Positions 1 through 64,000 of a DNA stretch of 64,000 nt are shown here, piece after piece; position 1 is the first letter of the stretch, and each line of letters starts with the position of its first letter. Where the stretch lies: IMG/VR virus record IMGVR_UViG_3300042554_002914; one strand, written 5' to 3'. Made by a program: the position numbers and the translations under genes. Source of the stretch: a virus (Duplodnaviria; Heunggongvirae; Uroviricota; Caudoviricetes). The notes under the pieces were generated by a model. It made no database searches and was not told where the DNA came from. It worked only from the letters and a program-made list of their open reading frames with translations.

Positions 1-626
1 TGCCAGTATAGGTATGGAGCCCCGGAATAATTTGGGAATAGCCCATCGTAATTTCTCCACTCTAAGGTCGTATCATCGCAAAAAGCATATTTAGGTACGA
101 ACCTCCACCCTACCTCAGAATCTGTGCCACTGACGACATTCATTTCGTGACCTGATAAGGAGTAATTCTCTACAGAATACAAAGCATAGAAGGGGGAATC
201 GTCATAGGTCAATCTATAAGCTATCAAATATTGGGAATCAGCCATCCCCACCAATTCTAAATTTATAATGACTGGACCTATGGAAAGATTACCGTGTTCC
301 CAAACTACGGTTCCAGGCTTGATGACTAAAAATTTATCGTCCCCTGATGGAACAACTTCTAGGGAATTAGGGCCAAACGGACTTTCCCCAGGCGGTAGAT
401 ACACATAGGCAGACTTTCTATCTAGTCCAAAGTCAATATAGTATCGTTCCGATGCAGCAGGTAACCTACCATAAATAGGTCTACCATCTGGTACCCATTC
501 AGTGGGTGTCTCAAACAGGTTATTAGCCTCTTGAAACTGAACGGATAATATAGTACCAAATGTAGGATTAGAAGATGTTTGAATTTCTCCCCTGCCCCCA
601 TTTAAAGGCGTGATAATCTGGCTCAT
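1..626 (-). CDS. Putative baseplate/tail structural protein, truncated by window edge
   Basis: ATG at 626 overlaps the stop of the baseplate J-like gene (ATGA); frame MSQIITPLNGGRGEIQ... stays open to the window edge; not in ORF track. Confidence 0.6.
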   Translation of the reverse strand, partial: MSQIITPLNGGRGEIQTSSNPTFGTILSVQFQEANNLFETPTEWVPDGRPIYGRLPAASERYYIDFGLDRKSAYVYLPPGESPFGPNSLEVVPSGDDKFLVIKPGTVVWEHGNLSIGPVIINLELVGMADSQYLIAYRLTYDDSPFYALYSVENYSLSGHEMNVVSGTDSEVGWRFVPKYAFCDDTTLEWRNYDGLFPNYSGAPYLYW

Positions 627-3600
627 AGACTTAAGGTTCCTTCTTTATAGTCAGGCGGTTGATAGGGGAAAGTAGTCCCAGTATACCAAGAAAGTTGGGG
701 AACATCTGTATTGGAACTAGGGTTCTCCCATACATAAGTGATTTCCTGGTTGGAGTTGGTAAATCTTCCTGTATTACGAGGCACTAATGTTATTTGAGCT
801 ACGCCTAATTTAATCGAGGAGGTCTCCAGTCCAAATTGAGAGATAATTTCCTCTTCACACCGGTAAAAAGAGACGTACCTCAGTAGGTTATCGGCAAATT
901 CTTCAAATCTGGCCGTATTGGTGACTGTCATGTTTGTCCAGTTGGTCACCGTTGTTTGGGGGGTGAATGCTCTCATTACCCTATAGATATTCCTGCCATC
1001 TTCTGCTACAAGGGTGTCCTCTGCGTATTTGACATACTCCGGATTAAAATATGGGACGTATGCCCGGGGGTCAAATTCGTTTGTTCCAGCTTCTGAGGAG
1101 TCTATGAAAATACCATTTTTGTAGTAAATTGAAAAGTCAAATAAGGGGCTTACGCTAGATGTGGCTGTATAGGATTTTACCGAATTACCATTTCTAAAGT
1201 AGGTTCTGTCCCCCCTATAGAAAGTAAACATCCTGATAAATGTATTTATTTCCGTCAGCCGGGGGTAAAGAGAGGTTATTTGGATTTGGAAGCCACTGCC
1301 GGTGCCGCCCAAGTAACTATTATCTATAGTCAGGACATCGCCAATTGAGTACCCCCTTCCAAAATCTGATAACTCGTAGGAAATAATTGTATTCCCTGAG
1401 ACTACCAAGTTAATAGACCCGTTGACCCCGACCCCATTGATTGGGTTGCCATACACCAAAGGTAAGTTAGTATAGGCACCGTTTCGGTAACCTGATCCCC
1501 CGTTCACCAAGTTGGTCGTCTTTATTCTGCCAGATACGCTATTATCTACTAGATCGTCTAATTGTGACCTTAGCTCGAATGAGGGTGCAAGGTTGATCAC
1601 TGAGCCATCATTGATTAAGTCCTGAATAGATGTGCTGCTTGGTGTGAAGTACTTGGCGGCAATGCAATAAGTGGGGATTCCACCTGAAACTTCCCTGTAT
1701 TCTAAATACTGCCCACATTTGAATCTAGGTTTGTATTTGTAAATGGGTAGCCCGCCATTACCGTCTAGTACGGACACTTCTCTTATAATGCCTTGCTTGA
1801 TTAATTCGCTAAAGTAATCTACGGTTAGTGCCCCATTGGGTTCGTAAGTAAAAGGTGCAATTACATAGGCGTACTTATTGACAGCCCCTTTCGTTACGTC
1901 AACATAGTCATAATGGGGGTCAGAAACAGCATCCGGACCGCTCCCAACCTGTGGTGTGTAAACCCAAGTTCCTGCTAAGTAGGACTGACCTTCAACTAGT
2001 TGATTGTAATTATTTGGCAAGCTAGAATTTAAAGCTGGTCCTATTTTATTTTCAGTCTGGCCCCCGGTAATGTCATTCGTAGAAGGGAATAAGATAAAAT
2101 TCTGAGCTACCAGCCAAGCCAATCTTCCGACAGTAGTGGTAGGTAGGAACTCACCGTCTGAGTAGTCATATTCGACGATTTCTGGGTCTATTGTTGTCCC
2201 CAGTGAATATTGGTAAGTGTTATTTACGACCCATGCAGAATAAGTCTTTGCCGAAGAAATTTTTCCAGCTACAAAGGCACTGGGGATATCTGCTGAAGAT
2301 CCAATTACTATGTTTTCAAGGACTACGAATAACTGATTGCCTAAAGACACGATGTCCCCTAAACTATACCTGCCAGCAGTAAGTAACTTTATTTGCTTTA
2401 AAGCTAGATTACCGTACACAGTTTGGTCGAATTTGTTCGTTGAATAGGGGCTATATGCTACTTCTACTGGGTAGTATGATGGGTTAGGGTTATTAACTAC
2501 AATGAGGTCATCACTATTTAAAATAGTATTTACGGGTTCAAAATCATATACATTAGTATAAATAGCAGCGTCTTTACTCAGAAGGACGGGGGTATTGTAA
2601 GCTGCAGAGTAGTTAATTTGAGGGTCTTTGAACCTGCTGATAGAATCAAAAGTATTGTAAAAAGCTGCATCAACATCACTTACGGTCGGGTTCGTATCAG
2701 TTGGGAAAACATTTCCAGGGGTCAATACTGTGGAGAGCCTATCCCTAAAATTCAAAGTTACAGGCTGATAATTAGAGCCATAAATGCCATTAGCATCAAC
2801 TTCAAGAGTGATGTTATATTGAGTTTGACTCAGAGTGATAGGGTACAGGTGGGCTTGATTTTCAATGGGGATCGAGAAATTAATTACATTTTGACCCCTT
2901 CTTATTTGGTCATCTGTTAATTCTATACCATTGGGTCCAAGCACAAAGAAAGAAACTTGTCCATTGGGCTTCGTAAAGTCAGACAAATAATTATAACCAA
3001 ATCTGCTACTTCTATTGGGTTGAACAGAAGTCAGAGTCCCTAAACCAAACATATCTATGAAGAAATTCTCCCAGTCTGCTTGGCTAACGGGATTCCTGCG
3101 TCGGATTAGGGAGAAAAACCTTTCTTGGACTTGAGCATATGTTTCTACATCACTGCCCCCTACCGCAGGTTCTGGGTTGGTTACTACGGTGCTAGCTTCC
3201 CCGAGATCTGGGGGGCCGGTAATTGAATTAGCCGGGACATTATAGATGTTACCTACAAATTTGGAATAAACAGGGATTTCAACTTCGGTCTTACCGGCGG
3301 GTATTGTGACACTATATGAGCTTACATATTCAAATCCTTGGCCGCCCGATAATTGGGGGTTGGATGTAAATACAGACCCGGATGGTACAGATAAGTCTGA
3401 ATTTCTTGGTGCTATTGACAACCTAACCAAAGCTGTAGCAGGAGTACCCAGTCTCCTTAGGGCGCCTAAAAATGGGCCTATCCATTCGATGAGGATCTTA
3501 TTTGGTAGTTGATTCGCCCAAAATAAAAATTCACCTTGAGAAAAAGCCTGCCCCTCTAAAAGAACCGCAAGGGGATTCCCTGCACTGAAGTCATTGAGGG

Positions 3601-3703
3601 TTTTGTTAGACGCCTCGTATACTTTTTGCGCTGCATCTTGAACTAATTGTGCCTCGTTCCTTGGGTCTATTGAAACCGAGGGGAGGGGAGCATATCTTGG
3701 CAT
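623..3703 (-). CDS. Baseplate wedge protein, baseplate J-like N-terminus with long C-terminal extension
   Basis: N-terminal IDPRNEAQLV...NDFSAGNPLAVLLE and TNPEPAVGGSDVET...F motifs typical of Baseplate_J; in tail module. Confidence 0.8.
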   Translation of the reverse strand: MPRYAPLPSVSIDPRNEAQLVQDAAQKVYEASNKTLNDFSAGNPLAVLLEGQAFSQGEFLFWANQLPNKILIEWIGPFLGALRRLGTPATALVRLSIAPRNSDLSVPSGSVFTSNPQLSGGQGFEYVSSYSVTIPAGKTEVEIPVYSKFVGNIYNVPANSITGPPDLGEASTVVTNPEPAVGGSDVETYAQVQERFFSLIRRRNPVSQADWENFFIDMFGLGTLTSVQPNRSSRFGYNYLSDFTKPNGQVSFFVLGPNGIELTDDQIRRGQNVINFSIPIENQAHLYPITLSQTQYNITLEVDANGIYGSNYQPVTLNFRDRLSTVLTPGNVFPTDTNPTVSDVDAAFYNTFDSISRFKDPQINYSAAYNTPVLLSKDAAIYTNVYDFEPVNTILNSDDLIVVNNPNPSYYPVEVAYSPYSTNKFDQTVYGNLALKQIKLLTAGRYSLGDIVSLGNQLFVVLENIVIGSSADIPSAFVAGKISSAKTYSAWVVNNTYQYSLGTTIDPEIVEYDYSDGEFLPTTTVGRLAWLVAQNFILFPSTNDITGGQTENKIGPALNSSLPNNYNQLVEGQSYLAGTWVYTPQVGSGPDAVSDPHYDYVDVTKGAVNKYAYVIAPFTYEPNGALTVDYFSELIKQGIIREVSVLDGNGGLPIYKYKPRFKCGQYLEYREVSGGIPTYCIAAKYFTPSSTSIQDLINDGSVINLAPSFELRSQLDDLVDNSVSGRIKTTNLVNGGSGYRNGAYTNLPLVYGNPINGVGVNGSINLVVSGNTIISYELSDFGRGYSIGDVLTIDNSYLGGTGSGFQIQITSLYPRLTEINTFIRMFTFYRGDRTYFRNGNSVKSYTATSSVSPLFDFSIYYKNGIFIDSSEAGTNEFDPRAYVPYFNPEYVKYAEDTLVAEDGRNIYRVMRAFTPQTTVTNWTNMTVTNTARFEEFADNLLRYVSFYRCEEEIISQFGLETSSIKLGVAQITLVPRNTGRFTNSNQEITYVWENPSSNTDVPQLSWYTGTTFPYQPPDYKEGTLSL

Positions 3704-3715
3704 TTAATCCTCTAA

Positions 3716-4207
3716 TCAGTATTCGCCGTTGTCAATGACTAAATTGTTTAGCAAATCGGCTAAGATTTTCTTGGTGATTAAGTCAGCATCATCCAATGAC
3801 CCGAACTTTTGAGCTACTGACGGGGTAGGTGTCCCATTGGCGTAATTATATTTATTGTTTGTCGTATAACTTCTAGGAGCATTTTCTTTGATGTTTTCAG
3901 GGTTGACATTATTATTATTTTCATCTAACAAAGTAGGGAAACCAAACCACCATTTACCCAAGGTAACTTTATTGCCGGTGATAGGGGCTCCAGAAATGAA
4001 TTCATTTAAGCTAGATAGCGTAGGCTGGTTGGTACCTAAAGTCATGTACCGACTATCCAATCCATTCGGACCAGCCGTAACCAGGGAGTTCAATCCGAGG
4101 GGGTCATAGTGCCAATCTAAATCTTGGCCATCGAAAAATATTTGTTTTGCTCCGTTCAACCATGCACTGGTTACAATGACAGCGGAACTGTAAGTTGTCT
4201 TTGCCAT
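3716..4207 (-). CDS. Hypothetical virion/tail protein
   Basis: 163-aa ORF inside the structural module, preceded by the GGGTAAAAC motif. Confidence 0.6.
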   Translation of the reverse strand: MAKTTYSSAVIVTSAWLNGAKQIFFDGQDLDWHYDPLGLNSLVTAGPNGLDSRYMTLGTNQPTLSSLNEFISGAPITGNKVTLGKWWFGFPTLLDENNNNVNPENIKENAPRSYTTNNKYNYANGTPTPSVAQKFGSLDDADLITKKILADLLNNLVIDNGEY

Positions 4208-4233
4208 TATCCGTTGGTAATCCTGTTATGTAT

Positions 4234-4242
4234 GTTTTACCC
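4234..4242 (-). promoter_or_regulatory. Candidate late-promoter motif GGGTAAAAC
   Basis: Recurs upstream of genes at 9616, 10248, 15411, 20104, 22158, 26008, 27505. Confidence 0.45.
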
Positions 4243-4249
4243 TGCCTAC

Positions 4250-4271
4250 AAAAAAGCCCCCTTTCGGGGGC
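4250..4271 (-). terminator. Rho-independent terminator after tail tube gene
   Basis: GCCCCC-GAAA-GGGGGC followed by T6 on the minus strand. Confidence 0.85.
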
Positions 4272-4289
4272 AATTATTGAACCACAAAA

Positions 4290-4733
4290 TCAAGTTCTGT
4301 CCCAAATATTGACGGTCAGTTCCACTTCAATTTCCTGGACGTTTCCGCTGTCGCGATCAACGTTGGCAGTAGTGATTGATAGGAATTTACAACCGTAGCA
4401 GGTGTACGCGCCACCGGCTGGAGCAGATCCTGTACCAGTACAGTCCCTGGGGGTTACTGTAACGGTAACATCTTGACAATTGTAGTTTAACCAGAAGTTC
4501 TCTAATTGCTTGAAGATCGTAGGATCATACGGAGCAGTAAGAGTAACATTATCTGCAGTTCGTGGGCCAACGACATGGTACTTTCGGTTTCCAGTGCCAT
4601 TGGCGTATTCGCTCTTTTCGGAAGAATCTTTGATACCACTGAATTTTGTGAAGACAGCGATTAAAGACACCCCGTTGGGAGCTACGAACGATACCTCGTA
4701 TTGCGACTTTGTTAAAGGTCTGAGAATTGCCAT
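4290..4733 (-). CDS. Tail tube protein (T4 gp19/Afp1-like)
   Basis: 147 aa; FTKFSGI...EYANG...GPRTADNVTL and C-terminal NVDRDSGNVQEIEVEL pattern of contractile tubes. Confidence 0.8.
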   Translation of the reverse strand: MAILRPLTKSQYEVSFVAPNGVSLIAVFTKFSGIKDSSEKSEYANGTGNRKYHVVGPRTADNVTLTAPYDPTIFKQLENFWLNYNCQDVTVTVTPRDCTGTGSAPAGGAYTCYGCKFLSITTANVDRDSGNVQEIEVELTVNIWDRT

Positions 4734-4761
4734 GGGATCACCTCTTTATTTCCTATCCTTA

Positions 4762-7700
4762 TCAGGACAAGATGTTGGTGATCATAGCGCCAGAACCGAT
4801 AAGACCAGATGCACCGAGGCCAACCAAGTTAACCACACGTTCGATGGTGATTTCAGCACGCACGACACGGCGTTCGCGAATGTAGTACTCCAATTTGTTA
4901 TCGTAAAGGCTCTTTATCCTCTACATCTTTGTATTTCTACAAAGTTCAGACTATATCTTTGCCTTACATCCTTATGTAAGACATTAGGCGCTCGTGGAGT
5001 TTTCATCTGTTCTAGATTACTAACTCTAGTCGTTGAACGTTCGTTTTCTCCCGAAAACGCTTCGCTGCTGATTGCCATGGTTTGAAGTTCAAACGTTAGG
5101 GTCCCAGCAATTCACCTAATTTCTTTTTATGTCAGACCCCAGTAGTTAAGGACGGACAGCGGGTGTTCCTGTGAGTTGATCATTTTTGTTAGCGTAAAGG
5201 TTATTTATCCTTCACTTCTTTACATTTCTGCAAAGATCAGACTATATCTTCTTCCTGAAATTTCTTATCAATCCGGTAACATGACTATCAGGTAGATTTA
5301 AGTGTCGTGCGAACTTGCGAATTGCTGGTTTACCCAGCTCTACCCAAAGTTCAAACAATTCATCAAACCTAGACCATAACTCTTTTCTCGATCTGGGGTT
5401 ATTTATTCCCCTTACCTTTAGAGACAAGGTTTTCGAGATTTTCAGTTTATGCTCTTCAGTCATTTTTCTACCAGTCCAGGGATGATTTGACTTATCCTTG
5501 AAATGATTTTTATGCCAGTCACTGTTTTTTCTTTTAGCTTCTTCTGAGCTTCCTAATTTGGGGGAAATTAAACTAATCTCCCTTGAACCTAGCCCCCATT
5601 GTTTTGAACTTTTCCAAATTGCCCACCATAATTTTTTATTATGGGGTTGGGATAAACTTAAAAGTAAATGGGCTATGTAGTGTTCTCTCCGGGTCAGCAT
5701 TACTAGGTTTGATACTTCATCATTCCCTCCACAACAAATAGGAATAATGTGATGTTTTTCAAGCCCATTTTTGCTTCCCCTTCGTTTGGGGATTGGCCGA
5801 AGTAAAAGTAAACGTGATGTGATAAGATTCCAATACCACTTTTCCCATTTATTAAGAAAGTGACATTCTATCAGGAGTGGGGCACTCGTGGATGGGTTAT
5901 TATTTTCGGTATTCACCATCTAGTCGTTGAACCTTTTGACTACAACTCTATTATAGCATAGAGTCCGAAATAGTCAACTTGGCTGCTGATTACCATAGCT
6001 TTCAAACTTTCGTTTGAAGCCGTAGGCTTCCCAGCAATTCACCCCATTGATCTGCGGATCAGGCAGATAATTTGACGTTACCGTCAAACCACGCATTCAA
6101 CTCGTTTAAAAGAAACGATGTTATTAACATACGTGTAACTGAAGGCCGGAGTCGCAGCATTAGCACCACCCGCAGGCATGATCGAATCAGAAGGGCCGTT
6201 GGGGCTGTAGAACAGGAGGATGCCATTGGCGGGGAAGACAGGCTGCAAGGAGCCGTCGTTGGCCAAATAACGCCCTTCAGCTACGCGCAGGCCACGCTCA
6301 AGACCGAAGTAGCGAGCGATGACATCTGTGTCGATGCTATTGGCGGAGGTGTACTTGATACGATCAAGGATCGCTTCGTTGGTCAGCAAGAGGTCGAAAA
6401 CCGAAGTTCCAAGAACAGCGGAGTTCGGACGAATGCCGATCTGGTTGGCAACAGCACGCTTCAGGGTCAGGATGTCCTCAATGGGATTAGAGGTTGCACC
6501 AGACCATGCGGCAGGGCCAGTGGCTGTGCCATAAGCGGTGTTGAAGGCGGTCCAGGTTGTAAAACCAAGACCAGTTTGTGAGCCAGGAGTCCCATTGTAG
6601 GGCTCGTATGGATTGTAGCTGCCAGTCACTGAAACAGCTTGAGCAACGGTGTACTCGTAGCTGTTCATTCATTATGTTATCGCGAGGGCTCTTTATCCCT
6701 TGCTTCTGCATGTTTCTATGCAGTTCAGACTATATCATCGTTTTGTAAACAAAACGTCAGGCGCTCGTGTCAGCTTCATTACTGTTCTAGTAGTATGCTG
6801 TTAGTCGTTGAACGTTCCGTCAATCCCTTGACGGCTTCGCTGCTGATTACCATAGCATCAAACTTTCGTTTGAAACCGTAGGTTTCCCAGCAATTCACCC
6901 AATTTTCTAAATGAGATTAATCTCATAGGGCCAATGTGTTTAGCCTAGACATCGCGTTGCGAGTCTCGATGGCGCGTAGCATTTGTTAACTCAGCGGCTC
7001 TTTATCCACTGATTCATTACCTTGTCGTTGGTAATGTTCAGACTATATTATTGCCCCACTATGTACACGATTACTGTACTTTGTAAGACATTGGGCGCTC
7101 GTGTCAGCTTCATTACTGTTCTAGTAGTATGCTGTTAGTCGTTGAACGTTCCGTCAATCCCTTGACGGCTTCGCTGCTGATTGCCCACGCGGGGGTTCCA
7201 GCAATTCACCCAATTTATAGTGGACCTACGCTGCGATCGAAATCGTTCGTAAAAAATAATCCACTTGTGCAGGACCTTCTCCTGCGTTTTCGATTCAATA
7301 ATGTTATCGCAAAGATTTTATTCTATGCTTCTTTACATTTCTGTAAAGTTCAGACTATATCTTCACCCCTGTTTTTCTTTCTTAGCTTAGCCATATGCTC
7401 ACGGGCAATCTGCCTATGGGTTTCAGACTTTTCTTTATCCGCCCAGTACTTTTTGGCGGACTCACTTCTCTTTTCCTTTTCCTCTTCAGTTTGAACCCTT
7501 CCTCTATTAGCTTCGTGAGCTTTTTTAAGTGTTTTTTCGGGCAGGGATTTACCCATCTTGGTTTTACTAAGTCTTTCTCGCATTTGCTTGGACTTAGGTC
7601 TTCCTTTCTCGGCTGCCCCCGGGGCAATACCGAATGAGGTCTTTTGTAGGGAAGTAGCTAAAATAGATGTACGTGGTCGGTAGGTAATGGCGCCTTCTCC

Positions 7701-9530
7701 GCATTTAACTCCCAACATCCTTCTAACTGCATACCAGTGTTTTACTGAGTTAGCACCTTTCGCAAGGAGGACATGGGCTATGAAGTGTTCTCGGATTGTT
7801 AGTTTTACTCTGTTTCCTTTGGAGTTATCCCCACCGTCACACTTAGGTATGATGTGATGGACGTGGTATCCCCTTTCCTTGGAGATTCCTCTATACTTCC
7901 TGGAGGAGCAGAGTTCGTGGTACCATTTTAACCATTTGTTAGGGTGCTGGGCGCTCGTGGATGGGTTATTATTTTCGGTATTCACCATCTAGTCGTTGAA
8001 CCTTTTGACTACAACTCTATTATAGCATAGAGTCCGAAATAGTCAACTTGGCTGCTGATTGCCTTGTGTTTCAGAGAAGTCACTCCTGAAACCGTCAGGG
8101 TTCCCAGCAATTCACCCAGTTTTTCTATCAGTTTTTCAACTGACGGAGGCTATCGATCTAACCTCTTCAGGCAATTCCCAAGCCACTACTTCTTGTTCAA
8201 GAGCGTAGGGCTCAGAGTCGTAACGGCTCTGTACATACGGAATGTTAGTCCCGTAAGCACGGCGGAAGTCGTTAATAGCAAATTGTTCCTTCAATTATGT
8301 TATCGCAGGGGCTCTTTATCCCCCACTTCTCTTTGTTTCCAAAGAGTTCAGACTATATCATCGTTTTGTAAACAAAACGTCAGGCGCTCGTGGAGTTTTC
8401 ATCTGTTCTAGATTACTAACTCTAGTCGTTGAACGTTCCGTCAATCCCTTGACGGCTTCGCTGCTGATTACCATAGCATCAAACTTTCGTTTGAAGCCGT
8501 AGGCTTCCCAGCAATTCACCCAATTTTTCATAACCCCTCACGGAGTTAAGCGGCATATGGAATACCGAAGCGCAGGATACGTCCTGCACGAGTTGGCGTG
8601 TCTACCACCGGTGCTATGAATAATATACAAAACTTAACGTTTTGCTCTGCATGTTTCCATGCAGTTTAGACTATATCATCATCTTTGCCTAAGCAAAGAG
8701 TCGGGCGCTCGTGGAAAGATTATTCTTGGGTCAGTCACTTTCTAGTCGTTGAACCTTCTTACTTCACTCTTATTATAGCAACAAGAGACCCGAAGTAAAC
8801 TTGGCTGCTGATTGCCTCTTTTGCGTAGCAAAAGTAAGGTGTCCCAGCAGTTCACCCGATTATTCGACAGGGGTCACCCCCTGAAGGAACCTCATTGATT
8901 CGCAATGTTGGTAGACGGTAGCATGAAACCTTGCGCGAGGGTGGTGAGACATTTGTTAACGTAGAGGCTCTTTATTCCCTACCTCTCTTTGTTTCCAAAG
9001 AGTTCAGACTATATCATCGTTTTGTAAACAAAACGCCCGGCGCTCGTGGAGTTTTCATCTGTTCTAGATTACTAACTCTAGTCGTTGAACCTTCCTTTTC
9101 TCCCGAAAAGGCTTGGCTGCTGATTACCATAGCTTTCAAACTTTCGTTTGAAGCCGTAGGCTTCCCAGCAATTCACCGGATTTTCTTTGTTAAAAACAAA
9201 GCCACTCCTTTAAATGGGCAATATGTTATCGCAAAGGCTCTTTATCCCTTGCTTCTACATGTTTCCATGTAGGCCAGACTATATCATCATCCTATAACTC
9301 CCATGCTGAGGAGTCAAGGAGCTGGGCGCTCGTGGAGTTTTCATCTGTTCTAGATTACTAACTCTAGTCGTTGAACGTTCCGTCAATCCCTTGACGGCTT
9401 CGCTGCTGATTGCCTCTTTTGCATAGCAAAAGTAAGGTGTCCCAGCAATTCACCCAGTTTTCTGCCATCATTAAAATGACAGGGACCCTAATTAATCCAC
9501 ACCTGCGTAGGTCTGTTGTAGATTCATCAT
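4762..9530 (-). CDS. Major capsid protein, 351 aa, 10 exons: 9530-9495, 9218-9214, 8949-8898, 8620-8564, 8291-8161, 7295-7259, 6979-6942, 6669-6131, 5180-5149, 4890-4762
   Basis: Exons sum to 1056 nt in one stop-free frame MMNLQQTYAGVDPILTTLAQGFMLPSTNIANFIAPVVDTPTRAGRILRFGKEQF...NPIEDILTLKRAVANQIGIRPNSAVLG...GSGAMITNILS*; VDPILT and G.RPN motifs and position after protease/decoration genes fit an HK97-fold MCP. Confidence 0.9.
4891..5148 (-). mobile_element. Group I intron 9 of MCP gene (258 nt, ORF-less)
   Basis: P GAATTGCTGGG, Q AATCAGCAG, R TTCAACGACTA, S AAGATATAGTC; 5' exon ends in U, intron ends in G. Confidence 0.9.
5242..5919 (-). CDS. Intron-encoded HNH homing endonuclease with NUMOD3-like tail
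   Basis: HHIIPICCGG...NLVMLTRREHYIAH motif; HPWTGRKMTEEHKLKIS repeat. Confidence 0.9.
   Translation of the reverse strand: MVNTENNNPSTSAPLLIECHFLNKWEKWYWNLITSRLLLLRPIPKRRGSKNGLEKHHIIPICCGGNDEVSNLVMLTRREHYIAHLLLSLSQPHNKKLWWAIWKSSKQWGLGSREISLISPKLGSSEEAKRKNSDWHKNHFKDKSNHPWTGRKMTEEHKLKISKTLSLKVRGINNPRSRKELWSRFDELFELWVELGKPAIRKFARHLNLPDSHVTGLIRNFRKKI
5950..5977 (-). promoter_or_regulatory. Sigma70-type promoter inside intron 8, upstream of HNH ORF
   Basis: TTGACT-N16-TATAAT with extended -10 TG, about 30 nt before ATG 5919. Confidence 0.7.
6670..6941 (-). mobile_element. Group I intron 7 of MCP gene (272 nt, ORF-less)
   Basis: P/Q/R/S; IGS GGCC pairs with exon GGCU; CAUU pairs with 3' exon AAUG; terminal G. 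Confidence 0.9.
6980..7258 (-). mobile_element. Group I intron 6 of MCP gene (279 nt, ORF-less)
   Basis: P/Q/R/S; IGS GUCCAC pairs with GUGGAU; GCGUAG pairs with 3' exon CUACGC; terminal G. Confidence 0.92.
7350..7988 (-). CDS. Intron-encoded HNH homing endonuclease with NUMOD3-like repeats
   Basis: HHIIPKCDGG...NRVKLTIREHFIAH motif; KGRPKSKQMRERLS and MGKSLPEKTLKK repeats. Confidence 0.9.
   Translation of the reverse strand: MVNTENNNPSTSAQHPNKWLKWYHELCSSRKYRGISKERGYHVHHIIPKCDGGDNSKGNRVKLTIREHFIAHVLLAKGANSVKHWYAVRRMLGVKCGEGAITYRPRTSILATSLQKTSFGIAPGAAEKGRPKSKQMRERLSKTKMGKSLPEKTLKKAHEANRGRVQTEEEKEKRSESAKKYWADKEKSETHRQIAREHMAKLRKKNRGEDIV
8019..8046 (-). promoter_or_regulatory. Sigma70-type promoter inside intron 5, upstream of HNH ORF
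   Basis: Identical to the intron 8 copy: TTGACT-N16-TATAAT. Confidence 0.7.
8292..8563 (-). mobile_element. Group I intron 4 of MCP gene (272 nt, ORF-less)
   Basis: P/Q/R/S; IGS GCCG pairs with CGGU; terminal G. Confidence 0.9.
8621..8897 (-). mobile_element. Group I intron 3 of MCP gene (277 nt, ORF-less, apparent terminal A)
   Basis: P/Q/R/S; IGS GUUC pairs with GAAU; AUGAG pairs with 3' exon UUCAU; frame requires ...ATATTA|TTC. Confidence 0.85.
8950..9213 (-). mobile_element. Group I intron 2 of MCP gene (264 nt, ORF-less)
   Basis: P/Q/R/S; IGS GUGG pairs with CCAU of the micro-exon; terminal G. Confidence 0.9.
9219..9494 (-). mobile_element. Group I intron 1 of MCP gene (276 nt, ORF-less)
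   Basis: P/Q/R/S; IGS GUCC pairs with GGAU; begins with in-frame TAA; terminal G. Confidence 0.9.
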
Positions 9531-9651
9531 AATAGATGATTTCCTTTTCTAGGTTGACTTCAAAGATTGCGTTGGCAATCTAACCCAAAAGTCCGAAAAC
9601 TTCGGGGTCACTGTAGTTATACCCACACTTTGCTAATGGAAGCCTAACCAT

Positions 9652-9677
9652 AAAAAAGGAGCCCCTTTCGGAGCCCC
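9652..9677 (-). terminator. Rho-independent terminator after head decoration gene
   Basis: GGGGCTCC-GAAA-GGGGCTCC then T6. Confidence 0.8.
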
Positions 9678-9699
9678 GTAGTAAAAATTCAATCAGCAA

Positions 9700-10173
9700 T
9701 CAGTTGAAGGTTGCAATAACCAAGGTACGACGACCGATCGTAACAATCTCACGAATAAGTGGAGTGGTACCATCTAGGGTAACGTTCACACCGCTGTTGG
9801 CGACTGGGAGTGCTTTACCGTCAGTGCCAACAGAAAGGCGGCTACCAATGGTAAAAGCAGCGACAGCCGAAGCGCTTACTTCGACGATCAAAGAGCCGCT
9901 ACTGGCGACACTAACTTGACGGGCAGTTTGAGGTTGGGATAGTGCAGTCGGGATATAAGACTGGCTAACACCTACGATAGCCCCGGTAAAGGATGTTAAA
10001 TTACCAGGGGAGCAGACTAGATTAGCTCCGGCATAGGTTGCTTGAGCGACGACCGAAAATTCAGGGATTTCGACTACGCCAATACTACCAGCTTGGTTGT
10101 CGGTAGCGGCTTGCCAGGTGGAAGCATATCTGATGTACTGTTTTGCGTAAACGGGTGCAATGTTTAGACTCAT
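9700..10173 (-). CDS. Head decoration/capsid cement protein (DUF2190-like)
   Basis: 157 aa, Ala/Gly/Val-rich, IVGV...VSVASSG..IVE...IGSRLSVGTDGKA pattern; directly upstream of MCP. Confidence 0.65.
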   Translation of the reverse strand: MSLNIAPVYAKQYIRYASTWQAATDNQAGSIGVVEIPEFSVVAQATYAGANLVCSPGNLTSFTGAIVGVSQSYIPTALSQPQTARQVSVASSGSLIVEVSASAVAAFTIGSRLSVGTDGKALPVANSGVNVTLDGTTPLIREIVTIGRRTLVIATFN

Positions 10174-10281
10174 GATCTTTTTCTTAATATGTGTTGACTT
10201 TTGGTTTACTCTAGGACTTGTTTTTCACCTAGCTGATGTGATAATTGGTTTTACCCCCACTTACGTGGGGTTGCTGATGGG

Positions 10282-11043
10282 TTACCGGTAATCGACCAGA
10301 CATCTGCATCTGTCATAGCATCTGCATCTCTGCCCAGGAAGTGGTAGGGAGCCAATGGGTTGCCAACCTAACTTCTCATATTCTTTGCATTCTTTGCAAG
10401 TTTTTTTGTCCTTTTTGGCAACTCGCATCATTTCTTTATGGCCTTGTTCTTCCTTCACTAGGTAATCACCCAGTTGAAAAAATGCGTAAGCTGGGGTAAC
10501 AAGGTAGCGAGAAACCCTAGAAAAAACCCCTTGCCAGGTTTGCCCCACACCGGAATTAATCGAATTCTGTATGGCATCCTGAACCCCGGGGTCCTCAGAG
10601 TCGTAGTCGGGATCCTCTAAAATATCCCAATCATAGTCGCCAGATGGTCCTTTGGAGGCAAAATCCATTTCGTCACCGACTATAGAGATTGCATTATTGT
10701 CAAATCGAGCCTTTGTCACATTGAGGAATTTAAGTAATGGTGGCACCAATTGTCCGACAACTGTTGGCCATGCTTTTTCCAATTTTGCTTTAGGCTTCGA
10801 TGATGCTGACCCAAGGTAGACTCCTGCTAAAGATGCCTCTAAGGTTTTGTCAACCATGGCACGAGAAAACTCGTCCCACTTTATGTCTTTGTCCTTAAGA
10901 GACTTAACTAAAAGCTTAGAATCCTTAAGCATCATACTCTCTAGATTCTCAATGGTTTTAGCCTTTCTAGCTAGGGATTCGGCATTAGAGAAAAAATCTC
11001 CCCTCCTTTTAGTGGCAGAGCCAATTAAGGAAAGGAGATCCAT
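10282..11043 (-). CDS. Head morphogenesis protein (Mu gpF/SPP1 gp7-like)
   Basis: C-terminal CKEC...GWQPIGSLPLPGQRCRCYDRCRC motif. Confidence 0.7.
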   Translation of the reverse strand: MDLLSLIGSATKRRGDFFSNAESLARKAKTIENLESMMLKDSKLLVKSLKDKDIKWDEFSRAMVDKTLEASLAGVYLGSASSKPKAKLEKAWPTVVGQLVPPLLKFLNVTKARFDNNAISIVGDEMDFASKGPSGDYDWDILEDPDYDSEDPGVQDAIQNSINSGVGQTWQGVFSRVSRYLVTPAYAFFQLGDYLVKEEQGHKEMMRVAKKDKKTCKECKEYEKLGWQPIGSLPLPGQRCRCYDRCRCLVDYR

Positions 11044-11048
11044 TTAGC

Positions 11049-13622
11049 TCAGTTAGAAGTCCAAAGGCAAGTTTTGATGGCTTCCAAATAGTCGGAGGCT
11101 TCACCGCGTTTTACCATTTCAAGGGCTCTTTCATGGGGATCCATGTTTTCTAAGGTTGCTTCAAATGCTTTGTCTTCCGGTCCAACAATTTCCCCAAAAT
11201 GCACCATGCTTGGCAGGCGATTTAAAATTCCAAAGAGTTTAGACGTTGGTGTTTCACCTTCGGAGAATTCCAAGGTCCCAAATTCTAAACCTTCGCAGAA
11301 ACTTTGCAGTTCATCTTGCTGAATGATGGCATTGGTCAGTTTGCCGTCGCTATAAAGATTCTCAACGTAGTGGGAAATCCTTTGTTTATGGGCATGAACT
11401 TTCTGCTCTTCGAATTCCTTTTTGAGCCTATCATTTTCTTTCCTAAGTGCCTCAACCTCTTTCTCAATCTCCCTGTAGATTTGGGCTGGGAATCCGGTAG
11501 GACGGGCTTGACCTGCAGAACCCATTCCGCTATACTTAACTTCTTCTTCCCCGTCAGAACAAGCTCCCATGGAACCCTTGGGCTCCTTATAAGTCGAACC
11601 CTTGCCTGTTACAGTCATTGGGTCTTCCTCCTCTGCTGCCCTTTTACGGCGGGACATTTCACCTTCAGCATGGTTGACGGATGCCTTCTCACCGGACTTC
11701 TGACGGACAACCCGGACCTTATCACTTTGGGTAGCATCCTTTACGTCAACTGCCATGTCGAGATCATCGGGATCTTCCTCAGAGCGAGTTGGGAAATCAG
11801 TCGGGCCACCCTCGCGGCCACGGGGGGCTTTACCACTGGAAGTCTTGGCGGATTTCGGTTCTCGGACGACTCCCTCTTCATCAGGCTCACCACCTTCGGC
11901 ATGGTCGGCAATTGGGCCACCTTTGAGTGGGGCTCTTTTGTCGCTAGATGATTGGTGAATGACGCGGGAAGTTTTGTTACCTTTAACTGATTTGACATCT
12001 ACTGCCATATCGAGATTGTCGGGGTCTTCCTCAGAAAGGTTAGAAACTGGGGTAGGCCCTTCGCTGCGGCCATGGGGATCCTTCCCATCGGAAGTTCCAG
12101 GGCGTTGCTTCTCCGGGTACTTGGTGCTGGCATCGTCGTACTGATCGTTGTTTCTATCTTTGGCCATAGTATCTTGACCAGCCCAACGACCTTCCTGACT
12201 ATTGTCACCATCTTCCTCTCTGGCAGTTTTTAGGCGGTCTTCGTCTTGTTCGCTATTTTTTGCAGTCTTGAGACGGTCCTCGTCTTGTTCACCATCGCTG
12301 GTTACACCATCGCGGTCTTCCTCTGGGGCTTTACCGGCCTTTTGACGGGCTCCGTAGCTATCATCTTTAGATCGGGCAGTAACCGAACGGCCAGTAACTT
12401 TATCTCCGGTTTCACCTTTGTGAGTGCCAAAGGATACTTTCCCATTAGATGCGGTTTTGTGACTAACTTCGTCGTACTCTAGTTCATTGTACTCTGAATC
12501 CTCGTCATCCATTTCCTCTTCGTCCATGTCCGCTTCGTCAACAGGTTGACTGGGGGCTTTCTTTTTCTTGGACTTGGAAACTTCCTTATGCTGAGAATCG
12601 ATACCTTCCTCAAATACTTGCTCAACAACCTGAACCTCCTGGCCACCAGCCCCTTTAGAGACACGGCGCTTAATGCCTTCCTCGAATTCGGTGTCTTGGC
12701 GCTCTGGTTCATCCTCGGAGGAGTCCATCATTTCGGACTCATTGCCACCTTCGGTAACTTCCTTGAATTCCCCGTCTTCTTCGGCATCATTAAGATCGGC
12801 TTTGGGGGAAGCCTCTGGTTTGGACATTTTTGGCTTGTTTTCTGGTGCTTTGGTTTCTAGATTGGCTACTTCTTGAGTAGACTCAGCGCCTTCGCGCCCC
12901 AAGTTCTTTTTCATTTCAGAGAATTGCTGATTAGGGTTATCGGGGTTGGCGTTTTGATCCGCCGAATTTGTGGTTTCAGGTTGTTGGCCTTGGCCGACAT
13001 CTGGTTCTGTTTGTTGGTCCTGGTTTTGTTCTAGTTGCTGTAGGGACTGATTGACTTCACTTTTGACTTCATCTAGTCTTTCTTTTAGCATTTCTAGGGG
13101 ACTTTTTTCTATAAGCAGCGTCGGTCCTAAGTCCTTATCAAAAATTTGGTCAGGGGACAGGGCCACCGCAAAGTCGAAAACTCCCTCTTCTTCGCTGAAA
13201 GAGAATGGCTCCAAGCCTTTCACAGCTGGGGGTGCAGCTCCGAGCAATGCCAAATGCCTTGCACTCCACTTGCCTTTGTGTGGGTTAATGGGGGAATCGG
13301 GGGAATAGAAGGAAATGGAAACTTTCCTATAATGACCACCTCTAACTAAGTCCTTAGCTACATCTGTAAATTCTACATCTGCATATAAGTCATCACCCTT
13401 TTGAGAGAATCCTTTAATCCACCCGTAAGCAGGTACGCTGTCGTTATCTCCAGAGTGGCCAATTACAAGGGGGGCTGAATGGACTTTGGGGTCATATGAG
13501 TTTGCAACTTCCTTAAGGTCGTCAGCAGAGAAGTTCCTCTGCACACCCTGTGCGCTAGTTTGGGGGCCAGCTTTAAATACGTGGACTTTTTTTGAGAACA
13601 CTTTTTTATCGGATTTACTCAT
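11049..13622 (-). CDS. Mu-like prohead protease/scaffold with long acidic linker
   Basis: APLVIGH, PAYGW, YRKVSISFY, HLALLGAAPPAVKGL motifs; C-terminal coiled coil. Confidence 0.85.
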   Translation of the reverse strand: MSKSDKKVFSKKVHVFKAGPQTSAQGVQRNFSADDLKEVANSYDPKVHSAPLVIGHSGDNDSVPAYGWIKGFSQKGDDLYADVEFTDVAKDLVRGGHYRKVSISFYSPDSPINPHKGKWSARHLALLGAAPPAVKGLEPFSFSEEEGVFDFAVALSPDQIFDKDLGPTLLIEKSPLEMLKERLDEVKSEVNQSLQQLEQNQDQQTEPDVGQGQQPETTNSADQNANPDNPNQQFSEMKKNLGREGAESTQEVANLETKAPENKPKMSKPEASPKADLNDAEEDGEFKEVTEGGNESEMMDSSEDEPERQDTEFEEGIKRRVSKGAGGQEVQVVEQVFEEGIDSQHKEVSKSKKKKAPSQPVDEADMDEEEMDDEDSEYNELEYDEVSHKTASNGKVSFGTHKGETGDKVTGRSVTARSKDDSYGARQKAGKAPEEDRDGVTSDGEQDEDRLKTAKNSEQDEDRLKTAREEDGDNSQEGRWAGQDTMAKDRNNDQYDDASTKYPEKQRPGTSDGKDPHGRSEGPTPVSNLSEEDPDNLDMAVDVKSVKGNKTSRVIHQSSSDKRAPLKGGPIADHAEGGEPDEEGVVREPKSAKTSSGKAPRGREGGPTDFPTRSEEDPDDLDMAVDVKDATQSDKVRVVRQKSGEKASVNHAEGEMSRRKRAAEEEDPMTVTGKGSTYKEPKGSMGACSDGEEEVKYSGMGSAGQARPTGFPAQIYREIEKEVEALRKENDRLKKEFEEQKVHAHKQRISHYVENLYSDGKLTNAIIQQDELQSFCEGLEFGTLEFSEGETPTSKLFGILNRLPSMVHFGEIVGPEDKAFEATLENMDPHERALEMVKRGEASDYLEAIKTCLWTSN

Positions 13623-13624
13623 GC

Positions 13625-15352
13625 TTATTTTTTACCCTTGACCTTGTTTTCCATCTCTGATATTATAGAGTCTATTTCCTTACCGGAAATTCCACTTGTG
13701 GATTCGGTCTCATTTGCCTCTTCCTCAGGGAGTTCCCCCGGTTCGGATTCCCCTGGTTCTTCAGCCAATGCAGAGTCTAACTCGGATAGTAAGGAGTCTA
13801 ACTCTTTGTTGGCTTTGCTATTTTTCTTTTTTGGTTGCTTTTCTACAGGGGGTTGCTTTGTTGGAGTTTCTTCATTCGGAGTCGTCTCATCCGGGGTTTC
13901 TTCACCCTGAATTCCCCCATCCGGGGCCTCTTCATCTGGGGTCACATCACCCATGGTCACCTCATCCCGGGCCACATCATCCGGGGCCATCTCAGTGGTA
14001 GATCCAGGGGGCCCTTCAGCATCGCCACCCGAACCATCTTCTGGACCGAAAATCGACTCATATAGGTTCTTATCCTTTTCAGGGTCAAACGTAGTTTCTC
14101 CTTCGCTACCTTGTTGGCCTTCAGCAGATTTGGCCTCATCTTCTAGATCAACTCTAAAGTGCCTCTCAATCCATTCTCTACGGGGTTTGAAACCATTTTG
14201 AATCAATAGGGAAACATCAGCGGGTGTCAGTTGGGACTCCTCAATTCTGAACTCCCTAGTTAAGGTCGGAGATGCAACATCAGCACCGAAATTTAAATCT
14301 ACAATCCACCTTACCAAAGTTTGAGTTAGTTGATGACAGATCATTTCTGATATCTCAGATGCCCTCACCACTCGAACTACGTTAGCAACCATCGACGAAG
14401 CCCTGGAACCAGACTCAGCCTGCCCAGCTTCATTTTCACCGCAAATCAGAAGGCTAATGACTTTATCCAGGTAGTCAATCAAGCCTTTAAACACATCGGG
14501 GCTACCTTCAGGGTTAATAAAATCCAATACGAACCCTTCAGGTAAAACCATCGCGGTCTCTTGGGATAAATTTGAGATCATCCCATAAATATTATCGATT
14601 TCGGCTGTTGATGCACTTAGGGGGGCAGTTGCTACGGTAGTCGGGGTTGCATATCTGTCACCATAAAGGACATAAGACTCTAATGCCCTCTTCCTAAACT
14701 TCACCAGGGGGTATAAAATACGACCAATCGAAGAACCATAGGGATCCCCATTATGCTGAGTCCAGTACCTATTGATGATGAATTTACGCGCAGGTAGCTC
14801 GATACCTTCAAACATCCTGTTGAATGTCAAGCAACGCATTGTAAAACCTGTTTGAGAATCCTCAGCTTCTTGGAAGACAAATCGGCGCTGGTCTCTAACT
14901 CGAACATCAAATGGGATGACACCCCGCTTGGTTTTCTTCCACATTACTTCCGCAACACTGAAACCAACAATTAAGGCTTCGGCTAAGCCTTTGAAAATAT
15001 CGTCTATTGGCAACTCCTCTAAAACTTCTGCTACAAAGTCCCTGACGGCTAAATCCCCAGGTTTATCGCTGTATTCCTGAACATACCATGGCCTAGACGT
15101 AACTTCCTGGAGCAACTTAGAGTAAGAACCCTGGACTTGTTCATCCAATAGCAACCTTTGGTAAGTTGATAATGCGCGATTACCTCCCTTTTGGATTAGT
15201 AGGTCGTCATTAGGGCGAACAATGCTGGAACCAGTCCCCGTAAAAGGAGAGCTAGAACCAAACATGTAAATGGAACTAAGCGCATACGGGTTACTGATGT
15301 ACGAGCTTATTTCACCGGTTGGGACAGGCGATGTCTTAAATCTTTTGGCCAT
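13625..15352 (-). CDS. Portal protein (Mu gp29/DUF935)
   Basis: GFSVAEVMW, DPYGSSIGRILY, ISLLICGE, LVRWIVDLNFG motifs; acidic tail. Confidence 0.88.
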   Translation of the reverse strand: MAKRFKTSPVPTGEISSYISNPYALSSIYMFGSSSPFTGTGSSIVRPNDDLLIQKGGNRALSTYQRLLLDEQVQGSYSKLLQEVTSRPWYVQEYSDKPGDLAVRDFVAEVLEELPIDDIFKGLAEALIVGFSVAEVMWKKTKRGVIPFDVRVRDQRRFVFQEAEDSQTGFTMRCLTFNRMFEGIELPARKFIINRYWTQHNGDPYGSSIGRILYPLVKFRKRALESYVLYGDRYATPTTVATAPLSASTAEIDNIYGMISNLSQETAMVLPEGFVLDFINPEGSPDVFKGLIDYLDKVISLLICGENEAGQAESGSRASSMVANVVRVVRASEISEMICHQLTQTLVRWIVDLNFGADVASPTLTREFRIEESQLTPADVSLLIQNGFKPRREWIERHFRVDLEDEAKSAEGQQGSEGETTFDPEKDKNLYESIFGPEDGSGGDAEGPPGSTTEMAPDDVARDEVTMGDVTPDEEAPDGGIQGEETPDETTPNEETPTKQPPVEKQPKKKNSKANKELDSLLSELDSALAEEPGESEPGELPEEEANETESTSGISGKEIDSIISEMENKVKGKK

Positions 15353-15428
15353 TGCCTTCCCCCTTGTTGATATGATGTTTGACCAAGCTACTAAATGTTA
15401 CGCTGTAGAGGTTTTACCCCGTGGAAAC

Positions 15429-15806
15429 TCAGTTTCCAAGGGAGAATTGAACAGGGGGCTGAGGTATGTTATTGACGGCGTAAGTAATGGCCACTAAATA
15501 AACACCGTCGTCCCCCCTGGTTACCCAATCCCCATTAACAGAGAGGGAAGTTAAACCTGAAACCTGTGATGTTATCGAAGTTTGAAATTCTGAATTAATT
15601 TGCCCAGGGTCCATTACATCGAGAGTATGGTCACCAACCCCGTAATCAGCTCTCATCACCCTTTCGAAAAATCTCGTCTCCACTACACTTCTGATCTCTT
15701 GAGATTTCAATTCAAAATCAGTACTTGTAGCTAAATTGCCATTTTCAATTCTTAAAGGGTAAGCTATGCCCCTTACAGTGGGGTATGTCGGTTGCGGCAC
15801 ACTCAT
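15429..15806 (-). CDS. Baseplate gp25/gpW-like protein
   Basis: GIAYPLRI...IRSVVET.FFERVMRADYG motif. Confidence 0.85.
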   Translation of the reverse strand: MSVPQPTYPTVRGIAYPLRIENGNLATSTDFELKSQEIRSVVETRFFERVMRADYGVGDHTLDVMDPGQINSEFQTSITSQVSGLTSLSVNGDWVTRGDDGVYLVAITYAVNNIPQPPVQFSLGN

Positions 15807-16087
15807 CTATAACACCTTAGAATTTGAAGCTCTAATTGTCTTACCCTCCTTTTTACCTCCTCTGTAGATAAGTCACTTCCCATGACTTTCTTCATTTCTA
15901 ACCTAATTTGACCATTCGGTAAAGACCCGTACAGTGATGGATCTGTCAGTTGTTCTGAAACTCTTTGATTGTCGCTATCTAGCATATAGAGGCAGAATGC
16001 TTCTAATGAAACACCCTGCCCCTTAGCTTCTTGTTCTAGCTTAGAAAAAAGAGAGTCAGGAATCTGTAGCTTTAATTCCTTGTTCAT
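15803..16087 (-). CDS. Ribbon-helix-helix-like DNA-binding protein
   Basis: LKLQIPDSLFSKLEQEAKGQGVSL pattern. Confidence 0.55.
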   Translation of the reverse strand: MNKELKLQIPDSLFSKLEQEAKGQGVSLEAFCLYMLDSDNQRVSEQLTDPSLYGSLPNGQIRLEMKKVMGSDLSTEEVKRRVRQLELQILRCYR

Positions 16088-16102
16088 TAACCCTCTTGTA
16101 GA

Positions 16103-19100
16103 TTAACCTAAGCCCCTTGATTGAAGTTCATTGCTCATTTGACCAATGGAAACTCTAATCAATCCAACATCGATTCTTTCCATTGTTGGGACAGGGACAT
16201 CATAGACTTGGACATTGACGATTCCGTTTTCCAAATCTTCGACCCTGTTGATCCTTTCGTCGCAGATGACTTGGAAAGCATCAGAAGGCTTAGCACCATA
16301 AAGAGCACCTTCGTTGTAAAGTTGACCCATGACGCTGTTGCCTATAGTGACAATCTGGTTGAAGATAACTCCAAAGCCATCAATTACCGAGAAGATCTGA
16401 TTATCAAATACCCTACGGAGCGAACCATAAACAACGTTTTGGATGACGCGGGTGTTGACAAATTGGAACTTACGTTGTTCGGGGATAGCAGGGTTGATCC
16501 TAGTTCTTCCGCCCCAGATAAAGATCGCAGAAGAAGCATAGCCAGGTAGGGTCCTAGCAACGTTGCAGCCTCTGGGATTCAACAAGTTCTGTTGAGCAGA
16601 GTTGACAGAAAGTTGAACGCTAACGGCATCGACAAGTTGATATTTAGTGCCAGCTGGAGGGAATTGGAACCCTTCTGAACGATAACGTCTTAGCGCAACA
16701 CCAGCCACATACGGGGAGAGAGGAATGTACTGACCCGCTGAATTAAGGATGTGTGGGCCATAGTAGGCAATAAATCCAAAAGCGTTAAAGTAGCGTTGGC
16801 TATCCTCTAGCAAGCGTGCTACATTATCGACACCAGCCTCTACGAATACGGCCTCTGGAACTCCCGAGTTCCCTACCCCACGTAAAGCATCATCGATAAT
16901 CTCAGTGGATGTAATGGCATCAAAGTTCCACAAATTGGTTAATGGTGTTTGCTCTTCGGTTAATACAAGTTCGACTTGTGAGCCATAGCAAACATGACCA
17001 ACGGAGGTTAAATCACCGCCAAGGGAATCGGCAGGGATAACCGCCCACTCATAATTAGAGCCGTTGAAGACCACAGCAATACGATCACCAACAACTACTG
17101 GGGTTGTCCCATCAGGAGCCAAACCAGCGGCAGTAATCACGTCGAAGTAAACACCTGAGAGGTTAGTAATTCTACCTTGGATGTCCCCTTTACCAGACCC
17201 ATTCAGCAGACCAACGGCGAGAGTGTAGGGTTTGGCACCTAATAGGATACCTGGGCCTGCGGTTATGGTGCCAACAGTAACTGTGAACAAGGTTCCGGAA
17301 CCGATTACAGCAGTAGAGGCAGAAAGCAAACTTCCGGCTGTGTGCCCAAAACCAGTGGCCTTCAGAGTCACAACGGTAACAATCCCACCAGCGACAGTGA
17401 TATCAGCCGTAGCCCCACTACCACTGCCACCTGTGAGGGGGACATTTGTGTAGATGCCATTGGTGTACCCTGTACCCCCGGTAATGGCGCCAAGAGTAGC
17501 GATAGGCCCCCTGGTAGCTGTTCCGGTTGGATTGTAGGAGCCACCATTAATAGCATCGATAGCTGGAACTAAGTATGCCTGCGATGTGAAATTTTGAGTT
17601 GTAGTCGGGGCGCAAATATAGTTTTGAGTTGTAGTCTGAATATCACCCGGGTCAACCAAGTCCAAAGAAGGTAGCCAACCGGCAGAGGTGGTTTCACCGT
17701 ACGGGAAAATTAACTCTTTGCCAAGAACCTTAGAACTTCTGTTCAGGTAGATGGATACGGTGGGGTTGTCTATATTTGGTACCGGTGCTACAGATGCTCT
17801 AGCGGCCTGGCTTGCGACAATACCGCTGTTTAGACCATATTTCCTGGCTCTAATGAGTGGAATAGTGGTTAATTCAGCCAGGTTAACCGACGTCAGATTG
17901 CCACCCAATACACCCGAGTATAAAATAGTCGGTGCTGTGGAAATCGATGCAGATGGATAAATAACATAAGAACCAGACAGGTACCCCGTATAGCTGGTAG
18001 CTAGTAGGATAGTGTCATTATCCAGAACTTTGACGTAGTAGGGATTAATGGAGTTAGAGGTCGTTGCCTTTAGTAAGGTTGCAGCCCCCGCCAAAACAGT
18101 CTGAGTAAAGAAGACCTTTTGGCCATTGACTAATCCGTGTCCTTTCAGTTCAAAAGCCGCATATCCCACAGAACCACCAGGGAATGTGTAGGAACTAATA
18201 CTGGCAGAAGGGTTTAAAAGGGTTCTTGAAATAAAATTCAGCCTGTAATCCCTAGTGGAAGCCTGTAAGGTCGCAGGTAGGTGCAGGGTGTTGACGTATG
18301 TAGTCTCACCTGTGGTGTTCTGAAGGAGGTTAGAGGGTTGTCCGCTGATTTCAACGGGCCAATTCCAACTAGAAACCCCATAGGTAACAATAGCTGTAGA
18401 TCCAGTGGGAGTGCCAACCACATAAGCACCGTTCGCTGCAGCAACACCGGACCCAATAAGAGCAGTTCCACCAGCAGCTAGGACTGCAGTCAGTACAGAA
18501 GTAGCCTCTGAAGCTGTGGCAGTAATGTAGACGTATTGTGTGTTACCATCTGATGGGTAGGTGCCATACAGATTTGTATTATATGGTGGTGCTACGATGT
18601 AAACAGTCGCCGAAGTTTCACCTACACCGAACAACCCAGCAAAATCTGCACCGGCATTACTGATGGTAACTTCTTGAATGTCATATTTGACGGGCCAAAC
18701 TGCGCCATCAATGTAGAATACGCCATCATCAGATTGACCGACTACAGATTCTACTGTAAAGACGGCAGGGTCTAGAAGACCAACCTTTTCACCAGCGGTT
18801 ACTGATTCTGTAGATTGTTCTACGGCTACTTGAGGGTCATAGCCCGAAATCAAAGATTGATATGGCAAACGTCTGTAAGTAACGTCATTGCCGGTCCATT
18901 CATAGATGGTATTATCAACCAAATACTTCAAACCCATTACCAAATCTTCGGCCGGCTGGTGTGGGATATAGTTTTTATACTTATTGATATCTGTAACTAA
19001 GAACGAGCCACTATCTGCCAAAGCCAGCCACTTAAAGTTACCATCTTCGCAATGGGCCGCAGCAGCAGCTCCCACGGCAGTTCTACCTGCAGCATCAAAC

Positions 19101-20005
19101 TGCGCATATGCAGTGGGCGATAGCAGATACCCCTGGTCTTGTTGTCCGTCAAATGCAGTTCTGATGCACTGAACATAGTCTTGAGGGACCCTTTCCAGGC
19201 TAGTCTGGGCACAATCAATAGTTCCGACCACATAGCAATCGGTCATTAAGATTTTAGCAGCGCCTACAATGAATTGTTCAGGTACTACTTGGATAGTCCC
19301 GTCAAAAGTTGTAGCTGCCAGGACTGCAAATCCGCTTTCTGAATTTGTCTCAGGGCAAAGGGTATTTACTAGGCCCGACTCCCTAACATAGACGGAGCTG
19401 CTAATGCTAGGATTAGACTCAATTGCAGCAGCAAATGCGTTGACGATCGCAGATGAAATCTTACGGTTATTTACTTCGTCCCCAACGATATAACCAACGG
19501 GGATAGTAACAGGGACACCGAGCCACTCGCCATCGGCAGTATAACCAGTGGAGCCATCTCCAGCCACTAACTTTTGGCCATTAAGGATCATTTGGATATA
19601 CACCTGGTCACCAGCTTCGAGCTGGGAGGGTAATCCAGTGGAATTGATTTTGGTGCCAGAAGGTAGAAACTCAATTTCAGCAATCTGGGTTGGTGTTCCT
19701 ACTCTGACAACACGAACGTCCCCAACTTGTTGGGCATTTAGGAAAAGTTCATTTACACAATTATAGCTAAGAAGGGGGATTTTTTCGGTGGGTACTCCGC
19801 CTACTAGGGCCCTATAGTCATTTAAAGAAGTGATGACGACCGGGGTGTTAAACGGAAAGCGACTTACTGGGACAGAGTCCTCAGCCTCCACCAACATATA
19901 GGCAGTGTTAAATGTTGCGATTGGCGCGGCTGTAATATTGCCAGCGACTTCGTTTATGAATGTACCAGGGGCCCCAGGGGTGGTGCCAAAAGAGAAAGTT
20001 GCCAT
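16103..20005 (-). CDS. Tail sheath protein, 1300 aa with large insertion
   Basis: N-terminal APGTFINE; C-terminal YYGP...SPYVAG...PPAG...LLNPRGCN...IWGGRT...FVNTR. Confidence 0.92.
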   Translation of the reverse strand: MATFSFGTTPGAPGTFINEVAGNITAAPIATFNTAYMLVEAEDSVPVSRFPFNTPVVITSLNDYRALVGGVPTEKIPLLSYNCVNELFLNAQQVGDVRVVRVGTPTQIAEIEFLPSGTKINSTGLPSQLEAGDQVYIQMILNGQKLVAGDGSTGYTADGEWLGVPVTIPVGYIVGDEVNNRKISSAIVNAFAAAIESNPSISSSVYVRESGLVNTLCPETNSESGFAVLAATTFDGTIQVVPEQFIVGAAKILMTDCYVVGTIDCAQTSLERVPQDYVQCIRTAFDGQQDQGYLLSPTAYAQFDAAGRTAVGAAAAAHCEDGNFKWLALADSGSFLVTDINKYKNYIPHQPAEDLVMGLKYLVDNTIYEWTGNDVTYRRLPYQSLISGYDPQVAVEQSTESVTAGEKVGLLDPAVFTVESVVGQSDDGVFYIDGAVWPVKYDIQEVTISNAGADFAGLFGVGETSATVYIVAPPYNTNLYGTYPSDGNTQYVYITATASEATSVLTAVLAAGGTALIGSGVAAANGAYVVGTPTGSTAIVTYGVSSWNWPVEISGQPSNLLQNTTGETTYVNTLHLPATLQASTRDYRLNFISRTLLNPSASISSYTFPGGSVGYAAFELKGHGLVNGQKVFFTQTVLAGAATLLKATTSNSINPYYVKVLDNDTILLATSYTGYLSGSYVIYPSASISTAPTILYSGVLGGNLTSVNLAELTTIPLIRARKYGLNSGIVASQAARASVAPVPNIDNPTVSIYLNRSSKVLGKELIFPYGETTSAGWLPSLDLVDPGDIQTTTQNYICAPTTTQNFTSQAYLVPAIDAINGGSYNPTGTATRGPIATLGAITGGTGYTNGIYTNVPLTGGSGSGATADITVAGGIVTVVTLKATGFGHTAGSLLSASTAVIGSGTLFTVTVGTITAGPGILLGAKPYTLAVGLLNGSGKGDIQGRITNLSGVYFDVITAAGLAPDGTTPVVVGDRIAVVFNGSNYEWAVIPADSLGGDLTSVGHVCYGSQVELVLTEEQTPLTNLWNFDAITSTEIIDDALRGVGNSGVPEAVFVEAGVDNVARLLEDSQRYFNAFGFIAYYGPHILNSAGQYIPLSPYVAGVALRRYRSEGFQFPPAGTKYQLVDAVSVQLSVNSAQQNLLNPRGCNVARTLPGYASSAIFIWGGRTRINPAIPEQRKFQFVNTRVIQNVVYGSLRRVFDNQIFSVIDGFGVIFNQIVTIGNSVMGQLYNEGALYGAKPSDAFQVICDERINRVEDLENGIVNVQVYDVPVPTMERIDVGLIRVSIGQMSNELQSRGLG

Positions 20006-20179
20006 TTTATATTTAGTATTCCCCCTTTACCTAATCCTCGTACCGGCGGGGATAACTCCGGTGGTGGTGCCCGTAGGCCAAGGATTGTTTATGGACAATT
20101 AATATTTACCCACCATTGAATCGGCATTCTTTCCGGCCTGAATAGTGATGCCCCTAGCCAAAGATTGGAGGTTTTTATC

Positions 20180-20545
20180 CTATTGGTTACCAGTATCGGA
20201 ATGGATACTAGCGGCTGACCAACCGTTGTTTCTTTCTACATCACTTAAAGACAATCTGGTGTATCTCGATAAGGACTCAGCGTAAGACTCTTGAGAAGAG
20301 AAAGGGAAGAAGTCTCCAACAGAGTTTGTAACGGGGGACAGTACGGGGGATTGTTGGGTTAACCCCACAGACGTAACTGACCCAGTAACACTACCCGGGT
20401 TAAGAATTGTCCCTAAAGGGGGATTTTTTACTACAGACCATGTAGGATTATTATCTAGAACTTCCCTATATGAGAGGGAGTTTGAGTATAGAGCAAAACC
20501 CAGTCTTCTCCAGGTTGAACCAGATTGAAAAACTAGGTTTGCCAT
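20180..20545 (-). CDS. Tail protein X/LysM-like baseplate protein
   Basis: FQSGSTWRRLGFALY...YREVLDNNP...PLGTIL pattern. Confidence 0.5.
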   Translation of the reverse strand: MANLVFQSGSTWRRLGFALYSNSLSYREVLDNNPTWSVVKNPPLGTILNPGSVTGSVTSVGLTQQSPVLSPVTNSVGDFFPFSSQESYAESLSRYTRLSLSDVERNNGWSAASIHSDTGNQ

Positions 20546-20548
20546 CTA

Positions 20549-20998
20549 TCAGGTTCCTCTTTTTGCTTTTGCCATCAGGCGAGCACCAACTTCAGTACCA
20601 CGAGTTAGGGGGAAGCCATTATCCCTAGAAACTTCCTTAACTTCGTTATTAAGTTGACTCGAAGGTACAAATGGGTCTACTTCCGGGGAGTTTAACCTGT
20701 TGGAAAGTTTCTCTTGGATGGACGCCTCGATAGACTCCTTAGTGGGTTTATCCTTAATGGCAGTGCTCTCGGCTGTTTTAAGGTCGATTACAGCGGGTTC
20801 GTGTGATTCGTGTGATTCGGGCTCTAAACCAGGGGGTTCTGTGGGGCCTGGCACCATGGCTACGGGATGCTCAGGGGTTTCTGGATTGGGTGCAATTTCA
20901 GCAGCTGGATTTTCGTCCCAGGCTTCATTTACGTTAGGGGTAGTTGGGTCATCACCAACAAATTTACCGAGGGGGTCTTTAGCGCGTTGTCTTGTCAT
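20549..20998 (-). CDS. Hypothetical protein
   Basis: RAKDPLGKFVGDDPTTPNVNEAW N-terminus; tight operon packing. Confidence 0.6.
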   Translation of the reverse strand: MTRQRAKDPLGKFVGDDPTTPNVNEAWDENPAAEIAPNPETPEHPVAMVPGPTEPPGLEPESHESHEPAVIDLKTAESTAIKDKPTKESIEASIQEKLSNRLNSPEVDPFVPSSQLNNEVKEVSRDNGFPLTRGTEVGARLMAKAKRGT

Positions 20999-21000
20999 GG

Positions 21001-21411
21001 TTATTTAAGAATGTGTTTCCAGGCAATGTCAGATAATTTATCAAGGGAGCTATCTGGTACTCCCATCCATGGGCGAGCGGGCATTTTTTTAGTTCCAAAT
21101 TGGTTGAACACCCCCCATGGAGTCGTATCGACTAAGAATCTATTACCCCAAGGTCTAACCACGGCTGTGTTAAACATCTCACCGGTCTCCCTTAGGATAA
21201 ATCTAGACCCATACCCCTCGGCATCTTTTTCTTTTATGGTCTCCGGATCTAGTTTAACCCAGGGTTTACCTTCGTAGTCAGTTTCAGCATACCAATGGGG
21301 CTTATTTTCCTCCAGAAGAGCAGGAGCCCATTCCACTTTGGCAGGACCCCACCACCCTAATTTAAAGGGTTGCATAGAGCCCGGTTCCTTTAGGGTGACT
21401 TTAATTTTCAT
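21001..21411 (-). CDS. Virion morphogenesis/tail completion protein (Mu gpG-like)
   Basis: ILRETGEM and NQFGTKKMPARPWMG motifs. Confidence 0.75.
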   Translation of the reverse strand: MKIKVTLKEPGSMQPFKLGWWGPAKVEWAPALLEENKPHWYAETDYEGKPWVKLDPETIKEKDAEGYGSRFILRETGEMFNTAVVRPWGNRFLVDTTPWGVFNQFGTKKMPARPWMGVPDSSLDKLSDIAWKHILK

Positions 21412-22129
21412 TTCTTTTTCATTAGGCTCTCTTGTTCTTCGGCGTATTTTTTATTGACTTCAATCATGGCTCTAATTTTGCTCATAGGTTGAGTTTCCAA
21501 CCAATCGATAGATGAATCCCACCGTTGTTTGCATAAGTGAAACGCGACTTCAAGCCAATTTTCCACCGACAGGATATTTTCTTGGAAGATAGTTGTCACT
21601 GCCCAGTCAATTAATACTTTGAAAATTTTAGACGGGGTTTCATCGATGGCGTCGGTATTTAAGATCACCCTTAGAAGAAGCGGTAGGAAGCTCTTCTCAC
21701 CATTCCTGAGGATTTGTGCCTTATAGAAGTCTTTGGGGGTTATCTCCCTAAGGTGAAATGGCCCCCACCCGTCTATAGTTACAAGATATGAAAAGTCGTC
21801 TTGATCCTCAATTATGATTTTGGGTCAACTACAACTTCCCCCATTGCCTTGCCGACTAACTCACTGATTTTTTTAATGTCCGAGAGACGAAGATCAGCAA
21901 TTTCGTCAAAGGAAATTTTATCCTCACCGATTGTTAATCGTTCGGCCAATAGAAAGCTTTGCTTGGCTTGTTTGAATTCACCAAGTTCTTCTTCTAGGTA
22001 AATTAAATCCCTGCCGGTCATTTCCCTAATTGTGAGGGTTCGGCCGTCAGACAAAGTTTCACTATAAGTCTCAAGCCCAGTGACTGGTGTAGTCTTTACT
22101 GTGGTGGTTTCGTTGGATACGGTTCGCAT
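21408..22129 (-). CDS. Tail assembly chaperone pair: 105-aa product (21812-22129) and ~240-aa -1 frameshift product
   Basis: LTIREMTGRDL motif; slippery C-CCA-AAA at 21824-21818 just before TAA; -1 frame open to 21408. Confidence 0.75.
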
Positions 22130-22362
22130 TTGGTTTTTATTGAGGGATACTCAGTGAGTTTTACCCTACTTGCCACCAGATGCCTTTCCAATTCTGCATC
22201 ACCTTTCCCAGCAGGAAGTTTGAGATATAGATGGTTAGCTGTCTGCCAGCTTTTTTCAGCCCCATCTAAATCCCCCATATCGACCCTATCGCTAACATCA
22301 TCAATCCAACTACGGATAACTTCTTTGCGAAACTGTGGGTCTAAGGGTAGCGGAAATGGCAT
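22096..22362 (-). CDS. Hypothetical protein
   Basis: 88-aa ORF, co-oriented. Confidence 0.55.
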   Translation of the reverse strand: MPFPLPLDPQFRKEVIRSWIDDVSDRVDMGDLDGAEKSWQTANHLYLKLPAGKGDAELERHLVASRVKLTEYPSIKTKCEPYPTKPPQ

Positions 22363-22414
22363 GTTGCTGTTTGGGTTGGAACGTAGTAACTCCTATGGGC
22401 TTAGTGCCCAATAG

Positions 22415-22612
22415 TCAAAGGGCTTTAAGCATTTGGACAACTTGATCTTCAGAGTAGTAAAGAGCATTATATGCGCAATCGACTGAAGAAGGGATGAATT
22501 TATCTTTTTTATCGAAGGGTTGCGGCATATAGAAAGTACCGAGGGACCCGGGATGCGCAATAACGATGGCAGAAACAGCGCGATTCTTTTTCAGTTTTGG
22601 TTGTGTTGTCAT
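22415..22612 (-). CDS. Hypothetical protein
   Basis: 65-aa ORF, co-oriented. Confidence 0.45.
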   Translation of the reverse strand: MTTQPKLKKNRAVSAIVIAHPGSLGTFYMPQPFDKKDKFIPSSVDCAYNALYYSEDQVVQMLKAL

Positions 22613-22653
22613 GGTGTTTTTGTGATTAGTTTTAGTTAAAGGTAAGTTAAAAG

Positions 22654-25599
22654 CTAAATGAGTCCTTTCTGGATTGAGTCATACCGGAAAGTTAGCTTAC
22701 TGACAGCACCCAATTCAAATAGTTGAGTCATTGAGTATTCAACCCCAGGTGGTTCATCACCCCCAGACTGATTGGATGGAGTTACCGTATTCTCTTTTGG
22801 GGACTTCCGGAGCCTATCATCAATGGCAACCGAGGAGAAAAACGCACGGCTCAATGGTAATTCGGGTATTTCCATCGCGTAGTGGAATAAACACCAAGTG
22901 AAAAGGTGGGCAATCTGGAATAACACGGCAAACTGCTCTGCGTATTTTTCCGGTGTCATAAAATGCAGTTCATCATGGATGCTAATTATGAATCGGTAGG
23001 GGATCTTAAACTCTTCGGCCAGCCATGCCACGGCAGTTAAGGTGATAGACAGGATTTCGGACCCTGAAGCTTGAATTGCCCAGTTGGTCCTCCCCGTCTT
23101 AAAATCATTGCCGACTGCAGATGGCATCATGGCCGTTGAGATTTTTGTCCCCAAACACGGCAACCGGGGGGTCCCTGGCCCCATGGAAATTCTTTCCATC
23201 ATATTGAAAGCACCTGAGTCTGATCCACCTTCGTATTTGCCGAACCTTAAGACCCCCTTCTTAGACGCAATAGCTTTAAGGGCAAAAGTTTTGACCGCAT
23301 CTTCGTCTTTATCGGGGAAGGTCATTCGGATTGGGTTACTAAGGGCTCTGACGCTCCCGCCATACAAGGTAGCAAATCCTACAATCTTGGCCAGGTCTCT
23401 AGCTATTTTAAGCATAGTGTCTTTTTCCTTATCAATTGGAGACACCCAGTAGCCATCACGGGAGCGGCAATCATCGCTGTCTTCAGGTTTTTGCTCATAT
23501 TTATAGCAAATCCCCAGGGTCTTATCCCAAATTAGACCATCATACAATTCCGGGAAGATCGCTCGGGCCAATGCAGTGTGAGGATCAGTACCATTCTCTT
23601 TAGAACCAGAAAGCACGTTATACCCCATGGGCGAACACCCAATGAAACCGCCTTCCCATTTATCACTATAGATAGACGCAATCTGCATCTCTTGGCCGTC
23701 ATAGTCCGCACTAATGATTTTCCACCCCTCCGGGGCCTGTACACGGGTCTTAAGCTCGGTTCCGATGCGCCAGCTCTTGGTAGAGCACATGGTGGCCATA
23801 AGGCTCTCTACGACCCTACGGGTGACGGTTCCGTGGCAGACGATCTCTGGCAGGGTAACGAGGTTAGGTTTTCCCAGGGGGTTGGTGGCCCCCATGACAA
23901 TACGGCTTTTAACTCGGCTGCGAACTGATGTCCAAAAACTAATGGCATTAGCAATTTCCAGTGCCCTTTTTGCCTCGGGTAAGTCACTACTTAGTCTTCC
24001 AACTTCCATGTGAGTAACGAACTCTTTAGAGAATAGGCCGCCTACGTTTTCGCCGGGTTTCTTAGGGTGTGGGATTCTATCCAGGGTGCCGTCTCCCGTA
24101 GTAAAACACCAACCTTGTCCATCTTCCCATATGATGGGGGTGCCTTCCCATTTTAGTTTCAATAGGAAATGCGATAGTTTGCTTTTAACACCAATCTCCT
24201 TATCAGGGTCCTTCTTATAGGGCCTCATCCAAGTGGGGACCCATGCGTAGACACCCTTGATAGACTTCACTTCCCAATCTAATTGGCGAATCCACGGGTC
24301 TTTTGACACCCATTTACTTGCCTCTTTGACCCCAATTTCCTTTGTTTCGTGGCTATCTACTATTTCCTTCCATGAATTGAAAGTATCCCATAGCAAAGTT
24401 TTACAAAGACCGGTCATTTCCTGGTTATGGCTGTTATAGACTTCTTCAGCCCCTTGCACCCATTCAAACCAGTTGTCCACTAGCGGCACCACAGACCCAT
24501 TCAGGTGGTAATGCCCGCAAAGCCCCACCATTGATGGTGTACTATCAAGGTATTTTGGCCATAGTGCCTGGAATAACTCTGAAGTATAATAAGCGTCCTT
24601 AATGGCGTAATCAACTGTCTCGGCTAGTACCTTATTGATTTCGGAAAGCGTATCAGCGGTGACAAAAATGTTCCTAATTTCCTTGTCGGAATCTGATAGT
24701 GGCTTTACATCGCCATCGTCAAAGAAAAATTCTTTTGCCCGTTGAACATGGAAGTTGTATGTTTTAACTAGGGAGTTTGTGCTCCCCCTGTCAAGCCATT
24801 CCGGAGAATACTTAAGTTTCCGCTTCTCATCATCATCAAGCAAATCAAAGTCCTTTTCAGCCAGCGCATAAAGCCACCTCTGACCTGATGCTAAGCCTGA
24901 TACGCCAACGTGCGCTGACAGGGTGTCAAAGTAGAAATTTTCCGGTTTGGTAAAATCTAGCGAATAACCCTCTTGGGCCCTCACACGGTCATAGGATATA
25001 TTGTGGCCAATGACAAGCCTGTCAGTCCCAATTGGAATAAGTTTAAATTGATCCCAATCATTTTGGGGAATATCAAGGTCAATCAGCTCGGCGGCTAACC
25101 AAATATAGGCGGCCCTATCACTTAGAGCAGTTCCAATAATGGGAAAGGCCCCACCTTTAACGAAAGTTTCCGTGTCGAATGTAAATACTTCTTCCTCGGG
25201 GTAGGGTACTTTTCTAGTTTGCCATTGCTTGTTGGGGCCATCCCCGATAAGCTCATACCGTGTCCACCCCGGTTGAAATACTAAATCGTTGATTGACGGG
25301 ATCTTTGGTAGGGCACATTTGGCAAATTTATTGCCTAGTTCCTTATAGCGTCCAACTTGATTTTCTGCAATCTTTTCAAAGTGGTCGCGGATATTGTTAG
25401 CCTTTAGGTTAGGCAGGGGGACTGGCCCATCATAGATGCTTTCGGGATAATCAACGGGGGCCTCAATCCCAAATTTCCTCAAAAGGGAAACGGCCTGGTC
25501 CTTTTGCTTGCTATTCATTTCGGGCCTATAGTCAGATCCAAAAATCTTTAGGTGCAAGTCATCGGACAAGACCGGGTAGCCAAGGGCAGTAGTTTTCAT
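22654..25599 (-). CDS. Family A DNA polymerase, mitochondrial Pol-gamma-like
   Basis: Exo motifs FDTE, IGHNISYDRVR, DTLSAHVGVSG, YAIKD; GTVTRR, RIGTELKTRVQAPEG, ADYDGQE, RDLAKIVGFATLYG, NWAIQASG, ISIHDE. Confidence 0.9.
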   Translation of the reverse strand: MKTTALGYPVLSDDLHLKIFGSDYRPEMNSKQKDQAVSLLRKFGIEAPVDYPESIYDGPVPLPNLKANNIRDHFEKIAENQVGRYKELGNKFAKCALPKIPSINDLVFQPGWTRYELIGDGPNKQWQTRKVPYPEEEVFTFDTETFVKGGAFPIIGTALSDRAAYIWLAAELIDLDIPQNDWDQFKLIPIGTDRLVIGHNISYDRVRAQEGYSLDFTKPENFYFDTLSAHVGVSGLASGQRWLYALAEKDFDLLDDDEKRKLKYSPEWLDRGSTNSLVKTYNFHVQRAKEFFFDDGDVKPLSDSDKEIRNIFVTADTLSEINKVLAETVDYAIKDAYYTSELFQALWPKYLDSTPSMVGLCGHYHLNGSVVPLVDNWFEWVQGAEEVYNSHNQEMTGLCKTLLWDTFNSWKEIVDSHETKEIGVKEASKWVSKDPWIRQLDWEVKSIKGVYAWVPTWMRPYKKDPDKEIGVKSKLSHFLLKLKWEGTPIIWEDGQGWCFTTGDGTLDRIPHPKKPGENVGGLFSKEFVTHMEVGRLSSDLPEAKRALEIANAISFWTSVRSRVKSRIVMGATNPLGKPNLVTLPEIVCHGTVTRRVVESLMATMCSTKSWRIGTELKTRVQAPEGWKIISADYDGQEMQIASIYSDKWEGGFIGCSPMGYNVLSGSKENGTDPHTALARAIFPELYDGLIWDKTLGICYKYEQKPEDSDDCRSRDGYWVSPIDKEKDTMLKIARDLAKIVGFATLYGGSVRALSNPIRMTFPDKDEDAVKTFALKAIASKKGVLRFGKYEGGSDSGAFNMMERISMGPGTPRLPCLGTKISTAMMPSAVGNDFKTGRTNWAIQASGSEILSITLTAVAWLAEEFKIPYRFIISIHDELHFMTPEKYAEQFAVLFQIAHLFTWCLFHYAMEIPELPLSRAFFSSVAIDDRLRKSPKENTVTPSNQSGGDEPPGVEYSMTQLFELGAVSKLTFRYDSIQKGLI

Positions 25600-25613
25600 C
25601 GGCGTTAGGTTGA

Positions 25614-25649
25614 TTGACTGTGGGCTATTTGACTGTGGGCTATTTGACT
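25614..25649. repeat. Short tandem repeat (TTGACTGTGGGCTAT)x2.4
   Basis: Seen directly, upstream of the polymerase start. Confidence 0.7.
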
Positions 25650-25658
25650 ATTTAGCCA

Positions 25659-25982
25659 TTAGGACACGGAGTCCAAAGGTGGTGGTACGAGGCTGTCGGC
25701 AACTGGGGAAAGAATCGCACTAAAACCATTGCCAAATATACGTTTTGAAGGCTGCGCCCATCGTGGTTGGTTTCCTAGCCAACTATGGACGTAATAGCTG
25801 AAAGTTACGGGCCTGCCTAAAGTGTCACTGGGGCCATTGCCTGATGTGCCTAAGAAGTAAGCAGAGTAAATGTTGCTCCACCCCATGTAAGGCTTGGCTA
25901 TGATGTTGCCGTATTCACTTACTGACTCCTCCCCAATAATGTCAGCTACGGCTTTTGCCATTACTACTGTAAGTGGTACCAT
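25659..25982 (-). CDS. Hypothetical protein
   Basis: 107-aa ORF with GAGG upstream. Confidence 0.5.
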   Translation of the reverse strand: MVPLTVVMAKAVADIIGEESVSEYGNIIAKPYMGWSNIYSAYFLGTSGNGPSDTLGRPVTFSYYVHSWLGNQPRWAQPSKRIFGNGFSAILSPVADSLVPPPLDSVS

Positions 25983-26887
25983 TCTTCCTCTCTTTCGATT
26001 TCTTCAATTTTACCCCTTACCCAAGTTGATTCCGTATCCTCTGGGTCGGCATCTAGTTGGAAATTAATTGATTGGTTTAGTTTTTGAAAGCTTACTTCAA
26101 AATCCTGAAGACCTGAACTTATGTAAACATCCTTTCTATTTCTCTTGTAGATGTCAAATACGTCATCAATTTTTGAAAATTCATGGGGGCGGCATTCCGG
26201 GTGCTGCTGCCACTTTCTCATTTCGAAGAATGAAAATGGCTCATCGATTTCCCATGATTTATCTTTGCCTTCAAAAAGTCTAATAAGGGCGTCCCTCTTC
26301 CACCAATTGCTTACCCTATCGATATAATACTCCCATGCAGTTTCGTCAGTCAAGTAAGTATCACAATCTTTACGGATTGACTCAAGTTCTTTTTTACCGT
26401 CGTTTATGACATCCATGGTAGCTTCAGGGAGCACACCAAATAGGTACTCAGGGCGGCACTCATTGATGCGTTCATACACACTGGGGAACAAAACCGAGTA
26501 GCACATTAGCTTATAGTCGTCAGAATCCCCACAAATTAAATCTAAGATGGTCTCAAAGATTGATATTGACGTTGCGATTTGCTTTTCTAGGTCTGGCTCG
26601 TGCTCTTCTTCCCGGTCTGGCAGTCCTCTTTCACTTCTAAGTTCACGAATTTCACTCATCAACCCCTCAATATCAAGCTTTAGCTTTTTGTTTTCCCTAC
26701 CCATTTCTCTTTCTAGCCGTGCCTTGTAGGCTTCCACTTCGTAGAATAGGTTTGTAACTTTTTCTTTTAGATAATCAAGAGATAATGCCGTCTTATTATC
26801 TAGTTGGGTGCGAGCATTAAAGTCTTTTTCAACACTGCGAATACTGGAGAGAACGCTGGTTTTTAATTTGAGGATCGAATCGTTCAC
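25964..26887 (-). CDS. Hypothetical coiled-coil protein
   Basis: 307-aa ORF. Confidence 0.65.
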   Translation of the reverse strand: MNDSILKLKTSVLSSIRSVEKDFNARTQLDNKTALSLDYLKEKVTNLFYEVEAYKARLEREMGRENKKLKLDIEGLMSEIRELRSERGLPDREEEHEPDLEKQIATSISIFETILDLICGDSDDYKLMCYSVLFPSVYERINECRPEYLFGVLPEATMDVINDGKKELESIRKDCDTYLTDETAWEYYIDRVSNWWKRDALIRLFEGKDKSWEIDEPFSFFEMRKWQQHPECRPHEFSKIDDVFDIYKRNRKDVYISSGLQDFEVSFQKLNQSINFQLDADPEDTESTWVRGKIEEIEREEEWYHLQ

Positions 26888-26888
26888 G

Positions 26889-27458
26889 TTAAATTGGTTT
26901 GATGGTTGCTTTTAGTTTGTTTTCTGGTTCTCCGGGTTCAGTTGTATCTGATGGCCGGATTATAAAGCTGAATTTCTTTTCAGGGTCTGATAATAGGTGA
27001 AAATCACCCATAAAATGTTTGCCTTCAGAAGATAACAAAAATGAATTACCCGGTGTTGGCGGAGAACACAAGGCAATGTCACCTTCTAAATCGGGGTCAG
27101 CCTCTTCGATGGCTATTACTAATTCCCTGTAAATGGCAGAGGTCTTAGCCAGATCCTCATCAGTGGTTATTTCAGCCCTGACTTCATCCTGTACGGCCTC
27201 TAAGCGAGATTCTAGACCAGTGTCAAGCTGGATGGTGAAGATGGCTCCGTCATTTTCCGACTCAAACATGACTTCCTCAGGTTCAAATTCGCAATCTTCG
27301 GGCTCTTGATCTGTGAAATCAAACTCCAGAAGCGAGTAGAAAGCTTCTTTAAGTGTGTCACCGTCTGGGCCACCCAGATAGTTGGCTATGGCATAGAAGA
27401 TTTTGGGGTTTGCTAACAATCTGGAGACAGGGTATACAATTGACATAGTTCGGTCCAT
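26889..27458 (-). CDS. Hypothetical acidic protein
   Basis: 189-aa ORF; promoter TTTACT-N16-TATACT at 27467-27494. Confidence 0.65.
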   Translation of the reverse strand: MDRTMSIVYPVSRLLANPKIFYAIANYLGGPDGDTLKEAFYSLLEFDFTDQEPEDCEFEPEEVMFESENDGAIFTIQLDTGLESRLEAVQDEVRAEITTDEDLAKTSAIYRELVIAIEEADPDLEGDIALCSPPTPGNSFLLSSEGKHFMGDFHLLSDPEKKFSFIIRPSDTTEPGEPENKLKATIKPI

Positions 27459-27517
27459 CTACTCTTAGTATAGCAGGGAGGCCCCGTAAGTAAACCCCCC
27501 TTGTGTTTTACCCTGTT

Positions 27518-28576
27518 TCACTCTGGGTTTTCTCTAACTTGTTGGATTCTTTGCTGGGCGATGTCGAGGTACGATTCCTCCATTTCAATGCCAATAAAGT
27601 TGAATCCCTCCAGTAGGGAAGCCTTTCCAGTTGTTCCAGAGCCTAAGAATGGGTCAAGTACGGTACCACCGGGCGGCGTAATTAAGCGGCACAAGTAACG
27701 CATTAAATTTGTTGGTTTGACTGTGGGGTGATTGTTGGTTTCACCATTGAGACCTTCGTTTCTGTCTTTTTTATTAGCTTTGGCGCAGTAGAAGAACCGG
27801 GCGGCGCTGCCCCCGTTGTCGTCGTGGCCACGCACTGTGGATTCACCACCGTACACGCCATAGGCGTTTGATTTGCCCTTGCCCGTGCCACGATGAGCAG
27901 CTTTAGCCGGACCCGTCTGTGGAAACAACCCCACCACCTCGTCGCTGCCATCCGTGATCAGGTTAGCGGGCCATCTACCGGTGAGCCCATCGCCGGTCCT
28001 GGTTCCGCGTTCCATGCCATAGCTGCCATAAACCTTGTTCTCGCCGCCATAAGGGCGCCCAAGTCCGTCATTCGTCCCCACCCTGCACCCATCAATGTTG
28101 ATAGCCCCGGTGCCGTGCTCCAGCACGTTTGCGGCCACGGTGCCCTCTGAGATGGGCTTGCGGGCCATGGTGATCGGCTCTAGGGCGGGCTTTAAGGAGC
28201 CTCCCCAGCCATCACGCACAGTCTCACCGTTGCTGTCCTTGATGTAGCCCACCTTGTTGAATCCACTTCCGTAGACCCACGCAATCATATCACGAATCTC
28301 AAACCCCGCATCCTCAATCCGCACCGCCATCCGGTGCTGCGTGCGCGTGCCAGCAAATGACAGTAAATGGCCACCAGGCTTCAGCACCCGCAGGCACTCT
28401 TTCCAAATATCAACACTTGGCACATCATAGTCCCATTTTTTACCCATAAACGCCAGGCCATAGGGCGGATCAGTACAAATAGCATCGATACTATTGTCGG
28501 GCATTTCCTTTAATACATCAAGGCAATTGCCATGGTACAGTTGATAGCGGTCTTCGGAAACGTAAGGCTTAATCAT
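27518..28576 (-). CDS. DNA N6-adenine/N4-cytosine methyltransferase (beta class)
   Basis: TDPPY, HPTVKP and LDPFLGSGTT motifs. Confidence 0.93.
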   Translation of the reverse strand: MIKPYVSEDRYQLYHGNCLDVLKEMPDNSIDAICTDPPYGLAFMGKKWDYDVPSVDIWKECLRVLKPGGHLLSFAGTRTQHRMAVRIEDAGFEIRDMIAWVYGSGFNKVGYIKDSNGETVRDGWGGSLKPALEPITMARKPISEGTVAANVLEHGTGAINIDGCRVGTNDGLGRPYGGENKVYGSYGMERGTRTGDGLTGRWPANLITDGSDEVVGLFPQTGPAKAAHRGTGKGKSNAYGVYGGESTVRGHDDNGGSAARFFYCAKANKKDRNEGLNGETNNHPTVKPTNLMRYLCRLITPPGGTVLDPFLGSGTTGKASLLEGFNFIGIEMEESYLDIAQQRIQQVRENPE

Positions 28577-30633
28577 GGTAGTTTAATCTCATTTAGGTTT
28601 GCAATTTTAGCCCCTTTCGCACCGGGTTTCCCCAGCTTTACAGAAAGGTCAATTTTTGTTGGTTTTTTCTTTGTTGATACCCACTCGACGGTAAATGGTT
28701 TCTCCCCAAAATACATAAAGACGGCCCCTTCCGGCAACCATTGCTTGCCCGTGCTTGTGGTTCTACACAGGGTTTCACCATCCATGGCCATAGCCCTTAG
28801 TTGACCATCAACCATAAATACAGCCAGGTATTTGCGTCCCGAGACGTATGCTTCCGGTTTTGCAAGCACCACAGGTGAATACCCTGTGGAAATTACACCC
28901 TTAAACGAAGCAGGCACCTTCTTTAGCATTCCGTCCTCGCACACTAGGATTAGCTTGTCGGTAGACCCCATGGCCAGGCAACCCTTGGGCCCTTTAGACT
29001 GTTCAATCACACCTTTCTTCATGTCGATTTTTAAGAAACGTGGTTTTGCTATTGGGGTGGTGTCTGAGGGGGTAGTGGCCGGAGGGAGAGACCCTGCGTT
29101 GTCTACTTTGGACCGGACCCCTACGGCAACAGGAACATCAATCAAAGGGCTCCTGCGGGGGACCCCATATTGCTTGTTGATCCTAGCAAGTTCCTCCAAC
29201 ATGTATGACTTTCGGGCACTGACATTATTGGCTTTGTCCCCCACCAGGGACTCTAGCCTATTGATGTCAGCCAATAGCTCATTTTTCTCACAAGACATCA
29301 AATCAAAGTCTAGGCACGTTAATTGCCGCAACCTCATTTCTAAAATGGCATCAGCTTGTTGCTCGGTGAATTTAAGCGGTGCTGACATTAGGGACTGCTT
29401 GGCTTCAGATTTGCCATTTGCGGCACGAATGCGCTTAATGACTAGGTCCATACGGTCAATAGCCTTTAGGAGACCATCAACGATGTGTAATCTTTTGTTT
29501 TTTGCCTCCAGTTCATGTTCAAATTTAACATCAAGCCGATCCAATCTCCATTGGACCCATCGTTGGATGATTTGTACCGGTGATAACTCAACGGGCTTAA
29601 ACCCATCGATAACCAAGGTTTTAGCTGAGTATTTGCAATCAAGGTCTGTATATGTGTATAGCAACTGCTTTACCAAATTAATATCAGCACCAGGTTTGAG
29701 GACCACCACCAGCCTATCCCCACTAATATCACTTTCATCTGTGATTTCGGCGATCCCTTCAATACGTCCTTTTTCTAACTCACTCTTGATCTGCTCACCA
29801 AGTTTCTCTGGATTGGTGCCAGGTGGCAAACAAGTGAAAGTCAAGGTGGATCGATCCCTGGCTTTTCCGCCCCTTTTCTGAATACCAGTCTCAACACAAG
29901 CCACGCAGCGTATTCCCCCGATTCCAGTACGGGTATAAGCATCTAGTTGCTCGTCTTGGACGATTTGGGTGCCAGTTGGGAAATCGGGAATTAGAGATAG
30001 GCTGGCTTTTTTTATATTATCAAGGTGGGCCTTTTCGGTAGGGGCATCCTTGCAAATTAACTTAATGGCTTCTACGATGGAGCGTAGACTGTGGGGAGCC
30101 AAACGGGTAGCAAAACCCACGGCAATTCCTGAGTCACCGTTTAGCAAAACGGTTGGCAAAGAAGTATTAAACCTGATGGCCTCCCGCTTACTGCCATCAT
30201 AGTTTGATTTAGTTTCCCACACTTCCCGGTCTTGTAAAAGAAGTTCCACTGCGGAAATTCGTAGTCTATTTTCTAGGTACCTTTCTGCTGAGGGGGAGTC
30301 AACTGTGCTTCCAATATTTCCATGACAATCAATCCAAGGGACATTATTGTTCCAAGGAGTAGCCATGTTAATGAGGGCCCCGTATGCAGAGCCATGGGGA
30401 TGGTAATAGGCACTAGTTAGGCCCGTAGTTCGGGCACACTTTACATACGGTTTATTCGGAAGCAATCCCTCTTCAATCATTGTCTGAAGGATGCGTCTTT
30501 GAACTGGCTTTAGCCCATCGCAAATGTCCGGTATCGATCTCCCGATAAGCACGGCCATACTATAGCTCAAATAGTCTTCCTTGAGCTGATCGACGAGATT
30601 GACTTCTGTGATTTTTGGCCTAGTTTTAGTCAT
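28573..30633 (-). CDS. gyrA: Type IIA topoisomerase subunit A (GyrA/ParC-like)
   Basis: DGLKPVQRRIL, YHPHG, ERY catalytic Tyr, LLNG.SGIAVG.AT, PDFPTG, QADAILEMRL. Confidence 0.88.
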   Translation of the reverse strand: MTKTRPKITEVNLVDQLKEDYLSYSMAVLIGRSIPDICDGLKPVQRRILQTMIEEGLLPNKPYVKCARTTGLTSAYYHPHGSAYGALINMATPWNNNVPWIDCHGNIGSTVDSPSAERYLENRLRISAVELLLQDREVWETKSNYDGSKREAIRFNTSLPTVLLNGDSGIAVGFATRLAPHSLRSIVEAIKLICKDAPTEKAHLDNIKKASLSLIPDFPTGTQIVQDEQLDAYTRTGIGGIRCVACVETGIQKRGGKARDRSTLTFTCLPPGTNPEKLGEQIKSELEKGRIEGIAEITDESDISGDRLVVVLKPGADINLVKQLLYTYTDLDCKYSAKTLVIDGFKPVELSPVQIIQRWVQWRLDRLDVKFEHELEAKNKRLHIVDGLLKAIDRMDLVIKRIRAANGKSEAKQSLMSAPLKFTEQQADAILEMRLRQLTCLDFDLMSCEKNELLADINRLESLVGDKANNVSARKSYMLEELARINKQYGVPRRSPLIDVPVAVGVRSKVDNAGSLPPATTPSDTTPIAKPRFLKIDMKKGVIEQSKGPKGCLAMGSTDKLILVCEDGMLKKVPASFKGVISTGYSPVVLAKPEAYVSGRKYLAVFMVDGQLRAMAMDGETLCRTTSTGKQWLPEGAVFMYFGEKPFTVEWVSTKKKPTKIDLSVKLGKPGAKGAKIANLNEIKLP

Positions 30634-31429
30634 TAGTAATTTCTTCCCTTAGCGAGGGATCAATGCCCCTAGCAGTTTGATATCGAGTGAGGCCGCCAGG
30701 TGTTGATATTTTTCCCGTTACTAAGCAGCGTACGCGCCTAGAATTAGTTTTTTTAGCCATATCGGAAAAATGCAGGGGATTCTTGGCCAATGTCACACGC
30801 GCTGATCGCCTAGCATGATTGCTAAAAAACTCAGGGTCTTTGCTTAGTTTAGTTTGATTAGCTTTTTCATATGCTTGTTTCCTCTTTTCTGGAGTCATGG
30901 CCTTTTTCATCGCCAAATACCTACTTTCTTTTTCTTCAGGGGATAACTTGGCCATCGCCGCTCGACCCCCTGCTTGTTTCTGCTCCCGGGTTTGACTAAG
31001 TGCCCCCTTTCTAGAAAACTCTGCTTTTTCTTCAGGGGATAACTTGGCCATCGCCGCTCGACCCCCTGCTTGTTTATGCTCCCGGGTTTCTTCTCTGGGG
31101 AGACCTTTCCATCTAATTATTCCGGGAATGGCTTTAACCCCCATCCACTTTCGCCAAAGAGATAAAATCTCCGCCTCAAGGTAAGATTTCTCCCAGCCCC
31201 AAATACAAGGGTGGTTACACTCCTCTGACTGCAAAACACCTTGAATAGCGTGGTGCTCTTTGAGCAGAAGAACGGTATTACTTCCCCCTAGGCATTTTGG
31301 GACAGGGTAATGACAAGACTCCCAATCCCCGTGGCAAGGATTACCAGGTTCCAGCCGGTTGTCAAAGTAATAGTCTTCGCACCACCTTACAAATTGCTCC
31401 TGAGTCGGCATCATTTTAGCATTAGTCAA
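30626..31429 (-). CDS. Free-standing HNH-like endonuclease with basic repeats
   Basis: HYPVPKCLGGSNTVLLLKEHHAIQG; duplicated KQAGGRAAMAKLSPEEK. Confidence 0.6.
   Translation of the reverse strand: MTNAKMMPTQEQFVRWCEDYYFDNRLEPGNPCHGDWESCHYPVPKCLGGSNTVLLLKEHHAIQGVLQSEECNHPCIWGWEKSYLEAEILSLWRKWMGVKAIPGIIRWKGLPREETREHKQAGGRAAMAKLSPEEKAEFSRKGALSQTREQKQAGGRAAMAKLSPEEKESRYLAMKKAMTPEKRKQAYEKANQTKLSKDPEFFSNHARRSARVTLAKNPLHFSDMAKKTNSRRVRCLVTGKISTPGGLTRYQTARGIDPSLREEITND
30928..31089. repeat. 66-bp intragenic direct repeat (30928-30993, 31024-31089)
   Basis: One mismatch, 96-bp period. Confidence 0.85.
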
Positions 31430-32016
31430 GGTAAAAAATCCAGATAGTCAAGGATCGTTTCCTTGGCTTCCGATGCTTTTACCCGAACAGGAGTAAAACT
31501 TTTGCCGTACTCAGTTGAAAACGAATTAAGATACTCCTCAAGGTGCCCATCCAAACGTAAAGCGTCTTCTTCAGATTCATATCTGCCTTGGGGGTCATAC
31601 GGGAAATCCCTACTAAGAAGAAAATTCAAATGCACCACACCGTCATTAGTAGAGTGGTTTACAAACCCCTTGGCCGCCTCATCGACGTAACTGGATATCA
31701 CACCGTGATAATAGGTGGCATAAAACCCGGCAAGCAATACCGGGGAGTCAGTGACAATGTACCTCACGGTGCCATACAGGAAAGACTCATAATGGGATTG
31801 TTTACCTAGTAGGTACAATTGGTCGTACTTCCCGATTTTCCTCTTTGTGTAAGCCCAGTGTTTGACATATTCGCGAACAAGTTCTGCGCTTTCGCCTTGT
31901 TTCTTGAGTTCGCTGTAAATGTCGGGCGCAGCAGTGGATTTACCCGTACCTGGGCCACCAAATAGATTAATTACGGTAGTTTGCATGGCGAATGTGGTTT
32001 GTGAAGATGGTGTCAA
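31426..32016 (-). CDS. P-loop kinase/ATPase (NadR/AAA_28-like); probable start ATG 31986
   Basis: INLFGGPGTGKS, ELVREYVK, IVTDSP. Confidence 0.8.
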   Translation of the reverse strand: MTPSSQTTFAMQTTVINLFGGPGTGKSTAAPDIYSELKKQGESAELVREYVKHWAYTKRKIGKYDQLYLLGKQSHYESFLYGTVRYIVTDSPVLLAGFYATYYHGVISSYVDEAAKGFVNHSTNDGVVHLNFLLSRDFPYDPQGRYESEEDALRLDGHLEEYLNSFSTEYGKSFTPVRVKASEAKETILDYLDFLP

Positions 32017-32024
32017 TCATGGAT

Positions 32025-32052
32025 ATTGTATCGTTTGGCGCCCCAAAGTCAA
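32025..32052 (-). promoter_or_regulatory. Sigma70-type promoter
   Basis: TTGACT-N16-TACAAT, intergenic. Confidence 0.55.
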
Positions 32053-32083
32053 TGGCTGTAGGTATGGATGTGGCTAGGGGGGG

Positions 32084-32281
32084 TTATTGTCGGCATGCGC
32101 CTACTTCCCTCAGGCAATCAGGACATTGCCACCCGGTAATCTTACCATTTTCTAAAACTCCTATCAACCGCGAATGAAAAGCCCCTGGCTCGCATGTGTG
32201 AGGCAAAAGCATTTCGCTTGCTATGAGATTTGTGCAACAATGGGGGCATTGCTTGCAGTGTAGAATGGTGGGATATGGCAT
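32084..32281 (-). CDS. Small Zn-ribbon protein
   Basis: CPHC...SRLIGV...WQCPDC. Confidence 0.55.
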   Translation of the reverse strand: MPYPTILHCKQCPHCCTNLIASEMLLPHTCEPGAFHSRLIGVLENGKITGWQCPDCLREVGACRQ

Positions 32282-32352
32282 TAGGGTTATTAGTGTAGAA
32301 TAGTGGGGGCTAGTATGGGCTAGTATGGGCTATTTAGACCAACCCCTCAGCA

Positions 32353-32988
32353 TCAAACATCGATGTCAACGTATTCTAATTCACCTAGGCTAATAATCTC
32401 GACGCCGTTGTAAATTTTACGCGAAGACAGATGCCAATGGCCATGCACCCATAGGTCCGGCTTATGAATTTCAAGCATATTGTCGAAACACCTTCGGGTT
32501 ACAGACGGGATATCATACTTATGTATTCCTTTTTCATGGCAAATACGGGTTATGACCGAATCCGGGCACTCATGGGTGACGACGATTTTTGGTTTTATCA
32601 ACTCATAAGCATCCATTATATTGGACAATTCACCATAGGACAATTCCTCATCGTGCCACCAGTCGTAGTTTTCGGTCCGCCGATCTCTGTCAATGGAAAA
32701 AGCCCCGCCAACACAAAATATATCGTCGCGGCCAAAGGCAGACCCACCGTCTTTGATCCAGAAGGGGTGTCTCTTGCAAGCTCCGGGACTATCGTGGTTT
32801 CCACGAATGAAGAAGTGCTCCCCCTTGGCCATGTGGTCGTAGGGCGGGTTGCTATAGGGTTTGTTGGTACGAGGGTTGATGAATCCGACTCCAAAATCCC
32901 CAACTTGCAAGGAACGGTTGCACCCTTTAATGATGTCCTGAAATTTACTCCATTTCGCGTGGACATCTCCAATGAATCTAATTTGCAT
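32353..32988 (-). CDS. Calcineurin-like metallophosphoesterase
   Basis: GDVH, VGDFG, RGNHD, THECP, HGHWH. Confidence 0.9.
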   Translation of the reverse strand: MQIRFIGDVHAKWSKFQDIIKGCNRSLQVGDFGVGFINPRTNKPYSNPPYDHMAKGEHFFIRGNHDSPGACKRHPFWIKDGGSAFGRDDIFCVGGAFSIDRDRRTENYDWWHDEELSYGELSNIMDAYELIKPKIVVTHECPDSVITRICHEKGIHKYDIPSVTRRCFDNMLEIHKPDLWVHGHWHLSSRKIYNGVEIISLGELEYVDIDV

Positions 32989-33223
32989 TTTGTTTTTTGG
33001 CGATTTTGTTAAATTGCTTCACGATAGACTCAGCTTGTGCGGGGCTGTCTACTTCACAGAGAACAATGTAGATACCCGCGAATAGGGACCTGGCTATCCC
33101 TGAGCCTTGGGTAGTATAGGTTGCTGTGCCGACTGTGAGTAAGCGGCAAAGAATAGGGCTAAGAATGGGGATTTGTGGTACTATCATAGTTTTTGTAGGT
33201 GGGTAGGGTTGCCCCCAAATCAA
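32978..33223 (-). CDS. Hypothetical protein
   Basis: Overlapping operon arrangement. Confidence 0.45.
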   Translation of the reverse strand: MIWGQPYPPTKTMIVPQIPILSPILCRLLTVGTATYTTQGSGIARSLFAGIYIVLCEVDSPAQAESIVKQFNKIAKKQNAN

Positions 33224-33540
33224 ACGGACTCATAAGATACGACAGTTTTTTCTTTCATCTTGAAGAAGACATAAGAGTTACCACAATCTGACCAAGACAT
33301 TTCTTCACTGAAAACATCACAAACTCCCCGGATGCCAAGTAGACCACCCTGCACCTGAATAACAGAAGTTGAAAGGGCATACCATCTGTGCCTATCGTAG
33401 TCCAGGTTATCCTCCAAAATGGTGAACCCATCACTGAAGTACTCTTCATAGAGATCATATGGTAAGTCATCTTCCCAACAACCCGCTTGGTTTAGGTTTA
33501 GCGATTGGAGTTTGTCAAGCATTTCGTCAAATTTGTTCAT
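33220..33540 (-). CDS. Hypothetical acidic protein
   Basis: 106 aa, DRHRWY motif. Confidence 0.6.
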   Translation of the reverse strand: MNKFDEMLDKLQSLNLNQAGCWEDDLPYDLYEEYFSDGFTILEDNLDYDRHRWYALSTSVIQVQGGLLGIRGVCDVFSEEMSWSDCGNSYVFFKMKEKTVVSYESV

Positions 33541-33610
33541 TTTAGGTTGGGTTTGGTTTGGATTGAGGTAATTCTCAAGGTTGTCTCCAGAAGCTTGTAT
33601 TTATAATAGG

Positions 33611-34723
33611 TTACCCCAAGACGTTCAAATCGGGATACAAACTCAAAAGCTCCTCCTTCGAAAGAACATCATACTCATCTTCCGGTTGCCAGATAATCTC
33701 AAGGGCGACTAGGTCATCAGGTGTGATAGATCCTAGGGCTACCAGATTTGACTTTAGGCCCTCATGTGAGTCAGATGGCCTTAGGTTAAGATCCCCGTTC
33801 GTAACTACCAGGACATTCACAAGGATGTATTCGTTGTCTTGGGTTTTTTCGTGAGCCTTTTCCTTACTCTTTGAGAGACGACCGTCAACGTTCGTCAAAG
33901 TTTCTTCCGACGCTCGGGAACGCTCTTCCATGGAGAACTGGTTAAAGAGATCTTCCGCATTGTCAATGGACTCCCTGTTCTTATCACTCCAAGCGTAGAT
34001 GACCTTATCAGGGTGCCGGAGAAGAGCAAGGGTTGTTTCTTGTAGGATCTTGGCAAGGCCGTATGAACTGTCGGTATCTCCTTGTTCGGCCATCCGAATT
34101 AGGTCAGATTGAATGTCTTTGGCTGACGCAAGTAGGGCCACTCGTTGACGCACTACTGTGAGTTTCTTATACTTTTCCTTTTGGGTGCTTAACCACGGGC
34201 CTACAAAGTCTTCCCACCCTCCGCACAAAAGAATGCCTGCAATAATTACCACACCCATTGAAGCAAGCAGAGTCAAAAGAACCACCGGATTGGCAGGTTG
34301 TTGACTGACTGTGGTCACCCGCGAAGGCAAGGAGTATGGGATAGCCGGTGCAACATTTGGAGTCAAGTCAGGCATGACGATGATGTTAGTGCTCGAATGA
34401 CTTGGGGGGTTGTAAGAGGGTCTGGGGACAGGTGAAGGAGTGTATGTTCTCGGTGCAGAGTAACTATGGCTGGGACGGCTGATACTTGGGGAGCTGGGGC
34501 GACTATAGCTAGGGGAAGGGCTACGACGGCTGTAGCTCGGGGTGCTAGGACGACTATAGCTCGGCCTACTATAGCTCGGGGAGCTTGAGCGGCTGCGAAA
34601 GCTACTACCGCCGATGCGACCAGCAGATGCAGCAAAAGCGGGGGACGCCGTCAATAGCATCGCAACCGTGAGCGTCAGAATTATTGTCTTGAGTGATTTG
34701 GTGTTCATGGGTTTCATTTTCAT
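33611..34723 (-). CDS. DUF1517 / FLAP1-like membrane protein
   Basis: Signal peptide, GRIGGSSF, one TM helix, VALLASA..IQ.DL, LQETTLALLRHP, FNQFSMEERS, EIIWQP...LSKEELLSLYPDL. Confidence 0.85.
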   Translation of the reverse strand: MKMKPMNTKSLKTIILTLTVAMLLTASPAFAASAGRIGGSSFRSRSSSPSYSRPSYSRPSTPSYSRRSPSPSYSRPSSPSISRPSHSYSAPRTYTPSPVPRPSYNPPSHSSTNIIVMPDLTPNVAPAIPYSLPSRVTTVSQQPANPVVLLTLLASMGVVIIAGILLCGGWEDFVGPWLSTQKEKYKKLTVVRQRVALLASAKDIQSDLIRMAEQGDTDSSYGLAKILQETTLALLRHPDKVIYAWSDKNRESIDNAEDLFNQFSMEERSRASEETLTNVDGRLSKSKEKAHEKTQDNEYILVNVLVVTNGDLNLRPSDSHEGLKSNLVALGSITPDDLVALEIIWQPEDEYDVLSKEELLSLYPDLNVLG

Positions 34724-34729
34724 GTACTA

Positions 34730-34758
34730 ATGGTAACGGTTCTGCAACGCAGAAACAA
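34730..34758 (-). promoter_or_regulatory. Candidate promoter giving leaderless DUF1517 mRNA
   Basis: TTGTTT-N17-TACCAT, 6 nt before the ATG. Confidence 0.4.
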
Positions 34759-34817
34759 GGGGAGAAGCCGAAGGCTTCCGTTCGGTTAACCGACCTTGGG
34801 TTTCATCAATCACGGCA

Positions 34818-35270
34818 TTAATCACTTCCACAATCAAAGCCGCCAAAGTCGTGACCACCGCAATCATGACCCCCGTAGTCATGGCTGCTTCCATAGTCAT
34901 GGCACCCGGAGTTATAACTGCTGTGGCTACTATAACTAATGAAAGTATCATCGTCTACGTCTCTTGAGTAACGTTCAGTTGTAGCCCTTCTTCTTGTTTG
35001 TGATTTATTTCCTATCTCGGATCTCGGGCCACCTGCTTGGTGTTTAGATATGAAATTGACAGCGGCTTCTTCGCCGAACGAGGTACGAATGCGACTAAGG
35101 AGTATTGGATCTATAGGACCTTTGAAACCTTGATACAGGGCTGAGGGTTCAGGTTTCTCGGCAGTATCCTCTTTGCGTTTGACTTTGGGGGCTTTTTGAG
35201 TTAAGCTCATGCTTGCGGTTAATGCCGTAGTGATTAGGAGAATGGCTATGACTGGTAAAAGAAAGGTCAT
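34818..35270 (-). CDS. Hypothetical membrane-anchored protein with Gly/Asp-rich tail
   Basis: N-terminal hydrophobic helix; HDYGG/HDCGG/HDFGG repeats. Confidence 0.6.
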   Translation of the reverse strand: MTFLLPVIAILLITTALTASMSLTQKAPKVKRKEDTAEKPEPSALYQGFKGPIDPILLSRIRTSFGEEAAVNFISKHQAGGPRSEIGNKSQTRRRATTERYSRDVDDDTFISYSSHSSYNSGCHDYGSSHDYGGHDCGGHDFGGFDCGSD

Positions 35271-35309
35271 TTGTGGGTTGGTTGTAGAGGGTGGTGTGGG
35301 CCGGGTATC

Positions 35310-35361
35310 GCCTGCGGCGCCCGTCCCTGGTCGGGGGCTTACGCCCCCTCCCGAAATTTTT
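35310..35361. repeat. Dispersed ~52-bp double-hairpin element, copy 1
   Basis: Identical but for a 1-nt loop indel to 42652-42702. Confidence 0.85.
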
Positions 35362-35381
35362 AGGGGGCTGTCATTAGATGG

Positions 35382-35690
35382 CTACCCAGCCAGCCAGCAC
35401 TCTTTGGCGTTTTCGAGGATGACGGCACCAGTATTCACAGCATGGGGCCATAAATCTATGGGCAAGTGATAGGTTATTTGTATTGGGACTCCTCTACTCC
35501 CCAAGTCCATCCCTGCAATAAACCAGTTTGGGTCACCAAAGGGGATCTCCCCGTCATGGTGTCTCAGGCTGATCCAACTTCTTTGGGGGTTGGAACGCAT
35601 CAGTGCCAAAAACAAAGCGTGCCGGTGCTCGTAGAGTTCGGCAAAAGTATGGTAGCCATCTGATTGGAGTTGGGTGCTTTCGTGTGTCAT
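35382..35690 (-). CDS. Conserved phage hypothetical protein
   Basis: SDGYHTFAELYEHR...WFIAGM...QITYHLP motif. Confidence 0.65.
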   Translation of the reverse strand: MTHESTQLQSDGYHTFAELYEHRHALFLALMRSNPQRSWISLRHHDGEIPFGDPNWFIAGMDLGSRGVPIQITYHLPIDLWPHAVNTGAVILENAKECWLAG

Positions 35691-35710
35691 GGTACTGCTG
35701 TAGTTTAAAT

Positions 35711-36034
35711 TTAAAGGAGGTTCCCCCTAAGGTATGCGATTGGTAGGGTAACTAAGCGATTTTGTAACTTCCCAAGGACAGAACATTCCCTAGTTACAAT
35801 TGCTTCTATTGCCATCCAGTTGTTGCATTCGATGGTCCACCCATTCATACCCTCAATCGGTACTGAAACCTTGAAAAACCATTCGGTCATGAACGGTGTG
35901 ATGTCCTCGGGTTCAGCAGCATCCGCAGTGATTACGGCTACCTGGCGCCCAGTTTCGTTGTCATACACGACTATACGGGCTTTGTAGGGGGTGTTTAAAA
36001 CAAGTTTTGCTGTTACCTTGCAGTTCTTAACCAT
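35711..36034 (-). CDS. Hypothetical protein
   Basis: Operon overlap. Confidence 0.5.
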   Translation of the reverse strand: MVKNCKVTAKLVLNTPYKARIVVYDNETGRQVAVITADAAEPEDITPFMTEWFFKVSVPIEGMNGWTIECNNWMAIEAIVTRECSVLGKLQNRLVTLPIAYLRGNLL

Positions 36035-36725
36035 TGGTTAACCCCTTGGCGTCGTCATACAAAGCAATGCCCCACCTCAGAGCCCAACAACACCATAGGA
36101 AATGATAGGTGTATTCCGTGCAGTCGTATTCATAAAAGTCCTGGAACAAGTTAGGGTGGGCACTATGAGTAAATTCATAGGCAGCCTGCTGAGCGACATA
36201 TTCATTGTCGTCTGCATAATATAGAATTTCATCTTCGACTTGCTGCCAGACATTGGCAATTAGTTTCTCCTTTTCGGAGCTACTATAGTCACCATCTCTC
36301 AAGCTTTCGGCCCAACTATCGAAACGATCCTTGATGTTTTCTTTGAAGATTCTGGGACTAAATTTGGATATGCCACTTCGCTTATCAATGGCTTGGAGCT
36401 TTTCTGCCCAGTAGCTGTAGCTGATTTGGTATCTATCGTGGCCCCCACGAAAGAACTCAAACATATCTGTCAAGCGACTAAACACATACGTGCCCATATC
36501 ACCATTATAGCACAGGGAACCTGGCCATGTGATGATGTCGAAATACTGGTTGTTAGTGTCAGGGCACTTAAAGCGTAGGTGACGGTGGGTACCTTCGTCT
36601 TTGATTATGGTTAGTTGGTGGTTAGCAACTTGCTTTTTGAATAGCTCAAGTTCCACCTTGTGGTCTTCAGGTAGTTGGGACATTTTGGGATAGAGGGATG
36701 GCATTGTTGGCTGAGGAGTTGCCAA
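36027..36725 (-). CDS. Conserved phage hypothetical protein
   Basis: FDIITWPGSL.YNGDMGTYVF.R..DMFEFFR motif. Confidence 0.7.
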   Translation of the reverse strand: MATPQPTMPSLYPKMSQLPEDHKVELELFKKQVANHQLTIIKDEGTHRHLRFKCPDTNNQYFDIITWPGSLCYNGDMGTYVFSRLTDMFEFFRGGHDRYQISYSYWAEKLQAIDKRSGISKFSPRIFKENIKDRFDSWAESLRDGDYSSSEKEKLIANVWQQVEDEILYYADDNEYVAQQAAYEFTHSAHPNLFQDFYEYDCTEYTYHFLWCCWALRWGIALYDDAKGLTNG

Positions 36726-36766
36726 TGGTATAGCATGGTGTAGGAGGGTATGGCAATTTACAGGTA

Positions 36767-37528
36767 CTAATCAGGAACCACCAGATCCCAACTCTCAGGA
36801 TAAAACCGGGGCTCGCGCCAATCTTTGATTATGCCATCGGGGCCAATGTTCAGAATGATGTAATCCCCAAACCCCTCATCCCCATGGCAAAGATAAGGGT
36901 CGGGAACGTAATAGTCCCTATACTTGAATAATCTGCGGGATGCACTACGCAACCAATACTCCCCTTCGTCACAAACTTTGTAATACACCCGTGCAGTCAC
37001 CCCTTCAGGCCAACCCATGACTTTACCATCGCTGAGTCGGATCGTAGGGACCCATAAGTCTCCATTACGGAAAGGTATCAAAATACCATCAATGTCCCTG
37101 TCGCCGTTAACATGAGCATCTTCCCAATATCTGACTTTGGCGGAAACTTCCAAGAATTTGGGCTTTTCTGGTACTGGTTGTTCCGGTACTGGCTGTTCCG
37201 GCACTAGCTGTTCTCTTTTTGTAATTCTTTCACCCAATATCCCCTTAGCCGCAACTAAAACGTGGGGCCAGGTCCTCTTGGGGTTGGTATCAATAGCAAT
37301 GTCCCCATGGTAGGGCAACCGCATCGTTTCCATCTGTGGTTCACCTAGGGGGATCACCTCAATAGTGTAACCTTCGCCGTCGTTTGTAAATGAGTTGAAT
37401 TTTGTTGCTTCTCCGGAATATAATGCTTCGGCCAAACAGTCGAGTAATGCAGCCAGAGACTGGCGGTCACCGACGATATAAGCAGAATCATGCCAAGCGT
37501 CTTGGCCGTAAATGTGTAGGGTGTCCAT
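36767..37528 (-). CDS. Hypothetical two-domain protein
   Basis: Two regions joined by a VPEQP repeat linker. Confidence 0.65.
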   Translation of the reverse strand: MDTLHIYGQDAWHDSAYIVGDRQSLAALLDCLAEALYSGEATKFNSFTNDGEGYTIEVIPLGEPQMETMRLPYHGDIAIDTNPKRTWPHVLVAAKGILGERITKREQLVPEQPVPEQPVPEKPKFLEVSAKVRYWEDAHVNGDRDIDGILIPFRNGDLWVPTIRLSDGKVMGWPEGVTARVYYKVCDEGEYWLRSASRRLFKYRDYYVPDPYLCHGDEGFGDYIILNIGPDGIIKDWREPRFYPESWDLVVPD

Positions 37529-37598
37529 GCTTGTGGGGTGTTTATGGTGGGATTAGCTAATTAGAATCGGAATTATTCCGGTTGCAGTTACCGAAAGT

Positions 37599-37627
37599 AT
37601 TATAGGGGAAGATCCAGCCAAAGTCAA
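37599..37627 (-). promoter_or_regulatory. Sigma70-type promoter
   Basis: TTGACT-N17-TATAAT, intergenic. Confidence 0.7.
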
Positions 37628-37664
37628 TGGCTTGACTGGCTTTTATGTTGTGCAGTGTAATTAT

Positions 37665-37724
37665 AGGGTCAGGGTCAGGGTCAGGGTCAGGGTCAGGGTC
37701 AAGGCCGAAGTCAAGGTCAAGGTC
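37665..37724. repeat. Hexamer tandem repeat (AGGGTC)x6 plus 4 degenerate units
   Basis: Seen directly, intergenic. Confidence 0.9.
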
Positions 37725-38124
37725 AAGAAAGAAGTTTGTTTGAAATTTCCGTCCGGAGGTTCAAGATGGGGGTTTGCATTTTGTACTCGATGGCTTTTGA
37801 TAGCGCCCCTAGTAGGCCATCCTTCAGTACAGCATCGATTGTAGTGGTTACCTGCTCGGAATTATCCTGAAGCCAAGTGGTGATCGCTTTTTCCATCATG
37901 GGCTGTACTTGTTCGGTTACAAGTTCTTGGAATAGGGATGGTTTCTTTTTATCTCTACCGTAGTAACTCGAAGAGGGAACAATTCGTTCTTCGAAAAATG
38001 ACTTTTCAATGGTTCTTTCTAGGAGTTCTTTCAAGTCGTCTTCTGAGAGAAGTTCTCCCATTGATTCACGGATGCGTTCAAACATTCGCTGTTGAAAAGT
38101 GTCTGCTTTTGTAAGTTCTGTCAT
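37723..38124 (-). CDS. Hypothetical protein
   Basis: 133-aa ORF. Confidence 0.65.
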   Translation of the reverse strand: MTELTKADTFQQRMFERIRESMGELLSEDDLKELLERTIEKSFFEERIVPSSSYYGRDKKKPSLFQELVTEQVQPMMEKAITTWLQDNSEQVTTTIDAVLKDGLLGALSKAIEYKMQTPILNLRTEISNKLLS

Positions 38125-38151
38125 TGTGGGTTTGGGGTGAGAAGGGTGTAG

Positions 38152-38445
38152 TTAGAAATCGGGATCAAGTTCTGTTGCGATGTCCATGAGTTTACTTCTC
38201 GTGGTATGACGCTGGAGACTTTGTGCTATTTCTGTCAGATTAAATTCGCCGGTAGCGTCATCATAAAAATCATTCGGTCTGGAATGCTCCCATAGGAGTT
38301 CCTGTTCTGTTAATACTCGGATAATAAACGCAACATGCCCACGGCATTCTTCACACGGCTTCACGCACGGGCCTGCAGACGCAGGGTATCGACGTTGGCA
38401 TAGTGCATTTACCAGGTCTTGGGCGGTAGGGGATAGGTCAGCCAT
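38152..38445 (-). CDS. LSP..IATEL paralog family member
   Basis: MADLSPTAQ...DIATELD. Confidence 0.6.
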   Translation of the reverse strand: MADLSPTAQDLVNALCQRRYPASAGPCVKPCEECRGHVAFIIRVLTEQELLWEHSRPNDFYDDATGEFNLTEIAQSLQRHTTRSKLMDIATELDPDF

Positions 38446-38605
38446 TGTGGGTTAACGGGGGGGGGTAGATTACTTAAGTCGGGGACTCTCTTTTTCGAGA
38501 CCCGCCGAAACGAACCAGACAAGTGCCATGAAGCCAAGGATAGGAGAGTTTGCTATGAACGACCCAACCAAGCTGATCGTGCCACAAAGGGTGTAGAGTT
38601 GCTTG

Positions 38606-38824
38606 TCAGTCATTTGATTCACCTGTTTCAACACGCAAATGGCGCACAGTGGGGTATCTCTCGGTAAGTTCTGCGGTCGCGCCACAGTGGGTGCAACTAT
38701 GCGGATACTCCACAGGGTCAGCCGGACATGCGACTTTACCATGGGATTTCATGGTCCCGATCCCGCACTTGTCGCATATGTATTCAACACCGACGACTTG
38801 GATTGGAAAGTTTCTTTCAGCCAT
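38606..38824 (-). CDS. Small Zn-ribbon protein
   Basis: CDKC...CTHC. Confidence 0.6.
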   Translation of the reverse strand: MAERNFPIQVVGVEYICDKCGIGTMKSHGKVACPADPVEYPHSCTHCGATAELTERYPTVRHLRVETGESND

Positions 38825-39323
38825 TGGGGCCCTCTAGATCGGTGGCAATGGCTCTGGGTTTTCGTTGCACAAAGTGGTGAAGATCGCCACCGGGCCAGAA
38901 CCTCTTTCTGTTGTTTAATGCCACCTCTTGTTCTTCATAAAAAGCATCTCTCCAGAAATCATTGCGAGGATCGTTGTGGAAGCCTTTGTATCCTCCGCGA
39001 TTCTCCCGATAGTATAGAGTCATTTTTGAAGCATACCATTCGTCAAACTCCCAAACTTCTCGGGCAGACATAGTAAACTTGCACTCGGGGATGTCGTTTG
39101 TTTTGACTCCCCAAACTCCGGTATATGCCTCAGGATTATTGTGCCATACGTCTCTGGCGCTTAGCCATTCTCCCGAAATAGCGCACCAACTTTCAATGGG
39201 GTGAAGACCGCCCATGGCCACTCGATAGTGGATGCAGGATGAACAGGGTGACATTAAATGGGGCCCTCCAACTCGGTGGCAATGGCAAGGATCTCGCGTC
39301 GAGTTTCGTACCTGGCCGACCAC
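38817..39323 (-). CDS. Hypothetical protein (start uncertain)
   Basis: Cys-containing ORF in operon. Confidence 0.45.
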   Translation of the reverse strand: MVGQVRNSTRDPCHCHRVGGPHLMSPCSSCIHYRVAMGGLHPIESWCAISGEWLSARDVWHNNPEAYTGVWGVKTNDIPECKFTMSAREVWEFDEWYASKMTLYYRENRGGYKGFHNDPRNDFWRDAFYEEQEVALNNRKRFWPGGDLHHFVQRKPRAIATDLEGPNG

Positions 39324-39514
39324 TTTGCGGCACCTACATCACGAGGTAAGCAGTCGTTTGCAACTGAAATATGTAGATCAATATCAGGCACCACCAAGTC
39401 TGCCAGGGCGCGGATAGCGGCGGCTATGGCTTCGCGTTGATGGTGTGGCTCTGGTTTTGCTTCTGCGTTGAACGCATTTAGTACTGCTTGCGCGGCAGGA
39501 GATAAGTCAGCCAT
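39254..39514 (-). CDS. LSP..IATEL paralog family member
   Basis: MADLSPAAQAVL...AIRALAD...ILAIATELE. Confidence 0.65.
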   Translation of the reverse strand: MADLSPAAQAVLNAFNAEAKPEPHHQREAIAAAIRALADLVVPDIDLHISVANDCLPRDVGAAKWSARYETRREILAIATELEGPI

Positions 39515-39845
39515 TGAGTCCCTCCAGTTCGTCAGCGATGGCGAGAATGTTCTTTTCAGTAATTCCAATATACTTGAGTTCCTGTGTAAGAGCACGAAGG
39601 GCGGCAGCCATACCCGCTGTATGCGGCCTATTATCGCGGTAAGCAATTAGTACCGCCTGCGCGGCAAGGGAGAGATTGCCCGTTGGTTTAGGGGTTGATT
39701 CGTTCATTTTCCTTAAAGGTTTAACAAATAGCTCGTGAGGCATAACATCATCCATTGGCGTTTCAGGGGGTTCGGTAGTTTCTGGAAACAATAGCCCCCC
39801 AGTTCGGGTGGTCAACAGAATTTTGCGAGGTTCAGATTCAATCAT
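39507..39845 (-). CDS. LSP..IATEL paralog family member
   Basis: LSLAAQAVL...AALRAL...ILAIADELE. Confidence 0.6.
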   Translation of the reverse strand: MIESEPRKILLTTRTGGLLFPETTEPPETPMDDVMPHELFVKPLRKMNESTPKPTGNLSLAAQAVLIAYRDNRPHTAGMAAALRALTQELKYIGITEKNILAIADELEGLNG

Positions 39846-40150
39846 TGGGGGTCGTGCATACTACTTTCAATTAGATCGGCAATTTTATCTTTGGTAAGAT
39901 GTGGAGGGCTCAAACGGATCATTTCAATCGCAAGGGACATCCCTTCGTCCATGGCATATTCGATTTGTTGTTTGATTAACGCCTTCACAAGTTGCGTTTG
40001 CTCCGGGGTGAACCCAGGTACGGATGTCCAGTCTATGTTGGGGGGTTAGTTGCCTCAAGCAATTGGAATAATTTTAAGGCTCTTTCTGTGTCAGTCATTG
40101 TTTCTAGGGTTGTACATAATGAATGAGTTTAACCATTAGGCGGTTGTTGC

Positions 40151-40558
40151 TCAAGATTCGTCCAAAATGTCAAGTTCGTAAATGCCAACAACTATCATTT
40201 TCTCTCCGTGGTGGTTTGAGGCTAAGTCGGAGATTTTGTGGATTGTTCTCCTAGTTAACTTCTTCACTTGGGCATAATGTGTAGCGGTTTGCACTTTGTT
40301 TGACCCTTGAAGAGTGAACATAAAATCCCTCCAAGGTTCCGTAGGAATAGGTACATTTGCTAGTAACTCATCGTCCTCTGCTGCCATTTCTTCGGTGTAA
40401 ACCACGGGATCTCCATCGGGGGTTTCCATGACATGTATCAATTCCAAAAGTTGCTCTTTTGTGAAGCTCCCGTCTAATGCGAGTGAGTTTGGCCCGTCCG
40501 GAGCAAACCAGTTATTTGAATGATCCGGGCGATTAGCAATTTCATTAAATTTTGTCAT
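40151..40558 (-). CDS. Hypothetical protein
   Basis: 135-aa ORF. Confidence 0.55.
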   Translation of the reverse strand: MTKFNEIANRPDHSNNWFAPDGPNSLALDGSFTKEQLLELIHVMETPDGDPVVYTEEMAAEDDELLANVPIPTEPWRDFMFTLQGSNKVQTATHYAQVKKLTRRTIHKISDLASNHHGEKMIVVGIYELDILDES

Positions 40559-40618
40559 TTTGCGTAGGGTTCGAACTGAGCGTTTGAGATTTTTTCGAGA
40601 GGGAGAGTCACCGTGCTG

Positions 40619-41137
40619 TCAACCCTGTGAATAAAGTTCTAGTTGTTGTCTTAGAAATTCTAAACCCCCGTTGATCTTATTGTAGGTATCTTCTATATCT
40701 AGAAAAATAAAGTATTCTACCTTATGTAGTTTTTCTGAAATGGAATCAACCTCGTCATTCAGGATTCTATAGCTGTCGGTCACTTTTTGAATGATTTCCT
40801 TAGGGGCTTTGGCCAGGAAATTAGTGTCCTCTAACCTACTCTTATCCTTGTTTCTTTTTATAATGGTTTTATTTAAGTTAACCTTGGCAGATTTAAATTC
40901 AGAATTGAATGATGATTCTTCTACGATTAAAGGGTCATCAAAACCATCACCCTCAGAGGGAGTTCTTATGAGACAATGATGTACACCGTTCTTTAAAAGA
41001 AAATGAGCATGTAATAGTTTTGGACTTAGGTCCGATAATACATTCCTCTCCAAGCTAACTCCAAACCCATCCTCAAAGGATTGGCTACAGATGTTAACGA
41101 TGTATGGCTTCATTGGGTGGGTTAAATAGCGAGGCAA
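40619..41137 (-). CDS. Protein with ValRS C-terminal coiled-coil-like segment
   Basis: SRLEDTNFLAKAPKEIIQK resembles the ValRS tRNA-binding arm. Confidence 0.5.
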   Translation of the reverse strand: MPRYLTHPMKPYIVNICSQSFEDGFGVSLERNVLSDLSPKLLHAHFLLKNGVHHCLIRTPSEGDGFDDPLIVEESSFNSEFKSAKVNLNKTIIKRNKDKSRLEDTNFLAKAPKEIIQKVTDSYRILNDEVDSISEKLHKVEYFIFLDIEDTYNKINGGLEFLRQQLELYSQG

Positions 41138-41321
41138 TCACATTGATGCAATCTGGGCAGGGGACAAGGCGACCTTCGTCCCTGACAGTATAAGCAGCGT
41201 GGTCGATGTCCACGAAAGGAAGGTCAAAGTTACTCAAGGGGAGGCCGCACCATGACTGCTTTGAGAGAGCCTCGTGAGTGTGTCGTATGCAGCGGATGTA
41301 TGAGGGTCGTGAAGTTTTCAC
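41094..41321 (-). CDS. Hypothetical Cys-containing protein
   Basis: SWCG...PCPDC. Confidence 0.55.
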   Translation of the reverse strand: MKTSRPSYIRCIRHTHEALSKQSWCGLPLSNFDLPFVDIDHAAYTVRDEGRLVPCPDCINVIASLFNPPNEAIHR

Positions 41322-41710
41322 TCTTCTTCCCCGTAGAAGTAAAGTTGGGGTTTCATGGCTTCTTCATACCGAGAATAGCCAATGAATTGGCCCGAATAGG
41401 CATCAACCCATGGTAAGATCCACTCAAAGAAGGCTTCGACTTCCTGACTATAGTTCTTAATGTCACCCTTTCCTAGAAGAGACCATTGCTTTGGAATTTC
41501 GTCGTATTCTAAGAATTTACAGTGCGTTCTCGGAGTGTAGTAGCTGCAATCAGAAAAGAGTCTGTGCCAACGGTCTGGGAACTCTATCAGTGCCTCGTCC
41601 GCCTCACTCTCTTCCAGTTTCCCGCACATTGCCTTGAGCACATGAATCACCTCGTCAGGGGTTTCCTGTTTGAGGTCCACATTCACATAGATTTCTGTGT
41701 ACATTCCCAT
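41318..41710 (-). CDS. Conserved phage hypothetical protein
   Basis: MGMYTE...IKNY..E.EAFFEWI.P...GYSRYEE. Confidence 0.7.
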   Translation of the reverse strand: MGMYTEIYVNVDLKQETPDEVIHVLKAMCGKLEESEADEALIEFPDRWHRLFSDCSYYTPRTHCKFLEYDEIPKQWSLLGKGDIKNYSQEVEAFFEWILPWVDAYSGQFIGYSRYEEAMKPQLYFYGEEE

Positions 41711-41992
41711 TTGTTTACTCTTCGTTGTTTATTTCGTTGTTGGCTAACTGCTTGGATTGCACCCGGCCGTAGCGTTTGCGGGCCCAGTGGGGGCAGGTAC
41801 GTCCCCAATCTGACTTAGTAGACCAGTCTAACTTTTCGCACAGTCCCGCTGAATTTTGATTTTTAGACTTTACGAAGCTAACGCAGGATCCGCAACTTTT
41901 GCTCATTGCCTTAGGGGTTTAGATGGGTGGGGTGTTGGGTCCGGTGGCACCGGCAATGCCCGTATACACCATGAGAAAAAGAAATGTTTCAA

Positions 41993-42388
41993 TCATTGCT
42001 TGTAAAGTTCAGACATAATCAATGGGCGGATAGTATTGTATTGGTCATTCTGGATCAGGAAGCGTAACATCTCCTCTTCCAAACCCTTAGTTACATCCTC
42101 AGCAATAGACGCTGCAAGTTTCTTTACGGCTTCAACTGCCGAAGCTCCATTATTTGCTTGAATCCCAGATGTTGAAAAAGTAACATCACGAGTAGTTTCT
42201 TTTCCGTTTAATTTCCACCTCGCCCGCAGTGTGCAATTATTGATAATAACTGAGGTGTTGTGCCAATGGTCTACAGCCACAGACAGGGAATTTTCCGGTG
42301 CGACTAAGTCTTTTGTGTATAGAGACAGGTAGTAATCAGAAAGCTCTTGCCATTCGGTAAGTTGTTGTAGCGGGGATTTGTCAGTCAT
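41993..42388 (-). CDS. Hypothetical protein
   Basis: 131-aa ORF. Confidence 0.55.
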   Translation of the reverse strand: MTDKSPLQQLTEWQELSDYYLSLYTKDLVAPENSLSVAVDHWHNTSVIINNCTLRARWKLNGKETTRDVTFSTSGIQANNGASAVEAVKKLAASIAEDVTKGLEEEMLRFLIQNDQYNTIRPLIMSELYKQ

Positions 42389-42563
42389 TGTTTAATGGGT
42401 GTGGAATAATGGGTGTGGAATTTTGTCGTATGGTAACCAGTGAGTGAGGCTGTATTGGTGTCGTGCCCCTATTTTTAGATTCGCGCTGTCGTACCGCATT
42501 AACTCCCAAAACCCATCATCGCAAAACACCCAGATTTCCATGAAGGGGGACATGCAATCGTTT

Positions 42564-43052
42564 TCAGGGTCGGGTAGCCGTGTAGTGAAGGGGATAGGGG
42601 TAGTCATTGCGGTTGAAAGTCTTGGCGGGTTGGGGGTTGGGTCCGGGCATAGCCTGCGGCGCCCGTCCCTGGTCGGGGGCTACGCCCCCTCCCGAAATTT
42701 TTGGGTTTAGCTCAGAGGCAATTTGCCTTAACTTCTCAACGATTGTCATTTCGCCTAAAGCCTCTAAATTCTCAAATGTCTCATTGAAGTACAGATTCTC
42801 GCCATTGGGGCCAATCCACGGGGTTCTAGATGGGTGAGGGCACAGGTGGTTTGCAGCGGCCAGGAAAGCCACAGCCAGAATCTCCCGGTTAGCATAGCAC
42901 GAACTGCACCCTTTCCAATCTCCATCCGACGGGTGGCAAGGCGGGTCGTTGACGTTGTCCCACTCCCAGAGGCACTGGGCTTTGGTTACTGCGTTGCAGA
43001 TTGATTCGGCAATTTGGTTCATTTCAGTTATACAACTTTCAGAAAGTGTCAT
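42564..43052 (-). CDS. Divergent LSP..IATEL family member reading through the hairpin element
   Basis: LAAANHL...LRQIASELN, then continues through the repeat. Confidence 0.5.
   Translation of the reverse strand: MTLSESCITEMNQIAESICNAVTKAQCLWEWDNVNDPPCHPSDGDWKGCSSCYANREILAVAFLAAANHLCPHPSRTPWIGPNGENLYFNETFENLEALGEMTIVEKLRQIASELNPKISGGGVAPDQGRAPQAMPGPNPQPAKTFNRNDYPYPLHYTATRP
42652..42702. repeat. Dispersed ~51-bp double-hairpin element, copy 2
   Basis: Matches 35310-35361. Confidence 0.85.
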
Positions 43053-43061
43053 TTATACAAC

Positions 43062-43307
43062 TTAAGATTCAAATAGGGTAATTTGATCAGGGTCAGCAAG
43101 CATGGCCTTTGGTGCTTTTACTTTTTCCGAAATTAGTTGCCGGTTAATCTCATCACACCATGTTTTATAAGGGTAATACTCCCTCAACCCAAACGGATAA
43201 GCCTCCCGGAGTTTGCTGCGGAGGATTTTCATGTCGGTAGTTCCAACTTCGGAGATAACACGGGAGATTATCGGAGCGGCTCGCTCTCGCCAGGTTAGGT
43301 ATTTCAT
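43062..43307 (-). CDS. Conserved hypothetical protein
   Basis: LREAYPFG.R..YPYK.W..E. Confidence 0.6.
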   Translation of the reverse strand: MKYLTWRERAAPIISRVISEVGTTDMKILRSKLREAYPFGLREYYPYKTWCDEINRQLISEKVKAPKAMLADPDQITLFES

Positions 43308-44473
43308 TGTAGGGTGAATTTATAAATTTCTTTTTTGGAGAGCCTAATGATTTGATTGTTTAGGGTTTCCACTGAGGGGACGATCGTGGTGTCATCCGAT
43401 ACCTTAATTCCGGACAAAACGACAGACCCGGCTCTGATTTTACGTCTGGCATCGCTAGTGCTTTTTACCAAGTTGAGTGTTTTAAGCAGGTTGGCTAGTG
43501 GTATGGGGAATGTAATGTCATTGAGAAGGGCGGTTGGCACGTTGCTGTCCGTAGGATCTGCCAGGCCAGAAAAGACGATGGACTCAGCACTCTGTTTGGC
43601 ATCTAAGGCTTTGTCCATGCCGTGAAAGGTCGCTGTAACTTCGATTGCCATTTGCCGTTGCTTTTCACGGGGGTTGGTAGGGAAATCCCCCGGCTCGCAA
43701 TCAGTAAGTAAAGTGATGAACTCATTGACGGCACTATCGGGAATTTTCTCCAGTTTGGAAAACATGTGGAGAGGGTGCTCGTTAATCCCGATGGTATTCC
43801 CAAGGCTTTTTGACATCTTTTGGTGGCCGTCGGTACCCACAAGAATGGGCATTAGTAGCCCGATTTGTTGCACTTCCGAGCCAAGTCCTCTTTGGATGGT
43901 TCGTCCGACACTGATGTTGAATTTCTGGTCAATGCCACCTAGTTCTACATCGGATTGGACAACAAAGCTATCGAAACCTTGCAACAACGGGTACATGAAT
44001 TCGTGTAGGCTAATTGGTGTTTCGTTTTTTAGACGGTTGGAAAAATCTTGCTTAGCCAGTAGCTGCTGCACAGTAATTAGAGACTGGAGCTTGATGATGT
44101 CGTTGAGTTGTAGCGATGCTAAGTGGGTGGAATTAAATATGATTTCGCATTTTTCTATGTCAAGGAATTTTCCCATAGTATCCAGAAAGGACTGCCCATT
44201 GGCGCTCACTACATCAGGGTCAAGTTGCGGGCGAGTTGTGTTTTTACCGGTTGGATCTCCGATCCTGGCAGTGAAATCACCAATAATTACAACCGGAGTA
44301 TGGCCATCTTGCTGGAAGGCACGGAGCTTTCTCAGAAGCACAGAATGCCCCAGGTGCAAAAAATCTGAAGTCGGATCGAATCCAAGCTTGATGCGTTTTG
44401 GTTGTGATAGGAATTGGTTTAGGTTGGTGGCAGGTAGTACATCAACGATGCTGCTTTGTATGGGTCTTATCAT
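43304..44473 (-). CDS. tyrS: Tyrosine--tRNA ligase
   Basis: KLGFDPT..LHLGH, YPLLQGFD, ELGG.DQKFN, KMSKS, C-terminal S4-like domain. Confidence 0.95.
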   Translation of the reverse strand: MIRPIQSSIVDVLPATNLNQFLSQPKRIKLGFDPTSDFLHLGHSVLLRKLRAFQQDGHTPVVIIGDFTARIGDPTGKNTTRPQLDPDVVSANGQSFLDTMGKFLDIEKCEIIFNSTHLASLQLNDIIKLQSLITVQQLLAKQDFSNRLKNETPISLHEFMYPLLQGFDSFVVQSDVELGGIDQKFNISVGRTIQRGLGSEVQQIGLLMPILVGTDGHQKMSKSLGNTIGINEHPLHMFSKLEKIPDSAVNEFITLLTDCEPGDFPTNPREKQRQMAIEVTATFHGMDKALDAKQSAESIVFSGLADPTDSNVPTALLNDITFPIPLANLLKTLNLVKSTSDARRKIRAGSVVLSGIKVSDDTTIVPSVETLNNQIIRLSKKEIYKFTLQ

Positions 44474-44479
44474 GTTCCT

Positions 44480-44508
44480 ATTATAGGTTTACTTAGGGGG
44501 CAAGTAAA
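44480..44508 (-). promoter_or_regulatory. Promoter for tyrS, probably leaderless
   Basis: TTTACT-N17-TATAAT ending 6 nt before the ATG. Confidence 0.55.
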
Positions 44509-44552
44509 GGGCGGATAACCGAACGTGCCTTGACCCCGTGTTGTAAACAGTT

Positions 44553-45080
44553 TTATATGCCCCGGAACCCTAGTCTGTAATCACGGTATTCGTCGTCATA
44601 ATAAAAACTACCAAAGTTATCAAGGTCTTGCAAGGTCTGAGATGGCCGCATTAGAACAGAGTTAAAGTAAGATCTGATTCTTAAAAGAGCATCATCTGTT
44701 AGGGAATGTTGTTTATGCAGAAGTTCACACAGGATCCTGTAATCCTTATCTTTCGCCAATGTTTCTGAAACTGCTGGGATATTTGTGCAACTATTAGCCA
44801 CAGCGTACCTCACCCTGGGTTCAGGGTCTTCGGCTAATTCTAGTATAATGTTCTCAGGGATGCCCATATACCACCATGCTACCTGCTCTCTTACTGAGTA
44901 TTCTGCATCCCTAGCTAGCCTCGTTAGCATCTCTTCGTCAACACGAGGGTTTTTAGCTGCAGAAGCTCTGACTAAGCTACATTGGTCTTTTGACAGTTCC
45001 CGTAAAACTTCTATATCTGGTGTATTTCTAGCCAGGTTCGTTTTGTGGGAAGTATCCGGGCGGAGTTGGTGGTTTGTCAC
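44553..45080 (-). CDS. HEAT/leucine-rich-variant repeat protein
   Basis: Repeated L..D....VR..vA.N units. Confidence 0.7.
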   Translation of the reverse strand: MTNHQLRPDTSHKTNLARNTPDIEVLRELSKDQCSLVRASAAKNPRVDEEMLTRLARDAEYSVREQVAWWYMGIPENIILELAEDPEPRVRYAVANSCTNIPAVSETLAKDKDYRILCELLHKQHSLTDDALLRIRSYFNSVLMRPSQTLQDLDNFGSFYYDDEYRDYRLGFRGI

Positions 45081-45101
45081 GATTGGGGTTCTCTTATAGT
45101 T

Positions 45102-45578
45102 TTATGGTATTCTGGGATTACCTTTCGGGAAACCCATCCTAGAGAAAATTGCAGCTTTAGCCACAAGGTATTTGTATTCCCTAGAATTAAAACTAGGGTT
45201 GTGACCAAAGCGACCAAGATTCTTAAAAACCTCTTCTGCTCTTATCGGGGTCTCGTTGGTTTTTACAGAATTGAATAGAGCCTCATTAGAACAACCACTC
45301 AGCATACGAACTACCTCCCTAATTTCCATAACCGGGTTTCGCGACATTTCAAGATAATCATCGGGAGTCCGACAGAGATTTTCATCTAGATACCACTCTA
45401 TGACATCAAACCCTGTACCGGTGATTACCTCAAAGTAAATTCCGTATTGAGGGTTCTCCCCGTATTCTTTAAGACTTTGAATTTTCTGTTCAAGGAGGTT
45501 TCTAGAAGAAATTCCTTCGGTTGACCAGCATGTGGAACAAAAGGACTTGCAGTGAGCGGGTCGTTTAATGGGTGTCAT
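45102..45578 (-). CDS. Hypothetical protein
   Basis: 158-aa ORF. Confidence 0.5.
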   Translation of the reverse strand: MTPIKRPAHCKSFCSTCWSTEGISSRNLLEQKIQSLKEYGENPQYGIYFEVITGTGFDVIEWYLDENLCRTPDDYLEMSRNPVMEIREVVRMLSGCSNEALFNSVKTNETPIRAEEVFKNLGRFGHNPSFNSREYKYLVAKAAIFSRMGFPKGNPRIP

Positions 45579-46067
45579 TGGTTTTGCGGTGTTTTTTTTT
45601 TTTCAACGTGATATGGCATTTTGATGTTCGTTGTTTGATGGGTTACTAATAATTTCAAGTTATGCCATATTTGCTATGGGGGTGAGCTTAAATACGCTTT
45701 TGTCACTAGACTAATTAGGTCAAGATTAGCGATATTGCTGCTCCAGCGGTTATAAAGTTTGTCATAGGCATATTTTAATTTATACGGATTTGATGTGGGA
45801 ATTAATGTCAACACGGCAATTTTCTTGGGGCATTTCTCCAAGATGCACGCTACTATACTTACTAATGGCAAGGGGTGGCTTGCTATGTTGCGGTAGTCGT
45901 CGTCCGTAAGGTCATAGTCGTCGTCAAAGTATGTCTGAACCTTAAAGAAGTATGAATCACAGGGTGCGAACTCACCCACTTTAATGGAAATTCCCCATCG
46001 GGGGTGTACCATTCCGGTACGGATTTTTTAATGTAACCTTCTTCAAATTCCTCAAATACCATGGTAA

Positions 46068-46298
46068 TCATACTTTGCCCTCCCCTAACAAGTCATTTAT
46101 AAACTCAGAGATTTCGCTACCGAAAAAGATAGCAGTAGCAATGATGTCGATACCGACAATGCCAGCAAAGACCTTGGCTGTGCTCAGATCGTACCCCCAA
46201 TTATTGGCAACATCATGTGCAACAATGGAAATAGCATAGAAGATCGAAAATTCAATGGCTTGGCAAACTAGGAAAATTAGGAGGAGACGGTAGTTCAT
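46068..46298 (-). CDS. Small two-TM membrane protein
   Basis: Two hydrophobic stretches. Confidence 0.5.
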   Translation of the reverse strand: MNYRLLLIFLVCQAIEFSIFYAISIVAHDVANNWGYDLSTAKVFAGIVGIDIIATAIFFGSEISEFINDLLGEGKV

Positions 46299-46320
46299 TG
46301 GGGGTTCGGGATGGGAGCGT

Positions 46321-46863
46321 TTAAATGGTTGCGTAGTCCATTATAGTAAATCGGCTGGCTTTTCTGATAAGGTTTAAAGTATCGGCACTAATATTGGTGG
46401 CTTCGGGACTAGCTTCGGCACTGGCTCTGACTTTAGTGTGGGAATTCGCTGCATCCCTTATATCGTGGTGTGGGTCTCTCAAAAGCTCGAAAAGGAGACT
46501 CTCCGGGAGATAATTCAGATGGGGCAGCAGCATTATGCGAACGAAACAAGACGAGTGATTTAATATAGTTTCGTAGTTTAAGTTATTGATAGAATTTTTG
46601 TTAGCTGTAACTATAATAGAGCGATGTCTGTTACCATGTCGCTGGGTAAAGTTCCTTACCCGGATAGAAAAACCATTAGGTATGTCATTGAGAAAACTAA
46701 CATGGTCCTGGTGAAGCTCAGAGATGTTATGTCTATGCCCACTGTAGATGTATATCCAAGAGTTTTGGGTTTGCAAAAAGTATTCCTTACCAATAGTCCA
46801 GGTTTCTTCCCAAATAGGTGGGTACATTACGGATACAGGCTCACACATAACAAGCAATGTCAT
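46321..46863 (-). CDS. Hypothetical protein
   Basis: 180-aa ORF. Confidence 0.5.
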   Translation of the reverse strand: MTLLVMCEPVSVMYPPIWEETWTIGKEYFLQTQNSWIYIYSGHRHNISELHQDHVSFLNDIPNGFSIRVRNFTQRHGNRHRSIIVTANKNSINNLNYETILNHSSCFVRIMLLPHLNYLPESLLFELLRDPHHDIRDAANSHTKVRASAEASPEATNISADTLNLIRKASRFTIMDYATI

Positions 46864-47776
46864 TTTGCCTTTCTGCCGAGGCGGCTGCAGCTTCTTTGAT
46901 TAGGGATGTACACATCGAAACTTGCTCAGGGGTCAAACTAGAATGGCATGGTCCTTCAATCTCCTCTATGGTGAAATTCTCCGGGTCGCCCCTTAGTTGT
47001 ACGGTATATTTCGGCCTTTCTTCCTCCTCAATTAGGATAATTCTAGATTCCCCATTGAGAATTCGGTCCTCTCGGGAAAGTACGCAATTTTTAACTTCTC
47101 TCCCCCATTTGCCCAACTCGACCGTATCCGCAGGTTGAAACACCTTGTAGTTGTCTTTTCGGTATGGGGTTGAAATTAAGTCGTTACAGTACTTGGTATT
47201 CCCAGTGGATCTCTCAATGTAAAGGGCTGAAATATGGTCGTGGAAATCCCTTAATCTCCATCTACGGGGTCTAGGGACCGGTTCTGAACTTTTCCTTAGT
47301 ATTTTATCAAGTTGTTCTAAGGTATCTCTTAATTCGGATTCTATTGTAACCAGGGCCTGTTTGCCGTGAACCCTGCTCAACATATTTAAAAATGAACGCA
47401 AACTAAGGTTATTGCCGAGCCAGTTTAGGCATTCGGTCGTTGCTAGATTTACACCGTTATTACTATAGAGTCCCCCCAAAGAGATAGACTCAATGAGTTT
47501 TTGGTATGTCTGGAAATGGTCGTTAGGGGAATCGGGCCAAATACGGGACAAGACACTCACGTTTCTCACGTAGTTGGTAAATAAGAATACATGAAGGTGG
47601 GCCCCCCACTCTTCCCCCTGGTCCAGGGCTTGCAAGCGGGTTGAGGCCAGGGTTTTGAAGTATGGGGTCTGCAAGAAGTCGGAAATATGATTTAGATCGC
47701 AGTCTGCTAGTTGTAACGCTTTGCTCAGTCTTTCCGGGAATTGCAGTTTGAGGAAATCCTTCAGTTCGTATGCCAT
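46841..47776 (-). CDS. PcfJ-like domain protein
   Basis: LRDT..QL, FHD, EL..WG..VKNCV motif. Confidence 0.65.
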   Translation of the reverse strand: MAYELKDFLKLQFPERLSKALQLADCDLNHISDFLQTPYFKTLASTRLQALDQGEEWGAHLHVFLFTNYVRNVSVLSRIWPDSPNDHFQTYQKLIESISLGGLYSNNGVNLATTECLNWLGNNLSLRSFLNMLSRVHGKQALVTIESELRDTLEQLDKILRKSSEPVPRPRRWRLRDFHDHISALYIERSTGNTKYCNDLISTPYRKDNYKVFQPADTVELGKWGREVKNCVLSREDRILNGESRIILIEEEERPKYTVQLRGDPENFTIEEIEGPCHSSLTPEQVSMCTSLIKEAAAASAERQNDIACYV

Positions 47777-47887
47777 TTAGGTGAAATTGGTTTCAGGTTG
47801 GTTGGTTGAGGGGTGAATGCCGGCTCCCATCATAGTAGCTTAGGGGTTTTAGACACGGTGCGGTTAACCGAAGGGTACCCTTATAGG

Positions 47888-48289
47888 CTAAGCATCGGCA
47901 GGCAACCGGTTCAGGGCATCCCGGATTGTTTCAATGTCCTGGCACTGTTCGCGGATGTCATTTGCACCAGATGCTATTGCGTTCAGGGCGGTCAAGGCTT
48001 GTTGGCGTGTTGGTGACGGTTGCCCACCACTTCTCAAGCTGTCTAAGGTTGTTCGTGTTTCACCTTTAAGCTCTCGAATTCTGACCACACTAGCTTCGAT
48101 CCTGAGATCGGCATCTCTGAGTTTCTTTTCTAGCTCGGGCAACTCTGAGGCGTCTGGATCCAAAATAGTTGTTGGGTGCAAGGAGCGTAGTTTTTTGATG
48201 ATTTGTAATTGTCGGCAATATAATCCGTACACCATAACCATGGTAACCAGTAAGCCAATCGTTAGAAAGATATCGTAGGTTGTAGTCAT
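47888..48289 (-). CDS. Hypothetical protein with C-terminal P..QAL...TIR.AL module
   Basis: Module shared with 48286 and 52274 ORFs. Confidence 0.6.
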   Translation of the reverse strand: MTTTYDIFLTIGLLVTMVMVYGLYCRQLQIIKKLRSLHPTTILDPDASELPELEKKLRDADLRIEASVVRIRELKGETRTTLDSLRSGGQPSPTRQQALTALNAIASGANDIREQCQDIETIRDALNRLPADA

Positions 48290-48732
48290 TGCGAGTCCGG
48301 TGAGTTTAAGTTGGCAGTTAAAGCCTTGCGAATCGTATCTGTGATTTCTGGCAAGTACTTGCCGTCTTTTTCGATTGTGCCTAGGAATTGTAGAGCCAAC
48401 TCGTCTAGAGTTGGGGACTTTGGGCGCCGAATAGCACGAAGAACATTCCCAGATACATACGCTCCATTTATTTCCATAACGTTACAACAGTCATTCAGTT
48501 CACCATCGGCAGCACTTTGCTCTAGGTACTGGATATACTCTCGGAGATATTCTACAATCTTTTCTGGAGTTGGAGTAATTCCTTTCCACTGCCAAAGAGA
48601 AGGGCCGTCACCTCCAATTTCGTCAATGAAATTTGTGAGTGCTTCTGCCCACTGGTTTGATATTTTCTCGTTGGTGTGCCAAAGAACTTCAATTATTTCG
48701 GGTTCAATGGTGAATTCAAGTTTGGTGGTCAT
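48286..48732 (-). CDS. Hypothetical protein with C-terminal P..QAL...TIR.AL module
   Basis: RRPKSPTLDELAL...DTIRKAL. Confidence 0.6.
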   Translation of the reverse strand: MTTKLEFTIEPEIIEVLWHTNEKISNQWAEALTNFIDEIGGDGPSLWQWKGITPTPEKIVEYLREYIQYLEQSAADGELNDCCNVMEINGAYVSGNVLRAIRRPKSPTLDELALQFLGTIEKDGKYLPEITDTIRKALTANLNSPDSQ

Positions 48733-48741
48733 TGGTTGTTG

Positions 48742-48981
48742 TTATTGGGGGGGGGGGGTTTCAAGTTCGGTTGCGATTGCAAGGATCGATTCTCGGATTG
48801 GATTTCTCTTCTCGTACCAGCAACCTTGGATTTCTTCGTCCTCAAAAGGAACTACTTCGTCAGCAACGACCCTGAGAAACGCAGCGAGGGCATTGCCGTA
48901 ATCATCAAAGACGCCAACCTTCTCAGCTACATCATTAAAGGCGTCCCATGCGGCTTGGGTTGTTGGTGAGAGGTTTGGCAT
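48742..48981 (-). CDS. LSP..IATEL paralog family member
   Basis: MPNLSPTTQAAW...LRVVADEVVP...ILAIATELE. Confidence 0.65.
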   Translation of the reverse strand: MPNLSPTTQAAWDAFNDVAEKVGVFDDYGNALAAFLRVVADEVVPFEDEEIQGCWYEKRNPIRESILAIATELETPPPQ

Positions 48982-49290
48982 TGGGTGTTACCGTAATAAA
49001 TGTTTCTAGTTCGGGGCAATGTCAAATGTTAGCTTCGTGGGTTTGGTCATGGTTGGGTGGTGGTTAAGTAACTAAGCTTAGCGTTTTAGCACCGCGAAAA
49101 CAAGTGTGGAAACCGGCGGTTCCAGGACGGCTAACCGACCCTTATCAAGCTACGGATAGCGTCTGCATTTTCCAGGAACCACTCCACTGCTTCCCAGTTA
49201 TTTGCATACCAGTCATCTAGGGACTCTAAGTAACCGCCCCCAAAAGTCTCCTCATCATATGGGCGGCGAGGTGATACATGGGGCATGCGG

Positions 49291-49533
49291 CTAAGATTCG
49301 GTTTTTGCGATTCCATCTAATTCGGTGGCAATATCGCAAAGTTGATCTTTGCAGGAAAGTAGCATTCCGCCTTGAGAGCTTATTTCCGGGTCTAGAACAA
49401 GTTGATCAGCGGCGGCGCGAAGAACGGCAGATGCGATATCCCGGAAGGTGGCTTTGTCATCATTAGCCCAGTTCCAGCCAGCTTCTCGAAGGGCTTCCAG
49501 AACCGCCCGGGATGCAGGGGATAAGTCAGCCAT
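49291..49533 (-). CDS. LSP..IATEL paralog family member
   Basis: MADLSPASRAVL...LRAAADQ...DIATELD. Confidence 0.65.
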   Translation of the reverse strand: MADLSPASRAVLEALREAGWNWANDDKATFRDIASAVLRAAADQLVLDPEISSQGGMLLSCKDQLCDIATELDGIAKTES

Positions 49534-49876
49534 TGTCACCATCCAGCTCGGCGGCGATCTGAGCGATTCGGCCCATTGCCCCATTCCAACCTCTCTCATA
49601 TTCGTCAGGGGCTGAGCCTTCCCAGTCTTCTGTGCCTAGTTTGAGTTGGTCGGTAACGGAATGCAGGCTAGCTGCAATTTGACGGCGGCGTGTTGTTTCA
49701 GTATCGCCGAGTGATATGGGCAAATTCCACGCAGCATCGAATATGGTTTGGGCTGAGGAACTTAAGGGTTTGACATTCTCAGGGTCGGCCATGTGTAAGA
49801 AATATGCGGTGAGGTCGTTTTCTGCTCGTAATTGCAGAGCGGCACGTAAGAGAGGTGGAATCCGTAAATCAGCCAT
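49526..49876 (-). CDS. LSP..IATEL paralog family member
   Basis: LSSSAQTIF...IAASL...IAAELD. Confidence 0.6.
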   Translation of the reverse strand: MADLRIPPLLRAALQLRAENDLTAYFLHMADPENVKPLSSSAQTIFDAAWNLPISLGDTETTRRRQIAASLHSVTDQLKLGTEDWEGSAPDEYERGWNGAMGRIAQIAAELDGDNG

Positions 49877-50456
49877 TGGAACTATCCAATCCAAAGGCAA
49901 TAGCGCGAACATCTTCTGGATGAATGTAGAGAGTCTCGCAATCAACGACCCATGGATATTCCGTGAGGTCAGCAAGGGCGCGGAGGGTGGCAGCGAGACC
50001 TTTGCGGAAATCGTATGTTGGGGCTGAGTCTGAGCCACATGCCGCATCAACAAAAGCATCCTGCAAGGCTTTGGCGGTGGGACTTAGGGATGGCTTTTTG
50101 GATGAAGACACCGATGCAAGAACAGGCTCCTTAACGTATAACACTGATGCTAACCGGCCTGAACGTGTGGGTCGCTGAGTTTCCTTGCCAGTTGAGGGGT
50201 CGGTCCGCTTCTCTAATTGACCCATTTGCACTAATTCCCGACACCGGGCAGAAGCAGTTTGGTGCAACATTGAAAGGTCTTGTTCGATCTCGTCGCAAGT
50301 GGCACCATTGGGTTTGGTTTGGATGTGGTTGAGAACCTTTAGCCTTAGGCTTCCTGCGATTTGGGCAACTGAGTTAGCGGCAGCTTTTTGGGTTTGGGTG
50401 GCGGTTGGCATGGTGGGTTTTAGGTGAGGGTGGTGGGTTTGGGTGGTGGTTGGCAT
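49869..50456 (-). CDS. Winged-helix protein fused to LSP..IATEL module
   Basis: GATCDEIE..L...HQTASARCREL plus LSPTAKAL...LRALAD. Confidence 0.65.
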   Translation of the reverse strand: MPTTTQTHHPHLKPTMPTATQTQKAAANSVAQIAGSLRLKVLNHIQTKPNGATCDEIEQDLSMLHQTASARCRELVQMGQLEKRTDPSTGKETQRPTRSGRLASVLYVKEPVLASVSSSKKPSLSPTAKALQDAFVDAACGSDSAPTYDFRKGLAATLRALADLTEYPWVVDCETLYIHPEDVRAIAFGLDSSNG

Positions 50457-50533
50457 GGTGAGTGAGACCCCTCGTAGCTACTATGGCAGGCAAGCTAGGT
50501 GCGGCGGTGCTTTTACTATCAGCAGTTTGACCC

Positions 50534-50707
50534 TTAGGCATAGTGACCCACTGCTCTAGCATAAAAGTCATTAAGTGCCTTAAGCACATCAGGCTCTAAC
50601 ACAACCACAGGTTCATTACGGTGGTCATTTACCATTAGAGAAACGGCATATCCGTCAAACTGGGCATATACGCCATCGCCCAAATAGTCAATCCAGGGGT
50701 CTTTCAT
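50534..50707 (-). CDS. Small hypothetical protein (57 aa, not in track)
   Basis: MKDPWIDYLGDGVYAQFDG...LEPDVLKAL. Confidence 0.6.
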   Translation of the reverse strand: MKDPWIDYLGDGVYAQFDGYAVSLMVNDHRNEPVVVLEPDVLKALNDFYARAVGHYA

Positions 50708-50880
50708 TATCAGTAGTTGAATTTGTGATCATTACAGCCATCTCCATCCAACCCCCCATAGTTGATGGGGCGGATAGCCTAATAATACGGGTAAACCAGT
50801 CCTTGTACCGGCCAGTGTAGGGGAATATGTCAAGAATAATGGATAAGCCATCAGCATTACCGCTAAACCATGTGGGGTAC

Positions 50881-51174
50881 TTATCCCCTGCCTTGAGTAT
50901 ATTTGGGCCATTGGAATTCCTCCAATTCAGAGGCAATGGCACGGATTTTCTGTCGTGTAAGTTGGGTTTGTTGGTCCATACCCCAAATCATAGCATCTCT
51001 CCCGCTATTAAGATTCTCTTGGGGTTTGAGAAACATGTGGGGGGTTACCTCATCCGCAACGGCGCGGAGGGCTGAGGCCAGGCGCTCTGGGTCGCCTTCT
51101 AAGTAAATGCCATTTTCGGATGCGCTCCAGGCATTCAGAACCGCTAGCGAGGCAGGAGAAAGGAATTTAGTCAC
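50881..51174 (-). CDS. LSP..IATEL paralog family member
   Basis: LSPASLAVL...LRAVADEV...IASELE. Confidence 0.65.
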   Translation of the reverse strand: MTKFLSPASLAVLNAWSASENGIYLEGDPERLASALRAVADEVTPHMFLKPQENLNSGRDAMIWGMDQQTQLTRQKIRAIASELEEFQWPKYTQGRG

Positions 51175-51226
51175 AGGGGTCTCAAAAATGTCAGATTTGC
51201 AGAAGGGGCGTGATACTTTGGTTCAG

Positions 51227-51496
51227 TCATTGTAATGTCAACGCACGGTCGGCTTCATACGTGAGCAGGGCTCGAAGTTGTTTCCGGAAATCGTACTCAT
51301 GCTCTACCAATCCGCCCCACCAAATGTGGTCTAATGGTTCTTCTTCTGGTACAAGCCAGTCGCGAATAGCTCGGATTCGAGCAGCATTGTAGTCTTCGTC
51401 GTTTAAACACTCATTGGTGTTTCGTTCTATTGCCAGAAGTTTATTCTCTGCGTCATCTATAGCTTGCCACAGTCTAGGGCCGGATTTTGTACTCAT
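51227..51496 (-). CDS. Hypothetical protein
   Basis: IRAIRDWLVPEE...LRALLT.EADRA. Confidence 0.55.
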   Translation of the reverse strand: MSTKSGPRLWQAIDDAENKLLAIERNTNECLNDEDYNAARIRAIRDWLVPEEEPLDHIWWGGLVEHEYDFRKQLRALLTYEADRALTLQ

Positions 51497-51831
51497 TAGG
51501 TCTCTTCGTTTGGTTCAAGCGTTGAGTTCATTGATCTGCAGGCGCTTATCTTTAGGCCGTACAGGACGCCGCTTTTACTTACCTCATTAAAATAGTCACT
51601 CCAATGTGTATACGGCTCTGGGGGCAGACCCGAAAATACGCAATTGGTGATGTGAGATAAAGGACTGTTGGTATTCATTGGTGGGTGATTGTCAGTGGTC
51701 ATTGGTGGATGGTTTGGTGGTTTGATGGTTTCAGTGTCATCGTCTTGTTATGGTATCTTAGCCAATTTACCATTTGGCCGAACGTTTTTTTTTCGAGAGT
51801 TTTGGTTTACTTTGGTCCATATTTTCAAAAG

Positions 51832-51957
51832 TCATCGTAATTGGCTCACTAAGAATATGGCTAATCCTATGTAGATAACTCCTGCTACAACCACAGTGCC
51901 AACGGCACCAGCGGCACCGTAAAGAAGCCAAAGTGGAATTGTGAATGTGAATGTCAT
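51832..51957 (-). CDS. Small membrane peptide, paralog 3 (41 aa)
   Basis: MTFTFTIPLWLLYGAAG... Confidence 0.6.
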   Translation of the reverse strand: MTFTFTIPLWLLYGAAGAVGTVVVAGVIYIGLAIFLVSQLR

Positions 51958-52026
51958 TGGGTGCTTATGGTAATAATCAAAGGTGCGAGAAAGGGTGTCG
52001 TGACAAGGTGTTGGCCATAATTAGTA

Positions 52027-52158
52027 TCACCATGGCCCATTGGGGCCGGTAACAAGTCCTACGAAAATAAAAACCCCTAAACACATAAACGCTAATGCCA
52101 CAAGTGCGGCAAAGCCTCCTACTGTGTATAGCAGCCAGATTGGAATTGTGAATGTCAT
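52027..52158 (-). CDS. Small membrane peptide, paralog 2 (43 aa)
   Basis: MTFTIPIWLLYTVGG...; ATGA overlap. Confidence 0.65.
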   Translation of the reverse strand: MTFTIPIWLLYTVGGFAALVALAFMCLGVFIFVGLVTGPNGPW

Positions 52159-52277
52159 TGCAGTTTAATTGATCGAAGGTAGTGAAGCGCCAAGGCTCCG
52201 AAGCAAGCTAGGGCAAGCGTCACAATAATTGCACCGCCTCCTACAAATAAGAGCCAGATTGGGATGGTCACTGTCAT
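52155..52277 (-). CDS. Small membrane peptide, paralog 1 (40 aa)
   Basis: MTVTIPIWLLFVGGG...; ATGA overlap. Confidence 0.65.
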   Translation of the reverse strand: MTVTIPIWLLFVGGGAIIVTLALACFGALALHYLRSIKLQ

Positions 52278-52645
52278 TGGCGAACCTCAGGTGTAGCCCC
52301 TAGTGCGCGACGAATGATGTCGCATTGGTCGGATGTGAGTTTCACCCCTGACTTACCGCACGTCTCAAGTAAACGCAAGGCCTGTTCTTTTGGGGTCGGA
52401 GGTTGTGGGCGCCGAGCGCTGCGCAGTTTGTAGGTATCAACGTTGAGATCTAGGTCTTCAAGCCACTCACAGCAAGCTACCAATTCCATGTCGGCCGCCC
52501 ATTTTATCAATGAGTCGATTTCTTCGAAGGAGAGCATCCAACCTTGCATACCGTTTATACTCTGGTCGGGTGATGCCTCCTTGAGTTTACGGATTTGGCA
52601 GTTTATTTGGTCTCGGGTGAGTGTCGGCGGGTCAAGGTTGGTCAT
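52274..52645 (-). CDS. Hypothetical protein with P..QAL...IR.AL module
   Basis: WAADMELVACCEWL...LRSARRPQPPTPKEQAL. Confidence 0.6.
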   Translation of the reverse strand: MTNLDPPTLTRDQINCQIRKLKEASPDQSINGMQGWMLSFEEIDSLIKWAADMELVACCEWLEDLDLNVDTYKLRSARRPQPPTPKEQALRLLETCGKSGVKLTSDQCDIIRRALGATPEVRQ

Positions 52646-53212
52646 TGTGGTTAGATCGTTGGTTGGCGGAATGTTGTCTCGTGATTTCATACGATTGATT
52701 GCATTAAGCATTTTTCTAGGTGTTCTTTTCGAAGGTTGTCCCAACACCAAGCTCTATAGTCTTTTCGGGTTGGTTCTTCTACGTGAGTGTCGTACCAAAA
52801 GGCTAAGAACTCTGATTCCATATCGAGTCCCGCCTGGTGCAGGGAGCCTGGTCCCCTAGCGTCCATGATTTTCTGGAGAGATATGGGTAATCCGGTTTCT
52901 TCTACCGGGTGTTGGTTGTTGTTCATTGGCTTAGACAATGGGGTGACATTCATCGCATATCATCATAATAAAGAGTCATTCTACGGTCGCATAGCTTGCA
53001 CTTGTGGCATTCGCAATGGAAGTCGGACCATGTTTCTAGCATGTTCGGGCTTGACCATGACTCTTGTTCGGTGTTGCATCTTGTGGTTTTATCGAAGACA
53101 TTATTCATCTTTATTGCGGGTTAATGTCCTTAGCAATTCAGGGTGTGAGGTCATTGCGGAATGCAATCCATAGGCGCTTAAAGACATTGTACTCACAGAA
53201 ATCGTGAACCCT

Positions 53213-53755
53213 TCACCTGAGATCAAAAAGTTTGTCATTGGTTGACAGGTACCTATCATTCAAAGAGGCATTCGTGCTTAAGGCATCGTTGAGTTTTTCC
53301 TCTAGTTTAGATTTTTCCTGCCTGGTTTGGGTGAGGCTTTCAAGGCACTTCTCTAACTTGCCAGTCTCTACCCTATTCTCATGCTCTAACTTTGAGATTT
53401 TTCCTGCAACTTTTTCTTCATTAAATACGTGCCATAGGATTCTTTCTAGTTCGGGTTCGACGGCGAACAGGTGGTGGTAGGTGTCTACGGTGTCGTAAGT
53501 TTCTAAGTCCTTATGGGTATCATACAATTTCCACGGTCCCGGGGGAGAAATTCTAGGGATGCCCTGGGTTATCCTAAACGATTTACATACGTGGTGCAAA
53601 GGTAGGTAGGTCTCTTTTAAATACGATGGAATATACAAGGATGGTCCTCCTTCAACCCGGAGAGGAGACACTTCCTCAGTCATGTATCTCACACTTTCGT
53701 GATTGTATACCGGAATGACTTTAGATTGAAGGGTGTATAAGGTGGCGGTTTGCAT
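53213..53755 (-). CDS. Hypothetical coiled-coil protein
   Basis: 180-aa ORF. Confidence 0.55.
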   Translation of the reverse strand: MQTATLYTLQSKVIPVYNHESVRYMTEEVSPLRVEGGPSLYIPSYLKETYLPLHHVCKSFRITQGIPRISPPGPWKLYDTHKDLETYDTVDTYHHLFAVEPELERILWHVFNEEKVAGKISKLEHENRVETGKLEKCLESLTQTRQEKSKLEEKLNDALSTNASLNDRYLSTNDKLFDLR

Positions 53756-53799
53756 TTTGTTGCTGGTAGATTATGCGATGGTATTCGATGGATAGGCAA

Positions 53800-54219
53800 T
53801 CAGACGGGGGGCCGATAGAACCCGACGCCAGCAACCTCTTCCCAAAGCTGCCGCATCGTTACTAGTATAGCAGCTTGGTGCTTAGAGTCAAGCAGTCCGA
53901 AATCGTGGCGGTATCGCATGGCCATGGACTCAAGGAGAGCCGGGTCGGGCTGTATGGGAAAGTTAATAGCTTTGTCGTTTACCATATCAACATTAATCGC
54001 ATGATAGTCGTTAATTCCCGATTTAGACACGATCCAGTCCCCGTCCCAGCGCTCAAAGGTGATCCATCGTTTGGTGCCAGGACATTTGGTTACCCTTAGT
54101 CTGTCACCTCGCTTTAAGGTGGTTTTGGCCTGAGCTGTTGCCAGGTGGCAAATTCGTTTCCTTTCGGAGTGGTCGGGTGTTTCAGTTTTAGGGTCTTGGG
54201 CAAGTTCTAAGTCAGTCAT
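53800..54219 (-). CDS. Hypothetical protein
   Basis: 139-aa ORF. Confidence 0.55.
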   Translation of the reverse strand: MTDLELAQDPKTETPDHSERKRICHLATAQAKTTLKRGDRLRVTKCPGTKRWITFERWDGDWIVSKSGINDYHAINVDMVNDKAINFPIQPDPALLESMAMRYRHDFGLLDSKHQAAILVTMRQLWEEVAGVGFYRPPV

Positions 54220-54236
54220 TGGGAGGTGGTATTTAT

Positions 54237-54443
54237 TTAGTTTGGGCGGCGATTCCAGGCTTCAATCAGCGGCTCCGGGGTCTCTCCGGCAACTTCCATG
54301 CCAGCGGGGCATTCTTCGCAATCTATCCACCATGTTGGAGCGTAAGTATCTCCGTGATAGTCGGTGCAGTGCGGGCCTCTAAGGTTTATGCTTCCGCAAT
54401 GGGGACATGGCTTGAGCGTGGTTGGGGACTCTGTGTCTTTCAT
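54237..54443 (-). CDS. Lar-family restriction alleviation-like protein
   Basis: LKPCPHCG...WIDCEEC...IEAWNRR. Confidence 0.7.
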   Translation of the reverse strand: MKDTESPTTLKPCPHCGSINLRGPHCTDYHGDTYAPTWWIDCEECPAGMEVAGETPEPLIEAWNRRPN

Positions 54444-54937
54444 GGTTTTTCGTTCGTGGTTGTTGAGGGATCCCGCATTCTACTTTTGAAATGATTCTCA
54501 ATGTCGTTATCATCAGTGCTCACATGGGTTCTGTTGGGGTATTTTCTTATTGTTTTGCCCCATGGTCCATCGGCCACATTAACCATTCGTGTAAGTTGAT
54601 AGGGACAATATTGGCCATACAGTTCCCAAATGCGCCTCAAGAGTGGGATTCTAGAGTCGTATTCTCGAAGAGTGGGGTAACCGTCGGGGAGTGAAAGGCA
54701 GGACGGAATTGGCTCACATCCAAACTCCCCAGCAAAGCCATAAATACTTTGAAATCCAGGTCCCCATGGCATCATCGTCACTACTTCGCTAATGAGGGGC
54801 TTACCAAATAGGGCCAGGTGCCACCCATAAGCGAAGTATACGAGTTTTTGCAACTTGGATAGCGTGATTTGCTGGTCATCTCGCCTAGCAGCATCTATGA
54901 ACCAGTTGGCCACGGATAAGGTTTCTGGGTTATTCAT
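54440..54937 (-). CDS. Panacea-domain (DUF4065/SocA-like) antitoxin
   Basis: VANWFI...ITLSKLQKLVYFAYGWHLA...PL...GP. Confidence 0.85.
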   Translation of the reverse strand: MNNPETLSVANWFIDAARRDDQQITLSKLQKLVYFAYGWHLALFGKPLISEVVTMMPWGPGFQSIYGFAGEFGCEPIPSCLSLPDGYPTLREYDSRIPLLRRIWELYGQYCPYQLTRMVNVADGPWGKTIRKYPNRTHVSTDDNDIENHFKSRMRDPSTTTNEKP

Positions 54938-55016
54938 TTATTTTCCGAATTATTCCAGGGCAACATCAAAGCGATGCTTTGTCGCAGGGGTTCTAGCCAA
55001 TCATCTTCAGGGTGTA

Positions 55017-55316
55017 TCATATTAGGGATCTTAGCGGTATACCACAGGCCTTCAGCCAAAGGGTATCGCGGCCGATGCGATCGGCGATCACCTTAAGCTC
55101 AGAAATATCGCATGGTACCCCCATCCAGAATACTTCTGGATCCACACAGGCAGACCCGGCATGGAACCCCTGAGCCTTAATAAGAATGTGGCCATCATCA
55201 TCCATACCGTATTCTTGCCCATTGGCATCCGTCACAGTATTTCCCGCCAGCAAAACTCGAAGTAGGATTTCTATGGGTTCTTTGAGACTTGTGGGTTCTT
55301 TACCAGTTACAGTCAT
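55017..55316 (-). CDS. Hypothetical protein
   Basis: 99-aa ORF. Confidence 0.5.
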   Translation of the reverse strand: MTVTGKEPTSLKEPIEILLRVLLAGNTVTDANGQEYGMDDDGHILIKAQGFHAGSACVDPEVFWMGVPCDISELKVIADRIGRDTLWLKACGIPLRSLI

Positions 55317-55654
55317 ACTCCTAGCCCCACAACATCACGCAAGGTGCCGTCCGAATCGCGAAGAATCACATTGCCCCCTTGCCGACGGGTATCTATTGCT
55401 TTTTTGTAAAGGGCCATGGCGCGGCGGAAGATTTCACCACGGGAATGGCCTGTCTGTTCAACAAGGTCTTGCATGTCCTGGGCGAGGTCAAGTGGCATAA
55501 TTACATCGAAGCGGCGTGGCGGTGGTTGTCGATTCACTTCCTCACCCCATTCCGACATATACATTTCATTGAATTTTTTGGCCTTTACGTGATCTAATTT
55601 TATGGCGGTAAATAGCTGTTCGAGTTTTTGATTGAACTTCTCTTCTGTATTCAT
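55313..55654 (-). CDS. CopG/RHH-like DNA-binding protein
   Basis: RFDVIMP...MQDLVEQTGHSRGEIFRRAMALY. Confidence 0.65.
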   Translation of the reverse strand: MNTEEKFNQKLEQLFTAIKLDHVKAKKFNEMYMSEWGEEVNRQPPPRRFDVIMPLDLAQDMQDLVEQTGHSRGEIFRRAMALYKKAIDTRRQGGNVILRDSDGTLRDVVGLGV

Positions 55655-55992
55655 GGTAGGTTTCCGTAAGTCTGCAGGAGCTTGGTGGCAAAGTCCACCA
55701 CGATGTCCCGAATGTCGGTATCTTCAACAGAGGGAGAACAAGCGCCCCCGTAAGAATTTTCGTAGACTAAGTCCGTTGAAACAGCCAACGCAATGATTTG
55801 GTCTGTGGGGGAGTGGTGGGGGACGGTGACTGGTTGACGCATCGGTGGCATCTATTCCCCTAACTTCAGCAACAAACTCTAGGCAAGTTACTCTTTCAGG
55901 ACAGGTAAAGCAGTCGTTCTCTGCAATTTCCTGAAAAGATTTGGTTCGGCCCGGACTGTAACATTCTGGCTTTTTGGGGGCTTGAAATTCCA

Positions 55993-56475
55993 TCAAAATT
56001 CACCTCCGTCAATATCCTGTAGTCTAGCCATAATCTCCATGTAGAAAACATGGTACTTCGCCATTCGAGCAATATCCTTCTCGGTTACACCTTTGAGGCG
56101 GCGCACATCGGTGTTATGTCGGAGATCGCAGAGTTTCACCCTCATTGCATCCTCATTGGCAAAGACTCGGTGCTTGTATTCATCGTAGGTTTCCCCCGGA
56201 AGCTTAGTAAGGGCGCGGATGCCTTCGATTACCCGATGGGTGAATCCTTGCTCCCGGAGATCCGCATACGTCACCTTGGTATCTTCGATAATGTCGTGAC
56301 CAAGCGCAATGCACTGGAGGTCTTCGTCGTCTGATTTTAGGAAATACATTACCTTCAGCGGGTGAAGGATATAAGGCTTTCCACCTTTGTCATACTGTCC
56401 AGCGTGGGCATTGGTTGCCAGAACCAGCATCTTGTTTAGCTGTTCGCCTTTTTGCATTTTGCTCGGGGTTTGCAT
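55993..56475 (-). CDS. HD-domain small alarmone hydrolase-like protein (SpoT-HD/Mesh1)
   Basis: AHAGQ.DK.G.PYILHP, HDIIED, VKLCDL.HN. Confidence 0.85.
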   Translation of the reverse strand: MQTPSKMQKGEQLNKMLVLATNAHAGQYDKGGKPYILHPLKVMYFLKSDDEDLQCIALGHDIIEDTKVTYADLREQGFTHRVIEGIRALTKLPGETYDEYKHRVFANEDAMRVKLCDLRHNTDVRRLKGVTEKDIARMAKYHVFYMEIMARLQDIDGGEF

Positions 56476-56556
56476 TTTTATGGTTGGGTCTCAGTGTATT
56501 ATAGGGTGTTCCTGTCCGGGTGTATAGGGTGGTTTACCGGCCCTGGGCCATTCGGG

Positions 56557-56934
56557 TTAGTTAGCCTGGGTGGAAGACTTCTTATTGACCTGGTCCCTCA
56601 TAAGCATAATGCGGCCACACTCTTCATCGGTGAGTCCAATTTTGAGACTCTTCAGATCGTAGGTGGTCCGAATGTTTTTCAAGACTCGGCTCAATGCCCA
56701 GGCGAAATCAGCTTCGGAGTACTCTTGGGTTCGATGAGGGATCCATTCTTTGGTTCGTCTCCAGGGCCAAGTCCTACCTAGTTTGGTACAATCGTCCCTA
56801 TAGTGGCTCACATGCCGATAGTCCAGATGTTGATAGCCATCCTTGTCTTCGCCTAATAAAATTTCAATACACCCGTCAGGGTCCATGTCATCGAAGTCAG
56901 GGAGATGGGGTGGTTGGTTGAAGGGGGTTGTCAT
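56557..56934 (-). CDS. Hypothetical protein
   Basis: 125-aa ORF. Confidence 0.5.
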   Translation of the reverse strand: MTTPFNQPPHLPDFDDMDPDGCIEILLGEDKDGYQHLDYRHVSHYRDDCTKLGRTWPWRRTKEWIPHRTQEYSEADFAWALSRVLKNIRTTYDLKSLKIGLTDEECGRIMLMRDQVNKKSSTQAN

Positions 56935-57546
56935 TTACTTAAAGTGTGAATTTATAATAGGGTTGTTAGATCCGTTATCGAAATCATCTGTTGGCTCATG
57001 GAATTCGCTCATACCGGTAGTACTTAGGCAAATACCCTCAACCCACTTGTATGTAATGACTTCCTCAAGCTCTTCTAGGGAATCAACTTGTTCGACGCCA
57101 TAACGTTCGCAAACAATGTCAACGTTTCCCTTTCGGTGGAATCCTTCAGGGCAGCATACGATCAGCTTGTTGCCCCCATTGGCAGCGTAAATCCCAAGCT
57201 CCAATAACGAGATCGGACTCATGGTGCCTGGTGCCAAATACATAACGACCAGATTCGCCTGAGCCAGGGCATCAAGTTCCCATTCCACTTGTTCACGGAA
57301 CTGGGGATTATCAGCGCTTTGCACCCATGTTGGGTCCCAGTTGTCGCGGCGAGGATTGTAAATGTTAATGTCAAGATGTGCCAACTGATTTTCTACATCT
57401 GCCTGCCAGTCAGGGGCAGCACCCATTTCGATGGATCCAGCGAGGAAGACGCTGTAGCCCTGCCATTTTGGCGGGAGTGGTGCGGGGGGTTTGTATGTGG
57501 TTGCCATTTTTAGCTTAAGGGTAAATCTTGTGGAGCCATGAGACAT
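56935..57546 (-). CDS. Nucleoside 2-deoxyribosyltransferase-like protein
   Basis: VFLAGSI...WQ...NPRR...QVEWE...SPISLLELG...RKGNV. Confidence 0.85.
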   Translation of the reverse strand: MSHGSTRFTLKLKMATTYKPPAPLPPKWQGYSVFLAGSIEMGAAPDWQADVENQLAHLDINIYNPRRDNWDPTWVQSADNPQFREQVEWELDALAQANLVVMYLAPGTMSPISLLELGIYAANGGNKLIVCCPEGFHRKGNVDIVCERYGVEQVDSLEELEEVITYKWVEGICLSTTGMSEFHEPTDDFDNGSNNPIINSHFK

Positions 57547-57811
57547 TTAATTTAAGGGAGTTAGGGGAACTATCGCTGTCTACATAAACTTCGTACCCGT
57601 CGTTGGTAAGGTACTTGTAAACTATTTCCTTCGCGTTTTCGCCCAAGTAGGATAAAGGAATGGTGATGGAAAATTCATTTTCTTGGGCCGCTTCTCGAAT
57701 CTTAGTATAGTACTCTTCCAGCAGGCTGATGACGCTAGTTAAATCACTCTCTCTGAAAGAGATATCAAAGGCACTTTGGGCGGTGATTCGGTTTGGGATT
57801 TGTAGTTGCAT
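57515..57811 (-). CDS. Hypothetical protein
   Basis: 98-aa ORF. Confidence 0.55.
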   Translation of the reverse strand: MQLQIPNRITAQSAFDISFRESDLTSVISLLEEYYTKIREAAQENEFSITIPLSYLGENAKEIVYKYLTNDGYEVYVDSDSSPNSLKLNVSWLHKIYP

Positions 57812-57952
57812 TTTGGTTTTTGGATTTTGGTTTCGGATTTGTTCCCGGGGATCAGGATGTTAGAGTCATGCAGCTAGGCCATTAGGGATGAATTGTTGTA
57901 GCCCCCAATGGCAATATAGCCCCTTAAGCATTGTATAGGGCAAAAGCCAAAC

Positions 57953-58600
57953 CTACATCCCCTCGGCCGTGTTTACACTAAGGTCTACATTAGGGACAGC
58001 ACCATGGACAGCACCACTAGGGACATTAGCAGCTATCGACACAGCAAATGGCCTCGGGACATTAACACGCGGGGCAATACGTTCCCCAGTAACTGCAGCT
58101 TGTTGTGGTGCGGATGGGGTCATTGCCACGGTCGTAGGAATCGATGGCAATTGGGTGGGGGGTTGATATGGCTGATATGGTTGATATGGCTGATACGACC
58201 CCGATGTTGGCGCAGCCTGGGAACCAATCGTATGCTGAGCATGTAGGGGATTAAATTCAGGTAGCGGGGCCGGAGTTGAACCCGGCGGGGAAATACTGAT
58301 GATTAGTTCATTTAGACAATCCGAGTATGGGGGCATTGCTCCCGTCGCTATGATGCGTTGGTTTAGGTTCTCCCGGCGGTTGTTAACCCAATCAGCAACT
58401 AAAGCCGAAATCCGATCAGCCCAAAACTGTGCCTCTTCCTTGCCATTATCCTCGTCAATGAATGCCGCATAGATGGCCCCCCATAGGGAATCTGATCGTC
58501 TACGTTCCCTTTCTAGTTCCCCCATTAGGAATGCAACTTGTTCTTCTAGTTGGGAAATTCGGTCCTTGCTGTTTGGTTCGATTGATGGGGGTTCAGTCAT
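57953..58600 (-). CDS. Hypothetical protein with Pro/Gln-rich tail
   Basis: (YQP)x4 repeat. Confidence 0.55.
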   Translation of the reverse strand: MTEPPSIEPNSKDRISQLEEQVAFLMGELERERRRSDSLWGAIYAAFIDEDNGKEEAQFWADRISALVADWVNNRRENLNQRIIATGAMPPYSDCLNELIISISPPGSTPAPLPEFNPLHAQHTIGSQAAPTSGSYQPYQPYQPYQPPTQLPSIPTTVAMTPSAPQQAAVTGERIAPRVNVPRPFAVSIAANVPSGAVHGAVPNVDLSVNTAEGM

Positions 58601-58663
58601 TTTGGGTTGGTGGTTGGTGGTTGGTGGAGTGGTGGTTGGGCCATTGATGGTTATAGACAGTAA

Positions 58664-59533
58664 CTATCGTGTTGTTTCGCCGTAGTCATCGCCGTAGTCG
58701 TCGGTGGCATGATATAACTCGGTGGTAGCATGGGACCAACTTAACTGATCATGGGACCCATTGGCATCATCTAAAAGGCTACAAAATACAATTTGCCGCC
58801 ATCTTGATACTAGCATATCTGCGTATTGCTGTCGGGTAGGGGGGTTAGATTGGGGGTCGTTATTTTCGTACAGACCCAATGCCCAGGCATCGTTAAGCTC
58901 GACTAGGCAATACCTGCCTAAATCACACCTCCATCCGATGTCCACCGTATATGCCCCTGGGGCACCATTGCCTTCCAATTCTTTCATTATGGCTTCGACC
59001 AACCCGAAGTCGGGTTCAGGGCATTGCATGTTTGAATCATCGTATCGAGACCAACCCTGGACTTTACCACCACCTACGAAGTCTTGAACATAGAAGCGAA
59101 ACTCAGCCCCAAATGGTACGGCTTCAGAAATCCAAACTGGGGTGTCATTCGGTATGGAATCCGATGTCCCCATATCAAGGTGCCCCTTCACATTTCCAGT
59201 AAATGACTTTATCTCAATGGGTTTGATGAAATCGGTTAGGGTCGCCTCACCATAGGTGCCCCTTCGAATAGTTCTCATTAGGAATTTGTCCAGATCACCA
59301 TCGCAAATCCCATAGGAAAAATCATCAGGTAGCCGGATACCGACGTGGTCACCATATGCCTTGACAAACTCAACTGAGCCAACTGGGATATATCGGATTT
59401 TTGCTTCTTGGGGGTCTAACTTTGTTAGTTCCGCCAATGAGCAATACCTGATAGGGTAACATGAAAAGCTGCAGGCTATTTTTTCTGTCGGTAGTGGCCC
59501 ACCGGCTTGGAGTAGGAATGTTGGGTTTTTCAT
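58664..59533 (-). CDS. ATP-grasp domain protein (DUF4343/R2K-like)
   Basis: PVGSVEF, FIKP..IKSFTG, EFRFYV, YTVDIG, LVELNDAWALG. Confidence 0.75.
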   Translation of the reverse strand: MKNPTFLLQAGGPLPTEKIACSFSCYPIRYCSLAELTKLDPQEAKIRYIPVGSVEFVKAYGDHVGIRLPDDFSYGICDGDLDKFLMRTIRRGTYGEATLTDFIKPIEIKSFTGNVKGHLDMGTSDSIPNDTPVWISEAVPFGAEFRFYVQDFVGGGKVQGWSRYDDSNMQCPEPDFGLVEAIMKELEGNGAPGAYTVDIGWRCDLGRYCLVELNDAWALGLYENNDPQSNPPTRQQYADMLVSRWRQIVFCSLLDDANGSHDQLSWSHATTELYHATDDYGDDYGETTR

Positions 59534-59559
59534 TGCGGTTTGGGGCTGGTTATAAGGTT

Positions 59560-59588
59560 ATTCTAGCAGGGTTAGTCCCGGTTGTCAA
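59560..59588 (-). promoter_or_regulatory. Sigma70-type promoter
   Basis: TTGACA-N17-TAGAAT with extended TG. Confidence 0.7.
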
Positions 59589-60443
59589 TGCTGACGGGGT
59601 CACATCGGAAATAAAATTGTGAGGCCAAGAAACTCTTAGTGTACACATGGTATCACCTTTTTTTTACAGTTTTTTCTGAGACTTCGAAACCAAACTCTTT
59701 AAGTAGTTTCAAAGCAGTAGTCATAGATGGTTTTCTTATGGATGGGTCTCTTTTGTCCACAACACAGTAGATAGTAATTTCTACGGAACTGTCATGCCTG
59801 TGGTGGGCTTCTTTAACCAGGGTCCCAATATGTGAAAGAATTGAGCCCATCTCTTTCAAGCCCGCCAAAGACCAATACCCAATACTTCCAAGTTCTCTAT
59901 AAGGGTCGATGTAGTTTGATGTGATTGCCATGTTGTTTATAGGGATGTTGAGGCCATAGGGTGGATAATACGAACATTATGCTTCGGGGTATGCCAACTC
60001 GTTATCATCGGAAACTAAAGACAACCAAATCGGCTTCACTTCACTAAAGAGGCTATTACTGGCTTCGATATTGCCTTCCAATAGCGACAAATACGAATCC
60101 ATTACCTTCTGGGAATACGCCTGCATTTTTTCTGCGTGATTCATGGGTGGGAGAGTATACTTAGCTGTAAGGAAGTTAAAAGTAATGACTTATGGGGTCA
60201 ATCGTCACTAAAGATTGCAAAATCATACTGCTCTTTGCCATCGATATGCGCCATAAGCAAATCAATTACTGCTTGTAGGGACTCAGGGTTGGCATATGGC
60301 CCCGATGATCCGGGGGTTGCATTGTACGCATCAACTAAGTCCCTACCAAGTTCGGTCAGGGGGCGAGTTTGTTTTGCTTTGAAGTGTGTCATTTTGCTAG
60401 TTGCTGTCGGTCATGTGTCATTTTGCCATTTGCGATATACTAA

Positions 60444-60490
60444 TTGCTAGTTGCCATTTGCCAGTTGCCAGTTGCCAGTTGCCAGTTGCC
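60444..60490. repeat. Heptamer tandem repeat (TTGCCAG)
   Basis: 4 perfect copies plus degenerate flanks, intergenic. Confidence 0.8.
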
Positions 60491-60511
60491 CAATAACGAA
60501 TTACCCGCACG

Positions 60512-61075
60512 TCAAGCATTGGCCCTCAGCATGTTGCAAAAAATACGGCCCTGTTCAATGGCATCATCAAGGGCTATATGGGTATGCTTAGACTTTGGGG
60601 GGAACCACGCCTTTGGATAATTACGTTTTGTTGATTGCCGGTACGGTCTCTTCAAGAGAGCCATAGCATATGTCTTGCCATCTAGGGCAGAGAAGCTAAA
60701 TGGGGATTCCCCTGCGAATTTAATCATATACCAATACACGAACATAAAGTCAAAGCCTGCAGGAAACGCAACAAATACCGGTTTGCCAGTACCTGAAAGT
60801 TCCTTTACCCACTTAATATAAGCAACTAAGGCATCAGCTGGGTCCTGCACATTTTCCCGGCACGCCGCCCAAGCCCCAGGTTGAGACTTCCACCATTCGG
60901 CAGTTTTGGGATCTGGTTTTGCCTCCGGCAATGTTTTTAAGTTAGCACTGAATGTCCCCAACAAAACACCATCCGAACTAAAAGCAGCTGACCCCAAAGA
61001 TAACATACTGTGTGGGCCCGGGATTGGCCCGTCAGTTTCTATGTCAGTTGAGAAGTAGATTTCGTGGTTTGTCAT
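60512..61075 (-). CDS. DEDDh 3'-5' exonuclease
   Basis: [21 protein letters not shown]. Confidence 0.85.
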
Positions 61076-61135
61076 GGGTCGAGTCAGGTGTTTACCGTGG
61101 GTGATATAGATGGTGTAGATAACCCCAAATAGCAA

Positions 61136-61447
61136 TTAGCGAGGCAAAATAAGGCGGGACTCTGGTTCGTCTTCGACTCGGATAGCCTCCTTGACGGTTA
61201 GATCATTGGTCCCCTCAATCCGAGTGAATGATAAGGCATAGTTTCCTTCTTCAGCTTGGGATGCCAGCGAATAAAGACCGAGGGAGCGCATGAATAGTTC
61301 GTCTTGGGTTAGCCCCTCTCGTTCTGACAGCGAATTAAAAGCTTCGGCAAAGTTGGTTGGTAAATTGATTGTGACTTCGGTATGTTGTGGTTGCTGTGGT
61401 TGCTTTGAGTTTTCTGCCGAATAGTCAGGTGGTTCTACAGTTGTCAT
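61136..61447 (-). CDS. RHH-like DNA-binding protein
   Basis: VTINLP...LSEREGLTQDELFMRSLGLY; resembles 55313 ORF. Confidence 0.5.
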   Translation of the reverse strand: MTTVEPPDYSAENSKQPQQPQHTEVTINLPTNFAEAFNSLSEREGLTQDELFMRSLGLYSLASQAEEGNYALSFTRIEGTNDLTVKEAIRVEDEPESRLILPR

Positions 61448-61588
61448 TTGCTATTTGCGATTTGCGAATGGGTGTTGTTGTTGCCTAGGGTTGTTGTTGC
61501 GATGCGTTAAGGACTTTTTCGTTGGCCCTATCAATGTAACTAAGCGTGATTGCCGTTAGCATAGGGTCAAGTTTCGGCGTGCGACCAC

Positions 61589-62005
61589 TCATTTCAGGCA
61601 CGCAATGTCACGAAACGTTTTAGGTCCTGCTTTGGTATCCCCGGCGTTGGCTATTGCTTCGGTCTTAGTTACCGCTGACTCCACGGCTTTTGAGATTGAC
61701 TGCGTTATAATGGTGGTTAGTTCTGCGTGGGTCAAAGATGTCGAGTCGGAAAATTTGATGGTAGGTTCGATAACAACCGGTGCGGCAACAACCGGTGCGG
61801 CAACAACTTGTTGGACAGATGCAGCCTTCATTGCGCGGATAGCATCGAGAGCAGTATTATGATCGGTGGCACCTAAGCACTCCAAAAGTTCATCATAGTT
61901 CGTCTGAATCTCCTCAGCCTCATCCCACATATCGCGAACCCGCCCCATTAAGTCAAAGTTTGCATTCTCAATACCCTGAAGAATCGAATCAAAATTAACG
62001 GTCAT
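61589..62005 (-). CDS. Hypothetical protein
   Basis: Probable start MTVNFDS after an A-run. Confidence 0.55.
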   Translation of the reverse strand: MTVNFDSILQGIENANFDLMGRVRDMWDEAEEIQTNYDELLECLGATDHNTALDAIRAMKAASVQQVVAAPVVAAPVVIEPTIKFSDSTSLTHAELTTIITQSISKAVESAVTKTEAIANAGDTKAGPKTFRDIACLK

Positions 62006-62069
62006 TTTTTTTTTTTTGAGAAAGTTATTGTCGTTACCATTACCATTGTAACTACTCCCCCCTACAAAG

Positions 62070-62624
62070 TCAAGGTTCGGTTTCCACCCGGCAAACAATC
62101 AGTCGCTTGCCCCTAACTACGATGATAGATGCCCGATCTGATTTTACCAGGTCCCTAAACCATTCTTTGACCCTTACTGTTGGTAGCTGATGAGTTTTCG
62201 CGAATGTGGTTGCATTTACCCGGTGCGGTAACCCGAAGATACCTTCAAACATAGCAGGCAAACCTTTTGCGTTGACTCTAAATAGATATTCAGGTTGCTG
62301 TATGCCTAGCACAGAGTTGTAATATCGGATGGTGCCTGGTTTTAGGTTAGGGTTCTTTAAACCTAGTCTAGCCCGGATGAGTTCAGGATATGTCGCCACT
62401 TTGGTTCTGCGGGGGCCTGGCCTAAACATTCCTCCACCACGATGGAACCTAACCACATATTCATTTTCAACCAACCAATTTAATGCACAGGGCGTATACC
62501 CATTGAATTTACCAATTTGATTGGCATTCAGGGTGGAGTCTGCCAATGGTGATCTAACCCATTCGAGTAATAGCGCTAGGGGGGCTAAGGGGGCCTCTGT
62601 TATTTTCGGGCCGTCCTGCCCCAT
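62070..62624 (-). CDS. Hypothetical protein
   Basis: 184-aa ORF. Confidence 0.55.
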   Translation of the reverse strand: MGQDGPKITEAPLAPLALLLEWVRSPLADSTLNANQIGKFNGYTPCALNWLVENEYVVRFHRGGGMFRPGPRRTKVATYPELIRARLGLKNPNLKPGTIRYYNSVLGIQQPEYLFRVNAKGLPAMFEGIFGLPHRVNATTFAKTHQLPTVRVKEWFRDLVKSDRASIIVVRGKRLIVCRVETEP

Positions 62625-62763
62625 GCTGCTTGTTTGCCGTGCAATTAGGGTTTACCCCCTTTGCCTTTGGTGTTGCCGCCGGGATTAAGCACCGCCGGTT
62701 AAGCTTCTTACTAAGAATCAGTTACAAGCCTTTCGAAGCAGACTTTATAGCTGTCAGGTTTAA

Positions 62764-63477
62764 TTACCTTGGGGGGGCACTGACCGCATCCACCGCAGCA
62801 ACAAAGTTGGCTATAGACTCTTTGCAATACTCAGTTACCCTGCCGATATCGCAACACCCATCGATCGTTACATGTGGATACTCCTTAATAAAAGGTAACT
62901 TACTTGCATTGTCGTAACCTTCAATAACCCTATCCATAAATGGTCTCCCTTGGGACTCGAACCGATCTTTGACATCGGATTTCCTACCATGTTCTTGTCT
63001 CAATTGCTTATTCCTCCTTTCCACCCTCAATGCAGCTTCATCGGCAGGGACATCAAAGTAAATCTCAAAGTCCGGATAAAACAAACCGCACGCAAGTTCA
63101 TGTGCTTGCTTAACGGCTTGCCACCCTAAGGCTCTACCCCACCCTTGGTATGCCATGGTGCTGGTATAGAATCGGTCGCATAATACCCAGTTACCTCTTT
63201 CAAGTTCGGGCTTAATTACAGTCTCCACATGTTGGGCTCTATCAGCCATCATCAATAGGAGTTCGGCCCTTGGGGTTAATGCGGTGGCAGGATCCTTTAG
63301 CAAAGCCCTAATAGCAGGCAAACAACCCGGCGCATGAGTCTCTACAACCTGTGCCCCCTCTGGCAATAAACCACTTGACCATAGCCAATCAGCGATAGTT
63401 GCTAGTTGAGTTGTCTTTCCGCACCCGTCTATACCTTCGAAGGTTATGAATTTGCCTTTCTTTGCTTTAGTTTTCAT
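62764..63477 (-). CDS. tmk: Thymidylate kinase
   Basis: FITFEGIDGCGKTT, ADRAQH, LCDRF..ST.AYQG. Confidence 0.93.
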   Translation of the reverse strand: MKTKAKKGKFITFEGIDGCGKTTQLATIADWLWSSGLLPEGAQVVETHAPGCLPAIRALLKDPATALTPRAELLLMMADRAQHVETVIKPELERGNWVLCDRFYTSTMAYQGWGRALGWQAVKQAHELACGLFYPDFEIYFDVPADEAALRVERRNKQLRQEHGRKSDVKDRFESQGRPFMDRVIEGYDNASKLPFIKEYPHVTIDGCCDIGRVTEYCKESIANFVAAVDAVSAPPR

Positions 63478-64000
63478 TTTTGTCTCCGTATAGGTTAAAT
63501 AGTTGTTCTGCTAGCATTAAAAACCTTTCGCTATCTTGTAGCCCATCAATGAATTTTCGGGGTATGCCAGAAAGACCATAATACGCTCCGGCAATTTGAC
63601 CCGCTACAGCACCTACGCTATCGGTGTCGCCGCCTAGATTGACTGCAGTTAATACACATTCTTTGAAGGTCTCAGTATTGAAGAAACAATACATGGCCGC
63701 ACATAGGGTGTCCGTTGAAAATCCGCTTATGTTATGCCACTGACTTTCATCGGATGTTGCCGCACTTGACAATTTATATAGTGTATCGCTACACATAAAG
63801 GGGTCACGGGGGTCATCTTCGGTGCGCCCAGGTAGGGGAAAGTCACCTTCAACATGGTCCCCAGTAATATAAGCCCTTAGCATGATGCCCAAGAGATTGG
63901 CACAAGTTAGTGCCGAGTTATGTCCGTGGGTTGTTAAGCTCGATAGTCTAGCAATTTCTTGAACCTTGTCGGTGTCCCTATGGTAAGCTATAGCAACCGG
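63467..64000 (-). CDS. ADP-ribosylglycohydrolase, 5' part outside window
   Basis: THGH, AVNLGGDTDSVGAVAGQIAGAYYG. Confidence 0.88.
   Translation of the reverse strand, partial: PVAIAYHRDTDKVQEIARLSSLTTHGHNSALTCANLLGIMLRAYITGDHVEGDFPLPGRTEDDPRDPFMCSDTLYKLSSAATSDESQWHNISGFSTDTLCAAMYCFFNTETFKECVLTAVNLGGDTDSVGAVAGQIAGAYYGLSGIPRKFIDGLQDSERFLMLAEQLFNLYGDKNEN

Follow-up and report, generated by a model that had tools for sequence, protein, structure and literature searches.

Does a polymerase gene in the genome of a tailed phage belong with the mitochondrial Pol gamma enzymes POLG and Mip1, and what can it say about where the mitochondrial replicase came from? The question is raised by an open reading frame at 22654..25599 (-) of IMG/VR virus record IMGVR_UViG_3300042554_002914 (Caudoviricetes), a stretch of 64,000 nucleotides that is here called the window. 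The original prediction, read from the sequence without database searches, was that the frame encodes a POLG/Mip1-type replicase and not one of the PolA or T7 gp5 type, in a contractile-tailed phage; that such enzymes are rare in phages; and that this one bears on the origin of the opisthokont replicase.

The gene encodes 981 amino acids from an ATG start with no internal stops. Sequence, fold and phylogeny confirm it as a real, intact Pol-gamma-type polymerase, of the family A subfamily that is cluster 2 of Czernecki et al. 2023 (PMC10201439). We put at roughly 0.9 the probability that this is the enzyme with which a jumbo phage, so far uncultured, replicates its genome; the phage would be myovirus-like, ~280 kb in size and a relative of Synechococcus phage S-CBWM1. 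The reading is drawn from sequence comparison and a structure model.

Family assignment

All the motifs quoted in the original prediction are found in the translation: GHNISYDRVR (residues 198-207), DTLSAHVGVSG (225-235), WLDRGSTNSL (268-277), GTVTRR (590-595) and RIGTELKTRVQAP (611-623). A PDB sequence search at E<0.01 returned 14 distinct matches, every one of them Pol gamma, including yeast Mip1 (4.7e-98) and mouse and human POLG (about 1e-95); no T7 or Pol I chain was among them. PHROG 22619 matches the protein at 1.7e-223. The best 35 Foldseek matches of its AlphaFold (AF2) model (pLDDT 93.6, pTM 0.92) are Pol gamma structures from human, mouse and yeast at TM 0.73-0.81, followed by a tier of Pol I/Klenow, Pol theta and phage Pol I at TM 0.33-0.40.

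The main tree was built with IQ-TREE (LG+C20 PMSF, 64 rows) using five outgroups: T7, a T7-like Pseudomonas phage enzyme, the Klenow fragment, a mycobacteriophage Pol I and a Xanthomonas phage PolA. The window protein does not group with these T7-like and PolA enzymes. The branch that parts them from the Pol gamma family has a support of 100, and of 98 in a FastTree of 146 rows, whose placement of the protein is concordant; the outgroups themselves sit on very long branches, of 2.7-4 changes per column. Within the family, the window protein joins protein P0003 with a support of 98 and S-CBWM1 with a support of 100, and all three fall in a 34-row viral clade (99) that also holds S-TIM5 and A-HIS1/2.

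A T7 gp5-like or Pol I-like enzyme whose resemblance to Pol gamma is merely superficial could appeal to motifs A, B and C, which are common to all family A polymerases, and to the Pfam DNA_pol_A match (PF00476, 1.9e-10), which is confined to residues 836-894. That identity is refuted by the PDB matches, by TM-scores of 0.8 to Pol gamma against 0.33-0.40 to Pol I, and by the branch separating the protein from all five outgroups, and we give it practically no weight. Pfam, PDB matches, fold and tree agree on the POLG/Mip1 type.

Domain structure

The 3′-5′ exonuclease domain (residues 61-350; 24550..25419 (-)) matches Pfam PF18136 (DNApol_Exo), the exonuclease domain of mitochondrial polymerases, at 2e-61 over profile positions 6-282 of 282. 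It contains Exo I, FDTETF (D142, E144), Exo II, GHNISYDR (D204), and Exo III, YAIKD (Y331, D335), and these five residues are invariant in the alignment columns of 52 family members. A spacer (linker) of ~200 aa follows at about residues 351-560 (23920..24549 (-)), collinear with that of yeast Mip1 and of high confidence in the AlphaFold model. It is without the vertebrate accessory-interacting expansion, its anchors 442-511 being 71 aa apart against 258 aa in fish POLG. The expansion is missing from fungal members too, and so does not define the family.

The polymerase domain (about residues 561-981; 22657..23919 (-)) contains motif A, ADYDGQEMQ (D632, E637), motif B, RDLAKIVGFATLYGG (R734, K738, F742, Y746), and motif C, SIHDE (D876, E877). 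The Arg, Lys and Tyr expected in the O-helix are R734, K738 and Y746. In the 52-sequence alignment the catalytic carboxylates of both domains are all present. The Phe at F742, likewise found in S-CBWM1 and A-HIS, stands at the position of Tyr951 in human POLG and of Tyr526 in T7 gp5. In family A polymerases the choice of Phe or Tyr in motif B sets dideoxynucleotide discrimination, and E. coli Pol I discriminates; because Phe replaces Tyr, the window enzyme is predicted to do the same.

Directly before the motif B helix lies a lineage-specific fingers insertion of ~49 aa (23413..23559 (-)). The segment from H674 to K738 is 65 aa long in the window protein, P0003 and P0009; in P0011 and P0068 it is shorter, at 51-53 aa, and most other sequences, opisthokonts and the S-CBWM1-like P0122 included, have 16 aa. 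The insertion is modelled as a small beta unit (strands 689-692, 696-701 and 718-721; pLDDT about 88-92).

The enzyme is a single chain that runs from a proofreading exonuclease at the N terminus through a short, Mip1-like spacer to the polymerase domain at the C terminus. Since the accessory-interacting expansion is missing, it is most likely processive on its own, as yeast Mip1 is, with no accessory subunit of the vertebrate type. We infer polymerase activity, exonuclease activity and processivity for the window protein from conserved residues and fold only.

Genome neighbourhood

The prediction of a contractile tail is borne out by the gene content: a protein of 1300 aa whose C-terminal domain is of the tail-sheath type (16103..20005 (-); phrog_17610 4.5e-43, phrog_23 3.2e-23), a baseplate wedge protein (623-3703), and portal and tail-completion proteins are all encoded in the window. 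The intron array said to co-occur with the gene is real as well, Rfam placing eight group I introns at 4927-9518.

Upstream of the polymerase gene, a 15-bp direct repeat, AGTCAAATAGCCCAC, is read from the sequence in 2.4 copies (25614..25649 (-)) and ends 15 bp short of the start codon. Beyond the repeat lie two conserved hypothetical genes, one encoding a coiled-coil-like protein of 307 aa (25964..26887 (-); homologue of S-CBWM1 gp76, BLASTP 3e-19) and the other a protein of 189 aa (26889..27458 (-); homologue of S-CBWM1 gp75, BLASTP 1e-22). Pfam and PHROG searches of the pair gave no match, and for that reason a role for them as accessory subunits stays speculative. A DNA methyltransferase gene separates them from a gene for a GyrA-like type II topoisomerase subunit (28573..30633 (-); phrog_551 7.9e-95; 51% identity to S-CBWM1 gp73). 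The window and S-CBWM1 have a gene order in common: gyrA-like gene, two hypothetical genes, polymerase, tail completion and a large sheath-like protein. The relatives, together with a DUF1517 gene, suggest that the host may be a cyanobacterium.

Abundance of the family

Copies of the polymerase at 95-99% identity were found on at least 11 IMG/VR contigs, one of them a complete genome of 279 kb (G001) whose polymerase is 98% identical to that of the window. At least 120 protein clusters (90% identity clustering) lie at 60% identity or more to the window polymerase, 444 representatives (50% identity clustering) match it at E<=1e-30, and a further 246 IMG/VR loci, found with only two peptide patterns, were confirmed with close relatives. 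With such numbers the supposed rarity falls away: Pol-gamma-type polymerases are common in environmental viral DNA. A scan of 185,579 species genomes gave three loci, all on MAG contigs, with no evidence of a cellular or prophage copy in those genomes and no host clue from the three loci.

Role in replication

The complete relative G001 provides the replisome context. It has one DNA_pol_A match and none to DNA_pol_B or Pol III alpha in family searches, which could miss divergent proteins; its Pol gamma is its only recognisable DNA polymerase. Family searches of G001 also found no Photo_RC (psbA), Helicase_C, Prim-Pol, DUF5906 or D5_N, and no DnaB_C or Toprim_2, for both of which there were positive controls elsewhere. 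PF00940 (T7-type RNA_pol) had no match in G001 and none in the control genomes, so that search had no positive control. The SF4 (DnaB-family) primase-helicase that, with Pol gamma and a single-subunit T7-like RNA polymerase, makes up a mitochondrial-type replisome was not found in G001.

The primase-helicase gene of G001 is split by three group I introns and has matches, of 5.9e-54 and 2.8e-44, to phrog_25243, a family annotated as DNA primase; DUF5906 was missed because the introns cut the gene. Its helicase exons, which had no Pfam match and no PDB sequence match, were placed only by PHROGs, unsplit homologues and a fold search. The unsplit homologues carry DUF5906 with scores that straddle the Pfam threshold of 27.6 bits (26.6-29.7), and the model of an unsplit homologue has its best matches, at a low TM of 0.26-0.31, in ASFV PrimPol, the SaPI5 primase-helicase and the poxvirus D5/E5 SF3 helicases. 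Among 50,697 phage records, the G001 primase-helicase matches only S-CBWM1, A-HIS1, S-TIM5/54/61/66 and Mic1, which is the set with Pol gamma, and in A-HIS1 its gene adjoins polg. In cultured phages the companion of Pol gamma is a D5-like SF3 primase-helicase and not a helicase of the Twinkle or T7 gp4 type, as judged from the helicase gene of the relative G001 and from phages that share ancestry. Given this co-distribution among related phages and the adjacency in A-HIS1, the helicase likely to act with the window enzyme at the fork is the D5-like primase-SF3 helicase that the phage itself encodes.

Bacterial Pol I and family A enzymes like it serve in repair and processing, and neither a clamp, a clamp loader nor an SSB could be recognised in the neighbourhood of the polymerase gene; both points could suit an accessory or repair polymerase in a phage that leaves genome replication to the host replisome or to a different polymerase of its own. 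We consider this very unlikely, as no other DNA polymerase is recognisable in the complete 279-kb relative, the gene is conserved together with the primase-helicase in every cultured phage that has Pol gamma, and the structural relatives Mip1 and POLG are replicases. A replicative role for the Pol-gamma-type enzyme is the reading that we favour.

Relation to the mitochondrial enzyme

The bearing on the opisthokont replicase is indirect. The window enzyme belongs, as a derived form, to a large radiation of viral Pol gamma and is not a near relative of the opisthokont enzymes: it sits deep in the viral clade, and in conserved columns its identity to named opisthokont POLG is about 32%, against 40-44% for Mic1-like and basal environmental lineages. 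The Mic1 Pol gamma and the environmental proteins related to it (P0158, P0165, P0178, P0234 and P0184) have the signatures ADVDSQELW, NYSRIYG and HDE.R in common with opisthokonts, and branch near them at the base of the family with both FastTree and IQ-TREE; those nearest to opisthokonts (e.g. P0184, P0158) are called viral only through the grouping of some with cultured Mic1. When the tree is rooted by the outgroups, opisthokonts, Mic1-like lineages and the large viral clade all arise from a polytomy at the base of the family. The window enzyme is not the closest viral relative of the mitochondrial one.

Had phages captured a eukaryotic nuclear POLG, the viral genes would be uninformative on mitochondrial origin. 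The polytomy does not settle the direction of transfer, and the outgroup branches that root it have the great length given above. The viral and environmental diversity, on the other hand, far exceeds the opisthokont clade and brackets it, the viral enzymes are architecturally simpler, with neither the accessory-interacting expansion nor the fungal C-terminal extension, and cyanophages are not known to infect eukaryotes. Capture from eukaryotes is in our judgement improbable, and we continue to read the window enzyme as part of the viral radiation.

A polymerase that travels with an SF3 and not a Twinkle-like primase-helicase argues against inheritance of the whole mitochondrial replisome from one such phage. 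One might tentatively join these observations as follows, with doubt outweighing belief for the whole: Pol gamma would be the hallmark of a phage radiation of very great size, for the most part uncultured and ranging from siphoviruses of 55 kb to jumbo myoviruses of 280 kb, in which it is paired with a D5-like SF3 primase-helicase; from the Mic1-like branch, mitochondria of opisthokonts would have taken the polymerase only, and the T7-like Twinkle and RNA polymerase combined with it would have come from elsewhere; no Pol gamma would have been seen in a jumbo genome before the window enzyme; and the fingers insertion of this enzyme would be a lineage-specific docking surface for replisome partners.

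For the question of mitochondrial origin, the apt subjects are the Mic1-like lineages closest to opisthokont POLG and not the S-CBWM1-like clade. The present analysis shows phage Pol gamma to be a large and diverse family in environmental viral DNA, and the window gene adds to it a member from a jumbo genome. In practical terms, a compact, single-chain and confidently modelled Pol gamma homologue could be a tractable model from a bacterial virus.

Comparison with known systems

Pol gamma is already known from related cyanophages, contractile-tailed ones included, and the window gene is a further member. The annotated genes of the myoviruses S-TIM5 and S-CBWM1 (PMC7156551) remove the novelty that had been attached to a contractile-tailed carrier. 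S-CBWM1 (MG450654; Aokuangvirus) is the nearest isolate, its polymerase gp77 being 55% identical over the full length. This myovirus resembles the window's phage in its contractile tail, clade (100) and gene order, and gp77 in the Phe of motif B (PMC7156551). The window's phage differs in genome size (279 kb, from the relative G001, against 139 kb, about twice), in the methyltransferase gene between the gyrA-like and conserved upstream genes, and in the ~49-aa insertion before motif B, which is missing from the S-CBWM1-like representative P0122. In a megablast of window positions 20000-30000 against 50,697 phage records no match was found.

The cyanomyovirus S-TIM5 and the Acaryochloris siphoviruses A-HIS1 and A-HIS2 lie in the same viral clade (99) at 31-36% identity. 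Their primase-helicase family is that of the window's relatives, whereas their polymerases are more distant than that of S-CBWM1: the S-TIM5 type has Tyr where the window enzyme has Phe (PMC7156551), and the A-HIS type carries, where the window enzyme has its fingers insertion, a different one of its own. The Microcystis siphovirus Mic1 likewise has a viral Pol gamma, but its gene is intron-split (PMC7156551) and the window gene is not.

Yeast Mip1 and human and mouse POLG (PolgA) share with the window enzyme the three-part architecture, the fold (TM 0.73-0.81) and all catalytic residues of Exo I-III and Pol A-C. Relative to them, the window enzyme has no vertebrate spacer expansion, no fungal C-terminal extension (200-256 aa) and no mitochondrial targeting context, has Phe for human Y951 and an extra fingers insertion, and apparently works with an SF3 D5-like helicase where mitochondrial POLG has Twinkle. 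T7 gp5 is, like the window enzyme, a phage family A replicative polymerase with a fused proofreading exonuclease, but it is set apart by the tree (100) and by its absence from the PDB sequence matches.

Family assignment of the polymerase

The polymerase gene occupies window positions 22654-25599 on the minus strand as one uninterrupted open reading frame of 981 codons with an ATG start. Rfam finds no group I intron within it; the eight in the window lie elsewhere, at 4927-9518. The original prediction had called the product a POLG/Mip1-type replicase on the strength of five peptide motifs, all of which are present in the translation, and Pfam, PDB, PHROG, fold and tree agree on that type of polymerase. 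DNApol_Exo (PF18136), an exonuclease domain found specifically in mitochondrial-type polymerases, covers residues 61-350 (2e-61), and DNA_pol_A matches residues 836-894. A search of all PDB chains matched 14 distinct sequences at E<0.01, every one of them Pol gamma (yeast Mip1, 4.7e-98; mouse and human POLG, ~1e-95); chains of T7 gp5 or Pol I were absent. PHROG 22619 (DNA polymerase) matches at 1.7e-223. An AlphaFold2 model built from a 52-sequence alignment (mean pLDDT 93.6, pTM 0.92) has human, mouse and yeast Pol gamma as its best 35 Foldseek matches (TM 0.73-0.81), followed by phage G20c Pol I, Klenow, Bst and Pol theta at TM 0.33-0.40 only. The assignment to the Pol gamma family is robust.

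Catalytic residues and architecture

Catalytic columns were read from the same 52-sequence alignment, where they are invariant or nearly so. The window polymerase has all the expected residues: D142 and E144 (Exo I), D204 (Exo II), Y331 and D335 (Exo III), D632 and E637 (motif A), R734, K738 and Y746 (motif B), and D876 and E877 (motif C). Motif B reads RDLAKIVGFATLYGG. At the position equivalent to human Y951 the window polymerase has Phe, as do the S-CBWM1 and A-HIS phage lineages, while Tyr is found in the S-TIM5-like and Mic1-like lineages and in opisthokonts. Counterparts elsewhere in family A are Pol I F762, Taq F667 and T7 Y526, with Phe giving discrimination against dideoxynucleotides, so the window enzyme is predicted to discriminate against ddNTPs as well. 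The Phe/Tyr distribution agrees with that in the Mic1 paper (PMC7156551).

The spacer is short: anchors 442 and 511 are separated by 71 residues, where a yeast enzyme has 123 and one from a fish has 258. The protein also lacks the C-terminal extension of 200-256 residues seen in fungi; the architecture is thus Mip1-like but minimal. A lineage-specific fingers insertion of ~49 aa (residues 681-729; window 23413-23559, minus strand) follows the conserved TDPH helix and precedes that of motif B; it is modelled with good confidence as a small beta unit. Among the aligned sequences it is confined to close relatives: it is common to the environmental proteins P0003 and P0009, has a shorter form in P0011 and P0068, and is missing from P0035, P0103, the S-CBWM1-like P0122 and all opisthokonts. 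Since A-HIS-like and other Pol gamma phage lineages hold unrelated insertions at the same site, this position is a hotspot for insertions. Upstream of the gene a 15-bp direct repeat, AGTCAAATAGCCCAC, is present in 2.4 copies (window 25614-25649, minus strand), ending 15 bp before the ATG, and there is no obvious Shine-Dalgarno sequence before the start codon.

Phylogenetic placement

Trees were built with FastTree (146 rows) and with IQ-TREE (LG+C20+F+G4, PMSF, quick search, SH-aLRT; 64 rows), the latter including five outgroups: T7 gp5, a T7-like Pseudomonas phage enzyme, Klenow, mycobacteriophage Pol I and Xanthomonas phage PolA. The two agree on the placement of the window protein; the support values below are from IQ-TREE, where the search was a quick one and the outgroup branches are long. 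A family A phylogeny was the check named in the original prediction, and it puts the window protein with Pol gamma, which is split from the five outgroups at 100; a T7-like or PolA grouping is thereby ruled out. The window protein pairs with P0003 at 98, the two form one clade with S-CBWM1 at 100, and that clade is nested at 99 within a viral clade of 34 rows to which S-TIM5 and A-HIS1/2 also belong. The window lineage is derived within viral Pol gamma.

Opisthokonts form a separate clade at 100, in which Fonticula, a fish, chytrids, a yeast and a basidiomycete could be named. Inside it, between the Fonticula-plus-animal group and the fungi, falls an unnamed subclade of ~970-1040 aa proteins from short metagenome contigs (P0176, P0223, P0230, P0243, P0209 and P0224). 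The polymerase of Mic1 groups at 97 with environmental P0158, P0165, P0178 and P0234, and this group, together with P0184, P0220 and P0153, forms a polytomy at the family base, beside the opisthokonts. All eight are short Pol gamma proteins.

A bearing on the origin of the opisthokont mitochondrial replicase had also been proposed, and here the prediction was overstated. Over 841 well-occupied columns of the alignment, identity to seven named opisthokont enzymes averages 32.3% for the window protein, versus 39.5-43.7% for the Mic1-like and basal proteins, which also have in common with opisthokonts the signatures ADVDSQELW, NYSRIYG and HDE.R (motifs A, B and C). By these comparisons the Mic1-like and basal lineages, and not the window clade, are the viral or environmental ones closest to the mitochondrial enzyme. 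Because the root is not fixed, the trees give no direction of transfer.

Abundance and novelty

Nor is the family rare, as had been supposed. At least 120 clusters (90% identity level) are at least 60% identical to the window protein in a word-indexed search; many of the clusters listed bear the JGI label DNA polymerase gamma 1, and their contigs reach 264 kb. An exhaustive search of 1.84 billion representatives gave 1325 matches at E<=1e-3, of which 444 reach E<=1e-30, and two short peptide patterns alone yielded 246 confirmed Pol gamma loci in IMG/VR. Among 185,579 prokaryote species (one genome each) only three loci were found, all on MAG contigs (CALGUV010000039.1, CALGUV010000157.1 and RGVZ01000390.1); two of them, ~50% identical to the window protein, sit at the ends of contigs in a Microbacteriaceae-labelled bin. 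These probably belong to phage contigs placed in a bacterial bin. The outcome across the species genomes is in line with the published view that Pol gamma genes are absent from bacteria (PMC7156551).

Pol gamma has already been reported in the siphoviruses A-HIS1, A-HIS2 and Mic1 and the myoviruses S-TIM5 and S-CBWM1 (PMC7156551), and contractile-tailed cyanophage cases have been published since 2012 and 2018, so its presence in such a phage is not novel. The observation is correct, but its interpretation overstated novelty and relevance. Modestly new are the jumbo genome context (we found no description in the literature of Pol gamma in a phage >200 kb), the insertion in the fingers, the clean co-distribution with an SF3 primase-helicase, and the closeness of Mic1-like lineages rather than the window clade to opisthokont enzymes.

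Nearest relatives and gene order

Polymerase copies 94-99% identical to the window's occur on at least 11 IMG/VR contigs from several samples; one, 98% identical, is in a complete 279,339-bp genome with terminal repeats (G001). Among cultured phages the closest is a myovirus, Synechococcus phage S-CBWM1, whose polymerase, 55% identical over its full length, is already annotated DNA polymerase gamma. The two phages share a gene order: gyrA-like, two hypothetical genes, polymerase, small genes, tail completion and a large sheath-like protein. The gyrA-like proteins are 51% identical, and the hypothetical proteins match at 1e-22 and 3e-19. A DNA methyltransferase gene (27518-28576, minus strand; phrog_67, 5.1e-81) separates the gyrA-like gene from the conserved pair upstream of the polymerase; in that place S-CBWM1 has a small ORF only.

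The contractile tail is supported by a tail-sheath domain, baseplate wedge and tail-completion genes near the polymerase. Its minus-strand neighbours encode a baseplate wedge protein, head protease, portal, tail-completion protein, GyrA-like topoisomerase subunit and metallophosphoesterase. The sheath-like protein (16103-20005, minus strand) is unusually long at 1300 aa; tail-sheath profiles match only its last ~220 residues, its middle part matches tail fibre or baseplate wedge profiles, and its S-CBWM1 counterpart is annotated concanavalin A-like lectin/glucanase protein. Also on the minus strand are two separate thymidylate-kinase-like genes (31426-32016, phrog_2107, 5.7e-11; 62764-63477, phrog_761, 8.1e-31) and a class I aminoacyl-tRNA synthetase of Trp/Tyr type (43304-44473; Pfam tRNA-synt_1b, 3.8e-64; weak TyrRS C-terminal domain match). 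The 64-kb window has no tRNA genes. A DUF1517 protein (33611-34723, minus strand; 8.6e-56) would hint at a cyanobacterial host, since that family belongs to cyanobacteria and plastids.

Proposed replisome

The Pol gamma gene is the sole DNA_pol_A match in G001, where family searches find no family B polymerase or Pol III alpha; with no other DNA polymerase recognised there, the window-type enzyme is most likely the phage replicase. In G001, ~50 kb before the window start, lies a D5-like primase-SF3 helicase gene with three group I introns (5412-8413 of region L023, contig G001:C1, minus strand; Rfam 58-83 bits). For the exons flanking the introns, phrog_25243 (annotated as DNA primase) scores 5.9e-54 and 2.8e-44. 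Of 50,697 phage records searched, the exons match only S-CBWM1, A-HIS1, S-TIM5/54/61/66 and Mic1, exactly the Pol gamma set, and in A-HIS1 the gene adjoins polg. Environmental homologues are unsplit (~660 aa), score at the Pfam threshold for DUF5906, and show a Walker A motif, a Walker B that is acidic and a motif C with Asn. A model of one (pLDDT 78) best matches ASFV PrimPol, SaPI5 primase-helicase and poxvirus D5/E5, all of them SF3 enzymes, and G001 has no match to DnaB_C, Toprim_2 or Helicase_C.

From this co-distribution among related phages and the adjacency in one genome, we infer a replisome that would combine the Pol gamma-type polymerase with a D5-like primase-SF3 helicase. Mitochondria pair Pol gamma with Twinkle; in these phages the D5-like SF3 enzyme would take that place instead.
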